Source of the DNA: an uncultured Candidatus Saccharibacteria bacterium
GTDB lineage: Bacteria > Patescibacteriota > Saccharimonadia > Saccharimonadales > JALRHH01
Direction: 5' to 3'
Assembly: GCA_964474995.1 (NCBI GenBank)
Contig: CAYYUY010000003.1
Location: 25,347-89,346, forward strand
DNA length: 64,000 nt
Every line of letters begins with the position of its first letter. The first letter of the stretch is position 1. Under the pieces are notes generated by a model, which worked only from the letters and a program-made list of their open reading frames with translations, had not been told where the DNA came from and ran no database searches. The position numbers were made by a program, and so were the translations under genes. Below, one piece after another: positions 1-64,000 of this stretch.

Positions 1-366
1 ACAGTACGTTTGTGCCTGCGTATAGATCTGCCCATTGACGGCTTCAGTTGCCTGTTTCTGAGCGGCAACCAAGCGTTCGTAACGATATTTCAGTTGGATT
101 GGCGGATATACATTACCTTGTCCACCCGCCAAGTTGGCATTCATGTGACTATAGGTAAACTCGCGTAGCTTCTTGAGGCTAGCCTCGATATCACCATTAT
201 TTTTGTCGACCGTCAGTACCTGGTCGCGAAGCTGTAGTGCTACGACATTATTATGCCGGTACGAAAACAGAAATACAGTTCCGGTAATAACCAGTGCGAT
301 TACCAAATAAACATAGTTGAACCGTTGGAGCCGCTTTAGAAGATGGTGAAGATACCGTTTGTTCAT
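1..366 (-). CDS. hypothetical membrane-anchored protein, truncated by the window edge
   Basis: My translation of the minus strand from the ATG at 366 (MNKRYLHHLLKRLQRFNYVYLVIALVITGTVFLFSY...) stays open to position 1. It has one N-terminal hydrophobic helix. Its ATG overlaps the TGA of the upstream MFS gene (ATGA). It is absent from the ORF track because it has no stop in the window. Confidence 0.45.
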   Translation of the reverse strand, partial: MNKRYLHHLLKRLQRFNYVYLVIALVITGTVFLFSYRHNNVVALQLRDQVLTVDKNNGDIEASLKKLREFTYSHMNANLAGGQGNVYPPIQLKYRYERLVAAQKQATEAVNGQIYTQAQTYC

Positions 367-1601
367 GCGTGTGCCTTGCTGCTTGCATTATAGACCTTTG
401 GTGAAAGTGCTTTAAATCGTTCGCGGGTGATACCCAGTGATGCAATCGCGGCAATGCCAAATCCAACAACAATCACGGTATACAAGCTCAAAACCGTTGC
501 AAGTAATGCCAATATGAACCACACGGTGCCCTTCATGACATTTGCTGTTGCCTCCATAGAAGAGATATAGACGATACGAAATCCTGGCAAATCATCGGCG
601 GCAGCGTACATGCCCTTGGTATATGGCAAGCGGTAGGCTGTTGTAACCGCCTCATTCGCAACGTTCGTTGCAAGTACACCAGCGATATTACCAACAAATG
701 GGCGAGTCACATATACAAGCGAATTAATAATGGCTCCGGTGCGAAGTATTCGGCGAGCGTTACCAAGATCAGTATGATGACCAATTATGTAGGCACTAAT
801 GATTGATATCATCACAGCAGCAGAACTAAGGAACCCGAGCTGAAAGTAGATATTACCAGTTAGCGCAAAGAGTGACACAAAAAGTGGCCACAAATTAATG
901 CAAAGCGTGTTTTCGATACCGAGTGCAGTATATGACAGCAAATCGTACTTGATACGACCAAGTGGCATATCACGGTAGCGAAGTTTTTGGTGTACTTTCA
1001 CTGGTTCGCTGGACCTAAATAGTGGCCATAGGCTTGCCATTAATATGATTGACGCAACCAAGAATATGTACCGACCCCCAAAGAAACTACCTGCCAGACC
1101 ACCTAAAATTGGTCCGATAATACCACCAACCTTGTCCATAATCTGCATAAATCCAAGCTCTTTGCCAGCGTGGGCCGTATGCTTCACTTTTGAAAACGCC
1201 ACATGATACGCAATAAAGAAGAAGCTGGCAGACGCACCCCAAACTGGCCCAATTTGCCACACTGCCCAATGGTGTGTTGGTACCGACAGCAAAAGCCCTG
1301 CAGTCGTGATCTGTAGAAAACAGCCGAGAATCATCGTGTGCTTTGGCCCGACGCGCGCCACCATATGTGCGGCTAGAAAATCACAAACGATACGACCGAG
1401 GAAGAAACAGCCAAATAATGAGAATATTTGCGGTGCACTGTACCCGTTTTGAAACATATAAAACGGCACGAAAACCATCAGTACACTGATGGCTAGTGTG
1501 TGTAGCATATTGCTAATATACAGCTCGCTGAGCTCAGTAAACCCAACCTCTCGCCAGAAGTGACGGTGTCGAAGGGCGCGATATACAACTTTTTTGAGCA
1601 T
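363..1601 (-). CDS. MFS-type transporter
   Basis: 412-aa ORF made almost entirely of hydrophobic helices, with MFS-like architecture. It has an ATG start, and the nested ORFs overlapping it are short. Confidence 0.65.
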   Translation of the reverse strand: MLKKVVYRALRHRHFWREVGFTELSELYISNMLHTLAISVLMVFVPFYMFQNGYSAPQIFSLFGCFFLGRIVCDFLAAHMVARVGPKHTMILGCFLQITTAGLLLSVPTHHWAVWQIGPVWGASASFFFIAYHVAFSKVKHTAHAGKELGFMQIMDKVGGIIGPILGGLAGSFFGGRYIFLVASIILMASLWPLFRSSEPVKVHQKLRYRDMPLGRIKYDLLSYTALGIENTLCINLWPLFVSLFALTGNIYFQLGFLSSAAVMISIISAYIIGHHTDLGNARRILRTGAIINSLVYVTRPFVGNIAGVLATNVANEAVTTAYRLPYTKGMYAAADDLPGFRIVYISSMEATANVMKGTVWFILALLATVLSLYTVIVVGFGIAAIASLGITRERFKALSPKVYNASSKAHA

Positions 1602-1730
1602 AACTTTTTATTTATTTTTAAACTGTCTTCCATATTCTATCACCCCTTATGCGTTCTTTGCAGCAAGATTGATGAATAACATAGTGCGAGTAGCTCGACA
1701 GCGAGCCTCGAGAGTGGCACACTTATAATT

Positions 1731-3026
1731 ATGCATATTTACTTCTCTGGAATTGGTGGCGCTGGTATAGGCCCATTAGCACTTGTAGCCAGGCAAGCTG
1801 GTTATGACGTTTCAGGCTCCGATAAACAAGACTCAAACTATATTAGCTATCTCAAAGCTCATGGCATTACCGACATTCACATCGGGCAACGCTACGAAGA
1901 CATTACTGCTGCACACGATACAAAACCAATTGATTGGTTTGTATATTCATCAGCCGTTGCAATCGAACAGCCCAATGCTCCCGAGCTGCAATTTTGCCGT
2001 GATCAAGCAATCAAAATGTCCAAGCGCGACGAGCTGCTCAATCAGATCTTGCAAGACAAACAGCTCAAACTCTTGGCTATTGCTGGCACCCACGGCAAAA
2101 CCACGACCACCGCTATGGCTGTCTGGCTCATGCAACAGCTGAACATACCTATCAGCTATTTATTGCCCGCCAAGACGAGCTTCGCTGACACTGGTGCATA
2201 CACACCTGGTTCTGAGTACTTCGTCTACGAAGCCGATGAGTTCGACCGAAACTTTTTGGCTTTTGAGCCGAACCTAAGTATTATCACTGGCGTCGACTGG
2301 GATCACCCCGACATTTATCCGACACGCGAAGATTACAACGCAGCTTTTCGTGAGTTCCTCGAACAGAGCCAGCAGATTGTCCTGTGGCAGGCAGATGCCG
2401 ATCGACTAAGCCTTGAGCCTGCCAATAATCAGCTCGTACTTGATGATGCTTCAGCGGACATTAGCGCACAGCTCACCCTACCTGGACTCGTAAACCGCCA
2501 GAATGCCTGGGAAGTAGCGCACAGCGTGCATCAGATGATTGGCAAGCCACTTGATGAGCTCATCAGCCACCTCAATGCCTTCCCGGGCGTCGCTCGTCGG
2601 TTTGAGCAACTTATACCAGGTCTCTATACAGATTATGCTCACACGCCACCAAAAGTCCGCGGTGCTCTGCAGCTTGGTCACGAAGTTGCCGGCGATAAAC
2701 TGGTCGTCGTTTACGAGGGCCTGCACAATACACGTCAGCACTTCATCAAAGACGAGCTGGTGCACCTATTTGACAGTGTTAAACAGCTCTACATTGTGCC
2801 AAGCTATTTAGCCCGCGAAGACACCTCACTTGACCTTTGGACACCAGAAGACCTCAAAAGTATCTTGAGTCCTGAGGCACAAACGGTAACGACACCCTCT
2901 GCGCTTGACCAGACATTGCATGCAGCGATTCAACGACACATTGATGATGGCGATACAGTGCTCTGCCTTACGGCTGGTGGTGGCAACAGCCTGGATGAAT
3001 GGCTGCGAACGGAGTTTGTAGTGTGA
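1731..3026 (+). CDS. Mur ligase family protein (MurC/Mpl-like)
   Basis: N-terminal Rossmann motif FSGIGGAGIGPLALVARQAGYDVSGSD and P-loop AGTHGKTTTTAM, as in UDP-N-acetylmuramate:L-alanine ligase and Mpl. Confidence 0.75.
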   Translation: MHIYFSGIGGAGIGPLALVARQAGYDVSGSDKQDSNYISYLKAHGITDIHIGQRYEDITAAHDTKPIDWFVYSSAVAIEQPNAPELQFCRDQAIKMSKRDELLNQILQDKQLKLLAIAGTHGKTTTTAMAVWLMQQLNIPISYLLPAKTSFADTGAYTPGSEYFVYEADEFDRNFLAFEPNLSIITGVDWDHPDIYPTREDYNAAFREFLEQSQQIVLWQADADRLSLEPANNQLVLDDASADISAQLTLPGLVNRQNAWEVAHSVHQMIGKPLDELISHLNAFPGVARRFEQLIPGLYTDYAHTPPKVRGALQLGHEVAGDKLVVVYEGLHNTRQHFIKDELVHLFDSVKQLYIVPSYLAREDTSLDLWTPEDLKSILSPEAQTVTTPSALDQTLHAAIQRHIDDGDTVLCLTAGGGNSLDEWLRTEFVV

Positions 3027-3754
3027 AGTTACTCCAGCTGAACATCTGGGGCGGACGGCTTGAAAAGCAAATTGTCGAGCTGATCAAACGACAAGATCCT
3101 GACTTTATTTGTCTGCAAGAAGCAATTAGCACACCTGGTGACGCTGCCCTTGCTGTGACCGTCGAACAAATTGCCGAAGAGGCAGGTTATGCGCATGTAT
3201 TTATGTCACCTGTTTTCTCATTTAATCTCATGAACAAGACAGCTCATTTCGGAAATGCCATCTTGTCAAAGCAACCATTCTCCGCGGAAGACACGATCTT
3301 CACCAATCTCACGCATAAACTTTCATTTGATTTTGATACTGACGACTACAACATCAGAAACTTACAGCACGTCAGTATCAATATTGATGACAAGCAATTA
3401 CACATTCTCAACCACCACGGTCACCATGTCAGGGAGCACAAAAATGGCAACGATGACACTATGCGCCAGATGAAACAAATCGCTGATTATGTTGATACTC
3501 TCAGTGGCCCAATCCTACTGACTGGTGATTTCAACCTCGCACCTGATAGTCAGTCGCTGAGCCTGATTAACAAACGATTGATCAACCTACCCGTAACATA
3601 TAACCTCAAGACAACACGCAATCAACTGACATCCAAACAAGAAGTTTGTGATTATATCTTCATGAATGAAGCGATTAGTATTACTGATTTCCGTGCACTT
3701 GATGATCTCGTCTCAGATCATCAAGCACTCGTGGTTGAGTTTAATCTCGCCTAG
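2999..3754 (+). CDS. endonuclease/exonuclease/phosphatase (EEP) family protein
   Basis: LLQLNIWGG...FICLQEA...GDFNL...SDHQALVVEF are the EEP-fold motifs. The more likely start is the GTG at 3023, which overlaps the upstream TGA (GTGA). Confidence 0.75.
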   Translation: MAANGVCSVKLLQLNIWGGRLEKQIVELIKRQDPDFICLQEAISTPGDAALAVTVEQIAEEAGYAHVFMSPVFSFNLMNKTAHFGNAILSKQPFSAEDTIFTNLTHKLSFDFDTDDYNIRNLQHVSINIDDKQLHILNHHGHHVREHKNGNDDTMRQMKQIADYVDTLSGPILLTGDFNLAPDSQSLSLINKRLINLPVTYNLKTTRNQLTSKQEVCDYIFMNEAISITDFRALDDLVSDHQALVVEFNLA

Positions 3755-4083
3755 CGGTTGTCGCCTACACCTTTGGTGACTCCGCGGGCTTTGCGGCTGG
3801 CGAGTTTTTCAAGATTCAGCGCTGCAACTTCTTCGAGCGTAAGCCCAAGACTGTCAGCGAAGAGTGCAATATACCAGAGGACATCACCAAGTTCTTTTTT
3901 GATCTCTTGGCGGTCTTCATCACTAATCTTTCCATCCTTATAGGCAATAATCTTCTTCCATTTCTCGACGACTTCACCTGCTTCACCCGCAATTCCGAGC
4001 ACAAAAATGGTTTTATCCATTTGTTCATCGGGATGCGTAATAGCGGTTGTTAATGCCTGAGTTTGGTAATCGTTGAAGTTCAT
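3751..4083 (-). CDS. MazG-like nucleotide pyrophosphohydrolase
   Basis: 110-aa all-helical protein with GIAGEAGEVVE...LGDVLWYIALFA, the MazG/NTP-PPase EExxE/D signature region. Confidence 0.75.
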   Translation of the reverse strand: MNFNDYQTQALTTAITHPDEQMDKTIFVLGIAGEAGEVVEKWKKIIAYKDGKISDEDRQEIKKELGDVLWYIALFADSLGLTLEEVAALNLEKLASRKARGVTKGVGDNR

Positions 4084-4673
4084 TCTTGTATTGCTCCATA
4101 TTCGTTAATTTTGACTGTACCTTCACGTAGAACTTCTACTGCGTCGTCGACGATTCGAATAACCGTTGAAGATTGGTGTCCTTCAAAGTTACCACCATCG
4201 ACATAAAAATCAACCTCATCACCGAAGTAATCTATTGACTCTTGTAGCGTTGTTGCCGGTGGCTCTCCGGGATGATTGGCGCTACTTGTTAGTAATGGCC
4301 CCGTGTGTTCAAGAAGCTGTAAAAGTTTGGCGTCATTTGGTACGCGGCATGCAAGCGAACCTTTACCGAGATGTAGCGCTGACAGTGTATCGCCAAGTGG
4401 GATAACCACACTAATCGGGTTTGGCCAGTACTGCATCACAGCCGTGAGATATCTTTTTGGTATACCAAGCGCTACGAGCTGCTCAATATTTGCCGCAATC
4501 ACCGTGCCAGGCTTGTCATGTCTATCTTTTAGGGCATAGAGCCGAGCCACCGCATCTGGCAGGGCGGCGCTACAAACAACACCATACACGGTGTCTGTCG
4601 GCAATACACCAACTGCACCACGAAGTAGTGATTCGATAACTTCTGGGCCATCTACTGTCATTTGTTTTACCAT
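4080..4673 (-). CDS. tsaC: L-threonylcarbamoyladenylate synthase (TsaC/YrdC/Sua5 domain)
   Basis: GAVGVLPTDTVYGVVCSA...LTSSANHPGEPP match the YrdC-domain motifs. It overlaps the downstream MazG-like gene by 4 nt. Confidence 0.8.
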   Translation of the reverse strand: MVKQMTVDGPEVIESLLRGAVGVLPTDTVYGVVCSAALPDAVARLYALKDRHDKPGTVIAANIEQLVALGIPKRYLTAVMQYWPNPISVVIPLGDTLSALHLGKGSLACRVPNDAKLLQLLEHTGPLLTSSANHPGEPPATTLQESIDYFGDEVDFYVDGGNFEGHQSSTVIRIVDDAVEVLREGTVKINEYGAIQE

Positions 4674-4714
4674 AAGCTTTGTCCGAACGTTTTATCCTTA
4701 TATACTGTAGCAAG

Positions 4715-5629
4715 ATGAGTACAACTCTTGCAGACAAAATTTCAAATGGCACGATTCACGCTGGCCATAGCCTTGGTGACTGGCTCAGCCTTCATGCCAT
4801 GAACATCATACTAATCCTGATTGCTGCCTGGCTACTCCACCGCTTCGGTGCAAATATTCTCAAACGAATTATCTCCCGCACCGTCCGACCTGATCTGTAC
4901 CCTACCAAAGTTGATCGTGAAAAGCGAGTCAAGACACTTGAAAGCCTGACCAGTGCTGTTGCGCGAGTTGGCGTATATGCGCTGGCTGGCAGCTTGATCG
5001 TTGGCGAAATTAACCCAAGCTATACTGCTGCGCTGTTCGCCAGCGCTGGACTGGTAACAGTGGCACTTGGTTTTGGAGCCAAAGACCTAATAAACGACTT
5101 TATGAGCGGTATTTTCATCATCACCGAGAACCAATACCGTGTTGGTGACTTTGTAGAAATCGCAGGTGTCAGTGGCACTGTTGAAGACGTGACAATTAGG
5201 ACCACTATTCTTCGCGACCTTGACGGCAACGTACACCATGTTCCCAACGGGGCAATCAGCGTAGCCACCAATAAAACGATGGGCTACAGCCGTTTGAACG
5301 AAGACATCACGCTTGCGCCTGGATCAGATATCGAACGAGCTGAGCATGTCATTAATCATGTCGGCGAGCAGCTAGCCGCAAAAGCCGACTTTGAACACAG
5401 CATCAAAGAAATGCCACAGTTTGGTGGCGTACTTGGGTACGGCCCAACCGGAATCATCATTAAGATCAACGCCAAGGTTAGTACAGGCGAAAAGATGGTC
5501 GTCAAGACAGAGCTTTATAAATTACTCAGCAAAGCATTTGCAGCAAATGATATTGAACTCGCTGGGCCATTACTCGTACCTCACCAAGCTACAAAACGTA
5601 CGCCAAATATCAAAAAAGTCCGCTCGTAA
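4715..5629 (+). CDS. small-conductance mechanosensitive channel (MscS family)
   Basis: GAKDLINDFMSGIFIITENQYRVGDFVEIAGVSGTVEDVTIRTTILRDLDGNVHHVPNG is the MscS pore and beta-domain signature. I use the ATG at 4715; the track start at 4679 is a TTG. Confidence 0.8.
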   Translation: MSTTLADKISNGTIHAGHSLGDWLSLHAMNIILILIAAWLLHRFGANILKRIISRTVRPDLYPTKVDREKRVKTLESLTSAVARVGVYALAGSLIVGEINPSYTAALFASAGLVTVALGFGAKDLINDFMSGIFIITENQYRVGDFVEIAGVSGTVEDVTIRTTILRDLDGNVHHVPNGAISVATNKTMGYSRLNEDITLAPGSDIERAEHVINHVGEQLAAKADFEHSIKEMPQFGGVLGYGPTGIIIKINAKVSTGEKMVVKTELYKLLSKAFAANDIELAGPLLVPHQATKRTPNIKKVRS

Positions 5630-5644
5630 TAGCGGACTTTTTTC
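5617..5644. terminator. bidirectional intrinsic terminator
   Basis: AGTCCGCT-cgtaat-AGCGGACT hairpin flanked by an A-run and a T-run, between convergent genes. Confidence 0.7.
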
Positions 5645-5658
5645 TGTAGCTAGTGGCG

Positions 5659-6249
5659 CTATAAACCAAGTGTTGTGTCGCTTAGATCAGTACTCGAGAA
5701 GTCTTTGTTATTATCAATTGATTTGATACTGTCATCAATGCCCTGACTCGTCTGTTCTATATCTGAGGCCTTCAGTTGCGGCTGGGTTGCAGTACTAGCT
5801 GCCGTGGTTGGAAACTTAGTACTCGTTGCAGTTGTGTCCTTGCTGGACCGTAGATAGGCAAAAATCGTGGCAGCTGCAAGTAACAGCGCGATGACTATCG
5901 CTGCAATAATTGCGCCGATAGGTGCCTTGTGTCGCAAAGGTGCCGAGCCAGCGTTATCGGGCGTTACTGCCATTGGATTGTTGGCAGGTGCTTCGGGTGC
6001 TGATTGTGTGTCAGTCGCTGTTACCTCAGTCGACGTTGCCTCTTCTTCAGCAGGAGCTTCGCTGACGGGGACATCAGTTTCCTCGACAGGAGCTGTTACG
6101 ACTTCTGGTGGTGTAGGTTCTGCTACGGGTGTGTCAGTCACAACATCAGATACCGGACGAACCGAGGGACTCTGACGAGGGGCTTGCACATCCATGACTG
6201 GCACAGAACGAGGCGGTAGTGGCGCAGTGGTTTGTGTTGTTGGCTCCAT
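5659..6249 (-). CDS. hypothetical Pro/Thr/Glu-rich membrane protein
   Basis: 196-aa ORF with a low-complexity N-terminal half and one TM helix (IGAIIAAIVIALLLAAATIFAYL). Its start overlaps the stop of the upstream gene (TAATG). Confidence 0.5.
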   Translation of the reverse strand: MEPTTQTTAPLPPRSVPVMDVQAPRQSPSVRPVSDVVTDTPVAEPTPPEVVTAPVEETDVPVSEAPAEEEATSTEVTATDTQSAPEAPANNPMAVTPDNAGSAPLRHKAPIGAIIAAIVIALLLAAATIFAYLRSSKDTTATSTKFPTTAASTATQPQLKASDIEQTSQGIDDSIKSIDNNKDFSSTDLSDTTLGL

Positions 6250-6923
6250 TATTTGCTATCCCCTCCTTGCTTCGCAGCGATTTGTGTTCGAATTGTCTGC
6301 AGTGTTGGTTTGATCGTGTCTTTGAGATACGCCTGAATAGCTGTTCCTTCTTGGCGTAACAGCCCCATCTGGTTGCGAGATGCTTCAAGAGAAGCCTTAA
6401 AACCAACTGGGTCGGCAGCACAATCCATAACCGCTAAGTCACTTACGTCGTCCTTGTAGGTCGCAAAGTCACTATTGAATTTGGCAATTTGGGCATTGAG
6501 ATTCGTGATCTCAGTTTGTAACTGTGTGTTATCAAGCCCCTGGGCGGGGAGCTTAGCAGATAGGTCAGTCAACTGTGAAACTACATGAGTATGTGCCTTG
6601 GTATGAGCGGTTTCGATACCGTTGATACGTGCCTGCAGTGAGCTAACAACGCCCTGTGAGCTTTTGCATCGAGTTTTGAGTCGCTGTTGCTCGAGAGCAG
6701 AGAGTCTTACCTGAAGCTTGTCTTTTCGGGCTTGGATACGGGCTTGAAGCGCTTGCTTGAGCTGTGCGGTATCAGCCTTTATCGCATCTGTTGCCTGTGT
6801 TATGAGTGGCTTTGTGGTTGAACTGGTAGTAGTTTCGGCGTGGGCGACTGCGGCAGCAGGAATAACACCAATAAGTGGCAATGTCAGTAAAACACTGACG
6901 AGTAATTTAATACGATCTTTCAT
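6249..6923 (-). CDS. hypothetical secreted coiled-coil protein
   Basis: Signal-peptide-like N-terminus (MKDRIKLLVSVLLTLPLIGVIPAAAVAHA) followed by Q/A/L-rich heptad-like sequence. Confidence 0.55.
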   Translation of the reverse strand: MKDRIKLLVSVLLTLPLIGVIPAAAVAHAETTTSSTTKPLITQATDAIKADTAQLKQALQARIQARKDKLQVRLSALEQQRLKTRCKSSQGVVSSLQARINGIETAHTKAHTHVVSQLTDLSAKLPAQGLDNTQLQTEITNLNAQIAKFNSDFATYKDDVSDLAVMDCAADPVGFKASLEASRNQMGLLRQEGTAIQAYLKDTIKPTLQTIRTQIAAKQGGDSK

Positions 6924-6975
6924 AATATTTTTAACGTCTCCTGGTTATGCTTATTCTACCACAAGCGTAATGACG

Positions 6976-7785
6976 CTAGAGAGAATAATTATTAGTATGT
7001 TTTTGTATAAGCTGTTCGGCAACAAGCATCTCAAGTACATGCTGTAGCCGATCATCAGGTATCATCCGCTGTAGTTCATCAAAGCTAAGTGGACCAGCGG
7101 CGAGAAAACGAATAACTGCGCCCCGCACCTGGCGCTGTGAGCCCGCAAATGTTGACTGCTTTACGAAGTGTTTACTGGAGCGCGAGATATTACCGACAGC
7201 CTTTTTGAGGTAGCTTCCATAGTCCATTAGTGCCCAATACCACTCACGGGAGTGCTCATGATCTACCGCTTTAGCGATCAGTGGCAACAACTCTTTGTCA
7301 TCAACTGCATCAGTATCCTGGAAGAAGTGATGGATGAACACCGTACGGATATTGGTCTCTACGAATACAACTGGTTGATTGTATGCGTAGGCTGTAATCG
7401 CAGCTGCTGTGTTGTGGCCGATACCCGGAAGCGTGACCAACCCATCAATCGTTTGTGGCACTATACCGCCATGTACGGTGTGTACCTGTCCGGCTGCTTG
7501 CCACAGAAACTTGGCGCGACGATTGTAGCCAAGACCATTCCATAACTGCAATACCTGGCTGAGTGGTGCAGTAGCAAGCGCTTCTACATCTGGAAAGGCA
7601 GTCAGAAACTCGTGATACTTTGGGATCACACGGGGCACCTGAGTTTGCTGGAGCATGATCTCACTGACCCAGATTTTGTAGGCATCAAATGTACCATCAG
7701 CTTCAGGGCGTCGCCAAGGTAACTCTCTGCCGTGTTCGTGGTAATAGTCCCAGACCGTTTCCTGGAACGTTTGCATATTACTCAT
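6976..7785 (-). CDS. MutY-like HhH-GPD adenine DNA glycosylase without an Fe-S cluster loop
   Basis: SEIMLQQTQV, LWNGLGYNRRA and LPGIGHNTAAAI match MutY/Nth motifs. The protein contains no cysteine at all. I use the ATG at 7785 (MSNMQTF...). Confidence 0.7.
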   Translation of the reverse strand: MSNMQTFQETVWDYYHEHGRELPWRRPEADGTFDAYKIWVSEIMLQQTQVPRVIPKYHEFLTAFPDVEALATAPLSQVLQLWNGLGYNRRAKFLWQAAGQVHTVHGGIVPQTIDGLVTLPGIGHNTAAAITAYAYNQPVVFVETNIRTVFIHHFFQDTDAVDDKELLPLIAKAVDHEHSREWYWALMDYGSYLKKAVGNISRSSKHFVKQSTFAGSQRQVRGAVIRFLAAGPLSFDELQRMIPDDRLQHVLEMLVAEQLIQKHTNNYSL

Positions 7786-7807
7786 TGAAGCTATTGTAGC
7801 TGATGGC

Positions 7808-8035
7808 TTAGGACTTGGTAGACGCAATCCACTGCATCACAACTGCTGCCGCAATCCAGTTTGGGAGTACGATGAAGAAACCATTCCAGAAACTGTAGTT
7901 TGCGTGCATCACGTAGGTTAGTACGCCGAAGATATATGCCGTGTATGGGATATACGTTAGCCAGCCAGCTGCGCTGCTTGGCAAGTAGCTGCCACGAACT
8001 TTAGTGAACCATTTACCTGCTTTTTTCTTGGCCAT
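7808..8035 (-). CDS. small membrane protein
   Basis: About 75 aa with two hydrophobic helices. It has an ATG start one codon inside the track start and is tightly packed between neighbouring genes. Confidence 0.45.
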   Translation of the reverse strand: MAKKKAGKWFTKVRGSYLPSSAAGWLTYIPYTAYIFGVLTYVMHANYSFWNGFFIVLPNWIAAAVVMQWIASTKS

Positions 8036-8047
8036 CACATTCTCCTT

Positions 8048-10153
8048 TTAGTAGTAATACCATCTGTCATTGGAGCCTGTTGTCGTCACATCATGAATCT
8101 TGTGTGGTTCGCCACCATCAAGACTGAGCACGTAGTCGGCAATCTCATTATCAGTACTGACACGGTAGATAAGTGTATGGTTATCGAGCCATTTTACAGG
8201 GTAGCGTAGTCCACTCTTGGTAAGTAGTGTTGTGTCTTTCCCTGTTGCAACGTCGTGGTTGAGGAGCACTCCTTTGCCATCTCGATTGTCGACCCAAAGG
8301 CTGTGTTTGCCATCTGGACTATCAACGTAGACTCGCGAATTGGTATTCGCTGGCTGTCCATCTAATTTTGTAGCCGTGACTGAGCCAATCACATGCTGAT
8401 ACCAGGCGCCAGGGACCGACAATACAATGTGGCCGTAATCAATACGGAAGGCATTCCATGTTTCACCGACCAATATAACTTGCTTGCCACTGCCATCGTA
8501 TTTGATCTTTGTAAAATTACCGACTGGGTCATTCAGTGCGCCGGTTGGTGCGTAATAAATACTATCGCCGACAGCCAATACATCGTTGAAGTAGTTGGCC
8601 GATGTTAACTGCTTGTTGTCGCGCTTGGCGTAGTCATAACTCATCAGACGTTCGCGGTCTGGGTTGGCGGCACTTGCACCAGAGGCAATTTGTACATATG
8701 CCAAACGGCCGTTATTCCATCCTACGATCTGGATCTGTTCTGACTGTGACACTTTGACGGTTGCACCGCTATCAAGGTCCACCATAGTCAGCGTGCTCAG
8801 TAAGTAGCCGTCTTTGTTTCGAACAGGCTCTCTTGTCGATACGACTGCCACAATATTATCGTTAGGGTCTGATGCGATCACCATATCGGCACGTTCATTC
8901 CCAGAGCCCGGTAGTACGACTTGGTCGTTTTTGCCATCAACATCTATCTTGTATACATCGTAATTACCAGAACGATTAGAGACGTATGCATGCTTCCGAG
9001 CAGACACCATCTGAACCGCAATCTGTGATTTGCTGTCGGTATTGAGCGTAACGTGTTCGTCACGAAGTCCGGGGCTGGTAATCGTGACATCGACCGTGTC
9101 CTTGGCGTTTTTATCGAGCGTAAGCGTAGCTATACCCTTGTCGTCAGCATTGGCATCGGCATATTCGGATGCGACCGTGGCCGTCTTGATTGGCTTGCCA
9201 GATAAATAGTCAGTGATTGCGAAGGTGTACTGGCTACCGGCGGGTAGTAATTGATAGCCAACAAGTGGGTTACTGCCCCAGCCAATCGTAATGTTCTGCG
9301 TGATAGGTGCGAAAGCGCGCTTTTCAATACTCAGCGTCGTCTTTCCAAGACGTAAATGTTGCAGGCGCACGACGCCCTTATCATCTGTTTGGCCAATTTG
9401 GTCGGCAATCTTCACGGTCACATTTTTGAGTGGTAGCTGCGTACTGCGATCAGTAACCGTTACTGATGCGCTACTCCTGACACCAACATTGTTGAGTACA
9501 TAGTAACGACTGGCTGGCATACCGATACCAACGGCTAACGCCGCCACAATTACACCAATCGTGATCCAGCGAGCAATAGGATTGTGCCACCAGGCAGCAA
9601 AAAACGCACCGAGGCGGGCTTTGAATGTTGGCTTAGTAATAGGGGTAAACTGCCTCGTTCGTTCGTCTTCGGCTGCCAGTAACTCATCACCTTCTTTGGC
9701 AACGATATCATTGACGAGCTTGTCAGTGTGATCATCATCCAGCGCATCCGTCAGAAGTGCCTCATTGATCGTGAGCGTTGGTTCAATCAGTTTAATACTT
9801 TCATCAATGGTGGCAGTGTCGTCGGATAGTTCTGGCAGTGGCTCCTCGACTTCCTGGGGTTCTAGTGGTTTGATGACTTTTTTCGGGGCTGGTTGGATTT
9901 TTTCGCCCTGAGTAATTGGGATTTTGGTGGGTTCGGTAGGAATTGGGGTATCAGGCAATAACGGCGCCGTAACGGCTTCAGCTGGCTCAGTAATTTCCAC
10001 TGGAGTAGCGTCTTCTACCGGTGACCGCTCTGGCTCGGTATCATGAGAAATATCAATTTTCTTTGATTTTGACTCAGGAGCAAGCAGCTCATCTACATGC
10101 TGTTCAAGCTCGGCGTCATATGGGTTGTCTGTGTTCTTTTTGGGCTTAGCCAT
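8048..10153 (-). CDS. large membrane-anchored protein with a TolB-like beta-propeller C-terminal half
   Basis: It has an acidic/Pro-rich N-terminal region and a single TM helix (WITIGVIVAALAVGIGM). Beta-sandwich-like segments follow. PD40/TolB-like repeats are then visible (SNRSGNYDVYKIDVDGKNDQVVL, SPDGKHSLWVDNRDG). Confidence 0.6.
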   Translation of the reverse strand: MAKPKKNTDNPYDAELEQHVDELLAPESKSKKIDISHDTEPERSPVEDATPVEITEPAEAVTAPLLPDTPIPTEPTKIPITQGEKIQPAPKKVIKPLEPQEVEEPLPELSDDTATIDESIKLIEPTLTINEALLTDALDDDHTDKLVNDIVAKEGDELLAAEDERTRQFTPITKPTFKARLGAFFAAWWHNPIARWITIGVIVAALAVGIGMPASRYYVLNNVGVRSSASVTVTDRSTQLPLKNVTVKIADQIGQTDDKGVVRLQHLRLGKTTLSIEKRAFAPITQNITIGWGSNPLVGYQLLPAGSQYTFAITDYLSGKPIKTATVASEYADANADDKGIATLTLDKNAKDTVDVTITSPGLRDEHVTLNTDSKSQIAVQMVSARKHAYVSNRSGNYDVYKIDVDGKNDQVVLPGSGNERADMVIASDPNDNIVAVVSTREPVRNKDGYLLSTLTMVDLDSGATVKVSQSEQIQIVGWNNGRLAYVQIASGASAANPDRERLMSYDYAKRDNKQLTSANYFNDVLAVGDSIYYAPTGALNDPVGNFTKIKYDGSGKQVILVGETWNAFRIDYGHIVLSVPGAWYQHVIGSVTATKLDGQPANTNSRVYVDSPDGKHSLWVDNRDGKGVLLNHDVATGKDTTLLTKSGLRYPVKWLDNHTLIYRVSTDNEIADYVLSLDGGEPHKIHDVTTTGSNDRWYYY

Positions 10154-10199
10154 TGTAGTATTAGTTTAGCAGATAACAGATACAAGCTTAAGTGTTATC

Positions 10200-10586
10200 C
10201 TAGCGCTTAGATTTTTTACGTTTTTTGGATTTGGGCTTGGGCTTCGTCGGCTGAGCCGGTGGTGACGCTATCGGCTCTGGTGCAACTTCTTCTGGTGCCG
10301 CGACATTGGTAGTTCGCGTCGTCGGCCACAGTACCACAATAATGAAAATAACGAGGGGGATGAGTAGCCACACAAGGGGGCTCGTATGATGAAGCTGCGT
10401 TGGTGGTACAACCTTTGCCTGTGATGACTGCTGGACAGTTTGATTACCAACTCGTAGTTGAGGTGCCACCAGCTGATCTTGTGTGAAATTTTGAGATGAA
10501 GTCGAAGGACTTGTAGGCTGCAGATCATTACGTGGCTGTTGAATTGCAGTTGGCTGCTGATCCTGAAGTGTTCCAGTTGTATCCAT
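10200..10586 (-). CDS. hypothetical Pro/Gln-rich membrane protein
   Basis: 128-aa ORF with one TM helix (LVWLLIPLVIFIIVVLW) and a Lys-rich C-terminus. Confidence 0.45.
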   Translation of the reverse strand: MDTTGTLQDQQPTAIQQPRNDLQPTSPSTSSQNFTQDQLVAPQLRVGNQTVQQSSQAKVVPPTQLHHTSPLVWLLIPLVIFIIVVLWPTTRTTNVAAPEEVAPEPIASPPAQPTKPKPKSKKRKKSKR

Positions 10587-10650
10587 AATTAGATTCAGTA
10601 TAGCAAAGCATTAGCTTGACGACCCGCAAATGCGGGCGTACAGTAAATTT

Positions 10651-10798
10651 CATGATTCGATACGCTCGCAAGTATGTCGCTTGAGTTGCTCGTATCCACG
10701 GTGGCCCATGGGACATAGACGCCGAATCTAAAAACGAACCTAAAAAGGGAAAACAAACCCTGAAATGACCCCCGCATAAAACGGGGGTCTCTTTTTTT
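10651..10798 (+). ncRNA. candidate small RNA or leader (unclassified)
   Basis: The promoter-like TTGACG (10616-10621) is separated by 17 nt from TACAGT (10639-10644). About 145 nt of hairpin-rich sequence follows, for example GATACG...CGTATC. It ends at a strong intrinsic terminator, and no plus-strand gene lies upstream that this terminator could serve. Confidence 0.3.
10767..10798 (+). terminator. intrinsic terminator
   Basis: GACCCCCG-cataaaa-CGGGGGTC, an 8-bp G+C-rich stem followed by TCTTTTTTT. Confidence 0.75.
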
Positions 10799-10820
10799 GG
10801 CCCGAGCGTACAATAGGACT

Positions 10821-11465
10821 ATGAATCACCCTATTGCCTCACCCGCCGAACTCAAAAAAGCCACTGCTTATTTATCGCAGGCCGATCCTCTACTCGCGCC
10901 AATTGCAGTTCGGGCTGGCCTGCCACATATCAATCCGCATCACAATTATTACCAAGAGCTTGTCGAGAGTATTATCAGCCAACAGATTAGTGTCAAAGCT
11001 GCCGCCAGCATTTTGGCCAAGTTCCGTGCGCTATTCGATGGACCGAGCTTCCCCATCCCAGAAGCAATTCTCGAGAAATCTCATGAAGAACTCCGTAGCG
11101 CCGGACTCAGTGGCCAAAAGGCTCGCTACATACAAGACCTCGCCGTACATGTCCTAGACGGCAGTCTCAAGTTCGACGACCTCGACAACTTATCAAATAA
11201 CGAGATCACCAAAGAACTAACCGCAGTCAAAGGTATCGGCGAATGGACCGCTCACATGTTCCTGATCTTCAGCATGGGTCGCCTCGATGTCTTGGCCATT
11301 GGTGATCTTGGTATCCGCATGAGTGCCATGAAACTCTATGGCCTGCTAGCGGTACCAACACCGGCGGAAGTTACCCAGCTCGCGGCAGATAAAAACTGGC
11401 ATCCGTATGAGACGGTCGCTTGTTATCTCCTTTGGCACAATCTGGACAACAAACCAGTTAAGTGA
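10821..11465 (+). CDS. DNA-3-methyladenine glycosylase II (AlkA-like, HhH-GPD)
   Basis: ESIISQQISVKAA, GLSGQKARYIQDLA, VKGIGEWTAHMFLIF and the catalytic-Asp region LAIGDLGIR match AlkA. The ATG at 10821 is preferred over the TTG at 10797. Confidence 0.75.
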   Translation: MNHPIASPAELKKATAYLSQADPLLAPIAVRAGLPHINPHHNYYQELVESIISQQISVKAAASILAKFRALFDGPSFPIPEAILEKSHEELRSAGLSGQKARYIQDLAVHVLDGSLKFDDLDNLSNNEITKELTAVKGIGEWTAHMFLIFSMGRLDVLAIGDLGIRMSAMKLYGLLAVPTPAEVTQLAADKNWHPYETVACYLLWHNLDNKPVK

Positions 11466-11582
11466 TTAAATCTTGGTAACGTGGCGTCAACTACAGATGT
11501 GCGTTGTACCGCTCAACGAATAACACATCCAGACACTAGAGCCACTAGCCGGTGTTTTTACTAACACTAAAAGGAGCTTGTT

Positions 11583-11750
11583 ATGTCAAAAATGACACAA
11601 GAAGAACAAGTGGACTGGTACGAGAAGACGCACAAGCACTGGCGTGCTTGGGGCTCTTGGTTCAGCTGGGGTTCACCCGTCGGATTGGGATTATTTTTTC
11701 TCTCCGTCGCTGGATTCATCTGGATTCTCGGCCAAACATTCAACTGGTAG
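11583..11750 (+). CDS. small membrane protein (55 aa), not in the ORF track
   Basis: My translation is MSKMTQEEQVDWYEKTHKHWRAWGSWFSWGSPVGLGLFFLSVAGFIWILGQTFNW. An AAGGAG Shine-Dalgarno lies 7 nt upstream and a terminator follows the ORF. Confidence 0.5.
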   Translation: MSKMTQEEQVDWYEKTHKHWRAWGSWFSWGSPVGLGLFFLSVAGFIWILGQTFNW

Positions 11751-11766
11751 CTACCTGTTTGAAATA

Positions 11767-11796
11767 AAAATACGACACATTTAGTGTCGTATTTTT
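11767..11796. terminator. bidirectional intrinsic terminator
   Basis: AAAATACGACAC-attta-GTGTCGTATTTT hairpin between convergent genes. Confidence 0.7.
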
Positions 11797-13336
11797 ATGT
11801 GACGACTACATCTTCGCCGTAGTGCTTTTCGAGACGTTTTTTGATAGAGCCTGGGTGTCGGCCAAACTCTACTGTCAGTTTCTCGAGTGTGGTTTTGTCT
11901 TCAAATAATTTCTTGAGTTTGGCGTCGTCAGCTTCGGCCCATGGTCGATAGGCGTTTGGATATTCCTCACGCATCTTCTCGAGCTTCAACGACCAGCCGG
12001 TAGCTGTTACTTCTTCGATTTCTTCCTCGGGCTGGGCTTTTCGTTTGGCTTCGGCTTTGTTCCACGATGCGATAGCTTTGGCATGATCCTGAAGTGCCTG
12101 CTCACTCCGACTGCGCAGTGTGGCGTCAATTTCTCGGGCCAATGGGCTGGTCTTGAGCGCCATACCATTCAGGCCATCAAGCACCAACTGGTCCATGCCA
12201 CGAACACGAGACAATGCGACATATCCCATACCTTCGACAAACGCTCGACGGAGGTCAATATGTGCAGCGTCGAGCGTCATCCCCTGGCTCTTGTGTACCG
12301 TAATCGCCCACGCCAATCGCAAGGGTAGTTGCGTCAGAGTTGCGCGCCTTTTATCGCCATCAATCAGTTCCCATGTATCGGGAGATATTGTCATCGTCCG
12401 ACCGTTATTTAATTTCACGATTGGGTAGCCAGAAGCTTTGTCGAAAGACTCAACAATACCCAACGTACCGTTGGCATACTTCTTCTCCTGGCTGTTTTTG
12501 ACACACATTACATGTGCACCGACTTTGAGTTCCAACACTTCCTGGGCAAGGCACGAACGAGTTAATTGTTCGATGAACTTTTTACCACCCGTAGTCGTCA
12601 TTTCGAATGTATGACTCTCGCCATCAAGCCTGTCCAGTTCACCTTGGTTAATCCGATCCACATCAATATTGGTGGTCAGTAGCCGCGTGCGAGCAACAAA
12701 CGGATCAGCCGCTATATCTATACGACTCTGAAGCGCTGTTAATTGGCTGCGCTGTAATACGCCGGCACGAATACCGTTAAGAATTTGCGCATAGGCATCG
12801 TCTTCGCTTTGACGATACTGTTTTTCGAGATAACAGACTGTGAAGTTGCCTGCTCCCCATGTGGCTGAACTCAGCACAAAACTTCCAGCTCGGCTATCGT
12901 GCCGATTGACTGGTGGCAGCTGGAAAAAATCACCACTTAATATGACTTGCAGCCCACCAAACGGTTTGTCATTGCCACGAACTTTGCGCGTAACTTCCTC
13001 GATCATATCGAGTCGGTAATCGTGGAGCATGCTAATTTCATCAATAATCAAGATATCAGCCTTGGCGATCAGCCCCTGACGCTGTTTGCCAACCTTTTGA
13101 AAGAAGGTCTTGGGAAGTTCATCATGAATGCCAATACCGGCCCATGAATGAATCGTCGCACCGTTCAAGTGCGTTGCCGCCAAGCCAGTCGTGGCCGTCA
13201 CTGCAATACTCTTCCGGCGCTTCTTTGCCCGGCGAATAAACTCATTCATCAGATATGTCTTACCCGTACCAGCGGCACCGGTCAGGAGTATCGACTGACC
13301 AGATTCCAAAATCGCTAAGGCTTCTTGCTGTGTCAT
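11795..13336 (-). CDS. PIF1/RecD-family ATP-dependent DNA helicase
   Basis: It has Walker A LLTGAAGTGKTY, Walker B IIDEISML, and VHKSQGMTLD near the C-terminal helicase core. The ATG at 13336 is preferred; the track start at 13354 is a TTG. Confidence 0.8.
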   Translation of the reverse strand: MTQQEALAILESGQSILLTGAAGTGKTYLMNEFIRRAKKRRKSIAVTATTGLAATHLNGATIHSWAGIGIHDELPKTFFQKVGKQRQGLIAKADILIIDEISMLHDYRLDMIEEVTRKVRGNDKPFGGLQVILSGDFFQLPPVNRHDSRAGSFVLSSATWGAGNFTVCYLEKQYRQSEDDAYAQILNGIRAGVLQRSQLTALQSRIDIAADPFVARTRLLTTNIDVDRINQGELDRLDGESHTFEMTTTGGKKFIEQLTRSCLAQEVLELKVGAHVMCVKNSQEKKYANGTLGIVESFDKASGYPIVKLNNGRTMTISPDTWELIDGDKRRATLTQLPLRLAWAITVHKSQGMTLDAAHIDLRRAFVEGMGYVALSRVRGMDQLVLDGLNGMALKTSPLAREIDATLRSRSEQALQDHAKAIASWNKAEAKRKAQPEEEIEEVTATGWSLKLEKMREEYPNAYRPWAEADDAKLKKLFEDKTTLEKLTVEFGRHPGSIKKRLEKHYGEDVVVT

Positions 13337-13343
13337 AGAGTAC

Positions 13344-13937
13344 TCATTGTACAAGCTTTGGCAGCTTGTACTGCAAGACTTTACGACGATAGATAATGAG
13401 CATAACTATTCCAAGGTTGGCAACTGCTGAATAAGCGATGTAGCCGATTTGCACTAAGTCAAAGCTTCTTGCGGTAGCAAGAACCATCCCGGCCGCCATC
13501 CCACAGAGCAACCACGTAATTAACGTCTCCGTTTGCGGCGCTTCCCAAGTCTTTGCCAATATGAGCCAAAATCCAGCAAAATCAATTGCTATGACTATCC
13601 CGACTGTAATTAAGGGCTGGTCTGTAATCAGCCATCCTAAAACACCAAGAATTGCGAGTATAACTGAGATAAAATCCCGGGGCTTAAGTCGACCATAGCC
13701 ATATTTGATAGACAGTAACGCAATGACTAATTGAGTGCACCCTGCCGCTATGAGCAAGCCGGATGCCCAACTAAAACCATGTGATATCTGAGCGGCGAGA
13801 GTAATTATGGTCAGTAAAAGAAATATCCAAAAGCCTGCCCGTTCTGGCTTGGTCTTATGCCTCAATATATCCAAAATATAGGGGACTGACGCGCCAATTT
13901 GGATTATGACTGCAACGATGCCAACCGTAGCTTCCAT
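13344..13937 (-). CDS. hypothetical polytopic membrane protein
   Basis: 197 aa with about 6 hydrophobic helices. I recognised no motif. Confidence 0.5.
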   Translation of the reverse strand: MEATVGIVAVIIQIGASVPYILDILRHKTKPERAGFWIFLLLTIITLAAQISHGFSWASGLLIAAGCTQLVIALLSIKYGYGRLKPRDFISVILAILGVLGWLITDQPLITVGIVIAIDFAGFWLILAKTWEAPQTETLITWLLCGMAAGMVLATARSFDLVQIGYIAYSAVANLGIVMLIIYRRKVLQYKLPKLVQ

Positions 13938-13939
13938 GT

Positions 13940-15700
13940 CTATTTTTGGTCTACTGTCTCAATACTGAGTTCTTTGAGCTGGGCTTCATCAACGACGCTC
14001 GGTGAGCTCATCATGGTGTCGACACCAGAACCGTTCTTTGGAAATGCGATAACTTCGCGAATGTTTTCTTCGCCGAGCAGGACCATAAAGATACGGTCGA
14101 TACCAAATGCACAACCAGCGTGCGGTGGGGCGCCAAATTTGAAAGCGTTGATCATCGCGCCAAATTTAGTGTCAACATAAGCGTTGTCATAACCAAGCGC
14201 ATTAAAGACTGCGTACAGGACGTCAGGGTTATGGTTTCGCACGCCACCTGAACAGATCTCGTAGCCGTTCATGACCATGTCGTACTGATCTGCAACGATA
14301 CTGAGCTTGTCTTCGGCCTGCAAGGCTTCGACGCCACCCTTTGGCATCGAGAATGGGTTGTGGCCAAAGTCGAGTTTGTTCTGGCTATCGTTCCACTCAT
14401 AGAATGGGAAGTCAACAATCCAGGCAAGTGCCACGACGTTTGGATCTTTGAGGTTGAAGTGGTCAGCAAATTCATTGCGAAGACGCCCCAGTACTTTGTA
14501 GACCGTTGGGCGCTTGTCGGCACCAAAGAATATGATGTCACCATCTGTTGCACCAGTCTTTTCGCGAACGGCAGTCAGCTCTTCAGGGCTGAGGAATTTA
14601 GCAATCGGTGACTTCACTTCACCGTTTTCGAAGGTCAGATATGCCAGACCGCCGGCACCTTCTTGCTTGGCAATTTCAGTAAATGAATCAATTTGGGAAC
14701 GGCTGAGTGTGCTGCCGTTTTTGACGCAGATTGCTTTTACACAGCCGCCACCACTAATCGCACCGGCGAATACGCCAAAACCACTACTCGCAAATACATC
14801 TGAAAGTTCAACCAGTTCCATACCAAAGCGTAGATCCGGCTTGTCTGAACCAAAGCGCTCCATGGATTCATGGAATGGGATTCGTGGAATGTCTTCCGAG
14901 AGTAACTGCTTACCACCAAACCCGGTCACGAGCTGCTTGATAAGTGGCTCCATAGTTGTGCGAACTTCTTCGCCATCTTCGGCAAAAGCCATTTCGAGGT
15001 CAAGTTGGTAAAAGTCACCGTACAATCGATCGGCGCGAGGGTCTTCGTCGCGGAAACAAGTAGCTATTTGGTAATAACGAGCCACGCCACCAACCATTAG
15101 CAGCTGTTTGAACTGCTGTGGGGCCTGCGGCAAGGCGTAGAATTTGCCAGGGTGAACACGAGATGGGACCAAAAAGTCACGAGCGCCCTCTGGGCTAGAG
15201 TTAGCCAAAATTGGTGTTGTGACTTCTGTAAATTCGTTGGCTTCCATGTAGTCACGGAGAATCTTGTAGTAGACAGCCCTCTTTCGAAGCGTTTCCTGCA
15301 TTTTGGCGCGGCGCAGATCAAGGTAGCGGTATTTGAGTCGTACGTCTTCACTAGCGGTATCGTCGCCGTGAATTTGAATTGGTAATGGCTCGGAGCGGTT
15401 GAGAATTTCAAGACCTTCCACTTTGATTTCGATAGCACCCGTACCAATATTGGCGTTCTTTAGACCTTCTGAACGTTCACGGACAAGGCCCGTTGCCGCA
15501 ATCACATATTCGTCGCGCACCTGTTCTGCAGCCTTGAATGCCTCGGCACTTTCTGGCTGGATAACGAGCTGAGCAATGCCAGTGTGGTCGCGAATATCAA
15601 CAAAGATCAGACCGCCGTGGTCGCGACGTGACTGTACCCAACCCTTGACGGTTACTTGGTTACCGATATTTGAAACAGTGTCTTTGGTGTACGTTCGCAT
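13940..15700 (-). CDS. aspS: aspartate--tRNA ligase
   Basis: 586 aa. GWVQSRRDHGGLIFVDIRDHTG (OB-fold anticodon-binding domain), FRDEDPRADR and GAPPHAGCAFGIDR are class IIb AspRS motifs. Confidence 0.95.
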   Translation of the reverse strand: MRTYTKDTVSNIGNQVTVKGWVQSRRDHGGLIFVDIRDHTGIAQLVIQPESAEAFKAAEQVRDEYVIAATGLVRERSEGLKNANIGTGAIEIKVEGLEILNRSEPLPIQIHGDDTASEDVRLKYRYLDLRRAKMQETLRKRAVYYKILRDYMEANEFTEVTTPILANSSPEGARDFLVPSRVHPGKFYALPQAPQQFKQLLMVGGVARYYQIATCFRDEDPRADRLYGDFYQLDLEMAFAEDGEEVRTTMEPLIKQLVTGFGGKQLLSEDIPRIPFHESMERFGSDKPDLRFGMELVELSDVFASSGFGVFAGAISGGGCVKAICVKNGSTLSRSQIDSFTEIAKQEGAGGLAYLTFENGEVKSPIAKFLSPEELTAVREKTGATDGDIIFFGADKRPTVYKVLGRLRNEFADHFNLKDPNVVALAWIVDFPFYEWNDSQNKLDFGHNPFSMPKGGVEALQAEDKLSIVADQYDMVMNGYEICSGGVRNHNPDVLYAVFNALGYDNAYVDTKFGAMINAFKFGAPPHAGCAFGIDRIFMVLLGEENIREVIAFPKNGSGVDTMMSSPSVVDEAQLKELSIETVDQK

Positions 15701-15707
15701 CAGTTGC

Positions 15708-16763
15708 TTATTCTATCACCTCTGTTACGTCAAGTACATCCTCTGTTTTCTTGCCGTGTTCTTTGTGTTCGGTAGTTGCCTGGCGCGCGGCGACTGCTCG
15801 AAGGTCCTCGTATTGGTCAAATTCATCCATGATTGGCTTGCCGACAATTTGTTCGAGTACATCCTCGATAGTAATGATGCCGACGTATTCTTCGAAGCCA
15901 TTGACCACAACCATCATCTGACGGCGAGTCTTGAGTACTGCTTGGAGCGCATCAGCCAAGGGCTGCTCTTCATGTACATAGCAAACATCGTCAGCGTGCA
16001 TGATCTTGCGCACTGAACCGCCGGTCTTGGCACGAGTGAGATCACGCAGATACAACGTACCCACAATGACATCTTCTTTGCCTTCGTAGACTGGGAAGCG
16101 TGAGTGACCACTACCGTGGAGCTCAGTCATAAGCACCGGACCAACTTGCTCATCAGCAGAGACCATTTTGACGATCCGCCTCGGCATCATGACATCGCGT
16201 ATCAATCGATCACCAAATGTCAGTGCATGTTGTGCAACTTCAAGCTCTAATTGCTCAATGCGGTTGCCTGGCTGAACCTGCTGTTTATTAAGCAAGTCTA
16301 TGAGATCTGACTTTTCGTACAGACCAGTATGGACCGTGACTGGACGGTGGCGACGGACAAAACTAATGGCTCTATCAAGTAATGGGTGTAGATATTGTAG
16401 TAACCATTCCAAAATTGGTGCCAGCCACCCAGCCACACGCTCACCTACCCCAGTCACACGGCTGGCAGGTAAGTACATAAAGCCGGCCCATAAGAACACT
16501 AAACTTAGGAGAAAGGCGATCCAGTCAGGCCAGACATGCGATACATACACAAAGAAACCAGCAAATGACGTGCCAACTAGTACCCACAGTACGGCTCGCA
16601 AACTGTAACCATAGCCAACGGCTCGATAGAGTAGCATTGCAAACTCGTCACCAGCCCTTGCGCGACGTTTTAATTCCTTGGGCGGAACGGCCGCGTAGGT
16701 TTTTTGTAAACTAATAGTCAGCAGTGCCAAACAGGCCAACAGGACGCTAAAGAGTATTCTCAT
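15708..16763 (-). CDS. CNNM/HlyC-CorC family transporter (DUF21 plus CBS pair)
   Basis: An N-terminal four-helix membrane domain is followed by a CBS-pair region (VRDVMMPRRIVKMV...GIITIEDVLEQIVG). Confidence 0.75.
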   Translation of the reverse strand: MRILFSVLLACLALLTISLQKTYAAVPPKELKRRARAGDEFAMLLYRAVGYGYSLRAVLWVLVGTSFAGFFVYVSHVWPDWIAFLLSLVFLWAGFMYLPASRVTGVGERVAGWLAPILEWLLQYLHPLLDRAISFVRRHRPVTVHTGLYEKSDLIDLLNKQQVQPGNRIEQLELEVAQHALTFGDRLIRDVMMPRRIVKMVSADEQVGPVLMTELHGSGHSRFPVYEGKEDVIVGTLYLRDLTRAKTGGSVRKIMHADDVCYVHEEQPLADALQAVLKTRRQMMVVVNGFEEYVGIITIEDVLEQIVGKPIMDEFDQYEDLRAVAARQATTEHKEHGKKTEDVLDVTEVIE

Positions 16764-16852
16764 ACAAAGATTGTACGATTACCGTAGGAGTTTTGGAAGT
16801 TTTAGCTCAAGGTACGGTACTATGTAATGGAATAAGTTTAGTGGAGGCTCTC

Positions 16853-17491
16853 ATGAACAATCGTTTTGCAATTATTTTGATTGCGTTAGTTGCAGTCTTT
16901 GTTGGTATCTTTGTGACTACCAAACACAAAAGTGAAACTCCTACCAACACCGGTGGTAGCTCTCAGATCAGTAACCACCTGTATGGTGATAACGCCAAGG
17001 GTGTCACACTCGTCGAATATGGTGATTACCAGTGTCCTGCGTGTACTGCATACTACCCAATCGTCAAGGCAGCTGTCGACTCACACAAAGCCGACATCCA
17101 CTTCCAGTTCGTAAACTACCCGCTCACCCAACTTCACCCGAACGCCATGGCTGCACACCGCGCTGCCGAAGCTGCGGGTATCCAGGGCAAGTACTGGGAA
17201 ATGCACGACATGCTCTATGAACAGCACGATTCATGGGCTGACAGCAAGAGCGCCTCAACAATTTTTGAAGGCTACGCCCAAGAACTTGGACTCAATGTTG
17301 CGAAGTTCAAGGCTGACGCCGCAAGTAGCGCCGTAAACGATATCATCCAAGCAGACCTCAAAAAGGGTCAGTCGCTTGACATCACTGGCACACCGACCTT
17401 CTACCTTGACGGTCAAAAAGTCAGCAGCCCACCACAGACTGCCGAAGCGTTTGGTCAATTACTCGATCAAGCAATCGCTGCCAAGAAATAA
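16853..17491 (+). CDS. DsbA-family thiol:disulfide oxidoreductase, membrane-anchored
   Basis: It has the active site YQCPAC and a thioredoxin-fold context. The ATG at 16853 has a GGAGG Shine-Dalgarno, and there is an N-terminal TM helix. Confidence 0.75.
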   Translation: MNNRFAIILIALVAVFVGIFVTTKHKSETPTNTGGSSQISNHLYGDNAKGVTLVEYGDYQCPACTAYYPIVKAAVDSHKADIHFQFVNYPLTQLHPNAMAAHRAAEAAGIQGKYWEMHDMLYEQHDSWADSKSASTIFEGYAQELGLNVAKFKADAASSAVNDIIQADLKKGQSLDITGTPTFYLDGQKVSSPPQTAEAFGQLLDQAIAAKK

Positions 17492-17510
17492 TCATAGTTA
17501 TAAAAACGCA

Positions 17511-17541
17511 AAAGCCACCGACGTTAGCCGGTGGCTTTTCA
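17511..17541. terminator. bidirectional intrinsic terminator
   Basis: AAAGCCACCG-acgttagc-CGGTGGCTTTT, with A/T runs on both sides. Confidence 0.7.
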
Positions 17542-17913
17542 TGTAGTTTAGTTACGTAGGCTGATGTGCCAGGTTAACCGACTAGTAGGTGATAAATTGT
17601 TGCCACTGAGGGCGACGGATTTTGACTTCCACGTTAATACCCCGCGAATTTCGCATTTTAATTTTTATTGGCATCTCTTTTGACCTCTCCCGAGCACAGG
17701 ACTACGAAAACCACCCTCACAGCAGTATTCTCAATTTGTTTTTTGATTGTTTTTGTCTTTCTACTAGTCCTCGCAGACTATTCGAAGTGGGCTCATCATC
17801 GCATAAGCAAAAGCAAGTTGTCAAGTGCTTGGTGATGCAAGAATTCAGAGTAAGACAATTTCCTAGCGCTGGAGGCTTTGTTTTGGTGTGAATTCTACTA
17901 TAATGACGTTTAT

Positions 17914-19314
17914 ATGATGGGCATTAAAACAAAGAAAAAACGCTCCAAATCTCGAAAAAGTGCCATGCAACAGGTTACTGAAGCGCCGGCGATTGCGCTT
18001 GACCGGGCAGTTTCTGGCTCTGTAGCTATGGCTGGCAAGATGCCGGGCAAGCGTGCAATCAAGAAATCCGAAGAATATTGGAACACGCTTGGGCCCGGCC
18101 TGACAACCGGCGCATCTGATGACGATCCATCAGGCATTGCGACCTATTCGCAGACCGGTGCACAGTTCGGATTCAACTTCCTCTGGTTGGCCCCACTTAC
18201 CTTTCCACTGATGTCATTTGTCCAGGAAATGTGTGCTCGAATAGGGCTCGTAACTGGGCGTGGGCTGGCTGCGAATATTCGTATGCACTATCCTCGAAAA
18301 GTCTTATTGATATGTGCGTTCTTGCTATTTGGTGCAAACGCCTTCAACATCGGTGCTGACCTCGGTGCGATGGCCAAAGGCATGCAATTACTCGCACCTG
18401 GCATACCATTTGCTTGGCTGGTGGTTGGCTTTACGGTCCTATCACTAGGACTACAGATATTCACTGACTACACCCGGTATGCTCGGTATCTCAAATGGCT
18501 GGCACTTGTACTTCTTGCCTACGTCGCATCGGCCTTGATGGCTCATCTTGATTGGAGTAATGTACTCCACCACGCCGTTACGCCGCAGCTCACATTTAGC
18601 AAAGAGGAGATTATCATCGTCTGTGCCATTCTGGGTACAACAATCTCACCATACCTGTTCTTTTGGCAGACGTCCCAGGAAGTTGAAAATGAAATTATGA
18701 AAGGTAAGCGTCTGCTCAAATCTCGTCGCAGCACCAATAGAGGCGAGATACGTCGCATGCGCATTGACGTATGGTCTGGCATGCTGCTGAGTAACATCGT
18801 GATGTTTTTCATTATCGCGGCCTGTGGCGCCGTACTGTATGGACAAGGAATCACCGAAATAACCTCTGCCGCACAAGCCGCTGAAGCCCTCAGGCCATTC
18901 GCTGGTGACGCCACGTACTTCTTGTTCGCCATCGGTATTATCGGTACCGGTCTGTTGGCGATTCCTGTCCTTGCGGGCAGCAGTTCATATGCACTCAGCG
19001 AAGCCTTTCGCTGGAAGGAAGGTCTATATCGACCGCTCAAGCAAGCCCATGCTTTCTATGGGGTCATTATCCTATCAATGTTTGCCGGACTTGGCATGAA
19101 CTTTGTTGGTATTGATCCGATCAAAGCACTGATCTATTCCGCTCTTGCCAATGGTATCATCGCACCAATCATCCTCTGCCTGATCCTCCTCATGAGTAGC
19201 AACAAAAAGATCATGGGTCGTTGGGTCAATCACCCATTCGCCACCTGGATCGGCTGGATCACAACCGGACTCATGACCATTGCCGGCGTGGCAGCCATCT
19301 GGGCTCTGGTCTAA
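17914..19314 (+). CDS. mntH: NRAMP-family divalent metal (Mn/Fe) transporter
   Basis: LGPGLTTGASDDDPSGIATYSQTGAQFGF is the NRAMP signature, and the protein is polytopic. I use the ATG at 17914, which lies 9 nt after TATAAT (17899-17904). The track start at 17878 adds an implausible N-terminus. Confidence 0.85.
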   Translation: MMGIKTKKKRSKSRKSAMQQVTEAPAIALDRAVSGSVAMAGKMPGKRAIKKSEEYWNTLGPGLTTGASDDDPSGIATYSQTGAQFGFNFLWLAPLTFPLMSFVQEMCARIGLVTGRGLAANIRMHYPRKVLLICAFLLFGANAFNIGADLGAMAKGMQLLAPGIPFAWLVVGFTVLSLGLQIFTDYTRYARYLKWLALVLLAYVASALMAHLDWSNVLHHAVTPQLTFSKEEIIIVCAILGTTISPYLFFWQTSQEVENEIMKGKRLLKSRRSTNRGEIRRMRIDVWSGMLLSNIVMFFIIAACGAVLYGQGITEITSAAQAAEALRPFAGDATYFLFAIGIIGTGLLAIPVLAGSSSYALSEAFRWKEGLYRPLKQAHAFYGVIILSMFAGLGMNFVGIDPIKALIYSALANGIIAPIILCLILLMSSNKKIMGRWVNHPFATWIGWITTGLMTIAGVAAIWALV

Positions 19315-19319
19315 ACAGC

Positions 19320-19334
19320 TTGTATCAGATACAA
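19320..19334. promoter_or_regulatory. perfect inverted repeat TTGTATC-A-GATACAA
   Basis: A 7-bp-arm palindrome in the 49-bp gap between the NRAMP and antiporter genes. It could be an operator or a weak hairpin. Confidence 0.3.
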
Positions 19335-19363
19335 TTAAGCGTAAGAATTAAACGAAAATAAAC

Positions 19364-21058
19364 ATGCACGACAGCGTCTTTCTCCAAATGAGTCTCATCA
19401 TCGCCATTGCGGCGGGGATTGCGCTTGTCATGCGCCTGATCAAGCAACCCCTGATCATTGGCCATATTTTGACAGGTGTTATCGTGGGCCCCTCTGTATT
19501 CCACCTGGCAAAATCACCTGAAACCATCGAGATATTCAGCAATATTGGTATTGCCCTACTACTCTTCATCATCGGGCTCGGGCTCAATCCGCGCGTAATC
19601 AAAGAAGTTGGAAAGGTCGCTGGCATTGCTGGTGTGGTTCAGGTACTCGCAACTGCTGGGTTTGCTTGGGGGGCAGGTATCATTCTTGGCATGACGATGA
19701 CCGAATCGATCTTCCTCGGTGTTGCCTTATCATTTAGTAGTACGATTATCATCCTGAAGCTGCTCAGTGACAAAAAAGAACAAAACCGATTGTACGGTAA
19801 AATCGCCATCGGTATCTTGCTTGTTCAGGACTTATTGGCAACGCTTGCCCTCTTATTTGTAACCGCACAGACTGGTGGCCACGGCGTGTCGGCCTCGAGC
19901 CTTGGGCTGTTATTCCTCAAGGGTGCTGGCATTGCAATTCCATTATTCTTTATTGGTAGCGTTGTGCTACCTCGCATGCACAAACTGATTGCAGGTAGCC
20001 AAGAGTTTTTGTTCTTATTCTCAATTGGCTGGGGTTTTGGTGCAGCTGCACTATTCGATATCGCTGGCTTCAGCATTGAGATTGGCGCGCTCGTAGCCGG
20101 TATCGCGCTGGCAGGTCTGCCATACACCCAAGAAATCAGTTCTCGCCTGCGCCCTTTACGTGACTTCTTCATCGTCGTATTCTTCATCTCGCTCGGAACG
20201 CGCATTGGCTTTGGTGATATTAGTTCGCTCATCCCAACAATTATTATCAGTAGTGTCATCGTCATTATTATCAAGCCGCTCATTGTGCTTGTCATGATGG
20301 GTTTACTTGGGTACACCAAGCGGACGAGCTTCAAGACCGCCGTTACCATGGCTCAAATCAGTGAATTCTCACTCGTATTTGTCATTCTCGGGAATCGGCT
20401 TGCGCTCGTATCTGACAGCCTGGTGGCCGTCGTTACAATAGTCGCCATTATATCCATTGCAGCCAGTAGTTACATGATTATTTATGCTGACAAATTGTTC
20501 TCGTTGTTTGAACTTGACCTGAGTATGTTTGAACGCCGCAAAACCCACTTCGAACAAGAATCAAAAAATAACTACGAATTCGTCCTTTTCGGATACCAAA
20601 AAGGTGGCCATGAATTTATCAAAGTATTCGAAAGCCTCAAAAAACGCTACGTTGTCATCGACTACGACCCTGAGGTTATCGATGTACTCGAGCATCGCAA
20701 ACTTGAATACCTCTACGGTGACGCAACTGATATTGAGCTGCTCGAAGAAGCTGGACTCGACAAAGCCAAGCTCATTGTTTCGACAATCACCGATCATGAA
20801 ACCAACCTATTCCTGATCAAGCTCATCGAAAAGATCAACCCACACGCCGTGGTGATTCTGCATGGTGACTCAGTCAATGAAGCCAGCCAACTTTATGAAC
20901 TCGGCGCCAGCTACGTCATCATCCCGCACTACATTGGCAGCGAAAAAGTCAGCTCATTTATCCGTAAAAGTGGTCTCAAAAAGAGCGAGTTCAAACACTA
21001 CCGCGAAAAACACATGGCATATCTGCAAGCGCACTACACGTTTGTTGACGAATCGTAG
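19364..21058 (+). CDS. CPA2 cation:proton antiporter with C-terminal RCK/TrkA-N domain (KefB/KefC-like)
   Basis: It has an Na+/H+ exchanger-type membrane domain (LIIGHILTGVIVGPS...). A Rossmann-like FVLFGYQKGGHEFIKVF...DATDIELLEEAGLDKA region follows. Confidence 0.85.
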   Translation: MHDSVFLQMSLIIAIAAGIALVMRLIKQPLIIGHILTGVIVGPSVFHLAKSPETIEIFSNIGIALLLFIIGLGLNPRVIKEVGKVAGIAGVVQVLATAGFAWGAGIILGMTMTESIFLGVALSFSSTIIILKLLSDKKEQNRLYGKIAIGILLVQDLLATLALLFVTAQTGGHGVSASSLGLLFLKGAGIAIPLFFIGSVVLPRMHKLIAGSQEFLFLFSIGWGFGAAALFDIAGFSIEIGALVAGIALAGLPYTQEISSRLRPLRDFFIVVFFISLGTRIGFGDISSLIPTIIISSVIVIIIKPLIVLVMMGLLGYTKRTSFKTAVTMAQISEFSLVFVILGNRLALVSDSLVAVVTIVAIISIAASSYMIIYADKLFSLFELDLSMFERRKTHFEQESKNNYEFVLFGYQKGGHEFIKVFESLKKRYVVIDYDPEVIDVLEHRKLEYLYGDATDIELLEEAGLDKAKLIVSTITDHETNLFLIKLIEKINPHAVVILHGDSVNEASQLYELGASYVIIPHYIGSEKVSSFIRKSGLKKSEFKHYREKHMAYLQAHYTFVDES

Positions 21059-21065
21059 GCCCCAG

Positions 21066-21737
21066 CTATTTAGAATCTGTTAGAGAAGCGCTGTACAGCC
21101 CTTCGGTCTGGATATAGCGCCATACCGCATTTGCAAGCCCTGTAGGCCGTGTCCCGCTCCGAAGTTGCCTTCTGAGCGTTACTGAAGAAACATGCTCGAG
21201 CGGCGCTACAAATACGTTGTATTGAAATCCAAGTGCTCTCGTCTCGGCAATCACCGTCAAATGATCTTTGAGGTCTTTTAGCTTACCTTCTCTCACGCCA
21301 ACCGCAAATCGTACACCCGTCACTAGACCATCAACGCGCGGCCAATGGCTCAAGCGCTTAAATACATCATCACCCATGAGCACCACGACTTCCGCATCAG
21401 CAAAACGGGCCTGCAAGTGTGGCCAGGTTTCGAGTATGCTTGGCCGCGCATCGTCGAGAATCAAGACACCAAATAGCGGATCGTCTTTGATGGCTAGTTG
21501 CACCATGGCGATGCGATGAGAGGCGGCCTTCACACCTTGCTTGTGCCGAGGTCGAGGCTCAACCACAAAGAAAACCTTATCCAGCTTTGCTTCAGCAGCT
21601 GCAGCTCGTGCAAAAGCCAGGTGGCCATCATGAACTGGATCAAATGCCCCTGCGTAGATACCAACTCTTTTAATCTTGCGGCGCCCCTTCGCAACATTTC
21701 GTGACAGAACGACATTCAGTGCACATGAAGTGCCCAT
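21066..21737 (-). CDS. nadD: nicotinate-nucleotide adenylyltransferase
   Basis: VGIYAGAFDPVHDGHLAFA is the (H/T)xGH nucleotidyltransferase motif. The start is uncertain. The ATG at 21737 adds about 21 residues that overlap a Cys-rich ORF in another frame, and the conserved core begins near 21674. Confidence 0.75.
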   Translation of the reverse strand: MGTSCALNVVLSRNVAKGRRKIKRVGIYAGAFDPVHDGHLAFARAAAAEAKLDKVFFVVEPRPRHKQGVKAASHRIAMVQLAIKDDPLFGVLILDDARPSILETWPHLQARFADAEVVVLMGDDVFKRLSHWPRVDGLVTGVRFAVGVREGKLKDLKDHLTVIAETRALGFQYNVFVAPLEHVSSVTLRRQLRSGTRPTGLANAVWRYIQTEGLYSASLTDSK

Positions 21738-21834
21738 GCACCGGCGTCAGCGGATAGTGCCCACAAACTTCACAGAAAAACTCCGGCGAACGCTCTTTTA
21801 CCATTTCTTGGTAGATTTGATCTGTCTCATCCAT
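21670..21834 (-). CDS. zinc-ribbon small protein (54 aa), not in the ORF track
   Basis: My translation is MDETDQIYQEMVKERSPEFFCEVCGHYPLTPVHGHFMCTECRSVTKCCEGAPQD. It has a CxxC-x17-CxxC pattern plus a CC pair. It starts 9 nt after the stop of the 67-aa ORF, and its TAA overlaps an in-frame ATT of nadD. Confidence 0.4.
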   Translation of the reverse strand: MDETDQIYQEMVKERSPEFFCEVCGHYPLTPVHGHFMCTECRSVTKCCEGAPQD

Positions 21835-21843
21835 AGCTATATT

Positions 21844-22047
21844 TTACCGCTTTACGCTCACCAAACAACTCGGACACGCAATAGTCGTTGGCGTCAGAAT
21901 AGCGTCAACGAGTTGCTTGCAGAATGGACACGTCACACACGGCATGAGGTTGGGGTTGTCGGTAGCTATCCTATCGTGATCAATTGCACACAGACCATCA
22001 CATGCTGCTGCCTGGTGTTCATATTCTTGTACGGTCAAATTACTCAT
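21844..22047 (-). CDS. zinc-ribbon small protein (67 aa)
   Basis: Its Cys pattern is CDGLC...CVTCPFC...CPSC. It starts 15 nt after the stop of the 434-aa gene on the same strand. Confidence 0.55.
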   Translation of the reverse strand: MSNLTVQEYEHQAAACDGLCAIDHDRIATDNPNLMPCVTCPFCKQLVDAILTPTTIACPSCLVSVKR

Positions 22048-22062
22048 ATTGGCGAACCTTTC

Positions 22063-23367
22063 CTACTTTGTTGGGTCACGGCCGTTATCAAAGGCATGCT
22101 GACATTTCGTACAAATACTACAAGGACCAACCTTGGTCTCACCAGGGCGAGTTGGACACTTTTTGACGACACAGGTGCCCTTTTTCCATTTCCAACTTGA
22201 TTTGTTTTCTGGAGACTTATCGCCAAAAATACTTGTGCGTGCATCCTCAGGTGAAAGGCCCAGTAAGTCACCTGTGCCTTCGGCGACCGCCCCAGCAAGC
22301 GCACCACCGCAGCCCACCAGGCGTTCTTGCCTCGCTGCAGCACCGGCGTAGGCTCGTTGCATTTCAAATTCAAGCTGCGTAGAGCATACAGCATACGAAC
22401 CAGGCTCTGTCATTCTACTGACAGTTACTGGAGCGGCCCCAGCTTTGATACGGTCTTTCAAAGCCGCCCAAAAACCATATGTTAGCCGCTTTTTGGCCTC
22501 AATGTTTATCGGGTCTTCGTGGGCGAGCTGTTCGAGCTTACGCATGTAGTGATCAACAAGGTCAGGCTGAGAGTGGATAAACGCCCATGCTTCAGGCTCA
22601 TTTTTAGCCATACGACCAGCTCGAAATACTTCGCCATATAGCTGTTGCATAGCGTTGTCATACGTAGCAACAAGCTGGCCCGGAAGCTGTGCTTGTTGAT
22701 GCGCATCAAGACGAGCTTGATAGCGATATCCCAAGAAATCATCAGATGTCACATCAGCCGGAATAATAATGCCCTGCCGGGCAGCGACGGCACGAAACGC
22801 CTCGAGGTCACAGTTGTCGACTGACATACTCGTCACTTCAAGTTCAGTATCGGACTTTTTGGTAAATACATAGATGAAGCCGAGTAATCGGTCGGGCTGA
22901 TAGCCATCATCCTCGACGGCCGACTTACCGTACTCGCCAAGCGCTTCTTGCGGGAACGGAGAAAAAGACACGACCGTGTTCATACCGTTGCCTTGCATCA
23001 TGGCTTCCAGAACTTCGCCTTCGTGATAATTGTGAACAGCGCGGCGGACGTTGTAGTCACGGCCTGTTCGGCCAGCTTTACGCTCTGCGGCTTCTCGGCC
23101 GAATTCGAGTGTTTGGCGCAGTGTACTGCCCATTGTATTTACAAGGCCGTGTTCAGTCTGATGAAGTGTAAAGGTTGTTTCGAGTGGTGCGTTGATGCCT
23201 TCGGCAACAAAGGTGAGTTCTTCGTCATATGCCTGCTGCCGCGTTTCTGCGCTCACCTGACCATAGCGCTCAATATCTTGTCGCATTAGCCGGATAGAAG
23301 CCTGGACGTCAAATACTCGCCCCTCCTGGGCGGCGCAGTCACGTTCCATTACTAACCCTCTGTCCAT
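22063..23367 (-). CDS. hypothetical 434-aa protein with a C-terminal zinc ribbon
   Basis: A long ORF with clean coding character. I recognised no catalytic motif. The C-terminus is CVVKKC...CSICTKC. I use the ATG at 23367 (MDRGLVMERD...); the track start at 23463 is a TTG that would translate a terminator hairpin. Confidence 0.6.
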   Translation of the reverse strand: MDRGLVMERDCAAQEGRVFDVQASIRLMRQDIERYGQVSAETRQQAYDEELTFVAEGINAPLETTFTLHQTEHGLVNTMGSTLRQTLEFGREAAERKAGRTGRDYNVRRAVHNYHEGEVLEAMMQGNGMNTVVSFSPFPQEALGEYGKSAVEDDGYQPDRLLGFIYVFTKKSDTELEVTSMSVDNCDLEAFRAVAARQGIIIPADVTSDDFLGYRYQARLDAHQQAQLPGQLVATYDNAMQQLYGEVFRAGRMAKNEPEAWAFIHSQPDLVDHYMRKLEQLAHEDPINIEAKKRLTYGFWAALKDRIKAGAAPVTVSRMTEPGSYAVCSTQLEFEMQRAYAGAAARQERLVGCGGALAGAVAEGTGDLLGLSPEDARTSIFGDKSPENKSSWKWKKGTCVVKKCPTRPGETKVGPCSICTKCQHAFDNGRDPTK

Positions 23368-23401
23368 TAAAAATACCCTCACTCTCGGGCGAAAATGAGG
23401 G
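23368..23401 (-). terminator. intrinsic terminator or attenuator abutting the start codon
   Basis: The minus-strand RNA reads CCCUCAUUUUC-GCCC-GAGAGUGAGGG-UAUUUUUA-AUG. That is an 11-bp stem (2 G-U pairs), a tetraloop and a U-run. The GAGGG in the 3' arm is the only Shine-Dalgarno-like element. Confidence 0.65.
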
Positions 23402-23733
23402 CCTAGAAACCAGGGTCCGCACTCTTGCTCGAGAGATTTTACAGCTGTATCGGACTTTCCCAATTACTTGGTTTACCGTTGCGGCACAGTTCCTGATTTG
23501 CACAGGATTCCAGCGTTCTAATGTTAATTCCTAGTAGTGTATCACGTACACGACACGCTAGATGTAGTAGTTTTGCCCACATATCAACCGATTTCACATG
23601 TTTAATTCAAAGCGTGCAAATAGCGACTGATTGGATGCTATGCAAGGCACTGGCGAAGCACGGACTGAGCCGTATTTGTAATACGGTGATGGAGTACTGG
23701 AGCCGGTAACGCAGCAGAGCGCCAAGCCAGTGG
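23402..23733 (-). promoter_or_regulatory. structured non-coding leader (candidate riboswitch, attenuator or ncRNA)
   Basis: 332 nt with no convincing ORF. CACTGGC (23648-23654) pairs with GCCAGTG (23726-23732) and encloses the hairpin CCGTATT-tgt-AATACGG (23670-23686). CUCUCG (23430-23435) can pair with CGAGAG in the terminator (23382-23387). Confidence 0.3.
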
Positions 23734-24438
23734 CTATTTGGCCTGGAAACTTGAGAGGGCGTCTATAAGTATCGAATAATCCGGCTGAATGCTGTGATCG
23801 GTATAAAGGAAGAAGTACTTATGGGCACCTTTAGCACTGCCTGTGACCGTGACTTGATTGATGCCGTCGTGCGATGCCGTGCCTACTTGGTTTTCGACAA
23901 CGTTTGGCAGGTTACAGATGAAATCTACACCTTGCCAGCGAGCGGTAGTTGGACTGAGGTGAATCGCTTTATCGGTGTCGAGCGTCCCACCCTGGGTAAA
24001 CGTGGCACAGTTTTCGGACACATCACCGACTTCGAGCGCGTTGCCTCTGGCAGTGACTGGAATTGCGCGGTTGATGGAGATACTTGGCGGAATAGTATCA
24101 ACATAGAGCTTGAGCGTACGTTGGGCATTCGTCTTTTTGGTACCCGTCCAGGTAATACTTTGCTCCTGCGTGTTAGTTACGCGAGCAGTTTCCTTCCAGT
24201 CAGTTGGAAGACTAAATGTATAAAAAGGCTCATCGATGGTGCGTTTTTCGCCGTTATCACCAACAACTTGGCCGATAACACGATTAGTACCAGTAACTTC
24301 TGCGTTACCGTTCTTCCGAAGATCATTGACCACGAGCGCCACAATACCGGCAACAAGCAACAAGCACACCACCACTGCAACCAAAATATAGTGGTGATGT
24401 TTTACTGATCGACGGTTATAACGATATTTTGCACTCAC
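23734..24438 (-). CDS. hypothetical membrane-anchored extracytoplasmic protein
   Basis: 234 aa with an N-terminal TM helix (YILVAVVVCLLLVAGIVALVV). It has a GTG start with a GGTGG Shine-Dalgarno. Confidence 0.55.
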   Translation of the reverse strand: MSAKYRYNRRSVKHHHYILVAVVVCLLLVAGIVALVVNDLRKNGNAEVTGTNRVIGQVVGDNGEKRTIDEPFYTFSLPTDWKETARVTNTQEQSITWTGTKKTNAQRTLKLYVDTIPPSISINRAIPVTARGNALEVGDVSENCATFTQGGTLDTDKAIHLSPTTARWQGVDFICNLPNVVENQVGTASHDGINQVTVTGSAKGAHKYFFLYTDHSIQPDYSILIDALSSFQAK

Positions 24439-24507
24439 CGTGGGCCACCTTAATGCCTATTATTAGGCATAAGCTTCAAAAAACAAAATTGGTAAACGGG
24501 CTAGTAA

Positions 24508-25176
24508 TTACGGGGTTGTGACTGGTCCGACAATCACCAGAAGATCAGTGTCAGTTGGTGCTGTTTCACCAGCTGGGAGCTGTCCAACTTGACCCTTGAC
24601 GAGTGATGCGAGTGTTTTGGCCTGGTCAGCACTTTTGCCAGACACATCAACAACTGTCACGCCAGTGTACGTGCCAACGCCGTTGCCACCATCATTAGAA
24701 GTGACTTTGTTCTCTGTCAGTGTCTTTTCGACTGCTGCACGAGCAGTTGCGTCACCAACTACCTTGATACGGATAGCACTTTGGGTGTTAATTGGGCCCG
24801 ACTTGACGACTTGTTTGGTTGTAGGGCGATAGATCAACGCCAATTGTGCTTTGGTGTAGATCAGTACGATGTCACCATTCTGAGCTTCGTTAAAGAATGT
24901 GTACTGCTTCTTGAGTGCTTGGTTGTCACTAACAGTCGCAATGGTGCTTGGCTCTTCGTTTGCAGGAAGGTTATAGACCTTCTTGATTTCAGACAAGATA
25001 CGAGCGTTATCACGCTTACTGAACTGATCAGCAGTCATCTTGTTAATTTGCTGGTACTTCTTGTAATACACGACGCCAAACACGGTTGGAGCGACGAGCA
25101 CGGCAATGACCAAAAGTCCTAGGATTGATTTACCTAGAAATTTTCGCCTACCGCTGTTTAATTTTCCTAATGCCAT
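24508..25176 (-). CDS. membrane-anchored protein with a LytR_C-like C-terminal domain
   Basis: It has an N-terminal TM helix. The C-terminal IRIKVVGDATARAAVEKT...VTVVDVSGKSADQAKTLA resembles LytR C-terminal domains. A strong AGGAGG Shine-Dalgarno precedes the start. Confidence 0.5.
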   Translation of the reverse strand: MALGKLNSGRRKFLGKSILGLLVIAVLVAPTVFGVVYYKKYQQINKMTADQFSKRDNARILSEIKKVYNLPANEEPSTIATVSDNQALKKQYTFFNEAQNGDIVLIYTKAQLALIYRPTTKQVVKSGPINTQSAIRIKVVGDATARAAVEKTLTENKVTSNDGGNGVGTYTGVTVVDVSGKSADQAKTLASLVKGQVGQLPAGETAPTDTDLLVIVGPVTTP

Positions 25177-25213
25177 AATTACCTCCTATCATACAGAATT
25201 ACCATAAGCATCG

Positions 25214-25684
25214 TCAAACAGATGTTGTTTCACCGACACGGGTTCGTAGTTCAGCCAGTCTCGGCATGAACGATTGAGCTGCGCCGTCGAGGCCTAAGAC
25301 CTTGAGTGCGCCCAGTAATACATAGAGCCCGTCCAGCATCCCCTGCGTCAGTTCGCCGCTGGCTTCGGCCTGCACAAAATGGTGATCAACTTTCTCCACC
25401 AGCCACTTTTCGTCACCTGGGGTGACCTCGTTAGTTTTGATTGTTGGCTGTGCCTCTTCGGCCACAACCTCAAGTGAACGTGCCGAGTGATCGCGTTTTC
25501 GAAGGTGCCCGCGCTTAATCAGACTGTTTACGTGAAGCGCAACTGTCGCAACAGATGTATAGCTCAGCCCAGCCATAATTTCGCGGTAGCTTGGTGAGTA
25601 GCCGTGCTCGCCGATGAATTCTTCGATATAACTCAATAGTTCACGCTGCTTTTTGGTTGGTCGAATTGCAGTAGCCTCAGGCAT
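25214..25684 (-). CDS. LexA-type winged-helix DNA-binding protein lacking the S24 peptidase domain
   Basis: PTKKQRELLSYIEEFIGEHGYSPSYREIMAGLSYTSVATVALHVNSLIKRGHL matches the LexA N-terminal domain. The 156-aa protein has no Ser/Lys autocleavage module. Confidence 0.65.
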   Translation of the reverse strand: MPEATAIRPTKKQRELLSYIEEFIGEHGYSPSYREIMAGLSYTSVATVALHVNSLIKRGHLRKRDHSARSLEVVAEEAQPTIKTNEVTPGDEKWLVEKVDHHFVQAEASGELTQGMLDGLYVLLGALKVLGLDGAAQSFMPRLAELRTRVGETTSV

Positions 25685-26117
25685 GATGTTTGGTCCTTTT
25701 TATAGGGGTCTGACCCTTAAACACCCAGACCTTGTACCAGAAATAATTCCAAATCGTGAAGAACCCTGAGGCGATGAACTGTCCAATTGCCGGCTGAATG
25801 CCGTTATTACGAAGTACTAGTAGAATGAGGTAATTGAGTGCAAAAGCATTGAGCGCCGTATATATGATGTAGCGCCAGGTTGCCACACCAAGCTTGGTCG
25901 GCTTGTTAGTTTTGAACACCCAGTATCGCTCCACGACGAAATTCAGGGTGATCCCGACGAGATTGCCTGCAAAGTTTGCCCAAAATAACGGAATTTTGCC
26001 GTTCAAATAGACGATAATGACGTAGCCACTCCAGAACCATAGACCACCACCAATCATATACTCGGCGAACCGACGAAGTTCGATTCGATGTTTTTTGCGG
26101 ATTTTGATTTTAGACAT
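25677..26117 (-). CDS. GtrA-family membrane protein
   Basis: 146 aa with four TM helices, and the FVVERYWVF...FFWYKVWVF motif typical of GtrA-like proteins. Confidence 0.7.
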   Translation of the reverse strand: MSKIKIRKKHRIELRRFAEYMIGGGLWFWSGYVIIVYLNGKIPLFWANFAGNLVGITLNFVVERYWVFKTNKPTKLGVATWRYIIYTALNAFALNYLILLVLRNNGIQPAIGQFIASGFFTIWNYFWYKVWVFKGQTPIKRTKHHA

Positions 26118-26187
26118 GTTGTGTATCCTAATTTAATGAGAGTATATCATCTTCGTTTGGCGTCGGTGTACAATAAGAGACAACCCT

Positions 26188-27624
26188 ATGAGAAATAACG
26201 CTACACTCCTCTACTCGTTCTTCCTCGTTATCGGCGATTTCGTGGCTATTCTGCTGGCCTTCGCCGCAGCCTATATTGTCCGTTTCCACGTCTTTAGTAC
26301 GGCCAACATCGCCAGCGTATCTGGACGATCTTTCCTCTATGCCCTCTATGCAGTGTTACCACTGTGGATTTTAATCCACGCGCTGATCGGCCTCTACAGA
26401 CAAGAAATCTATGAAAAGCGCTTTACGGAGTTCGGCCGTCTGTTTAGTGGCGCATTTTTTGGCACACTCTTGATCATTGGTTACAACTTCATGGCCAACG
26501 AATCGTTCCTGCCTGGACGACTCGTGCCTCTCTATGGGTTTATTTTGGCATTTATATTCCTGGTTATTTTCCGTCAGTGCGGACGTATCGTACGCTCAAT
26601 GTTGTTCTCATATAACAAAGGCATCAATAACATCCTGATCGTCGGCGACACACCCGTATCACTCGAACTTGTCGAACAGCTTATTGATTGGCGCAAATCC
26701 GGCTACCGTGTACTTGGCGTCGTTAGCAAAAAGCGATCTGCTCATGAGGCGTATGCCGACCTCGCGGTGTTCGACACTTTTGCCGAAGCGGTCGCAAGTA
26801 TCGGTGTCGAAAACATCAATAGCATGATCCAGACAGAACTCTATTCTGCCTCCGAGCGTAACAGTGAGATCCTCACTACCGCCCAAGAAAACCACATTGC
26901 CTACCGCTTTGTCCCCGGTAACTCAGATCTGTTTGTCGGTAATATCCAGGTGGACCTATTCCATTCCGTGCCCGTCATCGCAGTACATCAGACGGCACTG
27001 CTTGGTTGGGGTCGTGTCGTTAAACGCTTCTTCGACATCATTGCCGGCAGCATCGCACTAGTCATCGCGTCACCATTCATGCTCATTATCGCCATCTTCG
27101 TCAAACTATCCGGTGGCAGCGTTTTCTTCCGCCAAACCCGCCTGACGCGGTTCAATCATGCCTTTCGTGTATACAAATTCCGCACGCAATACGCCAAGTA
27201 CGATGGGACCACGCCCGAACAAGCCTTCAAGCTCATGGGCAAGCCCGAACTGGCTATAGAATATCGCCAGAACGGTGACCAACTCGACAACGACCCGCGC
27301 ATTACAAAACTTGGCAAGTTCTTACGTGCCACCAGTCTCGACGAGCTGCCACAACTCATCAATGTCATTCGTGGTGATCTCAGCCTCGTAGGGCCACGCG
27401 CACTGATTCCACAAGAACTTGCCGCCTATCAGAAGCGTCACGCTATCCTGAGCGTCAAATCTGGACTGACTGGCCTCGCCCAAGTATCTGGCCGTCGCAA
27501 CATCAGCTTCGATGAGCGCCGCAAACTCGACCTCTACTATGTCCAAAACTGGAGCTTCTGGCTCGATCTGATTATTCTACTCAAGACTGTCCGCGCCGTG
27601 CTTGGTGGGAGGGGTGCCAAATAG
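26188..27624 (+). CDS. polyprenyl-phosphate sugar-phosphate transferase (WbaP/bacterial sugar transferase family)
   Basis: It has N-terminal TM helices. The C-terminal [21 protein letters not shown]...GLTGLAQV is the sugar-transferase signature. Confidence 0.85.
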
Positions 27625-28805
27625 TGCTCTCAAAAGACCGTGAGGCGGTGGTGGCCATGCGTGACGAGCGATTGGCCAAAGTTCGCGCCGCTCGAGCCGA
27701 CAAAGAAGCGCATCCACTCAAAGTCGCCATTGTTCATGACTGGTTAGTTGGTGGTGGGGCTGAAAAGGTAGTCCTGGAACTCCACCATCTCTTTCCCGAA
27801 GCACCGATCTACACTTCCTACGCAACACCCGAATGGCGTGAAAAGCTTGATGGTATGGTCAAAACTGGCTGGTTACAATACTGGCCTTTCAGCAAAATCC
27901 GAAAGTTTATCCCGTTGCTACGCATCCTTTGGTTCACCAGCCTCGAACTTGGTGAGTACGACCTTGTGATTAGCAGCTCAGGTGCTGAGGCCAAAGGTAT
28001 CAATGTACCTGTTGAGACACTGCATATCAATTATTGTCATGCGCCGACGCATTACTACTGGAGTCGTTATGATGAGTATCTCAAGCATCCAGGATTTGGT
28101 AAATTTGATTGGCTAGCCCGTCTTGGTCTCAAGGTTTTGGTTGGGCCACTCCGTGATTGGGATTACCGCGCCGCTCAGAAACCTGATTTTATCTTTGCCA
28201 ATTCCAACCACACCCAGGCCAAGATTCACGAATATTATGACCGCGCCTCAACCGTTGTTCACCCGCCTATCGATACTGACTCTTTTGCCAAATCAAAGGC
28301 GCCAAAAAAACGTCACGGCTTCATTATCACCGGCCGGCAAACCCCTTATAAACGTGTCGACCTGGCTGTAGAAGCCTGCACCAAGCTCGGTTTGCCCCTT
28401 ACTGTCATTGGTACCGGCCCCGACCACGAAAAGCTAAAGGCCCTGGCTGGCAAAACCGTTACGTTCCTTGGGCACGTGCCAGACGAAGAGCTGCAGCGAG
28501 AAATTGCCAGCGCCAAAGCATTCATTTTTCCCGGTGTTGATGACTTTGGTATCGCCCCCGTAGAGGCCATGGCTGCTGGTACGCCAATCATTGCATATCG
28601 TGATGGTGGGGCACTAGATTACATTGTCGAAGGCAAAACCGGCGCGTTCTTCGACGAACAATCCCTCACCTCGCTCGCATTGACATTACATGACTTCAAA
28701 TCGTCAGATTATTCTGCTGATGATATAAAGAAAGCTGCTCAGAAGTTCTCAATCAAGAACTTCCACAAAAACTTTCTCATGGCACTCAATTCTGTATTAG
28801 AATAG
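27624..28805 (+). CDS. GT4-family glycosyltransferase
   Basis: It has the GT-B C-terminal motif (FIFPGVDDFGIAPVEAMAAGTPIIAY). The ATG at 27657 is the more likely start. Confidence 0.8.
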   Translation: MLSKDREAVVAMRDERLAKVRAARADKEAHPLKVAIVHDWLVGGGAEKVVLELHHLFPEAPIYTSYATPEWREKLDGMVKTGWLQYWPFSKIRKFIPLLRILWFTSLELGEYDLVISSSGAEAKGINVPVETLHINYCHAPTHYYWSRYDEYLKHPGFGKFDWLARLGLKVLVGPLRDWDYRAAQKPDFIFANSNHTQAKIHEYYDRASTVVHPPIDTDSFAKSKAPKKRHGFIITGRQTPYKRVDLAVEACTKLGLPLTVIGTGPDHEKLKALAGKTVTFLGHVPDEELQREIASAKAFIFPGVDDFGIAPVEAMAAGTPIIAYRDGGALDYIVEGKTGAFFDEQSLTSLALTLHDFKSSDYSADDIKKAAQKFSIKNFHKNFLMALNSVLE

Positions 28806-28857
28806 AGCTTGTCGTAAAAAATTAATCTAGTCACTTTAAACAAGGTATTTCATATAT

Positions 28858-30690
28858 ATGTGCGGAATCGTCGGTTATCTCGGAAAATCTAACGCAGTCC
28901 AGCCCGTTGTTGATGGCCTCAAGTCACTTGAATACAGAGGCTACGACTCGGCCGGAGTTGCCTACATCACAGACGGCAAACCCCTACTCATCAAGCAAGT
29001 CGGTCGTGTTGATGTACTCGAAGCTGCGCTCAAAGAAGAATCAAACACCGATGCCGCCACGGCAGCCATCGGCCACACTCGCTGGGCTACCCATGGTTCA
29101 CCAACCACTGCCAACGCACACCCACACAGCAATACAGATGGCACAATCTTTGCTGTTCACAACGGTATCATCGAGAATCACGCTGTCCTCCGTGCACAAT
29201 TGCAAGCAGATGGCTACGTCTTTAAGTCAGAAACCGATACCGAAGTTATTCCCCACCTGATTGATCACTACTACAAAAAAACCAAGGACCTCAGCAAAGC
29301 CTTTGAACAAACGATCAAAGAGCTCCGTGGCGCCTACGCAATTGCCGTTTGTAGCAGCCACGAACCCGGCAAACTGCTCGCGGCCAAGCTCAGCAGCCCA
29401 CTGATTGTTGGTGTCGGCAAAGGAGAACTATTCCTGGCATCAGACCCCACAGCTATCATGGACAAGACCAAAGATATTATCTTCATCGATGACCACGAGC
29501 TCGTAACCCTCGAGGCTGGCAAATACCACATCAAGAACATCAAAGACGCCACTACCGTCGACAAAAAAGCCCAGACACTCGACTTTGATATAGAACAAGC
29601 CCTGCTTGGCGACTACAAGCACTACATGCTCAAAGAAATCCACGAAGCCCCACAGACGGTCCAATCAGCCATCCGTGGACGCATTCGCCTCGACGAATCA
29701 ATCGTCAAGCTTGGTGGTCTCGAAGACGTGGTAAACCAACTGCAATACATCGACCGTATTGTTATTGTTGCCTGTGGTACCTCATATTACGCTGGCATGG
29801 TTGGTGAATATCTCATCGAAGAGCTCGCTGGCATCCCTGTCGAGGTTCAATTGGCATCAGAATTCAAATACCGCAAAGAGCCATTTTCTCGCAGTACGGC
29901 AATCATCGCCATCTCGCAGTCTGGCGAAACAGCCGACACCATCGCAGCACTCAAAAAAGTTGAAGATTACGGTATCTTGCGCCTCGGCGTGGTCAACGCA
30001 GTTGGCTCTACGATTGCACGTATGACCGACGCCGGCGTGTACTGTCACGCAGGTCCAGAGCAAGCAGTGGCGTCCACCAAGGCCTTCATCGCCCAGGTAA
30101 CGGTGCTCAGCTTAATTGCACTGCACCTCAGCAATGGCCGCACACCCCTCTATCGCCCAATGCTCGAAGAGTTAACTGCATTACCAGACAAGATCCAATC
30201 CATCCTCGAGCAAGCCCCAGCCATCCAAAAACTGGCTCAGAAATACGCGCACTACGACGATTTCCTGTTTATCGGTCGTAACTATGCTTACCCGTGTGCG
30301 CTTGAGGGTTCTCTCAAGCTCAAAGAAGTGAGCTACATTCATGCCGAAGGTTACGCCGCTGGTGAGATGAAGCATGGTCCGTTGGCCATGATCACCCCAG
30401 AGTTCCCAACCTTCGCGCTCATCAGCAACTCAGATCTTGCCGAAAAGACGTACTCAAATATCGAAGAAATCAAAGCCCGAAAAGGCCCTGTCGTAGCCAT
30501 CGCCCCAGAAGGCGACAAGCACGCCGCCAAGCTGGCAGACGATGTTATCTTCATCCCAAAGACACTCGAACAAACAGAACCACTGCTCATGGCAGTGGCT
30601 ATGCAACTATTCTCATATTACGCAGCCGTAGAACTTGGTCACGACGTCGATCGTCCACGCAACCTGGCAAAATCTGTCACTGTAGAATAA
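28858..30690 (+). CDS. glmS: glutamine--fructose-6-phosphate aminotransferase
   Basis: MCGIVGY at the N-terminus gives the Cys nucleophile. Two SIS domains follow, and the protein ends in the canonical SVTVE. Confidence 0.95.
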   Translation: MCGIVGYLGKSNAVQPVVDGLKSLEYRGYDSAGVAYITDGKPLLIKQVGRVDVLEAALKEESNTDAATAAIGHTRWATHGSPTTANAHPHSNTDGTIFAVHNGIIENHAVLRAQLQADGYVFKSETDTEVIPHLIDHYYKKTKDLSKAFEQTIKELRGAYAIAVCSSHEPGKLLAAKLSSPLIVGVGKGELFLASDPTAIMDKTKDIIFIDDHELVTLEAGKYHIKNIKDATTVDKKAQTLDFDIEQALLGDYKHYMLKEIHEAPQTVQSAIRGRIRLDESIVKLGGLEDVVNQLQYIDRIVIVACGTSYYAGMVGEYLIEELAGIPVEVQLASEFKYRKEPFSRSTAIIAISQSGETADTIAALKKVEDYGILRLGVVNAVGSTIARMTDAGVYCHAGPEQAVASTKAFIAQVTVLSLIALHLSNGRTPLYRPMLEELTALPDKIQSILEQAPAIQKLAQKYAHYDDFLFIGRNYAYPCALEGSLKLKEVSYIHAEGYAAGEMKHGPLAMITPEFPTFALISNSDLAEKTYSNIEEIKARKGPVVAIAPEGDKHAAKLADDVIFIPKTLEQTEPLLMAVAMQLFSYYAAVELGHDVDRPRNLAKSVTVE

Positions 30691-30694
30691 TTAT

Positions 30695-31468
30695 CTACAG
30701 TACGTGCAGAATACCGTTCAAGATCTGGACGGTATTCTTCCAGTCGGACACTTCCAGCGAATCAATACCAGCTTCATGTACCGGGTAATCGTTGCCACCC
30801 GGCTGTAATCTGTCACCAAAGAACAATATATCGTCCTTGCCTAGTTCTAGCGTCTCCATGAGGCGTTTCATGCCATAAGCCTTGTCAATCCCGGGCTTCG
30901 TGACATCAATTGACGTAATACCACCAACACGAACTTCAAACTCAGGAATAAGTGGCGCAATGTAATCACGCAGTGCGTTCTTTTTGCTGTTATCAGGATC
31001 CCATTCTTCTTTAATACGAACGCCTTCTTCACCGAGTACATCCACAATATCTTGGCCCAAAACCGAGTACGTCACTTGGCTTTCTCTGTCTTCAATCACT
31101 TCGCCGTAGACTTTTGTAGCTTCGTGGCCCAAGTCTACAAAACCTTTTTTAAGAGCTGCTGAGATCTGATCTTTCTCGCTCTTGTTGAGTAACTCAGCAT
31201 ACACACGCTTCCAGTCACGAGTGGCTAGATCATATACGTAGTACTGTGTCCCACACGTAGGCATCAAGTGGAGCCGCTGTAGCTGCGCAGGCTCAGCGCA
31301 TAGCCCATCTAATAACTGCTTTTGAAATTGCCCGAATTTTCCACCAGAGATTACACATACCTGAAATTCATCAAGCAGTTGTGGCAACACGGCAGCCATC
31401 TCATCAGGTAGCGGCGATTTACTCGGGGCCAAAGTGCCATCGAGGTCAAATGCGATAAGTTTTTTCAT
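30695..31468 (-). CDS. HAD-IIB hydrolase (sugar phosphatase/phosphomannomutase-like)
   Basis: FDLDGTLAPS (DxDxT), VISGG and FFGDRLQPGGNDYPV are HAD motifs. The ATG is at 31468. Confidence 0.7.
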   Translation of the reverse strand: MKKLIAFDLDGTLAPSKSPLPDEMAAVLPQLLDEFQVCVISGGKFGQFQKQLLDGLCAEPAQLQRLHLMPTCGTQYYVYDLATRDWKRVYAELLNKSEKDQISAALKKGFVDLGHEATKVYGEVIEDRESQVTYSVLGQDIVDVLGEEGVRIKEEWDPDNSKKNALRDYIAPLIPEFEVRVGGITSIDVTKPGIDKAYGMKRLMETLELGKDDILFFGDRLQPGGNDYPVHEAGIDSLEVSDWKNTVQILNGILHVL

Positions 31469-31469
31469 A

Positions 31470-31922
31470 CTACGCTTCCTGGCCAGTGGCCTGATTGATG
31501 CGTGACGATGAGTCACGCTTCTCTACAGCATGACTACCCACGCCAAACACCGTTTGGATGTCACAGTCAGTACATGCCTGAATTTCATTTTCTGGTAATG
31601 CATGTTTGTTAGGGTCTCGGTCACCACCATTAGCAAATATCAACGTATCACTTGTATACATTTCCCTGATCTTGCGCAGTGTCTTTGCCTGGCCCAAATC
31701 ATCATCAATAGACAGGAACGTTTCATCAACATCTCGGAGCGCATTCATGAGCCGCATACGGTTCTGCTCATCCAAGATTATCTTTCCCTTCTTTAGCAAT
31801 TGAGCCTTATCGTTATTGATCACAACAATGAGGTAATCACCCAGTGCTCGTGCCGCTTCAATCATATCCAAGTGACCACCATGCAAGGGATTAAAATACC
31901 CGCTGACTATTACTCGCTTCAT
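31470..31922 (-). CDS. cytidylyl/adenylyltransferase family protein (RfaE-II/TagD-like)
   Basis: VSGYFNPLHGGHLDMI is the nucleotidyltransferase HxGH motif in a 150-aa protein. Confidence 0.7.
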   Translation of the reverse strand: MKRVIVSGYFNPLHGGHLDMIEAARALGDYLIVVINNDKAQLLKKGKIILDEQNRMRLMNALRDVDETFLSIDDDLGQAKTLRKIREMYTSDTLIFANGGDRDPNKHALPENEIQACTDCDIQTVFGVGSHAVEKRDSSSRINQATGQEA

Positions 31923-32027
31923 GAGACTTTTACCGATTGCAGATAAAAATATAATTTATTCAACGTCATTCCTTATTCATCAGATTAGTGACCAATCCAC
32001 TACATAATATCAGACTCAGAGTGAGCA

Positions 32028-32996
32028 CTAGAACTGATTACCACCCTCAAAAAGTGCTGATACTGAACCACCCGAATAAATTGCTTTGATAGCATCTGCG
32101 AGGATTGGTGCGGTTGGTAGTACAACAAGCTTCTCAAAACTCTGGTCTTGAGGCAAGGTATCTGTTGTTATGATTTTTAGGAAGCTCGATTGGTTTATCC
32201 TATCTTTAGCTGGCCCGGAGAAGAGACCATGCGTCGCAAGACCATATACCTCTTTTGCTCCGTGCTGGGCAATGAGTTCAGCGGCAGCACACAATGTACC
32301 CGCAGTATCAATCATGTCATCAATTATGATGCACGTCTTACCAGTTACATCACCTATCAGGTGTCTTGCTTCAACTGATTTTTCAGCGGAAGCAGAACGA
32401 TGCTTATGAACAATCGCCAAGGCGCAATCAAGTGCACTGCTGAAACGCTCGGCACTTTTAACACGGCCAGCATCAGGTGAAACTATCACAAGTTCCTCTC
32501 TTTGGAAATTTTTGGCCAGATAATCGATGAATATTTGGCGTGCAACCAGGTGATCAAAGGGTCCATCCATAAAGCCTTGAATTTGGCCTGTATGTAAATC
32601 AATACTGACGATCCTATCAGCCCCAGCATTTGCAAGAATATCTATAACTAGACGTGCCGATATGGGCTCACGCCCACCCGACTTTCGGTCTTGTCGTGCG
32701 TATGACAAAAATGGACAGACTGCAGTAATTGATCCAGCCGATGCTCTCTTAGCACTATCGATAATAATCGCCTGTTCCATAATTGATTCATTCACATTGC
32801 CAAAGTGAGATTGAACAACAAAGACATCATCACCCCGAACAGACTCCAATATCTGAGCCCTAATTTCGCCATTTGCAAAGTTATCAAGCTCTATCTTGCA
32901 AAGATTTACGCCAAGATTACGAGCAATAGATTGGGCAATAGCAGGATGGGATCTACCGGACAGTATTTGTAGTTGACGGGGCGTAGTTTCACTCAT
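32028..32996 (-). CDS. prs: ribose-phosphate pyrophosphokinase (PRPP synthetase)
   Basis: RQDRK, DLHTGQIQGF and IIIDDMIDTAGT are Prs motifs. I use the ATG at 32996 (MSETTPRQLQIL...). The track N-terminal extension looks non-coding. Confidence 0.9.
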   Translation of the reverse strand: MSETTPRQLQILSGRSHPAIAQSIARNLGVNLCKIELDNFANGEIRAQILESVRGDDVFVVQSHFGNVNESIMEQAIIIDSAKRASAGSITAVCPFLSYARQDRKSGGREPISARLVIDILANAGADRIVSIDLHTGQIQGFMDGPFDHLVARQIFIDYLAKNFQREELVIVSPDAGRVKSAERFSSALDCALAIVHKHRSASAEKSVEARHLIGDVTGKTCIIIDDMIDTAGTLCAAAELIAQHGAKEVYGLATHGLFSGPAKDRINQSSFLKIITTDTLPQDQSFEKLVVLPTAPILADAIKAIYSGGSVSALFEGGNQF

Positions 32997-33131
32997 TTCG
33001 TTATGTAGTGTACCACGCAGAATGGTGATCAGTACGCAGCTACACCTAGGCCCACAACACTCTTGAAAATGGTAACGTTTTGTGGCACTATTGTAGTAGT
33101 TAGAATTAAAACTAAAACGTATTCGAACTAT

Positions 33132-33662
33132 ATGAAGCAAAAGAAGAAAAACATAAAAAAATTACCCCTTATTTTTGGAGGTATCCTGCTGGCTGTTGCT
33201 GTGCTATTTACCTTACTTGAACTGACTCATGTTATTGATTTTGTTCACCGGGCAAAAGCACCAATCACTGATCCTGCGGCAATAGAACAACAATCAGCCG
33301 CTAAAGTCGAATCTGACAAGAAAAAAGATTTGATTGAACACCCAACATCGACAAGTGGCTCACCAGGCCCTAGTCCTACTACAATGACTATCGACCTTAG
33401 TGCACGCTCAGAGTCAAACGGTACTATAACTGTATTAACAAAGCTTTTTGGTGTGAGCAACGGTTCCTGTAGTCTGGATATCAACAATAATGGTAAGCAC
33501 TCTAGGCAAACAGTAGATGTTATCTACCAGTCTGAATACTCCAGCTGTGCAGGCTTTAGCGTACCTGTCAGCGATATAGGTTCTGGCGACTGGACCATCA
33601 CTTTAACGGTAAATTCTAACGGACAAGTCTACAACAAGTCCATAAACTTCCAGGTACGATGA
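33132..33662 (+). CDS. hypothetical membrane-anchored protein
   Basis: MKQKKKNIKKLPLIFGGILLAVAVLFTLL is a signal anchor. The stop overlaps the next gene (ATGA). Confidence 0.5.
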   Translation: MKQKKKNIKKLPLIFGGILLAVAVLFTLLELTHVIDFVHRAKAPITDPAAIEQQSAAKVESDKKKDLIEHPTSTSGSPGPSPTTMTIDLSARSESNGTITVLTKLFGVSNGSCSLDINNNGKHSRQTVDVIYQSEYSSCAGFSVPVSDIGSGDWTITLTVNSNGQVYNKSINFQVR

Positions 33663-35929
33663 TAAAAAAAAGTTCATTCCTACTAATTCTAGTCGTCTTA
33701 ATCAGTGGATCCTTGCCACTTTTAGGTCATACACCGCGTGCTGAAGCCGCAAATGCTGCCAACTGGCAAGCTGGACGCATAATTGATGATGCCGTGTTCA
33801 CCGATGCTAACGCAATGTCCGTGGCTCAAATTCAGGACTTTCTTAACCAAAAAGTAGGTACTGGTGGCAATGGTAGAGTTGCTGGCCAGTGCGATACAAA
33901 CGGTATCGCCACATCAGAGCTTGGTGGTGGTACTCGGGCACAATATGGAGCTGCACATGGCAACCCCACCCCTTTTACTTGCCTCAAAGATTACTATGAG
34001 GTCCCTAAAACTAGCCCGGGGCCAGAAGTGCCTGCTAGCAACTACGGCGGGGTGGCAATACCATATGGTGCGAGAAGCGCTGCGCAACTTATCTGGGACG
34101 CTGCGCAACGATATGGCATCAGCCCAAAAGTACTCCTTGTCACCATACAAAAGGAGTCTGTTGGACCACTTACTACTGATGATTGGCCATTCAAGTCACA
34201 GTACACCTATGCTATGGGCGCGCACTGTCCTGATAGCGGGCCAAATCACAGTGCCAACTGTGATCCGAACTATTCGGGTTTCTCAATACAGATATCAGAG
34301 TCTGCTGCTCTATTTCGTTACTATCTTGATAACATGGGCCAGTCTTGGTGGACTTACAAAAAGCCAGGAAACAACGCTATTCTCTATAACCCAAGCCCTG
34401 ACTGTGGTAGCAGTAATGTCTACATACAGACCAAGGCCACGGCTGCACTATACACATACACTCCGTACCAACCGAACCAGGCTGCCCTGAATAACCTATA
34501 TGGGACTGGTGATTCATGTAGTGCATATGGTAACCGAAACTTCTGGCGTATCTTTACTGACTGGTTTGATTACGCATCAATCATCAGAGAGAGTGTCACG
34601 ATGAATAACATATCTCAGCCTGACACAACTCCAGCACGCGGGCAAACAGTCAGCTACACATACTCATATACGAATAACTTAAGCGCGCCTCTCACCCTTG
34701 ATGCTGTGGGGCTTGTAGGTAGGCTGGGAAGTGTGACAAACGGCTCCAACAGAGACTTTGGATGGACCGGCCCGGTCACAATCCAGCCGGGTGCAACACA
34801 GCAATTTACATTTACAAGTGTCATTCAAGACATGGGTACAATTTATGTATGGCCTGCAATAAATTACAGGGGCACCTATATCCAATACAACAATTGGGGT
34901 GCTGCACTCAATATACATAACCCAAATATCAGCCTGGCCAGCCCACTTACATCATCCGTACAAAGTCCTGTAGCTAGCCAAACGACGACATTATCTGCGA
35001 CCATTCGAAATAATGAAGATCAGCCCATTAATTTGAGTGCAATTGGAATCCCCGTACGATTCTATGACAGATACAGTTACGATACTGCCTGGACTATCCC
35101 CTCAGGAGGGGTAATACAACCAAACGCAACGCAAGTTCTATCTGGTAACGTAACTTTTGACAAACCGGGACCCTACACTGCTTGGGTTTCAGGGGTAATC
35201 GCAAATCAATACACCACGTTCTCCTCCAGCCTGAATTTCAACGTCGCAAAGGCAGCTCCAGACTTCAGCCTCAGCTATGACGAAACACCAAATGCAACAC
35301 CCGCCCTAGGTGAGGATGTCGTCGTCAAGTTTCGACTCAAGAACAACAGCCCAATACCTATGACATTAGGTGCCGTTGGCGTTGTCGGGAGGCCTGATAG
35401 CCCATCATCAGGCACCAACAGAGACTTTGGATGGACCGGCCCAGTTACCTTTGCAGTCGGCGAAGAAAAGAGCTTCACGACATTTTCAAGCAACATCTCT
35501 GACTTAAAGAATTTATATGCTTGGGTTGCCTTTGTCTACGAAGGTAGCTACACACAATATCAAAGCCAGCGTTTCATGATGGTACCTCACCTACCAAACC
35601 TCACAGCCACTGTCCCAGTAACTATCAATTCAGGAGCAGCCCCAATCCTAAACCAACCGATGAGTGTCACGACGACTATCAAAAATAACGAGCCTCGTGC
35701 CGTCCGATATAGCGCCCTAGGCATACCAGTTCGTTATTACGGGGTCTACAGCTATGACGTCATGTGGCAAGGACAAGGCACATTTGCGCCCTCAGGACAA
35801 AGCGGTGATAGCGTAACACTTAATGGAACAATCACTTTTGATAAACATGGCCCCTATACAATCTGGCCTTCAGTCTTTATTAATGGTAGATACATCACTA
35901 TTGGTAGTCAACGTACAATAAATCTTTAA
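33659..35929 (+). CDS. secreted protein: conserved N-terminal domain plus four Ig-like repeat domains (A-B-A-B)
   Basis: It has a signal peptide. The N-terminal region (NWQAGRIIDDAVFTD...ISPKVLLVTIQKESVG) resembles domains I associate with putative cell-wall hydrolases. Paired internal repeats follow (NRDFGWTGPVT twice; IPVRFYDRYSYD and IPVRYYGVYSYD). Confidence 0.6.
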   Translation: MIKKSSFLLILVVLISGSLPLLGHTPRAEAANAANWQAGRIIDDAVFTDANAMSVAQIQDFLNQKVGTGGNGRVAGQCDTNGIATSELGGGTRAQYGAAHGNPTPFTCLKDYYEVPKTSPGPEVPASNYGGVAIPYGARSAAQLIWDAAQRYGISPKVLLVTIQKESVGPLTTDDWPFKSQYTYAMGAHCPDSGPNHSANCDPNYSGFSIQISESAALFRYYLDNMGQSWWTYKKPGNNAILYNPSPDCGSSNVYIQTKATAALYTYTPYQPNQAALNNLYGTGDSCSAYGNRNFWRIFTDWFDYASIIRESVTMNNISQPDTTPARGQTVSYTYSYTNNLSAPLTLDAVGLVGRLGSVTNGSNRDFGWTGPVTIQPGATQQFTFTSVIQDMGTIYVWPAINYRGTYIQYNNWGAALNIHNPNISLASPLTSSVQSPVASQTTTLSATIRNNEDQPINLSAIGIPVRFYDRYSYDTAWTIPSGGVIQPNATQVLSGNVTFDKPGPYTAWVSGVIANQYTTFSSSLNFNVAKAAPDFSLSYDETPNATPALGEDVVVKFRLKNNSPIPMTLGAVGVVGRPDSPSSGTNRDFGWTGPVTFAVGEEKSFTTFSSNISDLKNLYAWVAFVYEGSYTQYQSQRFMMVPHLPNLTATVPVTINSGAAPILNQPMSVTTTIKNNEPRAVRYSALGIPVRYYGVYSYDVMWQGQGTFAPSGQSGDSVTLNGTITFDKHGPYTIWPSVFINGRYITIGSQRTINL
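34746..34773 (+). repeat. 28-nt exact intragenic repeat, copy 1
   Basis: CCAACAGAGACTTTGGATGGACCGGCCC is identical to 35415-35442, at a 669-nt (223-codon) period. Confidence 0.9.
35415..35442 (+). repeat. 28-nt exact intragenic repeat, copy 2
   Basis: Identical to 34746-34773. Confidence 0.9.
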
Positions 35930-35946
35930 GACCCGGGTGCGGCTGC

Positions 35947-36573
35947 CTACCTTCTGGCAAGAATCAACCTCTTTAATGCTGGCATAGCAGTGTAGTCAGC
36001 TAACGGCCATTGCTTGTTCTTCCTGACAATGTAGGGTTTTTGTGCAAGTCTTAAGATGGGCAAGTCAGATAGACTATCACTGTATGCGCTCTCAACAACG
36101 GGCTCCTCATATATCTTCTTCAGACGTGACACCTTCTCTTCCCCACGGCAGTTTTCACCAATAATTGATCCTGTGGTGGGATTTACTTCAGTAGCTATCA
36201 ACGCCAAGGCATGCAGCTGGTCAAAAGCTGGGGTCAACAGGAATAAAGGAGAAGCCGAAATAATTACGTCTCTTTTGTGATTTGTTTGAATGTACCAATC
36301 TTTTATATTTTGATAATGACTCTTCCAGAACGAACTAACTGATCTCTCTATATCATTAATACCACACAAATATACAAAGAAGTTGCTCTTGAAAGTCGCT
36401 CTCTCCTCTATACGCAATGCATAGAGCAAGAAATGAAAGAACTGATATGGTAAAAACTTTAATAATAGTGGGTTGTGACGTATGCAAAATAAATAATAAT
36501 CAACTGTGCAATCACCATCATAGATAGTATGGTCAAAATCGTAAATATTTATGGGTTGTGCTAGCTTGTGCAT
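35947..36573 (-). CDS. HAD-IB-like phosphatase
   Basis: YDFDHTIYDGDC carries the DxDxT nucleophile motif. It starts 3 nt after the stop of the UbiA-family gene. Confidence 0.6.
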   Translation of the reverse strand: MHKLAQPINIYDFDHTIYDGDCTVDYYLFCIRHNPLLLKFLPYQFFHFLLYALRIEERATFKSNFFVYLCGINDIERSVSSFWKSHYQNIKDWYIQTNHKRDVIISASPLFLLTPAFDQLHALALIATEVNPTTGSIIGENCRGEEKVSRLKKIYEEPVVESAYSDSLSDLPILRLAQKPYIVRKNKQWPLADYTAMPALKRLILARR

Positions 36574-36576
36574 AAG

Positions 36577-37434
36577 CTAAATGTAAATTAAGAGTGTCAT
36601 TATTATCCCATATGCTAAGACCATAATTGGGAGATGTTTGTTTTCTAATAGGACACTTACTGGGTCACCCTCCGACTCAGATGACTCTACCGCAAGGCTA
36701 TATGCCATAACAATCATGATTACTACGGGAATAGTTAAAAACATTTTCTCGTGTTTTTGAGCAGGATCAACCGCCCACAAAGAATAGTACGTAACTGCTA
36801 GACCAAGACAAACGTACATGTTTTTATCAAGAAACTCTTGGTTGTAATGTTTATTCACCTTTCGTGTTTTTGTACCATTTGCTCGTATCTCATTGCGTCG
36901 TTTTCCAAGTGCAAGATAGAATGAGAATGCTAAAATCGCGAGATATAACCAATTTGATACATCTATGCTAATGGAGTACCCCCCATACAAAACACGAGTC
37001 ACAAATCCAAGTGAAAGTATTGAAACATCTACAATTGGCACGTTCTTAAGGCCAAAGCTATATAAGATATTTATTAATAGGTAGAACCCTATTAGGCCGA
37101 TTGCGGCAAATGAGAAGCCAGCAAAATATTGGAATATACTAGTGAGTGCGAGAAGTAAACCAATGAGCATGACTGCTTGGTGAGTACCAACAGCCCCAGA
37201 CGCAAGCGGTCGCTTTTTTTTAGTAGGGTGAAGGGCATCGAGCTTCTTATCCTGCAAATCATTAATGACATACACTGCGGATGCAGCCATACAGAATGCC
37301 AAGAATGAAAACATGGCCGGAATTGCATATGCAGAATTGAAAAGATTACCACTAAAGACAAGCGGCACAAAAATTAATATATTCTTTAGGTAGTGTTTTG
37401 GACGAATTAGTTGTAGGTATGGCTTGAGATTCAT
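36577..37434 (-). CDS. UbiA-family polyprenyl-phosphate 5-phosphoribosyltransferase (DPPR synthase-like)
   Basis: LIRPKHYLKNILIFVPLVF and VINDLQDKKLDALHPTKKKRPLASG (NDxxDxxxD) resemble the Rv3806c-type enzymes rather than the quinone prenyltransferases. It has about 8 TM helices. I use the ATG at 37434. Confidence 0.65.
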   Translation of the reverse strand: MNLKPYLQLIRPKHYLKNILIFVPLVFSGNLFNSAYAIPAMFSFLAFCMAASAVYVINDLQDKKLDALHPTKKKRPLASGAVGTHQAVMLIGLLLALTSIFQYFAGFSFAAIGLIGFYLLINILYSFGLKNVPIVDVSILSLGFVTRVLYGGYSISIDVSNWLYLAILAFSFYLALGKRRNEIRANGTKTRKVNKHYNQEFLDKNMYVCLGLAVTYYSLWAVDPAQKHEKMFLTIPVVIMIVMAYSLAVESSESEGDPVSVLLENKHLPIMVLAYGIIMTLLIYI

Positions 37435-37513
37435 AAGTATTTTTATTTCCCCGGAATATGTACATGATACATCGTTTACGACGCAACACATAGCTTACTA
37501 GGCTCCTGCGAAG

Positions 37514-37888
37514 CTAAGAAGATGCTGTTCGAGCAATAATGAAAACACCGATTATTATTATAACTATCCCGAGCCATCTCATTGGTGGAACCGTTTCACC
37601 AAGAAAGAATATCGCGAGAATGGGCGTCACCACATAAGTGAGCGCGAGAATGGGCTGAACATAACTAATATCAAGTTTTGTGAGCAAATAAAGCCAAGCT
37701 ACAGCGGACAAAAAATACAGAGCCATGCCACTCATAATTGTAAAGTTGGTCAAAAATTTACCAAAAAAGATTGCCACTTGGTGAGCTGAATTTAGTTGTA
37801 TATCCCCAATATTCCCCGCACCAATCTTCATCAGTAACGCACCAACTGCACCAAATAAGATTCCTACAATAAATAAGATTGTGTTCAT
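37514..37888 (-). CDS. small EamA/DMT-type four-helix membrane protein (ArnE/ArnF-like lipid-sugar flippase candidate)
   Basis: 124 aa with four TM helices, and EamA-like C-terminal sequence (GETVPPMRWLGIVIIIIGVFII). Confidence 0.55.
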   Translation of the reverse strand: MNTILFIVGILFGAVGALLMKIGAGNIGDIQLNSAHQVAIFFGKFLTNFTIMSGMALYFLSAVAWLYLLTKLDISYVQPILALTYVVTPILAIFFLGETVPPMRWLGIVIIIIGVFIIARTASS

Positions 37889-38070
37889 TTAATCCCCACT
37901 GCATCCTTAAATTCCGTAATCATATTTTCTGATTGTGTATGCATCTCGTTATACCATGCCACTCTACTCTGTGTTCTGTAAACAATGTAATACAAAAAAC
38001 CGAACGTCAAAACGAGTACTATAAATAAGATTGTGATTATATGATCTTTAATATACTTCATAAACTTCAT
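37885..38070 (-). CDS. small membrane protein
   Basis: 61 aa with one TM helix. It overlaps both neighbours, which suggests coupled translation. Confidence 0.4.
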   Translation of the reverse strand: MKFMKYIKDHIITILFIVLVLTFGFLYYIVYRTQSRVAWYNEMHTQSENMITEFKDAVGIK

Positions 38071-39922
38071 ACATAACGTCCTTATATATACTCTTGTATG
38101 CGTTATCTCGTTGGATCCATTTGTGCTCCTTGCTCGAATTACTAGTAAAGATATACCTCACACCCTGAGTCTTAACTTTTGAATACCACTCCGTACTATC
38201 TTTGGCTTGAATATATAACACCTTGTTTGAATAATCTGAGCGCCACAATGGATAGACATAATAGGGTGATGAATCGTAGGCCACTTTCTCTCCTGGCTGC
38301 ACCCTATTCTGGATGAACAGGTATGCAGTGCCTATACTATTTTGATAGGCCACACTGCCTCTTGGGTTGTGTGCTCGGTCACTATTGAGCTGGTCTCGTA
38401 TGACTTTGGGAGTGAAATTACAGAGTGTGAAAGTAGTCGCTATAACATTAATTACCAATAGGACTGCGACAAGTCGCGCAACAGTTCGCGCCCCGTCACC
38501 TAAATACGAGCAAACCAGGCCGAACGCCAGAATACCAACAGCAACTATAAAGATTATGTATCTCGTGTAATAATTTGCTGGGTATGCCATAAAGACAACT
38601 AGTAGCACTGTGCTGAGCGCTAGAAATAAATAGTTCCGTTTTTTTACTGCAATAATTATACCTACTAGAATTGAGGGCAATAAAAGAACAAACCAGATGG
38701 GTCCAAGGCCAGAAAAAGTTGAGTCATAGTTATACAAACATCCAAACCAGTCCTTCTGTTCTGTCCATACAAACCATAACCTCTGTAGCGAGCCTTCAGG
38801 CATCACAGAGAAATTTGAAAAGGCATGCGCAATAAATTCATTAAAACTCTGGCCAGGGAATATTTGAAATCCAAGTGCTTGCAGACCAAATGGGTACAAA
38901 GGGGTCTTGTAGGTAACAAAGTTCTTAACATACCAGTAGAAACCGAAAATCATTGGTAACCCTACAAGTAATAGACGTGTTCCATATTTCTTATAGCTTA
39001 AAACTAGTTTCCTTTTCTTAAATGTCACTATGTTTAAAAGTAGGAACGGCAATGTGGCAGCAACGAGCAATAGCCCCGTCGACTTAACAGATATTAGCAA
39101 TGAAAAGATGATGCCTATCAGCACAAGGTCAAGATTTGAGGGCTTTTTCCTAACCGACATTGCTAGTGCTGCCAAAAATAGTGAACAAAAAATAATATCG
39201 ACGTAGGTTGTTTTTGCTTGATTTATAACGATTGGCAGGAAAACAAGTAGTAATGAGCCAAACTTGGCGTCTCTTTTATTAACGCCGACTCTCAGCGCCA
39301 ACTCATATAGTGATACAACACCGAGAACCAAAAATGGCAATTGTGCAAGATCGGCCAAGGCTTCATTGTATGGAACTATGACATTCCACATCTGTATCAA
39401 TTCACCGCCCTTTGGGTATCCCGCAAGCCAAGGAATACTTGTCGGCAAGCTGGCAATACTGTGTGTCTGGATGGCATTAATGATGAAGGTCATGTGGTAT
39501 GCGTTGCCGTCAACGTCAATTACGGGAAACAATAATCCCAGGAACATAACCCAGGCTCCGATACCAAGTGCTAATATCAAAAGTGCCAAGAACCACCCAT
39601 CTTCCTTGATGCCCCTTATCCAACCCTTTCCAATCCGAATAAAGTCTCTGATATAACGCGAATACACATTGCTACCATACTTTTGCCTGACTAACAGAAA
39701 TATTACTGTCGCAATAAGGACATTAAGTAAAACAAGGTTAAGGCGCGTCAGTAACGACAACATTCCAAGGATAAATTCTGTTGATATGACCTGTGCGTAA
39801 AACAAAACGAAGGTACTTATAAACCTACGCCAGCCTTTTCTAGCCAATGAAAAAGACAATATATCAAAGCTCAAAATAATTGAAAAGCTGAGGACAACCC
39901 AAAGCAAAAAAGCATATATCAT
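38048..39922 (-). CDS. GT-C-fold polytopic glycosyltransferase candidate (ArnT/PMT-like)
   Basis: 624 aa with more than 12 TM helices. It has a DxD-type loop motif (FPVIDVDGNAYH) after the early helices and a soluble C-terminal domain of about 110 aa, which is GT-C architecture. Confidence 0.5.
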   Translation of the reverse strand: MIYAFLLWVVLSFSIILSFDILSFSLARKGWRRFISTFVLFYAQVISTEFILGMLSLLTRLNLVLLNVLIATVIFLLVRQKYGSNVYSRYIRDFIRIGKGWIRGIKEDGWFLALLILALGIGAWVMFLGLLFPVIDVDGNAYHMTFIINAIQTHSIASLPTSIPWLAGYPKGGELIQMWNVIVPYNEALADLAQLPFLVLGVVSLYELALRVGVNKRDAKFGSLLLVFLPIVINQAKTTYVDIIFCSLFLAALAMSVRKKPSNLDLVLIGIIFSLLISVKSTGLLLVAATLPFLLLNIVTFKKRKLVLSYKKYGTRLLLVGLPMIFGFYWYVKNFVTYKTPLYPFGLQALGFQIFPGQSFNEFIAHAFSNFSVMPEGSLQRLWFVWTEQKDWFGCLYNYDSTFSGLGPIWFVLLLPSILVGIIIAVKKRNYLFLALSTVLLVVFMAYPANYYTRYIIFIVAVGILAFGLVCSYLGDGARTVARLVAVLLVINVIATTFTLCNFTPKVIRDQLNSDRAHNPRGSVAYQNSIGTAYLFIQNRVQPGEKVAYDSSPYYVYPLWRSDYSNKVLYIQAKDSTEWYSKVKTQGVRYIFTSNSSKEHKWIQRDNAYKSIYKDVMYEVYEVY

Positions 39923-40059
39923 TCATGACTATGATACTACGACCAGAGTGTATCTGCCACATTAGCAATGAGACATTACTCACCCAACAGCACAAATGGC
40001 ATAGATATTTCATTATTTTTATTAATCAGTGCCGCCTATGCTGCTACAATTCTTACATT

Positions 40060-40725
40060 ATGAAACACACCAAACCTTCAAATATAACAAATGCAGAAAT
40101 TGTTGACTTCCTGTCAACCACCACATCTAATGCAACCTTCTTACAAAAACTAAAGATCAAGTATCGGCCATATGTATGCCCCTTCGATGAGCTATTAGAC
40201 TACGCACGGAATGAACAAAGTGCTTACGACATTGGCTGTGGTTCAGGACAATTTGCCGCCCTAGTTGCTGAGTTTACAGATGTAAAAACTATTAAAGGAA
40301 TTGAGATTGATCCAAGTCTGGTTGAGAACGCCAGGAAGATAAACGCCCGTTTTTCAAAGAAGAAAAAGATTTCTTTCTCTGTATTTGATGGCAATGTAAT
40401 CCCCGACGATATCGCAAAATACGATCTCATTTATATGATTGATGTCTACCACCACATTCCAACAAAAATTCGTGAAGCATTCATGCAACAGCTATACGAA
40501 AAAATGAAAGTGGGAGCCAAATTAATGTTTAAGGACATTAATGCTGCCTCGCCATTTCTCCCGTGCAACAAACTACACGATCTAGTATTTGCACAAGAGC
40601 TGAGCCATGAAATAAGCCACAGGAAAGCCACGAACTTCTTGAGCTCCCTTGGCTTTAAGATCATAGAGTCTCATAAAAAACGAGTTTTTGTATACCCACA
40701 CTACTTCATCCTAGCCCAAAAATAG
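40060..40725 (+). CDS. class I SAM-dependent methyltransferase
   Basis: YDIGCGSGQFAALVAE is the motif I SAM-binding loop. The ATG at 40060 lies 9 nt after TGcTACAAT (40042-40050). Confidence 0.7.
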   Translation: MKHTKPSNITNAEIVDFLSTTTSNATFLQKLKIKYRPYVCPFDELLDYARNEQSAYDIGCGSGQFAALVAEFTDVKTIKGIEIDPSLVENARKINARFSKKKKISFSVFDGNVIPDDIAKYDLIYMIDVYHHIPTKIREAFMQQLYEKMKVGAKLMFKDINAASPFLPCNKLHDLVFAQELSHEISHRKATNFLSSLGFKIIESHKKRVFVYPHYFILAQK

Positions 40726-40753
40726 TTCATGGTTCTTGGTTGAGATTAGCTTT

Positions 40754-42205
40754 TTATGCTTGTGGCTTGTAGGTGGAAACCATTTTCTTTAAACGGTCAC
40801 GAATTGAATCAAAATTCAACCCATCTTCTTCAATAGACTCCAGCATCAAGTTGTAGTTGTGTAGGAAGGCCATGCTGTCAAAGCTCATGTAGTTTTTGGT
40901 CCTGAAGATCTTCTTTACCGCAGTCGAGCTTATTTCCTCTTCTTCGACAAGAACCTCTTCATAAAGCTTCTCACCTGGACGCAAGCCTATAATCTTTATC
41001 TTTATGTCCTCTTCAGGGACATATCCATTAAGAGTAATCAACAGCTTGGCAAGGTCATAAATCTTTATTGATTCACCCATATCAAGCACAAATAGATCGT
41101 TATTTTCTCCCATGACCCACGTCTGAAGCACAAGGTGTACTGCTTCTGGAATAGTCATGAAGAAGCGAGTAACGTCTTTGTGCGTGACAGTAACCGGTCC
41201 ACCCTTCTCAATCTGTTTTTCAAAAAAGGGAATCGCGCTACCATTACTGTTGATAACGTTGCCAAATCGGACCGCGCAAAAGATAGTATCCTTTTGGCTC
41301 TCGGCTAATATATGAATAATCTTTTCGGCCGCTCGCTTAGTCGCACCCATAATATTAGTAGGGTTTACTGCTTTATCGGTAGACACGAGTATGAACTTGT
41401 TGACCTTGTGTTTAATAGCCAGCTCAGCAACGGTCTTGGTGCCAAGGATATTGTTCTTGATTGCCTCTGCTGGATTAGCCTCCATTAATGGTACGTGCTT
41501 ATATGCAGCCGCGTGAAAGACAGTATTTGGCTTATACTCGTTCATGATCTGATTGAGCTTCTTGCGGTCTTTTACGTCACCAATCACAAATTCATAGTCG
41601 CCGTCTGGATTGCTCTCAAGCAACTGGTTACGTAGATCGAATATCCCGTTTTCCCACCAATCATAAAATACAAGCTTTTGGGTTCCGTGGGCAGCAAGTT
41701 GTCTGCTTAGCTCGGAGCCAATTGATCCAGCTGCTCCAGTAATAAGTATTGTTTTGCCTTTGGCATAGTCGCTAATTTCTTGCTGGTCAGACTTCAGGAT
41801 TTCACCACCCAATAAGTCTTCTGCCTTAACTCGACGAATATACTTTAGGTAGTCCTTATCAAAATCTTGGAGTAACACTTCTGAGAGTCGCGGTAGTATC
41901 TTATATACAAGTTTTAGCCCCATGGTGCTTTCAACGATGTTACGAATCGTTTTTCCTCGCTCAGATGGAACAGCAATGAATAGTTCTTCGATATTAAGTT
42001 TTTTGACCAATTCTGGCAAATCAGCAACGGCTCCCATGACCTTCACACCATCAATTGCCGTACCTTGCTTACTCTTGTTGTCGTCAACAAAGCCAATAAC
42101 ATCGAATGGAGATTCTAGGTCCGTCTTGAGGTCGCCCAATATTAATTCGCCAGCCTTTCCGGCGCCTACTATAAGTACTGGTACGGTTCTACTTTGATTC
42201 ATCAA
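40754..42205 (-). CDS. CapD/PglF/WbpM-type nucleotide-sugar 4,6-dehydratase (soluble form)
   Basis: LITGAAGSIGSEL, HAAAYKHVPLME and STDKAVNPTNIMGATKR are extended-SDR polysaccharide-biosynthesis motifs. Confidence 0.8.
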   Translation of the reverse strand: MMNQSRTVPVLIVGAGKAGELILGDLKTDLESPFDVIGFVDDNKSKQGTAIDGVKVMGAVADLPELVKKLNIEELFIAVPSERGKTIRNIVESTMGLKLVYKILPRLSEVLLQDFDKDYLKYIRRVKAEDLLGGEILKSDQQEISDYAKGKTILITGAAGSIGSELSRQLAAHGTQKLVFYDWWENGIFDLRNQLLESNPDGDYEFVIGDVKDRKKLNQIMNEYKPNTVFHAAAYKHVPLMEANPAEAIKNNILGTKTVAELAIKHKVNKFILVSTDKAVNPTNIMGATKRAAEKIIHILAESQKDTIFCAVRFGNVINSNGSAIPFFEKQIEKGGPVTVTHKDVTRFFMTIPEAVHLVLQTWVMGENNDLFVLDMGESIKIYDLAKLLITLNGYVPEEDIKIKIIGLRPGEKLYEEVLVEEEEISSTAVKKIFRTKNYMSFDSMAFLHNYNLMLESIEEDGLNFDSIRDRLKKMVSTYKPQA

Positions 42206-43064
42206 CTATTTCCTTTACGATAAGCTCAAGATTTTTTACTGGCTTCCAGCCGAATTCATCATGAATCCTTGATATATCTGCCTGACACGCGATGAGCGAT
42301 TCGGGCAGATCCGATGTTTCAATAATCTTTGGTCTCTCTGATAGTTTACTATTTTTTAACAGCAAGTCTACGATCTCAGCATTTGTGCTGGCTATTCCAG
42401 ACCCAATATTATAAACGGCGTGCTTTGGCTCTCCCTCAATAAGCAACCTGTAGGCTACGGCAATATCACTCACTGCAATGTAGTCTCGCCTTGAATCAAG
42501 CCGGCTAATTTCTATACGATCAGCTTTGCCCGTCTGCACATCGTTAATCTGATCAAGCAGTTTGGGGATTAAGAACTTCTGTTGCATGCCAGGCCCCAAA
42601 GGATTAAAAACTCTCGCCACTACGACTTGTACGTTCATTTCTTTGCCAACCCGAAGAGCCACTAGCTCTTCGCGAACTTTTGAAAGTGCATATGCATTTG
42701 TGGCATTCAGGGGTGCGTCTTCCGATACAGGGACTTTAGATACCTGACCGTATTCGCCAGCCGAACCAGTTATAATCACCCTTTTAACAGCTACGCCGGC
42801 CAATTTTACGCCGGCCAGTATATTCTCCGTAAACCGTGTGTTGTTGTCATATTCAACATCTGCCCCTACGAGTCCCGCACAATTGATGACCACCTCAGGG
42901 CTGTAATGGCCCAAGTATTCTACAATAGCCTGTTTATCCAAAAGGTCTATACGCTCGCTGTTGCCAGGATTAATGCCTGTCAGCACCTTGTATCCTGCTA
43001 ATTCAAGCTCACTCACTACCGCTCTGCCTATAAACCCACTTGAGCCAAAGACTGCTATTGTCAT
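42189..43064 (-). CDS. NAD-dependent sugar epimerase/reductase (SDR)
   Basis: It has VFGSSGFIGRAV (GxxGxxG) and a YALSK catalytic YxxxK motif. Confidence 0.75.
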   Translation of the reverse strand: MTIAVFGSSGFIGRAVVSELELAGYKVLTGINPGNSERIDLLDKQAIVEYLGHYSPEVVINCAGLVGADVEYDNNTRFTENILAGVKLAGVAVKRVIITGSAGEYGQVSKVPVSEDAPLNATNAYALSKVREELVALRVGKEMNVQVVVARVFNPLGPGMQQKFLIPKLLDQINDVQTGKADRIEISRLDSRRDYIAVSDIAVAYRLLIEGEPKHAVYNIGSGIASTNAEIVDLLLKNSKLSERPKIIETSDLPESLIACQADISRIHDEFGWKPVKNLELIVKEIVDESK

Positions 43065-45367
43065 TTGATGTGTCGCTTATATAGCTTTTTATAATTTGCT
43101 CCGAGAATCCTATTTGAATACTGATTTTCAACCTTTTTTCGGCCTTTGGCTTTTATGTCATTTAGTTTTGTTATGTCTGCCACAAGTAAGTTGACAGTTT
43201 CGGCTATCTCGGCCTCTGACCCTGGTGTTATCACATAACCATCAACACCCGACTCAATGACATCAGCAACCGCCCCTACGTCGGAGGCTATAACAGCAAC
43301 TTCCATAGCCATGGCTTCAAGAATTGATAAAGGAAATCCTTCGATGGAAGATGGGAGGACAAATATATCGGCGGCGCTCAAATAACTTGCGACGGCTGAC
43401 TGGTAACCAAGATATGTGATGCTTTCTGTCTCGGCGCCTTTTATGAGCTTTTCGACTTCTGGTCGCATTGGCCCATCACCAATAATGTAGAATTTTACAT
43501 TATTTGCTTCATTCTGATCGATAACAAGTTTTGCTGCTTCGATAAACACATCTGGGTTTTTCTCTTCTGACAGCCTACCGACAAAGAACACTGCTATATC
43601 ATCAGTACCCAGCTTAAGTTGCGTCCGTTGTGTATCACGGTTAAAGAGCGTTGGGCTAAATTCGTTATAGGCGTCGATGCCGTTTGGTATAACCGTAACT
43701 ACCTCACCGGGCTTGAGCCTCTTTTCAAAGCTTGTTGCAACAGCTTGATTGTCGGTCACATACTCATCAATATAGGGTTGGTATTTCACGGCACCAGCCA
43801 CGTATTCAGGAACCCTGTCATTAAACAAGGTCAGGACAACTTTTAGTTCTGGATGTCTAGCTTTTAGTTCCGGCAACATATCAAATACGAAGCCGTTATG
43901 AACAATGTGAAGGATACTGATATCTCTTGTACTGATGTAGTTCGACATAAATTCAATGTAAAGCCTGGAGTCTTCAAACAAGTTAGGAAGGTGATAAATA
44001 TACGGTGATATTTTACTGAACTTATTTTCCCATTCATTTTTTGACTTCAAGCCGGTAACAAAGGTGATATTAAACGTGTCTTGTAGTTCTCGACAATAGT
44101 TGTGAACCAGTGTTTCAGCCCCACCAAACGTCATCCATGACATAGTCATCATGACGTTCGGTTTGTCCATTTGTTGCTTGTATTGACTACTCCGGTCCAT
44201 GTTCACAAACGTAGTCTTTGGTAACGCAATGTCCTTCTTTGACTGCCGTAACGTCAGTAACTGCTTAACACGCTTCCTGTACTCTGGGTGTAGCGTCTTA
44301 ATACGCTTGAGATTATTCCAGTGCACATCTTTATCATCGATATATCGAGATTGCAATGAGGTACGGTACACGAAAAGCTCTTCAGGTATTAACTTACCCC
44401 AAAAGCCTCTTTCGCTAAGACTAAGCCAAAACTCCCAATCTTCATAACCTATATCCGACTTATATCCATCGGTTGCTTCCCACGCTTCTTTCCTGAAAGC
44501 TGCAGCAGTAATAACCATATTATTTGTAAGCAGCTCTAGTGGATTATATGGCGCGTTCTTATGAACTTCATTGACTACACCAAAGACATCCATGTGTGAA
44601 GTGACGAGAGCAACATCTGGCCGTGCTTCAAGTACGCATAGTGCTTTTTCAATAAATGTCGGGACTAGAATGTCGTCAGAATCTAAGCAAATTATATATT
44701 TTCCCGATGCTTCTCGAATGCCGTTGTTACGTGCCTTGGCGACACCCTGGTTTTCTTGGTTAATAATCCGTGCTTTCAGGCCATCCAAATCAAGATGGTT
44801 AAGTTTTTCAACACTTTCCTTCTCAGGCGATCCGTCATTGACGATAATAACCTCAAAATCCCTGAATGTTTGCGTCTGTAATGATGCAATAGTGTCATCT
44901 ATAGTATCTGCGCGATTGTAATAGGGCACAACGACGCTGACCAGCTGTTGCGTGTCAGCAATCTTGTGATTTTCTAGCTCCGTAACGCTAACTTGAACTA
45001 TGGGACGACTCTTTGAAACGCCTTTTTTTACCTTCCTATATGACTGCTTCACAGCAGTTCGTACAGGTTCAGGAAATGCTGGTGCCACAGTGACCCTAGT
45101 TTTTTGGAAAGCCTTCTTGCCAACATGAACAGGAATGTTCTTTACGCCACCCGCGTTATTAATTAATGTTCCAGTGCGATCCCTAACCTTAATTATTTTA
45201 CCCAATACTCGAGAGTTTTTTAGTCCATGCAGCTCGTCTCGAACTTTGAATAACTGTCCCCTCAGCCTGAATATTTCTTCGTTGAGTTCAGCAATTCTAG
45301 CATCTGACTCGGTCGCCTTAATATTTTGTGATAGTACAGGCTTTTGAGACTTACTTTTATCTGTCAT
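43061..45367 (-). CDS. bifunctional GT2 plus GT4 glycosyltransferase with an N-terminal coiled coil
   Basis: The GT2 part is VSVVVPYYNRADTIDDTIASLQTQTFRDFEVIIVNDGS...DSDD. The GT4 part is LPSSIEGFPLSILEAMAMEVAVIASDVG. The N-terminus is heptad-like (IAELNEEIFRLRGQLFKVRDEL). Confidence 0.75.
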   Translation of the reverse strand: MTDKSKSQKPVLSQNIKATESDARIAELNEEIFRLRGQLFKVRDELHGLKNSRVLGKIIKVRDRTGTLINNAGGVKNIPVHVGKKAFQKTRVTVAPAFPEPVRTAVKQSYRKVKKGVSKSRPIVQVSVTELENHKIADTQQLVSVVVPYYNRADTIDDTIASLQTQTFRDFEVIIVNDGSPEKESVEKLNHLDLDGLKARIINQENQGVAKARNNGIREASGKYIICLDSDDILVPTFIEKALCVLEARPDVALVTSHMDVFGVVNEVHKNAPYNPLELLTNNMVITAAAFRKEAWEATDGYKSDIGYEDWEFWLSLSERGFWGKLIPEELFVYRTSLQSRYIDDKDVHWNNLKRIKTLHPEYRKRVKQLLTLRQSKKDIALPKTTFVNMDRSSQYKQQMDKPNVMMTMSWMTFGGAETLVHNYCRELQDTFNITFVTGLKSKNEWENKFSKISPYIYHLPNLFEDSRLYIEFMSNYISTRDISILHIVHNGFVFDMLPELKARHPELKVVLTLFNDRVPEYVAGAVKYQPYIDEYVTDNQAVATSFEKRLKPGEVVTVIPNGIDAYNEFSPTLFNRDTQRTQLKLGTDDIAVFFVGRLSEEKNPDVFIEAAKLVIDQNEANNVKFYIIGDGPMRPEVEKLIKGAETESITYLGYQSAVASYLSAADIFVLPSSIEGFPLSILEAMAMEVAVIASDVGAVADVIESGVDGYVITPGSEAEIAETVNLLVADITKLNDIKAKGRKKVENQYSNRILGANYKKLYKRHIK

Positions 45368-45493
45368 ATTAGCCTAGTATACCAATTTATTACATGGTTG
45401 ATTGTATAAATCTCAAGTTTCGTTTCTTGGTCATATTTTTCTTTCATAGCCCTGTGGTATCATGAGCTAATAAGTACAGTAGGGGAAGCTTGA

Positions 45494-46525
45494 ATGTTTA
45501 GTGGAAAGACTTTGCTAATTACTGGTGGTACGGGCTCGTTCGGCAATGTTGTTTTAGAGCGTTTCCTTGAGACGGATGTAAAGGAAATCCGTATTTTCTC
45601 ACGTGATGAGAAAAAACAAGATGACATGCGGCGCCGATATAACAACCCAAAACTATCATTCCATATCGGAGATGTGCGCAATATCGAAAGTGTTCGTAGG
45701 TCTATGAGAGGTGTTGATTATATATTCCATGCGGCCGCACTCAAACAAGTACCATCATGTGAATTCTTCCCCATGGAAGCTGTCCAGACAAATATAATTG
45801 GTACTGATAATGTTTTATCTGTTGCAGCTGAATTTGATGTCAAACGAGTTGTGTGCCTTTCAACTGATAAAGCAGCCTACCCGATCAACGCCATGGGTAT
45901 CAGCAAAGCAATGATGGAACGGGTCATCGCTGCGCGTGCTCGTGATCTCGGAGAAGCAGGTAAAACAGTCGTCTGTTGCACACGTTATGGCAACGTTATG
46001 GCCTCACGCGGCTCGGTTATACCCCTATTTATTGAGCAGATAAAAGCAGGTAAAGACATCACGATTACTGAACCGAAGATGACTCGCTTCTTGATGAATC
46101 TTAATGAGGCTGTTGACCTTGTACTCTTTGCATTTGAAAACGCTAAGCCAGGTGATTTATTCGTTCAGAAAGCACCTTCGGCAACAATTGGTGACCTTGC
46201 TCAAGCCTTGATTCAACTATTCGATTCAAGATCAAAAGCTACTGTTATAGGGGCCCGACATGGTGAAAAAAAATACGAAACACTTATGACACGTGAGGAA
46301 AGTGCAAAAGCCGAGGAAATGGGCGAGTACTTCCGAATTCCGGCAGACACGAGAGATCTTAATTATGGTAAGTATCTGAATGATGGCTCTACAGAAATAT
46401 CTGAGGCAACCGAGTATAACTCAGAGAACACGACTATTCTTGACATTGAAGGTATAAAAAAGAGGTTGTTGGAGGTGGATTTTGTTATCGACGAAATGAA
46501 AGGAAGCAGGGCACATCTGACATGA
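45494..46525 (+). CDS. UDP-GlcNAc 4,6-dehydratase/5-epimerase (FnlA/CapE/WbjB-type)
   Basis: The N-terminus KTLLITGGTGSFGNVVLERFLETDVKEIRIFSRDEKKQDDMRRRYNNPKLSFHIGDVRN is nearly the FnlA/CapE consensus as I recall it. Confidence 0.85.
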   Translation: MFSGKTLLITGGTGSFGNVVLERFLETDVKEIRIFSRDEKKQDDMRRRYNNPKLSFHIGDVRNIESVRRSMRGVDYIFHAAALKQVPSCEFFPMEAVQTNIIGTDNVLSVAAEFDVKRVVCLSTDKAAYPINAMGISKAMMERVIAARARDLGEAGKTVVCCTRYGNVMASRGSVIPLFIEQIKAGKDITITEPKMTRFLMNLNEAVDLVLFAFENAKPGDLFVQKAPSATIGDLAQALIQLFDSRSKATVIGARHGEKKYETLMTREESAKAEEMGEYFRIPADTRDLNYGKYLNDGSTEISEATEYNSENTTILDIEGIKKRLLEVDFVIDEMKGSRAHLT

Positions 46526-47376
46526 AGCTTCTAGTACTTGGGGGTACTGGTATGGCTGGGCACGTCGTTGCCACATACTTCCAAGAACATGGATACGATG
46601 TTGAAACAATCGCAAGTAGCCATAGATTAAATCAGACAACCCGGCTGATTGATGCCACAGACAAGAGTGAACTTCTAAGTGGGCTGGGGAACAAAGATTA
46701 TGACGTTGTGGTCAACTGTATCGGTCTGTTGGTACAAAAAAGTGAGGAGGAAAAAGAGAAGGCCTCATATCTCAATGCGTACCTACCCAGGTTACTTGAG
46801 AAATATTACCAAAACACGCAGACCAAAGTTATTCATATCAGCTCTGATGGCGTATTTTCTGGCGCACAGCCAGAGTACAAGGAAAACAGTCCATATGACG
46901 GCCAATCATTTTATAGCAGATCAAAAGCTTTGGGGGAAATAAATAACGCTAAGGATCTAACTATTCGAACCTCAATAGTTGGACCCGAATTATCCCTCAA
47001 TGGTCGTAGCCTTTTCGGCTGGTTTTTTAGACAGACAGAGGAAATACAAGGATATACTAACAGTTTCTGGAAGGGTATCACCACCGTTGAGCTTGCGAAA
47101 GCTATCGAAGCCATGATTGAACAGAATATTTCCGGTATCTACCATCTAGTTCCTTCCGCCAAGATTTCTAAGTTTGACCTGCTTTCATTATTCAAGGAAG
47201 TACTTAAAAGACACAATCTACAGATAATGCCCTCCTCTGCTACTGGAAACAACGCCCTCCTGCTCAATACCCGCCAAGATTTCACATATACATTACCTGG
47301 CTATCAGGACATGGTGAACGATATGTTGGCGTGGATTCAAAGTCACGAAGAACTTTACCCCCACTATTGTTCCTAG
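46522..47376 (+). CDS. RmlD-like nucleotide-sugar 4-reductase (SDR)
   Basis: VLGGTGMAGHVV and the YSRSK (YxxxK) motif in a 284-aa protein. It is translationally coupled to the FnlA-like gene (ATGA overlap). Confidence 0.7.
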   Translation: MKLLVLGGTGMAGHVVATYFQEHGYDVETIASSHRLNQTTRLIDATDKSELLSGLGNKDYDVVVNCIGLLVQKSEEEKEKASYLNAYLPRLLEKYYQNTQTKVIHISSDGVFSGAQPEYKENSPYDGQSFYSRSKALGEINNAKDLTIRTSIVGPELSLNGRSLFGWFFRQTEEIQGYTNSFWKGITTVELAKAIEAMIEQNISGIYHLVPSAKISKFDLLSLFKEVLKRHNLQIMPSSATGNNALLLNTRQDFTYTLPGYQDMVNDMLAWIQSHEELYPHYCS

Positions 47377-48629
47377 GGGTTAGAGACTTCGTCCGCAATG
47401 CGTACAACAGGAAGAGGAATAATAAACTTACCTCCATTGTTTGTATACTCCTGGTTTTTGAACATAATTTCATTAGCAAATGCCCAGGCAAATAACAGAA
47501 TATAGTCTGGATTATCTGTTTTTAATATTTTATTGTTCTTGATTTGCAGATGAGAGCCAGGGGTATAGAGTCCAAGCTTTGCCGGCGCATCGTCAATGAT
47601 GTAATCCAGGTAATTGCCAGTGATACCACAGTACTGAATTATAGTATTCGCCCGACCGGAAGCCCCATAGCCAACGATTCTCTTTCCCGCTTTCTTGAGC
47701 TCTTCAATAAGACTCATGAGCTCTCTCTTTTTAACAGCAATGTTGGATGCAAATTTTTTATATGTTTCTGGTTTATCGTAGCCTAGTTCTTTTTCACGAT
47801 TTCGGAGCTCCTTTACGCTAACAGAAACGTTCTGTGCGTGAATACTTTCTTTTTTAGTCGCATAATAGCGTATGGAGCCTCCATGTATAGACACGGGCTT
47901 AACATCAAAAACAATCATCCCGTGACGTGCCAAATGATTTTCAAGTGCCAATAGAGAATAGTAATATATATGCTCGTGGTAAATGAAATCATACTGCTGT
48001 TCTTCAATGATTTTTCCAAGATAATGTACTTCAAATATAAACACACCACTGTCCTTAAGGACATTCTTAACAGCTTCAGTGGTACCATTAATGTCTGAAA
48101 TGTGAGCGAATACATTATTCGCCATCACAACGTCGGCCTTGCCATGTTTTTCGATTATTGAATCTGCTGCAGGTACATTAAAGAAATCGTTGATGAGTGT
48201 GAGTCGGCTATCGTCAATACCTTGGACGATATTTTTCGCAGGGTCTACACCGATCACCTTACCGATACCGAGGTCTGCAAGCGGCCTTAGAAGCACACCG
48301 TCGTTGCTACCAAATTCTAGTACCACAGCTTCTTCGGCGTTAGTAATGAAGCGTTGCGTGACTTCACCAGCATAATTAGTAAAATGATCTCTTAGAGTCT
48401 TAATAGCTGAAGAAAAGTAAAAATCTGTTTCAAAAAGAACCTCTGGATCAATGTGGTCCCTTACCTGGACTGCATAACATGTTTCGCAGAAGTCAACAGC
48501 AAGCGGATACTTCTTCTCATTTGGTATATCCTCTTTTTGCAAAAATGCACCAGCTATAGCCACCTCGCCAAAGTCTACAACCTCAAGTAGCTCGCTACTA
48601 CCACAGAAGACACATGTATATTCTTTCAC
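47373..48629 (-). CDS. NDP-hexose C-methyltransferase-family protein (TylCIII-like)
   Basis: It has an N-terminal Zn motif (CVFCGS...CETC), a class I SAM domain (LEFGSNDG) and a C-terminal C-methyltransferase-type domain. It has a GTG start with a GGAG Shine-Dalgarno. Confidence 0.7.
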   Translation of the reverse strand: MKEYTCVFCGSSELLEVVDFGEVAIAGAFLQKEDIPNEKKYPLAVDFCETCYAVQVRDHIDPEVLFETDFYFSSAIKTLRDHFTNYAGEVTQRFITNAEEAVVLEFGSNDGVLLRPLADLGIGKVIGVDPAKNIVQGIDDSRLTLINDFFNVPAADSIIEKHGKADVVMANNVFAHISDINGTTEAVKNVLKDSGVFIFEVHYLGKIIEEQQYDFIYHEHIYYYSLLALENHLARHGMIVFDVKPVSIHGGSIRYYATKKESIHAQNVSVSVKELRNREKELGYDKPETYKKFASNIAVKKRELMSLIEELKKAGKRIVGYGASGRANTIIQYCGITGNYLDYIIDDAPAKLGLYTPGSHLQIKNNKILKTDNPDYILLFAWAFANEIMFKNQEYTNNGGKFIIPLPVVRIADEVSNP

Positions 48630-48697
48630 CGATGCTCCTTTTGTATTTGAAATAATGATAAGCTTATTTTACTAGAGTATAGGTTAAGTAGGAAGAT

Positions 48698-49657
48698 ATG
48701 ACAGATAATAAAAGTAGTAAGGGATCAAAAGTGGGTATCTTCATGCCCTGCTACAACATGGGGGACTATCTTGACGAGTCTCTTGATTCGCTCTACAAGC
48801 AATCATTTAACGACTTCACCGTCATCATTGCAGATGACGCATCCCCCGCTAAAAGCACCGTGAAGAAACTTTCCAAGATTAGCCGACCAGGGTGCAAGAT
48901 TTATTACGAAAAAAAGAATCTTGGGCTAATTAGAATCTCCAACAAATACATGAGCAAGTTGGACGCTGAATATATTATGCTATTCAGCCCTGACGATAAG
49001 CTACACCCAGATTTTCTGAAAGTTCAAGTTTCCTACTTGGATGCCAATCCGGATGTTCACGCTGTGTGTACCTGGATTCAGGAATTCGGCGATGGCCATG
49101 ACCTCATAGAGTACAACGACGACTTGTGCGGGCTCCCATACATGCTTGTAAAGAACCATTTTTCTGGTGCTGCACTTATCAGAAAAACTGCGTGGCTCGC
49201 AGCCGGGAAGTATGACACCAATAAAGACTTCTACCCGAACTTGGACTACGAATTATGGATGTCGATGTTAGAAAAAGGGTTCAAGCTAAGAACGATTCCA
49301 AAACCCTACTTTTACTGGAGGGTGGTACGAAGCTCACTCAGTCATCGTATGGGCCCAAAACAGATACTTATATTTCACAAGGCGCTTCTCGAAAAGTATT
49401 CGACTATGTATCGCAAACATTATGACTTTGTCATAAATCATAATCTGGAAATAATAAGTAAATTTGAAGAATACTACAGCATGAGTGAGGAAGGTCATGA
49501 CTGGCTAGATAAACAGTACAAAAATCTTACTAGGGAAGTGGAACGACTCTCTGAAGAAAATTCATCACTAGTAGCCCGCCTTAACCACTCTATCCAACGC
49601 CCTTATATTCGTTCTATTGCTGGCAAGACAAAACGCTATATGAAACGACATTCCTAA
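48698..49657 (+). CDS. GT2 glycosyltransferase with a C-terminal coiled coil
   Basis: GIFMPCYNMGDYLDESLDSLYKQSFNDFTVIIADDAS is the GT2 signature. The C-terminal KQYKNLTREVERLSEENSSLVARL is heptad-like. Confidence 0.75.
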   Translation: MTDNKSSKGSKVGIFMPCYNMGDYLDESLDSLYKQSFNDFTVIIADDASPAKSTVKKLSKISRPGCKIYYEKKNLGLIRISNKYMSKLDAEYIMLFSPDDKLHPDFLKVQVSYLDANPDVHAVCTWIQEFGDGHDLIEYNDDLCGLPYMLVKNHFSGAALIRKTAWLAAGKYDTNKDFYPNLDYELWMSMLEKGFKLRTIPKPYFYWRVVRSSLSHRMGPKQILIFHKALLEKYSTMYRKHYDFVINHNLEIISKFEEYYSMSEEGHDWLDKQYKNLTREVERLSEENSSLVARLNHSIQRPYIRSIAGKTKRYMKRHS

Positions 49658-49669
49658 AAGAGCTTTGAC

Positions 49670-50842
49670 TTAGGAGTCAATTACTTTGTAGTCTACAGGG
49701 ACTAGACCACTCCAGCCAGGTATACCTGGTGCTCTATCAGTTGTTATAACAAAGTCTGGCCCTATAACAACATCACCGACGGCGGCTGCATCCTTGTCAA
49801 CAGCCTGAATAAGAGTGTAGTATTTGCCTTTTGAAAACAGAGCTCTTACCTCAACGGTCGATTCACCAGTACTTGCAGGAATGCGGAAGCCCGTGACATG
49901 TTCACCTGATTGCTTATAAATGTTAATAACTAAGTATTGGAAGTCATCTCGCTTAGTGTAGTTAGTCAGAATGCTTATCAAATCTCCGCACTTAAACAGT
50001 GCAGTCTTTTTGTTTGATTTATCCCGGTACGTTATCTTCAGCCCGAGATGATTATCGGCGGGATTTAAAGCATTACTGAGCATGTTACTCTCTGTTTTAT
50101 CCAGGTTGAGCTTGCTGTACTTTTCGGCAACCACGCTTGGATTCCCAATTTCGACTATCTCCCCTTCGCTGATGAGCATTGCTCTACTGCAAAACTTTTT
50201 TACACTTTCCATGTCATGGGTAACTAAGATGACTGTTTGTTTCTCTGCTTTATACTTCTCAAATACATCCACACACTTCTGTTGGAAAGCTTCGTCACCA
50301 ACTGCAAGAACTTCATCGAGAAGTAAGATATCGCCCTTTGCCCGAATTGCGATAGAGAAAGCCAAACGAACCTGCATACCCGAAGAATAATTTTTGAGCT
50401 TCTGGTCCATGAAACGCTCTATCTCAGCAAACTCAACAATTTCATCGTACATTGCCTCTACTTCAGACTTAGAGAAACCAAGTAATGCGCCATTAAGAAA
50501 AACATTCTCCCGTCCAGTAAGCTCTGGGTTGAAACCAACACCTAACTCAATAAAGGGTATAAGCTTACCCTCAACCTTGATTGAGCCATTGTTGGGAGTA
50601 TAAATTTCTGCCAGTAGTTTCAGTAGTGTGCTTTTACCACTACCGTTGCGGCCAACAATACCAAAGAATTCACCTTTGTGAATCTGAAATGATACGTCTT
50701 TCAGTACTTGTTGTTTTTCATAACTTCGTGATGATGCCCGGAAGCGACTTACGAACAAGCTCTTTATAGAGCCATGTTTTTCATGTGGCAGCTTAAACGA
50801 TTTGCTGACGTTAGATACATTAATGACAACTTCTTCTGACAC
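49670..50842 (-). CDS. polysaccharide/teichoic-acid ABC exporter ATPase (Wzt/TagH-like) with an extra C-terminal domain
   Basis: It has Walker A GRNGSGKST, the signature YSSGMQVRLAF and Walker B ILLLDE. About 150 further residues have beta-rich character, as in Wzt carbohydrate-binding domains. Confidence 0.85.
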   Translation of the reverse strand: MSEEVVINVSNVSKSFKLPHEKHGSIKSLFVSRFRASSRSYEKQQVLKDVSFQIHKGEFFGIVGRNGSGKSTLLKLLAEIYTPNNGSIKVEGKLIPFIELGVGFNPELTGRENVFLNGALLGFSKSEVEAMYDEIVEFAEIERFMDQKLKNYSSGMQVRLAFSIAIRAKGDILLLDEVLAVGDEAFQQKCVDVFEKYKAEKQTVILVTHDMESVKKFCSRAMLISEGEIVEIGNPSVVAEKYSKLNLDKTESNMLSNALNPADNHLGLKITYRDKSNKKTALFKCGDLISILTNYTKRDDFQYLVINIYKQSGEHVTGFRIPASTGESTVEVRALFSKGKYYTLIQAVDKDAAAVGDVVIGPDFVITTDRAPGIPGWSGLVPVDYKVIDS

Positions 50843-51657
50843 TACAAATTCTCCGCAAAATCTTTGGCTTCACGCTTGAAATAAAGCAACCCAATGATAA
50901 AAATAAGCGCCGTAGCGACATATGGTATCAACCGTACTTTGTCAAAGCCAAAGACAGTGCCAATCGTTGATGAGCTATGGGTAATCAGTGCATACCGGGC
51001 GTCCTGGATGGACATAGCCACTGGATTTAACAACATAATCTTTTGGAAGTTTATGTTAGTTATGACTGCTATCGGGTAGATGATAGGTGTTATATAAAAG
51101 CCCGCCTGAAGTACGACTTCCCATATATAACTAACGTCTCGATACTTCACAAATGCAGTTGCCAGAAAGAGCGACACTCCGAGAGAGAAAACATAGAGTT
51201 GTAAGAGTATAAAAGGCAGGAGCAACACGCTTCGCATAAGATCGACATGAGTGAAGACCATAAAAACGGATACAACTAGGAGGTTAAGTGCGAGATTGAT
51301 AAGTGCAGAGATACTGCTACTCAGTACGATGATCCATCGCGGGATACGGATCTTTCGTATCAAGTCTCCCCTATCAACAATCGAGCCAAGGCTTTGGCTG
51401 GTCATTTCGCTAAAGAAGTTCCACATTACAATTCCGAGCAACAAATAAACTGGAAAGTGTGGAATACTGCCACCAGTCTTAAGACCTTTTACAAATACGA
51501 GATAAAGCACAACAAATAGCAGTAACGGTCGCAGCAATGACCATGCGTAGCCAAGAACCGATCCTTGATAGCGAAGCTTGAAGTCGGTGATAACGAGCTG
51601 CCTTAGGAGAATTGCAGAATTTCGAAAGTGTAGGTGTAGGTCTTTATTGGGTCTCAC
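50842..51657 (-). CDS. ABC-2 type polysaccharide exporter permease (Wzm/TagG-like)
   Basis: 271 aa with six TM helices, immediately upstream of and overlapping the ATPase gene. Confidence 0.8.
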   Translation of the reverse strand: MRPNKDLHLHFRNSAILLRQLVITDFKLRYQGSVLGYAWSLLRPLLLFVVLYLVFVKGLKTGGSIPHFPVYLLLGIVMWNFFSEMTSQSLGSIVDRGDLIRKIRIPRWIIVLSSSISALINLALNLLVVSVFMVFTHVDLMRSVLLLPFILLQLYVFSLGVSLFLATAFVKYRDVSYIWEVVLQAGFYITPIIYPIAVITNINFQKIMLLNPVAMSIQDARYALITHSSSTIGTVFGFDKVRLIPYVATALIFIIGLLYFKREAKDFAENL

Positions 51658-51714
51658 GTAGCATTATTTTACACTAATTTGCCCCTAGAGCACACCAGGT
51701 CATACAATAGTGTG

Positions 51715-52857
51715 ATGAGCAAAACGATACTTTTGGTACGAAACGCCTTTGCGCATGATTTTGGTGGTGGCGAAAGGGTGCCCGTAAATATCGCGACCGA
51801 GTTACGGAAGAATGGGCTTCATCCGATTATCGTCTCAAGATCCCCAAAGCTACTAGCCTTTGCGCAAGAAAAGGGTCTCGACTCCATTCGTGGATGGTGG
51901 TGGTCCAAGCAGGATTGGAGTGGTGTCAATAATGTACTGACTCCTTTTTACATATTCTGGCAATTACTGCTCACTCTTTGGTATCTTCAGCTTATTGTCA
52001 GGACTTCGGCAACTGTTGTACACCTGCAAAGTAAGGATGACTTCATTGCAGGAACCATAGCCGCCAAACTACTCCGTCGTAGAGTCATTTGGAGTGATTA
52101 TGCCGACCTGAAATATGTATATCAAAACAATACGGTTTGGTATAAAAATCCTATCGGTAAAGTTGTTTGGTATCTTAGTCGCTATGCATCATCCATCATA
52201 CTCACGAGCCAAAGTGACAAAAACTTTATCGAAACAAGTCTAGGTCATGCTCTGCCGGAGCGATACAAGATCGTCCATTACGGCGTTAACTCTGAAGAAA
52301 TTCCGATAATCAAACGCCCAACCAGTGATAAAGAGGCGGTTATTTTTGCAGCAACTTCTCGACTAGTAATAGCCAAAGGTATTGGCGAACTAATTGAAGC
52401 TTTCAACACTATTAGTGTAAGCCGAGACAATATCCGTTTATGGCTATTTGGTGAAGGGCCTGATGCAGAGCAATTCAAAGCTGTAGCAGCCACAAATAAA
52501 CATATCGTTTTCCGGGGCTTTCCAGACGATACCCTTTCTCGAGTCGCAGATGTTGATGTATTTGTTCATCCGAGCTATCTCGAAGGATTCAGCATTTCTC
52601 TCGTTGAAGCTGCCAAGCTAGGTCTACCAATAATCGCCTGTGATGTTGGTGGCAACCCGGAACTAGTCGTGGATCACGAAAACGGTTTGTTAGTATCAGC
52701 CCAAGATGCAGTAGCACTCGCTGATGCCATGGCCTTCCTGGCAGACAACGAGAAGGCGCGCGAAGCGTACGGAAAGAAGGCGCGCGAAGCGTACGAATCC
52801 CGTTTAGTTTTTGAAAACATCATAAAAGATACGATAATCCCCTTATATGAAAAATAA
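51715..52857 (+). CDS. GT4 glycosyltransferase
   Basis: It has the motif HPSYLEGFSISLVEAAKLGLPIIACDVGGNPE. The ATG at 51715 lies 6 nt after TACAAT. Confidence 0.8.
   Translation: MSKTILLVRNAFAHDFGGGERVPVNIATELRKNGLHPIIVSRSPKLLAFAQEKGLDSIRGWWWSKQDWSGVNNVLTPFYIFWQLLLTLWYLQLIVRTSATVVHLQSKDDFIAGTIAAKLLRRRVIWSDYADLKYVYQNNTVWYKNPIGKVVWYLSRYASSIILTSQSDKNFIETSLGHALPERYKIVHYGVNSEEIPIIKRPTSDKEAVIFAATSRLVIAKGIGELIEAFNTISVSRDNIRLWLFGEGPDAEQFKAVAATNKHIVFRGFPDDTLSRVADVDVFVHPSYLEGFSISLVEAAKLGLPIIACDVGGNPELVVDHENGLLVSAQDAVALADAMAFLADNEKAREAYGKKAREAYESRLVFENIIKDTIIPLYEK
52751..52795 (+). repeat. in-frame tandem duplication (21-nt perfect copies, 24-nt period)
   Basis: AGAAGGCGCGCGAAGCGTACG occurs at 52751-52771 and again at 52775-52795. 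It encodes KAREAYGKKAREAY. Confidence 0.9.
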
Positions 52858-53980
52858 ACCTTTAACTCTACTGTTTGATGTCAGTCCGCTTGCCAATAAC
52901 AAGAAGTCGGGTGTGGGCTACTATACAGAGCGCCTTTTGGTGGCACTCGCTACCAAATACCCCAATGATCTGAGAATTGTTGGCCATTACTTTAACTTCC
53001 TAGACAAAAAGGACATATCACTCCCCGAGCTTCCGAACGTAACGTATCACCGCACAAAGTACTTCCCCTCAAAGGCTATCAATATTCTCAGGAGAGTTGG
53101 CATCGAACTCCCACTCGAGTTCTTTGTCCATACAAAAGGCGACTTTGCTGTCTATCCAAACTTTGTTAGCCCCCCAAGCCTGCGCAAGGTGCCATCGGCC
53201 GTCATCATTCACGACCTTGGTTACTTAGATTGCCCAGAGTATCTACAGCCTGGCAATCGATCATTCCTTGAACGCTACGTACCAAAATCAATTAACAGAT
53301 CTCGTCTAATCATTACTATCTCAGAAGCGACCAAAGCGGCTATCCAACATCACTATGGAACCGTGGACTCAAAGTTCATCATCACGCCTATACCGCCGCC
53401 AAAAGGATCTGTTGAAGTAACCGAACCATCTGGTATTACCGGCAAGTTCATACTATTTATCAGTACACTCGAACCTCGTAAAAACTTCATCGGGTTAGTA
53501 CGTGCCTACATGCTTCTGCCCGAAGCAACACGCAAAGAATACGGACTCGTACTTGCTGGTGGTCCAGGCTGGGACGTCGATGCAGATCTGGCTGAGATCA
53601 AAAAGCTCCAAGATTCAGGCGAAAATATCGTAACCACCGGCTATATATCAGAGCAAGAAAAAGCCTGGCTACTAAAAAATGCCAGCCTATTTGTTCTACC
53701 ATCACACTACGAAGGCTTTGGCATGCCAATTATTGAAGCAATGCAGGTTGGTACCCCAACTGCAGTCAGTGATATTGCGGTCTTTCGCGAAGTAAGTGGT
53801 GACGCCAGCGTGTTCTTTGATCACAACGAACCTGCGGCCATTGCCCAATCAATTGATACCGTGCTACACGACGAATCATTACAATCCAAGCTTCGTGACC
53901 TTGGCTTCAGGCAAGTAGCCAAGCTCGACTGGGACACTATCGCTGAAAAGGTATACCAGCGAATTCAGACCGAACTTTAG
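52847..53980 (+). CDS. GT4 glycosyltransferase
   Basis: It has the motif LPSHYEGFGMPIIEAMQVGTPTAVSD and overlaps the upstream GT gene by 11 nt. Confidence 0.8.
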   Translation: MKNKPLTLLFDVSPLANNKKSGVGYYTERLLVALATKYPNDLRIVGHYFNFLDKKDISLPELPNVTYHRTKYFPSKAINILRRVGIELPLEFFVHTKGDFAVYPNFVSPPSLRKVPSAVIIHDLGYLDCPEYLQPGNRSFLERYVPKSINRSRLIITISEATKAAIQHHYGTVDSKFIITPIPPPKGSVEVTEPSGITGKFILFISTLEPRKNFIGLVRAYMLLPEATRKEYGLVLAGGPGWDVDADLAEIKKLQDSGENIVTTGYISEQEKAWLLKNASLFVLPSHYEGFGMPIIEAMQVGTPTAVSDIAVFREVSGDASVFFDHNEPAAIAQSIDTVLHDESLQSKLRDLGFRQVAKLDWDTIAEKVYQRIQTEL

Positions 53981-53985
53981 TAACG

Positions 53986-54216
53986 CTATTGAAGCGCTAC
54001 GTGACCGACAGATTCTAGCGTAGCCATGCGAGACTCTACCTCACCAAGTGACGAAGTGTGGAGTGATTCAAGACTGTCATAACCAAGTACCGCTACAAGT
54101 TCTTCTCGGTAAGCTAGTGTCGCCAGACTGTGCTTATACACAGCATCCTGGTCAACTTGTAGACCGTGAGCTTCAACAAATTGCTTTAATGATCCTGGGT
54201 TGCTCTCGAGTGCCAT
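53986..54216 (-). CDS. hypothetical small protein
   Basis: 76-aa ORF with an ATG start, 5 nt downstream of the ligase-like gene. I recognised no motif. Confidence 0.35.
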   Translation of the reverse strand: MALESNPGSLKQFVEAHGLQVDQDAVYKHSLATLAYREELVAVLGYDSLESLHTSSLGEVESRMATLESVGHVALQ

Positions 54217-54221
54217 TGTCT

Positions 54222-55529
54222 TTACCTCTTACTTTTTGCTTTTTTCATAATAGCACTTGGACTGGCCTTCAGCCCTAGCATGATTCCGGCTAGCAACCAC
54301 CACTGCGTTGCAACTGCTTCGTTGGCCCACGTATGGAGCAATAAATTACAAACACCGTAGCCGATGAAGGCGCTATAGAGTATTTTGGCTTCTGGCGTAC
54401 CTACGGCTTTGAGCTGCAAGAATACCGCCAAACACAGAGCTAGGAATAGTAGCAAACCAGCAACGCCAAGCTCGTAACCGAGCTGCACATAATAGTCTTC
54501 GGTAATGAATGGCTTGTCTGTATGTACTGAGACTGGTCCAGCAGTTCCAGGACCGTGGCCTTGTGGCTGCTTGGCAATGGCTTTTATACCCTCTGTTGTG
54601 TATGAAAGATGCTTCTGGTCAGAACCTTGTCCAACCGTATGCTCATCACTGTGAAACAGGGTATTTTGCACAAAATACTGACCCCGGAGCATGAATAGTC
54701 CGGCAGTAACGAACACAACCAGCAGCGTAAGCCATATGACATGTCGCCTTGCAAACATCAACAACCACTTGCCATGTATTACGGACACCGATAAAAGGCC
54801 GCTGATGAATAGTCCGAGCCATGCACTTCGTGAAAATGTCAGTAACAGCACCAGCACATGCAACATAAGCAGGCCACCAATCAATAACCTTCGGCGAGAC
54901 TCTACAAACTTATATGCCAGTAAAAGAATTGGAACAATCAGAAATGCCCCAAGTGAGTTTGGCTCACGCAATGTTGCCATCACTCGTGGTAAGTTTGGTT
55001 TGTTATCAATCAAAAAGCTCGGTTTTGCACCCCTCGCCTCAGAATAACCAAAGTGAGATAACGTATTGATTGGCAGAAAATACTGCACGAGGCCAATCAG
55101 CGCCACCACAGTGCTCACGATGAGTACCAACCTAATTATTCTGTTGAGGTCTAGCTTCTTTCCAAATAACAATGCGGCCGAGAGTCCTATGATCAGCAAC
55201 AAAAAGAGTCGGACGTTATAGACGGCAGCCAGCGCTGCAACGCTCAGGCTTGTATGCCGAAACGCAGCATAGAGCAGGATATGTAGCAGTGCGTATGCAG
55301 CAACTGCTCCCACATACCAGTTAAACTTGCTGTCTTTATAAGCTCGAGTGCGCCAGACCAACAGTACGCAAAGTGTTGCCAGCCCAGCGATGACTACATC
55401 TTTTGCCAGCTTCCATACAGACAGACCGCCCGTGACCAGGCTCAAGGATTGAGACAGAAAAACGTGGAAGGGCATGTAGATTAACAGGGCATAGATACCC
55501 CAAAGCGGTAGGTGTTTCGGTCGTTGCAC
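54222..55529 (-). CDS. O-antigen ligase/polymerase-like (Wzy_C) membrane protein
   Basis: 435 aa with more than 10 TM helices. It has a central loop after the TFSRSAWLG motif, which is typical of the O-antigen ligase family. Confidence 0.7.
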   Translation of the reverse strand: MQRPKHLPLWGIYALLIYMPFHVFLSQSLSLVTGGLSVWKLAKDVVIAGLATLCVLLVWRTRAYKDSKFNWYVGAVAAYALLHILLYAAFRHTSLSVAALAAVYNVRLFLLLIIGLSAALLFGKKLDLNRIIRLVLIVSTVVALIGLVQYFLPINTLSHFGYSEARGAKPSFLIDNKPNLPRVMATLREPNSLGAFLIVPILLLAYKFVESRRRLLIGGLLMLHVLVLLLTFSRSAWLGLFISGLLSVSVIHGKWLLMFARRHVIWLTLLVVFVTAGLFMLRGQYFVQNTLFHSDEHTVGQGSDQKHLSYTTEGIKAIAKQPQGHGPGTAGPVSVHTDKPFITEDYYVQLGYELGVAGLLLFLALCLAVFLQLKAVGTPEAKILYSAFIGYGVCNLLLHTWANEAVATQWWLLAGIMLGLKASPSAIMKKAKSKR

Positions 55530-55546
55530 CCTATAATTGTACGATA

Positions 55547-56644
55547 ATGAAGAAGCATATTGTCATAGATGCGCGTATTCGCCGCAGCAGCACCGGCCGT
55601 TACGCCGACCGGCTGATCGAGCACCTCCAGGATGTCGACACCACAAACACCTATACCATCCTTGTTGAGCCCGACGATCCATGGAAGCCTACCTCACCAA
55701 ACTTCGCTGTGCAGCCCTGTCGTTACGCCCAGTTTTCGTTTAGCCCTATCGAGCAGTTTGGCTTTGTGAGGCAGCTCCGCCGGCTCAAACCAGACCTGGT
55801 TCACTTCACGATGACGCAGCAACCAATCTTTTATTTTGGCAACATCGTCACTACCACACACGACCTCACGATGCTGGAATACGCACGTGCGGGGCGATTG
55901 CCACAGTGGCTGCACCAGCTTCGTATGTCCTTGTACCGATTCTTGCTTTGGTGGAGCCACAAAAAATCCAAGAAGATTATCGTTCCGACAGAATACGTCA
56001 AAACTGATGTGGCCAAGTACCACCCCTTTGCCGCAGACAACATTGTGGTGACACTCGAGGCCAGCGAGCCTCCTATGGACGTACAGTCAACGCAGCCAGC
56101 CAAAGTCGACAAACCATATGTGCTGTATGTCGGCCGTGCATTTCCACACAAAAACCTCGACAAACTGATCGAAGCATTTGAAAAACTACTTACTTCACAT
56201 CCTGAACTAAAATTGGTTTTAGCGGGGAAGAAGGAGCACTACTACGAGCAGCTCGAAGATGTTGCCTCCAAGTCATCTGCTCATGAAAACATCATCTTCA
56301 CCGGGTTTGTCAGTGATGCCGAGCTGAAATGGCTCTACGAAAACTGCGAAGCGTACGTCTTCCCTTCACTCAGCGAAGGTTTTGGCCTGCCGGGGCTCGA
56401 AGCTATGGTCCATGGCGCCCCAGTTATCAGTAGCAACGCTACTTGCCTACCAGAGGTCTACGGAGACGCTGCAGAGTACTTTGACCCTCTTGATGCCAAC
56501 GACATGACTCGTGCCATATCTGCGGTCCTAGACGACCCAGAATTACGTACCAGGCTAATTGCATTCGGCAAAATCCAAGCCGGCAAATACTCTTGGCGCA
56601 AAATGGCAGAAGAAACATTGGCCATTTATCAGTCAGTACTTTAG
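55547..56644 (+). CDS. GT4 glycosyltransferase
   Basis: It has the motif FPSLSEGFGLPGLEAMVHGAPVISSN. Confidence 0.8.
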   Translation: MKKHIVIDARIRRSSTGRYADRLIEHLQDVDTTNTYTILVEPDDPWKPTSPNFAVQPCRYAQFSFSPIEQFGFVRQLRRLKPDLVHFTMTQQPIFYFGNIVTTTHDLTMLEYARAGRLPQWLHQLRMSLYRFLLWWSHKKSKKIIVPTEYVKTDVAKYHPFAADNIVVTLEASEPPMDVQSTQPAKVDKPYVLYVGRAFPHKNLDKLIEAFEKLLTSHPELKLVLAGKKEHYYEQLEDVASKSSAHENIIFTGFVSDAELKWLYENCEAYVFPSLSEGFGLPGLEAMVHGAPVISSNATCLPEVYGDAAEYFDPLDANDMTRAISAVLDDPELRTRLIAFGKIQAGKYSWRKMAEETLAIYQSVL

Positions 56645-56682
56645 TCAGAATCACACCAAAAATACCATAAAAAGCATAAACG

Positions 56683-56734
56683 TATCAGGTTGATCAGCAT
56701 ATTTATATAAAGTAGTAATATCGGGTTGATCAGC
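56683..56734 (+). repeat. two direct repeats TATC(A/G)GGTTGATCAGC, 36-bp period
   Basis: The copies are at 56683-56698 and 56719-56734 (15 of 16 identical). Each contains the palindromic core TGATCA. They lie about 80-130 bp upstream of the promoter of the zeta-like operon. Confidence 0.8.
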
Positions 56735-56812
56735 CAAAAGTATTGGCCTAGACTAGCTAACCAGACGTAAGCAGTTTACGAATATACGTGACCTGCTTAG
56801 TACGCCACAATA

Positions 56813-56841
56813 TTGACAAATAACAATACAAATGGTACTAT
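56813..56841 (+). promoter_or_regulatory. near-consensus sigma70-type promoter placed for a leaderless transcript
   Basis: TTGACA (56813-56818) is separated by 17 nt from TACTAT (56836-56841), with TGg immediately upstream (extended -10). The ATG at 56848 lies 6 nt after the -10 element, and no Shine-Dalgarno is present. Confidence 0.55.
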
Positions 56842-56847
56842 AATCAT

Positions 56848-57228
56848 ATGAGTCTCCTCACGTTTGTTTCTCCTAGCGAAACATCATTAAACACAGAAAT
56901 CCTTGACCAAAAAGACATAAGCCGCAAAACTCGCCGGCAAATTGAGAAGATTGGGAATCGCGCACTTAAGAGTATCGCCAAAGGCGAGACTGATATCAGC
57001 GCGGCGCCTAATTGGTTTGATGCTTGGAAGCAAAATACCCTCCTCAAACCCGAGACGGCTGAACTTGTAGAAGAAGTACTCGATGCAAACCTTGCCATGA
57101 AAGGCTTAGCGGCTCATGTGGAGCGTACTTACCATGACGAAATGGCAGCAGAAGATCGAATTGTTGTGATCCCTGCCAACGAGATTGCAGCTCACACCCC
57201 AGAAAACTCCGAACACTTAGTAGCTTAG
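56848..57228 (+). CDS. hypothetical 126-aa protein (first gene of the zeta-like module, antitoxin candidate)
   Basis: A helical, charged ORF directly upstream of the zeta-like kinase gene. I recognised no motif. Confidence 0.5.
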   Translation: MSLLTFVSPSETSLNTEILDQKDISRKTRRQIEKIGNRALKSIAKGETDISAAPNWFDAWKQNTLLKPETAELVEEVLDANLAMKGLAAHVERTYHDEMAAEDRIVVIPANEIAAHTPENSEHLVA

Positions 57229-57268
57229 TCCTTAGTCCAACTGCTGTTGGCTTGCTATAATCACACCT

Positions 57269-57997
57269 ATGACACGTGATATAAGCGATGATGAATTTGA
57301 TGCACTGAGCAAAGAGAAGCAGAAGCAATATATCGCAAAATTAATTGTGCGCGACTCTCAAGCCTCGCCAGTAGCTGAACCAAAACCGCCACTGGCGATT
57401 GTTATGGCTGGCTTGCCTGGAGCTGGTAAGACCGAGTTCCTTGATGCGTTATCTCTGGCGATGCACGAAAAGTTCAAGTCAGAATTATTTGTCAGGATCG
57501 ACCTTGACCAAATAGTGACCGTCTACCCTGGCTATACACCAGAGCGTTACAGCAAATTTCGAAGCCAAGCCAACTATGCCCTTGCTCGCACTATAGACAC
57601 GGCAAAGAATGGAAGATATAACATGATGATTGACGGTACTTTTGCAGGTACCTCAGAAGTCTCTATCAATAACGTTGAGCGCTTGCTCGATGCTGGATAT
57701 GTTGTTGCCATGTTCTATATGTACGACAACGCAAACACCGCTTGGGAATACACAAAAACGAGGGAAACCGAAACAAAGCGAGGAATTGACCTCGATGGCT
57801 TTACCAGAGCCTGCAAAAACATCCCGGTCAATATTCGGACGGTGGTTAGCCGATTCAAGACACATAAGGGCTTTATGATGAATATAGTCGTACAAAAGGA
57901 GCTACGTGATCGTAACTACGAAATCGTTACGGAATGGACCGAAATTGACAAAATTATAGATGCAGGTTATAATATAGACAACTTTAAGGAAACATGA
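57269..57997 (+). CDS. zeta-toxin-family P-loop kinase
   Basis: It has Walker A MAGLPGAGKTEF, then RIDLDQI (the zeta IDxD region) and NMMIDGTFAG (the EGT-like block). TGcTATAAT (57253-57261) lies 7 nt upstream of the ATG. Confidence 0.65.
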   Translation: MTRDISDDEFDALSKEKQKQYIAKLIVRDSQASPVAEPKPPLAIVMAGLPGAGKTEFLDALSLAMHEKFKSELFVRIDLDQIVTVYPGYTPERYSKFRSQANYALARTIDTAKNGRYNMMIDGTFAGTSEVSINNVERLLDAGYVVAMFYMYDNANTAWEYTKTRETETKRGIDLDGFTRACKNIPVNIRTVVSRFKTHKGFMMNIVVQKELRDRNYEIVTEWTEIDKIIDAGYNIDNFKET

Positions 57998-58170
57998 TGA
58001 AAAAACTTTATCTCCTCTTCAAAACTAATCGTACAGATGCCAAATCCACCCAGGAGAAGGTACTAGAATTCGTCAGAGACGAGAAAAATATCGAACACGC
58101 TGCAGAAGGTTCAATGGAACGACGTATCAATCTCATTGACAGAGTAGAGCTTCGCAAAAGAAACGCGTAG
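57994..58170 (+). CDS. small 58-aa protein, not in the ORF track
   Basis: My translation is MMKKLYLLFKTNRTDAKSTQEKVLEFVRDEKNIEHAAEGSMERRINLIDRVELRKRNA. Its ATG overlaps the TGA of the zeta-like gene (ATGA). Confidence 0.4.
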   Translation: MMKKLYLLFKTNRTDAKSTQEKVLEFVRDEKNIEHAAEGSMERRINLIDRVELRKRNA

Positions 58171-58218
58171 ATAGCCCTTTCGGGTTGGGCCTATAAATAA
58201 GTGTGGCTAGATGAGTAG

Positions 58219-58238
58219 TTGTATCAAGTTTGATACAA
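58219..58238. promoter_or_regulatory. perfect 9-bp inverted repeat TTGTATCAA-gt-TTGATACAA (operator candidate)
   Basis: A 20-bp palindromic element ending 7 nt upstream of the ATG at 58246. Confidence 0.4.
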
Positions 58239-58245
58239 TAATTTC

Positions 58246-58854
58246 ATGACGATTCCAAACAAAGAACAATTCAGAAAAATAACAAAGATTGGGCTCCTTG
58301 GCGTTGGGGCCCTTTTGGTAGTATCAGCTATTGGATATTTTGGCGTATACCGGCCAATAGCAATTCATAATGAAAAAAAGAACTTCGCCCAGGCCGAAAA
58401 GGGTCTCGCTGATCTTCAGCAACAGATTATTGCCAAGATTGGAGCGCCAACACAAAGTAAGACGATACGCTCTTGTGGTTACTCCAGTGTCGTGTACGAC
58501 AATCCTCGTTTAAGCTGTAGCACTGAGAGGTACCTACTCTATGAAAACCAAAATGCAGTACAAGCTACAAAACTCGTAAACACTGTTCAGTCGCTTGGTC
58601 AGGGACCTATAAGTACAGACTTGGGAGATTTATTTACAAGTTTTTCTGATTCGACACGGGGCAAGCAAGCTTCATATCAGAATTACAAAAAAATATCTGG
58701 GATAGAATGCTCGATTCAGTACAACTTTCCTGTGGCCCCCCATCCCGGCCAACAACTACCAAGAACCCATGCCCAAAATTTCATGATCTACCTAGGGTGT
58801 TCACGCGACACTATTTCTGAGATATTTCCTGTGGCTCAAGAATTCTTCTACTAG
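58246..58854 (+). CDS. hypothetical membrane-anchored protein
   Basis: 202 aa with an N-terminal TM helix (IGLLGVGALLVVSAIGYFGVY). Confidence 0.5.
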   Translation: MTIPNKEQFRKITKIGLLGVGALLVVSAIGYFGVYRPIAIHNEKKNFAQAEKGLADLQQQIIAKIGAPTQSKTIRSCGYSSVVYDNPRLSCSTERYLLYENQNAVQATKLVNTVQSLGQGPISTDLGDLFTSFSDSTRGKQASYQNYKKISGIECSIQYNFPVAPHPGQQLPRTHAQNFMIYLGCSRDTISEIFPVAQEFFY

Positions 58855-58932
58855 TCACAAATAATAGTTTTACTATTTAACTTTTATCTCCGGAGGCGTA
58901 TAAGTTAAGTTATACGTTTTAGGAGAAGCGGT

Positions 58933-61701
58933 GTGGTTCGTGGTGTTAATAATAGAGTAAAGCTTGGACTTCAGATGTTCTTGGCAGCTGTGCTTATATT
59001 GAGTGCCCTACCCGCTCCTTTGTTCGCCACCAACGCGGCCTCACCCTGGTTCGCGAGTGATCCAATACTTGGTGATTCTCAAGAATTACCAGCAGGCAAT
59101 GCTCCGCCCTATAGCTTGAATGGTAATATTGACTGTTTGCAGCGAAAAATCATCACACGGCCTCATCTGATCCTTAGTGAGCAGACCCGTGATGGATGTG
59201 TCATAGATACTGCGTTTGGTGCCTATGACAAAGCAGGGTTTCTGCAGAGGCCTGGAACTACCGTATCCGGGCTAATATCCAGCAAGTATGGTGGTACGAC
59301 GACACTAGCTGCAATACCGCACTCAGCTGATGCCCTCGTCAACACTGGCTACTCGGGATATGGCGTTTACTATGCATTTCTAGATAATCTTGGTAGTCAT
59401 CTACACAGCTTGGCGGCGCTCGACGGAACAGTCAGCCACACATTTGACGCCGATACGCCTGCAACTCGCATTGCTGATGCGTCTGGTCAAGCCATATCAA
59501 TTACGTATGATTCGTTGAGTTACTCGTCGAATGGAGACTGGTTCATTGCGGACGCAGACACTGTCGGGTTCATTCGCGTAAACACAAAAACTCATGAGGT
59601 ACTGCCCTTTGGTGACCGCACAAACTACGCCAATGCACTAGCCCCAGGTTTTCAGTCTGCAATTAGCCCTGATGGCAGGTACGCTGTTGTTGCCTCCAAT
59701 ACCTACAGCCGCTTCAAACTATACGACCTGGCGACTTGTGGGGCTGTCCCGGCGCACATAACCACCAAGGTCAGCTGCCAGTCAAAAGATCTGTATTCTT
59801 TTATGGCACAAAAGGTGCCCGGGTTCTTTGCGGTCTCAAATCTCCGTTTTCGTGGGGATTATGGCATTGATCTGTACACCGCCTACATTAAAAACGGTGT
59901 TGTCAGAAGAGGGCACACCAATATAGTGGCTGCGGGCCAAAGCATAACTGGCTTTGACTATCTTGGGCTGGGTGATTCATTTGCAGCCGGTGAGGGTGCT
60001 TACGAATACAAGGCGGCGACAGATACGGTGGTGAATAAGTGTCATCTATCTCAGCGCTCGTACCCTTACCTTATTGCTGAGAAGTTATCTTTAAGCCAGT
60101 ACGATTCAGTTGCGTGTTCCGGGGCTGTGATAAAAGATATTAACAGTGACAATCCGGGCTATACGGGCCAGGTACATGACAACAAAAAACTTCAAGACAG
60201 AGATACAAAAGCACTTCTAGCAGGCCTCTTGCCAGGCTATCTTCCTCAGCTTAGTTTTATTAAAGACAGGTTGCCTAGTGTCATCACCGTCTCTGCAGTT
60301 GGCAATGATATCGGGTTCGCAGACATCATCAAGCGCTGTGTAAGTGTAGATATGTGCTACGGGTACTATGAGGAGCGTGTAGATCTGCTCAAGTCCATCG
60401 ATGCGCAATTTGATCGCCTCACCAACATGTACGGTGACCTTGTGAATGCAAGCGCGCCAAATACTCGTATATACGCCATTGGCTATCCGCAAGTGGCTGA
60501 CCCAGACGGCAACTGTGCAGATAATGTCCACCTGACCCATGAGGAACTACAGTTTGCCAACGATCTCACCGACTACCTGAATACCATGATTGAACGTGCT
60601 GCCAAGCGTGCGGGTGTCTATTATGTCGATACATCTAATGCGCTTGTTGGACATCGACTCTGCGAAACAAACAGTTGGGAAGTGGCCGTTAATGGCCTGA
60701 CGGCTGGCAAAGATACTCGCCTCTTTCATATAGCTCCGCTGCCAATCGGCAACGAGAGCTATCACCCAAATGCATTTGGACAAGATCTACTGAAGACAGC
60801 CATCCTCAGCAAAACTAATAATATGACCGTTGCTATGCCCGAGGCGCAGCCAAGTATAACGCAACCTCTGCCAGATAATAATCTTGGCATCCTAAAAAAT
60901 GCACCTAAGTCTTATGACAAGCAACGATACAGAATACTCGCCTCAACTATGGGTGAAGATGTCGCTTACGCCAACCAGTCATGGAACGGCACAACCGGAG
61001 CAGATGTTCCACTAGCCCCAAACACGAGCGCTGAAGTCTGGGCCCACTCTACACCCACAAAACTTGGTACATTTACTACAACTCTTAGCGGCGACCTTAG
61101 CTTCTCTGTGACAGTACCTTCGAGCCTTGAACCCGGGTTCCACACGATGCATATATACGCCAAGAACGTTGCAGGTGAAGACATTGACCTCGAGAAAGTT
61201 GTCTACGTGGCTGCAAGTACACAAGACATGGACGGCGATGGCGTCTTGAACGATCAGGACAGTTGCCCATCCGTCGCCCAGAGCGGCCATGACATTGACC
61301 AGGACGGAATCGATGATGCATGTGATGGTGATATCGGCCAAACGCCACTGCCTGTTGTCCCCGTGCCAGATCAAGGCCTAACCAAAGAGTTGCCAGTTCA
61401 TGAGTCCGATCCTTGGGGTGCATACATCGGACCACCCGCACAGACTGCTGTGATTCAACCAGAAAAAATAGACACACCAGATCCAAATCCAATTGTGATC
61501 CAAGGAGCAACTAATACTGATATACCGGGTGGCTCAGCGAATAGTTCTGTTCTTGGTTCTGAGACTATTCATAACATGAAGTATATTAGCTCAGTTGAAG
61601 CGAGGAAGAGGCCCAATAAAAAACCAACAACCTATGTGGTTGTTGGGGTCATATTTGTAATCGGTTTGTTGATTCTATGGAGATCTAAGCGACGGGTTTG
61701 A
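58933..61701 (+). CDS. large surface protein: beta-propeller-like N-terminal region, SGNH/GDSL hydrolase, thrombospondin type-3-like Ca-binding repeats and a C-terminal anchor
   Basis: It has a signal peptide. The SGNH blocks are GLGDSFAAGEG, SAVGNDIGF and ESYHPN. DMDGDGVLNDQDSCPS...DIDQDGIDDACDGD follows. The C-terminus is a TM helix plus RSKRRV. It has a GTG start with a GGAG Shine-Dalgarno. Confidence 0.7.
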   Translation: MVRGVNNRVKLGLQMFLAAVLILSALPAPLFATNAASPWFASDPILGDSQELPAGNAPPYSLNGNIDCLQRKIITRPHLILSEQTRDGCVIDTAFGAYDKAGFLQRPGTTVSGLISSKYGGTTTLAAIPHSADALVNTGYSGYGVYYAFLDNLGSHLHSLAALDGTVSHTFDADTPATRIADASGQAISITYDSLSYSSNGDWFIADADTVGFIRVNTKTHEVLPFGDRTNYANALAPGFQSAISPDGRYAVVASNTYSRFKLYDLATCGAVPAHITTKVSCQSKDLYSFMAQKVPGFFAVSNLRFRGDYGIDLYTAYIKNGVVRRGHTNIVAAGQSITGFDYLGLGDSFAAGEGAYEYKAATDTVVNKCHLSQRSYPYLIAEKLSLSQYDSVACSGAVIKDINSDNPGYTGQVHDNKKLQDRDTKALLAGLLPGYLPQLSFIKDRLPSVITVSAVGNDIGFADIIKRCVSVDMCYGYYEERVDLLKSIDAQFDRLTNMYGDLVNASAPNTRIYAIGYPQVADPDGNCADNVHLTHEELQFANDLTDYLNTMIERAAKRAGVYYVDTSNALVGHRLCETNSWEVAVNGLTAGKDTRLFHIAPLPIGNESYHPNAFGQDLLKTAILSKTNNMTVAMPEAQPSITQPLPDNNLGILKNAPKSYDKQRYRILASTMGEDVAYANQSWNGTTGADVPLAPNTSAEVWAHSTPTKLGTFTTTLSGDLSFSVTVPSSLEPGFHTMHIYAKNVAGEDIDLEKVVYVAASTQDMDGDGVLNDQDSCPSVAQSGHDIDQDGIDDACDGDIGQTPLPVVPVPDQGLTKELPVHESDPWGAYIGPPAQTAVIQPEKIDTPDPNPIVIQGATNTDIPGGSANSSVLGSETIHNMKYISSVEARKRPNKKPTTYVVVGVIFVIGLLILWRSKRRV

Positions 61702-62140
61702 GGACGACGTGACGGTCGCGACCCTCGCCTTCTGACTCTGTGGCCAGGCCAGCTTCGGACACGACCTTGTGTACTGTACGGCGGTCGGCAGCGTTCATGG
61801 CCTGCAGGTGCATTACTTCACCTGTTTCTTGGACTTTTTTGATCCATTCTTGGGCTCGCTCGGCCAAACGTTCTGCTTGCTGCTTCTTGTAGTCAGCTAC
61901 GTCGACATTGACACGAGATACTTCAAATCCATTGTTTTTGAGTGCGTTGCTCACGATGTACTGGAGAGCGCGGACGGTATCGCCACGCTGGCCTATCAGG
62001 AAGCCGTTTAGCTGCGTTGAGGGCACATTGAGCTCTATCACTTCATGGTCTTCGGTTGTCGCGTAGACGTCAGTGTTCAGACCGAAAAACGACAAGATAT
62101 CTTCGAGATATTTCTTGGCGTACTGTAGTGATTCTTCCAT
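61685..62140 (-). CDS. jag: Jag/KhpB-like RNA-binding protein (KH plus R3H)
   Basis: GFLIGQRGDTVRALQ is KH-like and the C-terminal DRRTVHKVVSE...SEGEG..RHVVL is an R3H motif. It sits in the conserved position downstream of yidC. Confidence 0.8.
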   Translation of the reverse strand: MEESLQYAKKYLEDILSFFGLNTDVYATTEDHEVIELNVPSTQLNGFLIGQRGDTVRALQYIVSNALKNNGFEVSRVNVDVADYKKQQAERLAERAQEWIKKVQETGEVMHLQAMNAADRRTVHKVVSEAGLATESEGEGRDRHVVLKPVA

Positions 62141-62142
62141 GG

Positions 62143-63096
62143 CTATTTCCTCCGCTTTTTAGCTGCCTTTGCGGTCGGTGATTTCTTGGATTTTTTGTGT
62201 GGTGTTGATTGCTTTGAGATAACTTCGCCTTCGATGATTTCTGACTTTTCAGGACTGTCGGCGAGTTTTTCCATCTCGGTTTCGTCTTGCTTGAGAATGT
62301 AACCTTGCTGGAAGTAAGCCACGATTGCACCAGTAAACCAGTACAAGCTCAGGGCTGATGGTAGATTAACGGTAAAGATAAAGATCATGAATGGGATGAG
62401 GTACTTGGTCTGACGACCGATGGCAGCGCTGACTTCTGACTGGTCGGCTGATTTGCCACTGCCGGCGTCTTTGAGGATTGCTTTGAGGCCACGACCGTCT
62501 TTTGGACTTGGCATGAGCTGCGCACTCTGGAAGTACTGCCCTGCTGCTGATCCGGCGACGAGCAACATTGCTGGCCAGTAGATGCCACCACCGCTGGCAA
62601 GTGCTGGTTTGGTCAGGTCAACCCAGCCGAGGAGGGTTTCGTCAAAGTGACCGGCGTTACTGGCAAGTGTCTGAAGCCATGGTAAGTGGTGAATCCAGGT
62701 GTATGAGAAGTCGATAATTTGTTTTGGATCGTGGACAACCTTGTTGAGACCGGCGTAGAGACCAATCAAGATAATGAACTGCACAATCAGCGTGCCAATA
62801 GAGCTGAATGGGCTAATGTTGCGCTCTTTGTAGAGTTCCATTAACATGACTGATTCTTGCTGTTTGTTGCCCTTGGTTTTGGCTTTGATCTTCTTTAGCT
62901 CAGGCTGGAGCTCGCGCATTGCCTTGGCTTGGTGAAGCTGCTTTTTGACCAGTGGCCACATAAGCAAACGTACAAGAATGGTAAACAAAATGATCGCCAG
63001 ACCGAAGTTGTGGCCTGGAAGTAGCGCGTAAATAAGCACCAACAGATTGAAGATGGGCTTGATGATTAAAATGTGAAAAATAGACGCTACGAACAT
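62143..63096 (-). CDS. yidC: membrane protein insertase YidC
   Basis: It has a short Gram-positive-type YidC core (LAIILFTILVRLLMWPL...MQPELKKIK) and a Lys-rich C-terminal tail. It sits in the rnpA-yidC-jag synteny. Confidence 0.9.
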   Translation of the reverse strand: MFVASIFHILIIKPIFNLLVLIYALLPGHNFGLAIILFTILVRLLMWPLVKKQLHQAKAMRELQPELKKIKAKTKGNKQQESVMLMELYKERNISPFSSIGTLIVQFIILIGLYAGLNKVVHDPKQIIDFSYTWIHHLPWLQTLASNAGHFDETLLGWVDLTKPALASGGGIYWPAMLLVAGSAAGQYFQSAQLMPSPKDGRGLKAILKDAGSGKSADQSEVSAAIGRQTKYLIPFMIFIFTVNLPSALSLYWFTGAIVAYFQQGYILKQDETEMEKLADSPEKSEIIEGEVISKQSTPHKKSKKSPTAKAAKKRRK

Positions 63097-63151
63097 AACT
63101 CTCCTAACAATTGCTACTATAATAGCACGCTTCTACCGGTGTTAATACTGA

Positions 63152-63502
63152 CTATTTTTCGATGATGCCGGCTTGCTTGAGCTGAGCATGTACTAAACGT
63201 GTCAGTTCCTCTGCCGGAATTGCAGCAATCGTATCGGCAAATACCGTTAGGACAATGTCGTACGGGACAGTGATATTTGGTGTTTCAAGACGGTAGGCCT
63301 CGTACAACCGGCGGCGTATACGATTGCGCACGACGGCTGATTTACTGACCTTCTTGCTGACCACGATTGCCAGCCGATATTCATCGCGGCGCTTGTTCTC
63401 CACATATTTGAGTGCACAGAGCGGACCACGAACAATTTGGCCGTTATTGTAGACATAACGTAAAGACCCATGACCGTGAAACCTGTTAGCTTTACGAATC
63501 AT
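63152..63502 (-). CDS. rnpA: ribonuclease P protein component
   Basis: 116 aa and basic, with the RNR-type motif KSAVVRNRIRRRL. It lies directly downstream of rpmH. Confidence 0.85.
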   Translation of the reverse strand: MIRKANRFHGHGSLRYVYNNGQIVRGPLCALKYVENKRRDEYRLAIVVSKKVSKSAVVRNRIRRRLYEAYRLETPNITVPYDIVLTVFADTIAAIPAEELTRLVHAQLKQAGIIEK

Positions 63503-63563
63503 GGGTTATTTTGGTCAACCAGAGAGTTCTGGCGACGGCTCCTTTACTTAAAATATGTGAATA

Positions 63564-63701
63564 TTAGGCGGATAGTTCTTTGCGGCCTTTGTTGCGGCGG
63601 CGCTGGATAACAGAGCGTCCAGCTTTTGTAGCCATGCGCTTCATGAAGCCGTGCACGCGTGCGCGCTTGCGCTTCTTTGGCTGGTGAGTTCGTTTTGGCA
63701 T
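63564..63701 (-). CDS. rpmH: 50S ribosomal protein L34 (45 aa), not in the ORF track
   Basis: My translation is [45 protein letters not shown], the canonical L34 sequence. Confidence 0.9.
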
Positions 63702-63870
63702 ATCAATCTTTCGAATTTAGCGTTTAGTAAATGTGATTTGTAAATAGTACCTTAAAAGTGACTTTTTATCAAGAGGTCGACCCTTGTCGGGTGGTACGAA
63801 GTCCAAGTTTAACACAGGCTGGCGGCGACAGTATGTTATTTCGCGCAAAGTCTTGTGCTTTTGACAATAT

Positions 63871-63921
63871 TTACCCACTAATATGACTTGGTTATCCACT
63901 CATCGCCAAACTTTGTCCACA
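63871..63921 (+). promoter_or_regulatory. three phased DnaA-box-like 9-mers (oriC/dnaA promoter region candidate)
   Basis: The boxes are TTACCCACT (63871), TTATCCACT (63892) and TTGTCCACA (63913). They share one orientation and are spaced exactly 21 bp apart. They match the consensus TTATCCACA at 7, 8 and 8 of 9 positions, and they lie upstream of rpmH where dnaA and oriC usually sit. Confidence 0.5.
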
Positions 63922-64000
63922 GAACTGACAGATTGGAGCAGAATATGTGTACAAGCCAAGTCCCAATTTCACAAAATGACACTTTTTTGAGATTTTTGCA

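Follow-up and report, generated by a model that had tools for sequence, protein, structure and literature searches.

A conserved operon of the Saccharibacteria, predicted from its leader RNA to be repressed by vitamin B12, has as its main product a protein from a large uncharacterised family without a recognisable fold. It was found in a stretch of DNA of 64 kb, the whole of which is called the window below, and contains the gene of this 434-residue protein, named protein X here, and the genes of two small proteins of 67 and 54 residues. A NadD-like gene probably belongs to it too. Like the other Patescibacteria, Saccharibacteria live as epibionts with extremely reduced genomes and are unable to make B12; the genome in which X is kept has only about 1 Mb. 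Relatives carry an AdoCbl-dependent ribonucleotide reductase (RNR) and a PduO adenosyltransferase beside genes of the X family. The X family is a new protein family added to the B12 regulon, and it appears to mark an important and entirely uncharacterised step, either in the B12 economy or in the supply of DNA precursors. It combines an apparently new fold and a distinctive Cys loop with a swappable zinc ribbon, and the operon gives a testable handle on the host dependence of CPR bacteria.

Organization of the operon

The features of the operon are collected in Table 1. The first-pass annotation, made from the sequence alone, described the three open reading frames, the 15-nt gap, the Cys-rich ends and the strand shared with nadD correctly. 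A longer ORF of 466 residues that starts at TTG 23463 was rejected as protein X in favor of the ATG at 23367, because the TTG lies inside the riboswitch and the N-terminal extension is translated riboswitch.

Table 1. Features of the X operon and its leader in the window.
Feature	Position	Strand	Remarks
Cobalamin riboswitch aptamer	23432..23533	-	AdoCbl-II/Cbl-II-like four-way junction core
Small hairpin CUCU-CGAGCA-AGAG	23422..23435	-	Just 3' of the aptamer; corresponds to the conserved CUCC-CGAGCA-GGAG element
Predicted terminator and SD-sequestering hairpin	23368..23402	-	Stem 23402-23375, 12 bp, then AUUUUUA; terminator scan, MFE and centroid folds
Protein X gene, 434 aa	22063-23367	-	C-terminal part ...CVVKKCPTRPGETKVGPCSICTKCQ...
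Cys-Gly loop V-G-C353-G354-G	22303..22317	-	Tip of predicted β-hairpin E349-352/E355-358; family hallmark
Putative C-terminal zinc-ribbon tail of X, type A	22066..22194	-	WKWKKGxCxVxxCPTRPGxTKVGPCSxCxxCQ
67-aa ORF	21844-22047	-	Starts 15 nt downstream of the X gene
54-aa Cys/His-rich ORF	21670-21834	-	
NadD-like nucleotidyltransferase	21066-21737	-	Overlaps the 54-aa gene; same strand as all three ORFs

The product of the NadD-like gene matches the Pfam family CTP_transf_like with 62.6 bits (cut-off 21) and reaches 103.3 bits with TIGR00482, for which the cut-off is 112.45. The nadD gene is found 3' of X and on the same strand in 40 of 53 loci, and a terminator scan detected no strong terminator in the interval between X and nadD. 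It is probably co-transcribed with the 54-aa gene and the rest of the X operon. NadD is a syntenic neighbor, not a demonstrated functional partner, of protein X. Genes for NrdJ, PduO, DUF4430 and NrdD are all absent from the 64-kb window.

The cobalamin riboswitch

By structure and position, the leader of the operon is a cobalamin riboswitch, located 5' of X and with a coupled expression platform. The structured leader and control by a cis-acting RNA had been suspected earlier, but the RNA had not been recognized, and its identity as a B12 riboswitch is the key to interpreting the operon. The aptamer carries a lineage-specific additional hairpin of 15 nt (CCAAGUAAUUGG). This insertion lowers the score of the window leader against Rfam RF01689, which is 31.5 bits (E 1.6e-4) at a gathering score of 36.5. 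Orthologous leaders exceed the gathering score with 50, 42.5, 41.9 and 40.5 bits, among others. A covariance model built from eight orthologous leaders that pass gathering, R1, gives the window leader 79.6 bits. The same model matches 52 of the 53 sources exactly once each, and every match lies 5' of X on its strand; these 52 are all the sources that contain sequence upstream of X. X is found under the riboswitch at its locus in each of them, and it is the only gene for which this holds.

The core of the aligned leaders has 36 invariant columns. Across the 52 leaders 96.2% of the base-pair cells are paired, and compensatory changes occur in 9 of the 16 pairs. None of 500 shuffles equalled the observed score, and controls in which the alignment was slid were 19-50% paired.

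The CUCC-CGAGCA-GGAG hairpin is kept in nearly all of the 52 leaders. Judging by its sequence, it looks like a regulatory hairpin of the P13 type, and its complementarity or likeness to the 3' arm of the terminator suggests that it can act as an antiterminator. The terminator hairpin ends 7 nt before the ATG of X, and the GAGGG in its 3' arm is likely to be the Shine-Dalgarno sequence. Most orthologous loci have an equivalent hairpin and U-run, ending 2-8 nt before the ATG. Since the leader thus contains an intrinsic terminator in which the ribosome-binding site is hidden as well, B12 binding is predicted to turn the operon OFF. A literature search found no paper that links Saccharibacteria or CPR bacteria with a cobalamin riboswitch.

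Protein X and its family

A profile search found 858 cluster representatives homologous to protein X, and the X gene has a syntenic position in Saccharibacteria; the earlier designation 'orphan' therefore does not hold. A scan of genome contigs with the X subfamily alignment produced 49 loci, all from Saccharibacteria, and a scan with a pattern from close homologs gave no match. The family is large and, as far as these searches indicate, restricted to Saccharibacteria; other metagenomic bacteria with small genomes have diverged relatives of it. The sequence of X diverges fast among homologs.

Residues E56, S136, G155, R160, D184, Y236-D237, G251-R252 and R306 are invariant or nearly so in the alignments. 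In the Cys-Gly loop, C353 is kept in 98% and G354 in 97% of 143 X sequences, and a G(G)GCGG or SCPGG version of the loop is present in the diverged groups. The AlphaFold model of X (pLDDT 89.4, pTM 0.80) has an α/β core joined to the C-terminal tail by a flexible linker that is modeled with low confidence and contains a conserved [YF]G[ND]K motif. The tail is modeled as strands 395-397 and 411-413 and a helix, with pLDDT values of 88-94, and its cysteines C399, C404, C416, C419 and C422 are conserved. Across the family the tail is swapped among at least six ribbon types, several of which end in a terminal Cys. Protein X appears to be cytoplasmic, as its sequence, read by eye, has no evident signal peptide or membrane segment.

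The statement of the first-pass annotation that the 434-residue protein has no recognizable function stands, AlphaFold and Foldseek included. Foldseek comparison of the model with the PDB found no fold match (best E 0.26, TM ~0.1) and no RNR among the matches, and comparison with BFVD found no fold match either. The fold is apparently new, to judge from the model. Nothing significant was found for X, or for ten other family members, in Pfam, NCBIfam, PHROGs and PADLOC (the best PHROGs match of X, at E 0.2, is noise), and a profile search of PDB sequences gave no match. Exact look-ups of the window proteins returned no names or context.

The small Cys-rich proteins

The 67-residue protein contains 7 Cys in the arrangement CxxxC ... 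CxxCxxC ... CxxC. Its gene is present in 11 of 53 loci, always directly after X and with 55-78% identity, and it has 231 database homologs, all of about 67 residues. Over residues 34-65 it shares 47-53% identity with the C-terminal ribbons of P0103 and P0156, and by sequence it is a putative free-standing form of the 'type C' zinc-ribbon tail. This homology to the fused ribbon of some family members bears out the supposed functional link of the zinc-ribbon partners with X. The 54-residue protein has rubredoxin-like knuckles, CxxCG ... CPxC, with an invariant HxH and CC(E/K)G. Its gene occurs in 19 of 53 loci, and there are 269 database homologs of 54-82 residues. Neither small protein has a significant match in Pfam, PHROGs, NCBIfam or PADLOC.

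In both genes the differences from orthologs are concentrated at codon position 3; the 67-aa gene has 122/90/330 at positions 1/2/3, the 54-aa gene 52/38/100. They are real genes under purifying selection, but facultative ones. The proposal of a dedicated module holds in so far as the operon is conserved and controlled in cis by RNA and the position of X is conserved in Saccharibacteria; the small partners are not constant and are absent beside most orthologs of X.

The X tail and both small proteins match the two-knuckle (CxxC/CPxC) zinc-ribbon pattern and are predicted metal sites; the alignments of the two small proteins have invariant Cys columns. Such paired knuckles are common to HypA-type and topoisomerase-I-type ribbons and to rubredoxin, and some sources automatically name homologs of the small proteins 'HypA/HybF Zn finger' or 'ssDNA-binding Zn-ribbon topoisomerase 1'. 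They differ from the known zinc ribbons in that no Pfam model reaches its threshold, that additional ligands are conserved (HxH and CC in the 54-residue protein, CxxxC in the 67-residue protein), and that their context is limited to the X operon.

Association with B12 genes in relatives

In the Saccharibacteria locus L037 a single riboswitch is followed by genes for DUF4430 (57.5 bits), DUF6580 (148.9 bits), X and NadD, and the stop of the DUF6580 gene overlaps the start of X. In L067 the same syntenic site holds the riboswitch, DUF4430 and DUF6580. Transcobalamin-type B12 binders have DUF4430 as their C-terminal domain (PMC4350170); a literature search on DUF6580 found nothing relevant. These two loci constitute the link to uptake; most Saccharibacteria loci, that of the window included, have X without an adjacent DUF4430 or DUF6580 gene.

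In at least nine metagenomic loci, a diverged X gene directly follows nrdJ, pduO and the riboswitch. The nrdJ product matches Ribonuc_red_lgC (432 bits) and TSCPD, and the pduO product matches Cob_adeno_trans (99.6 bits). The diverged groups have the Cys-loop and ribbon architecture of X, and hhalign relates them to X with E values of 1e-15 to 1e-25 (groups 6, 7 and 12) and 4e-6 to 6e-5 (groups 2, 4, 8, 9 and 10). Groups 4 and 5 have DUF4430 just upstream of the riboswitch. Neighbors of X genes include NrdJ, thymidylate kinase (Tmk), DHODH and NUDIX. In L057 the same riboswitch core is located upstream of the class III RNR, NrdD. Proteins of 580 residues ('MFFERLK') and of 620-676 residues are also encoded behind this core; both were rejected as X homologs at hhalign probabilities of at most 1%.

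The operons for B12 acquisition (btuB/btuFCD, ECF-CbrT and those containing DUF4430) have a leader RNA of the same class (Rfam clan CL00101, with RF00174 and RF01689) as the X operon and the same OFF logic, with a terminator and RBS-sequestering hairpin, that is predicted for the X leader. In L037, X likewise shares its operon with genes for a DUF4430 binder and for a DUF6580 membrane protein. In contrast to these operons, the constant regulated gene here encodes a soluble protein without a recognisable fold rather than a transporter, and the window operon has no transporter gene and no ATPase or TonB-type component.

Proposed function of protein X

The favored reading, to which a probability of roughly 40% is given, is that X is a cytoplasmic factor for cobalamin capture or processing (trafficking) that is induced by B12 scarcity. 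Protein X would be produced when B12 is scarce and would take over the corrinoid imported by the DUF4430 binder and the DUF6580 permease. It would hold or process the corrinoid, plausibly via the thiolate of its invariant cysteine, and would hand it to a PduO-type adenosyltransferase, from which it would pass to the AdoCbl-dependent class II RNR. The zinc-ribbon tail and the free metal-knuckle proteins of 67 and 54 residues might be docking or electron-transfer modules. The fast evolution of X is more in keeping with a binding protein or chaperone than with a core catalytic enzyme.

Ligation of a thiolate to cobalt is well established in B12 trafficking proteins (BtuM, MMADHC). The working principle proposed for X would be like that of MMACHC/CblC, MMADHC/CblD and BtuM with its cysteine ligation: a protein in the cytoplasm or close to the membrane accepts incoming cobalamin, brings a cysteine thiolate to the cobalt and passes the cofactor on, first to an adenosyltransferase and from there to the client enzyme. 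The gene order nrdJ–pduO–X would correspond to client, adenosyltransferase and chaperone. Unlike X, none of these proteins has a zinc ribbon, and X has neither sequence nor fold likeness to them nor a flavin/nitroreductase-like domain.

Several observations speak against a role in capture or processing. Protein X matches no known B12-binding, adenosyltransferase or CblC-like family; PF02310 B12-binding, the PduO/CobA/EutT adenosyltransferases and DUF4430 all gave no match at E<=1, and the alignment contains no DxHxxG B12-binding motif and no invariant His. The neighbors NrdJ, Tmk, DHODH and NUDIX equally suit a role in deoxynucleotide supply, and the three invariant Arg and the acidic triad could equally form a nucleotide or Mg site. 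Furthermore, a B12-processing factor might be expected to be ON when B12 is plentiful.

Alternative explanations

The main rival, possible though unlikely, is that X is a B12-sparing bypass that supplies deoxynucleotides when B12 is scarce and NrdJ idle. The bypass could be salvage, for example by a Mg-dependent nuclease acting on imported ssDNA and guided by a ssDNA-type zinc ribbon; much less likely, it is a new thiol/radical-based reductase that, like RNRs, relays reducing equivalents through its Cys-rich C-terminal tail. There are known cases of B12-independent RNRs under the control of a B12 riboswitch, such as nrdABS in Streptomyces (PMC12528414). Like nrdABS and the nrdD of L057, X would be a B12-repressed gene in users of AdoCbl-NrdJ, and in several lineages it stands directly beside nrdJ. 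The acidic triad, the three Arg and an invariant Tyr would suit such a function, as would the nucleotide-related neighbors. Salvage is also consistent with the ssDNA-binding name that one source gives to a 67-residue homolog and with the natural competence of Saccharibacteria (10.1101/2023.05.02.539146). However, X has no fold or sequence likeness to any RNR, nuclease or kinase, it has a single invariant Cys in its core and neither a radical-SAM nor a glycyl-radical motif, it diverges far faster than essential dNTP-supplying enzymes, and the co-transcription with DUF4430–DUF6580 in L037 suggests uptake instead.

Many NrdJ and NrdD proteins have a Cys-rich zinc-binding tail, as is predicted for X, and the Cys-Gly loop, linker and often Cys-ending ribbon parallel the C terminus of the neighboring NrdJ. 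Homology of the X tail to the TSCPD/Cys-rich tail of NrdJ was considered and is unsupported: the hhalign comparison (gIsCg against sGCGg) is not significant (probability 3.5%, E 0.012, 11 columns), and X has no Pfam TSCPD match. The likeness is architectural only.

It is improbable that X assists the B12/NrdJ system through thiol-redox chemistry rather than as a cobalamin carrier, for example by reducing cob(III)/cob(II)alamin or as a dedicated reductant shuttle, with the two small proteins as electron carriers. Such a helper would account for the invariant Cys on an exposed hairpin, for the flexible Cys-rich tails that are often Cys-terminated, and for the rubredoxin-like CxxCG and CPxC with HxH and CC in the 54-residue protein. 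PduO requires reduced cobalamin, and X adjoins pduO. Nevertheless, X contains no flavin, NAD or Fe-S motif and does not resemble known reductases, the small proteins are missing from most loci, and it would be odd for B12 to repress an enzyme of which it is the substrate.

A role outside B12 chemistry is distinctly improbable. Protein X would then be an effector of B12 status that, for example by binding nucleic acid or acting on the cell cycle, slows replication or division once B12 is gone and dNTPs are limiting. Zinc ribbons that vary are typically found in modules that dock to nucleic acids or proteins, and one X group is positioned 3' of ftsQ-ftsA-ftsZ-tmk, but only 3 loci, all from one lineage, have this context. 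The set of conserved residues, polar and charged, resembles a ligand or catalytic site, and the B12-handling neighbors would be left unexplained.

It is highly improbable that X is a new, B12-independent functional analog of RNR, induced through the riboswitch when NrdJ cannot work. This analog would serve Saccharibacteria and other CPR bacteria, and its features would be the Cys-tipped hairpin and an RNR-like, Cys-rich swinging tail. X has no match to the RNR domains of Pfam and NCBIfam and lacks the RNR barrel, the ATP-cone and the glycyl-radical motif.

Base composition

A G+C-rich, horizontally acquired module, defence-like or mobile for example, is refuted by the fixed syntenic position across Saccharibacteria and by composition, and X has no PADLOC or PHROG match and no relative in 2.9 million viral contigs. 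The compositional deviation that had been claimed is slight: the GC content of the operon region is 51.3%, compared to 48.3±1.8% for windows of the same size at 1-36 kb (96th percentile). The GC3 of the X gene, 0.476, is not elevated, and the housekeeping neighbors are equal in GC (nadD 0.518, LexA-like 0.527, GlmS 0.515). The 60-nt line at 22261 does contain the 41 G+C that had been counted by hand, and codes for an Ala/Gly-rich stretch.

Gene layout

The reading frames for the 434-aa protein (X), the 67-aa protein and the 54-aa protein lie on the minus strand in agreement with the first-pass annotation, and the Cys clusters match its description (Table). A 466-aa version of X, starting from TTG 23463, is an artefact because the added N-terminal part falls within the leader RNA. 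Two mechanically called reading frames in the same region are likewise the riboswitch in translation (…NCAATV…, CUGUGCCGCAACGGU), and the database protein P0101 of the X family, perhaps also P0156, carries a spurious N-terminal extension of this origin.

Features of the operon and its leader
Feature	Position	Strand	Remark
NadD-like gene	21066-21737	-	5' end overlapped by 54-aa ORF
54-aa ORF	21670-21834	-	begins 9 nt after 67-aa ORF
67-aa ORF	21844-22047	-	begins 15 nt after X
X, 434 aa	22063-23367	-	read from ATG
GC-rich hairpin and U-run	stem 23402-23375	-	terminator-type; followed by AUUUUUA-AUG, a few nt before the ATG
Small hairpin	23435-23422	-	conserved form CUCC-CGAGCA-GGAG; just downstream of the aptamer
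AdoCbl-II (RF01689) match	23438-23527	-	
Mechanical ORF	23339-23503		translated riboswitch
Mechanical ORF	23368-23463		translated riboswitch
234-aa protein	23734-24438		single N-terminal membrane anchor, no family match; just upstream of riboswitch

The nadD-like gene has a single canonical start, ATG 21737. Read from there, it shares 68 nt with the 54-aa gene (21670-21737) and gains a 21-aa N-terminal extension that is absent from orthologues. An ATT codon overlapping the stop of the 54-aa gene (GATTAAAAG) would yield the typical MKRVGIYAG N-terminus. Together these features suggest a non-canonical start or translational coupling. Of 53 related loci, 21 have the 234-aa membrane-anchored protein at the same place.

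The riboswitch leader

The structured leader that had been noticed upstream of X exists and belongs to a known class. It matches AdoCbl-II in Rfam with 31.5 bits (E 1.6e-4), just below the gathering score. Leaders of orthologous genes scored above gathering for RF01689 or RF00174 at 3 of 3 loci and then at 11 of 16. An alignment of eight leaders has 36 invariant core positions and shows a 15-nt extra hairpin in the leader of the window, which accounts for its lower Rfam score. A covariance model built from this alignment was used to search about 513 kb from 53 sources. Exactly one match was found in 52 of them, always upstream of the X gene and on its strand; the remaining source is a contig lacking the upstream sequence. 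Across the 52 leaders 96.2% of the base-pair cells are paired, and compensatory changes occur in 9 of the 16 pairs. No shuffle reached the observed score, and slid controls dropped to 19-50% paired. By structure and position the leader is assigned to the cobalamin riboswitch clan, with the window's own Rfam score below threshold.

In most orthologous leaders the hairpin and U-run likewise stop a few nucleotides before the ATG. GAGGG, in the 3' arm of this terminator-type hairpin, is probably the Shine-Dalgarno sequence. The small hairpin is similar in sequence to this 3' arm and thus could act as an antiterminator that competes for the 5' arm. With an aptamer, a conserved hairpin and a terminator covering the ribosome-binding site, the leader is built like a B12 OFF switch for transcription as well as translation. 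We infer from this anatomy that it would switch in this manner and that B12 would repress the operon.

Protein X and its family

A word-indexed search returned just 11 relatives of X. An exhaustive profile search yielded 858 representatives of clusters at 50% identity, with 244 below 1e-30, and X is thus not the orphan that it had been taken for. All 49 X loci from species-representative genomes are in Saccharibacteria/Saccharimonadales MAGs. The X gene has a fixed place in the gene order: GtrA, a LexA-like protein, BacA and/or a 230-aa membrane-anchored protein on the upstream side, followed by riboswitch, X, the small ORFs where present and nadD, and then by a convergent Na+/H+ exchanger.

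The statement that X has no recognisable function has withstood the searches. No model in Pfam, NCBIfam, PHROG or PADLOC matches X or ten of its relatives, the X-family profile matched none of the PDB sequences, and no relatives were found in viral contigs. X is a member of none of the families tested, which were RNR, the B12-binding domain, adenosyltransferases, DUF4430, and defence and phage families. The AlphaFold model, made with a 143-sequence alignment, is confident (pLDDT 89.4, pTM 0.80). Foldseek comparison of this model with the PDB and BFVD gave nothing at E<=0.001 (best TM about 0.1), and the predicted fold is apparently new. Judged by its sequence and relatives, X is a soluble, lineage-specific protein.

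Conserved positions of X include E56, S136, G155, R160, D184, Y236-D237, G251-R252 and R306. Cys353-Gly354, kept at 97-98%, is located on the tip of a predicted β-hairpin, which is followed by a low-confidence linker with a [YF]G[ND]K motif and by a predicted zinc ribbon forming the C-terminus. The ribbon is interchangeable: depending on the family member, the same Cys loop is followed by one of at least six unrelated ribbon types, and several of these types have a Cys at the last or penultimate position.

The small proteins

Differences from homologues are dominated by third codon positions in both small genes (122/90/330 for the 67-aa and 52/38/100 for the 54-aa gene), and stand-alone homologues of similar length number 231 and 269, respectively, in the database. 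This pattern identifies both ORFs as real genes. The exact window sequences are absent from a collection of 15 billion proteins in which the exact sequence of X is present, so the small genes were probably never called in the source assembly.

The ribbon of the 67-aa protein, residues 34-65, is 47-53% identical to the fused C-terminal ribbons of two X relatives, P0103 (E 1e-9) and P0156 (E 4e-11). Such a fusion-type link shows the 67-aa protein to be a working partner of X. In the 54-aa protein, knuckles of rubredoxin type (CxxCG, CPxC) are accompanied by invariant HxH and CC(E/K)G motifs. The first-pass annotation proposed a dedicated, undescribed module under cis-RNA control with these proteins as partners. 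The module stands; the constancy of the partners does not. Homologues directly follow X in 11 of 53 loci (67-aa, 55-78% identity) and 19 of 53 loci (54-aa), which makes them facultative accessories.

A multi-pass membrane protein of about 238 aa with no Pfam match sits between the 54-aa gene and nadD in several Saccharibacteria, with overlapping stops and starts (L002 7519-8235, also L001, L010, L011, L014, L030, L034 and L038); it does not occur in the window. A Phd/ParE toxin-antitoxin pair comes after X at two loci (L063, L115).

Other genes behind the riboswitch core

Scanning metagenomes for the 25-nt core of the riboswitch gave 100 loci, at which the gene directly downstream was classified. 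X was recognised by HMM in 26 of these. A set of Pfam-less proteins is built in the same way as X: the core has an ISPxG...GYP strand motif, the loop reads G(G)GCGG or SCPGG, and a linker leads to a zinc ribbon of the X types. Within this diverged set, homology to X is supported by profile-profile comparison for groups 6, 7 and 12 (E 1e-15 to 1e-25) and probably for groups 2, 4, 8, 9 and 10 (single comparisons, E 4e-6 to 6e-5). Homology of two further groups to X was unsupported.

Small DUF4430 proteins are directly behind the core at 8 loci. In B12 binders of the transcobalamin type, DUF4430 forms the C-terminal domain (PMC4350170). In one Saccharibacteria locus (L037) the genes for DUF4430 (57.5 bits), DUF6580 (148.9 bits), X and NadD all follow a single riboswitch, the X start overlapping the DUF6580 stop; another (L067) has riboswitch, DUF4430 and DUF6580 at the same syntenic site. 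At least nine loci have the order nrdJ, PduO-type adenosyltransferase (99.6 bits), riboswitch, diverged X, where nrdJ encodes a class II RNR (Ribonuc_red_lgC, 432 bits, plus TSCPD). A second arrangement around diverged X has DUF4430 just upstream of the riboswitch, with VKOR-DHODH and NUDIX genes downstream, and a third has ftsQ-ftsA-ftsZ-tmk upstream. X is linked physically and genomically with B12 binders, with a candidate B12 permease, with the adenosyltransferase and with the AdoCbl-dependent RNR.

Several genes behind the core are of other kinds. At L068 (862-12335; also L087, L092, L149) it precedes a protein of about 580 aa ('MFFERLK…'), whose homology to X was unsupported, followed by a protein of about 1500 aa, a PrgI-like protein and a VirB4/TraG-type ATPase. 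As a set these genes resemble a T4SS-like cluster of monoderm type that B12 apparently controls. A Pfam-less protein of 620-676 aa (L085, L101, L128), internally repetitive and hydrophobic at its C-terminus, holds exactly the place that X has in sister loci, ahead of VKOR-DHODH, NUDIX and DUF998, and has no detectable similarity to X. At L116 (1455-2400), probably from another phylum, the core is upstream of a prepilin-type protein (N-terminal FTLIELLVV).

Possible function of X

The system would be a B12-riboswitch-repressed operon for B12 scarcity, whose constant effector is an undescribed family with an apparently new fold. A literature search found no paper linking Saccharibacteria or CPR bacteria to cobalamin riboswitches or to the X family. 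Our best model, tentative at a probability of roughly 0.4, is that X is produced under B12 scarcity, captures or processes incoming corrinoid in the cytoplasm, plausibly via the invariant cysteine thiolate, and hands it to PduO and NrdJ. Docking or electron transfer would be the part played by the swappable ribbon and by the small proteins with metal knuckles. That X diverges quickly is more in keeping with a binder or chaperone than with a core enzyme.

The main rival, which is less likely, takes X for a B12-sparing bypass in the supply of deoxynucleotides. It has a precedent in B12-independent RNRs under riboswitch control (PMC12528414), as with the class III RNR NrdD directly behind the core at one locus (L057), and it agrees with the nucleotide-metabolism genes adjoining X. 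The C-terminus of NrdJ (…LVGISCGQ…linker…CPDCG…CFKC…KCS) is strikingly like that of X, but this likeness is without statistical support. It is quite improbable that X is a redox helper for cobalamin reduction, and more doubtful still that it is a cell-cycle or nucleic-acid factor responding to B12 status.

Base composition

A horizontally acquired orphan module is refuted. The G+C richness that had been read as a signal is slight: the operon region, at 51.3%, ranks at the 96th percentile of same-size windows from the first 36 kb (48.3±1.8%). The X gene has no raised GC3 (0.476), and the flanking housekeeping genes are just as GC-rich. The 60-nt line at 22261 does contain 41 G+C, as counted earlier, but it codes for an Ala/Gly-rich segment. 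The composition of the operon gives no hint of foreign origin.

Elsewhere in the window, GC drops clearly over a block of about 18 kb (36000-54000), from about 0.48 ahead of the block to 0.38-0.44 within it. By their N-terminal motifs its ORFs resemble sugar epimerases/dehydratases, glycosyltransferases and an ABC-2 exporter pair, and the block may be a surface-polysaccharide island of different composition.
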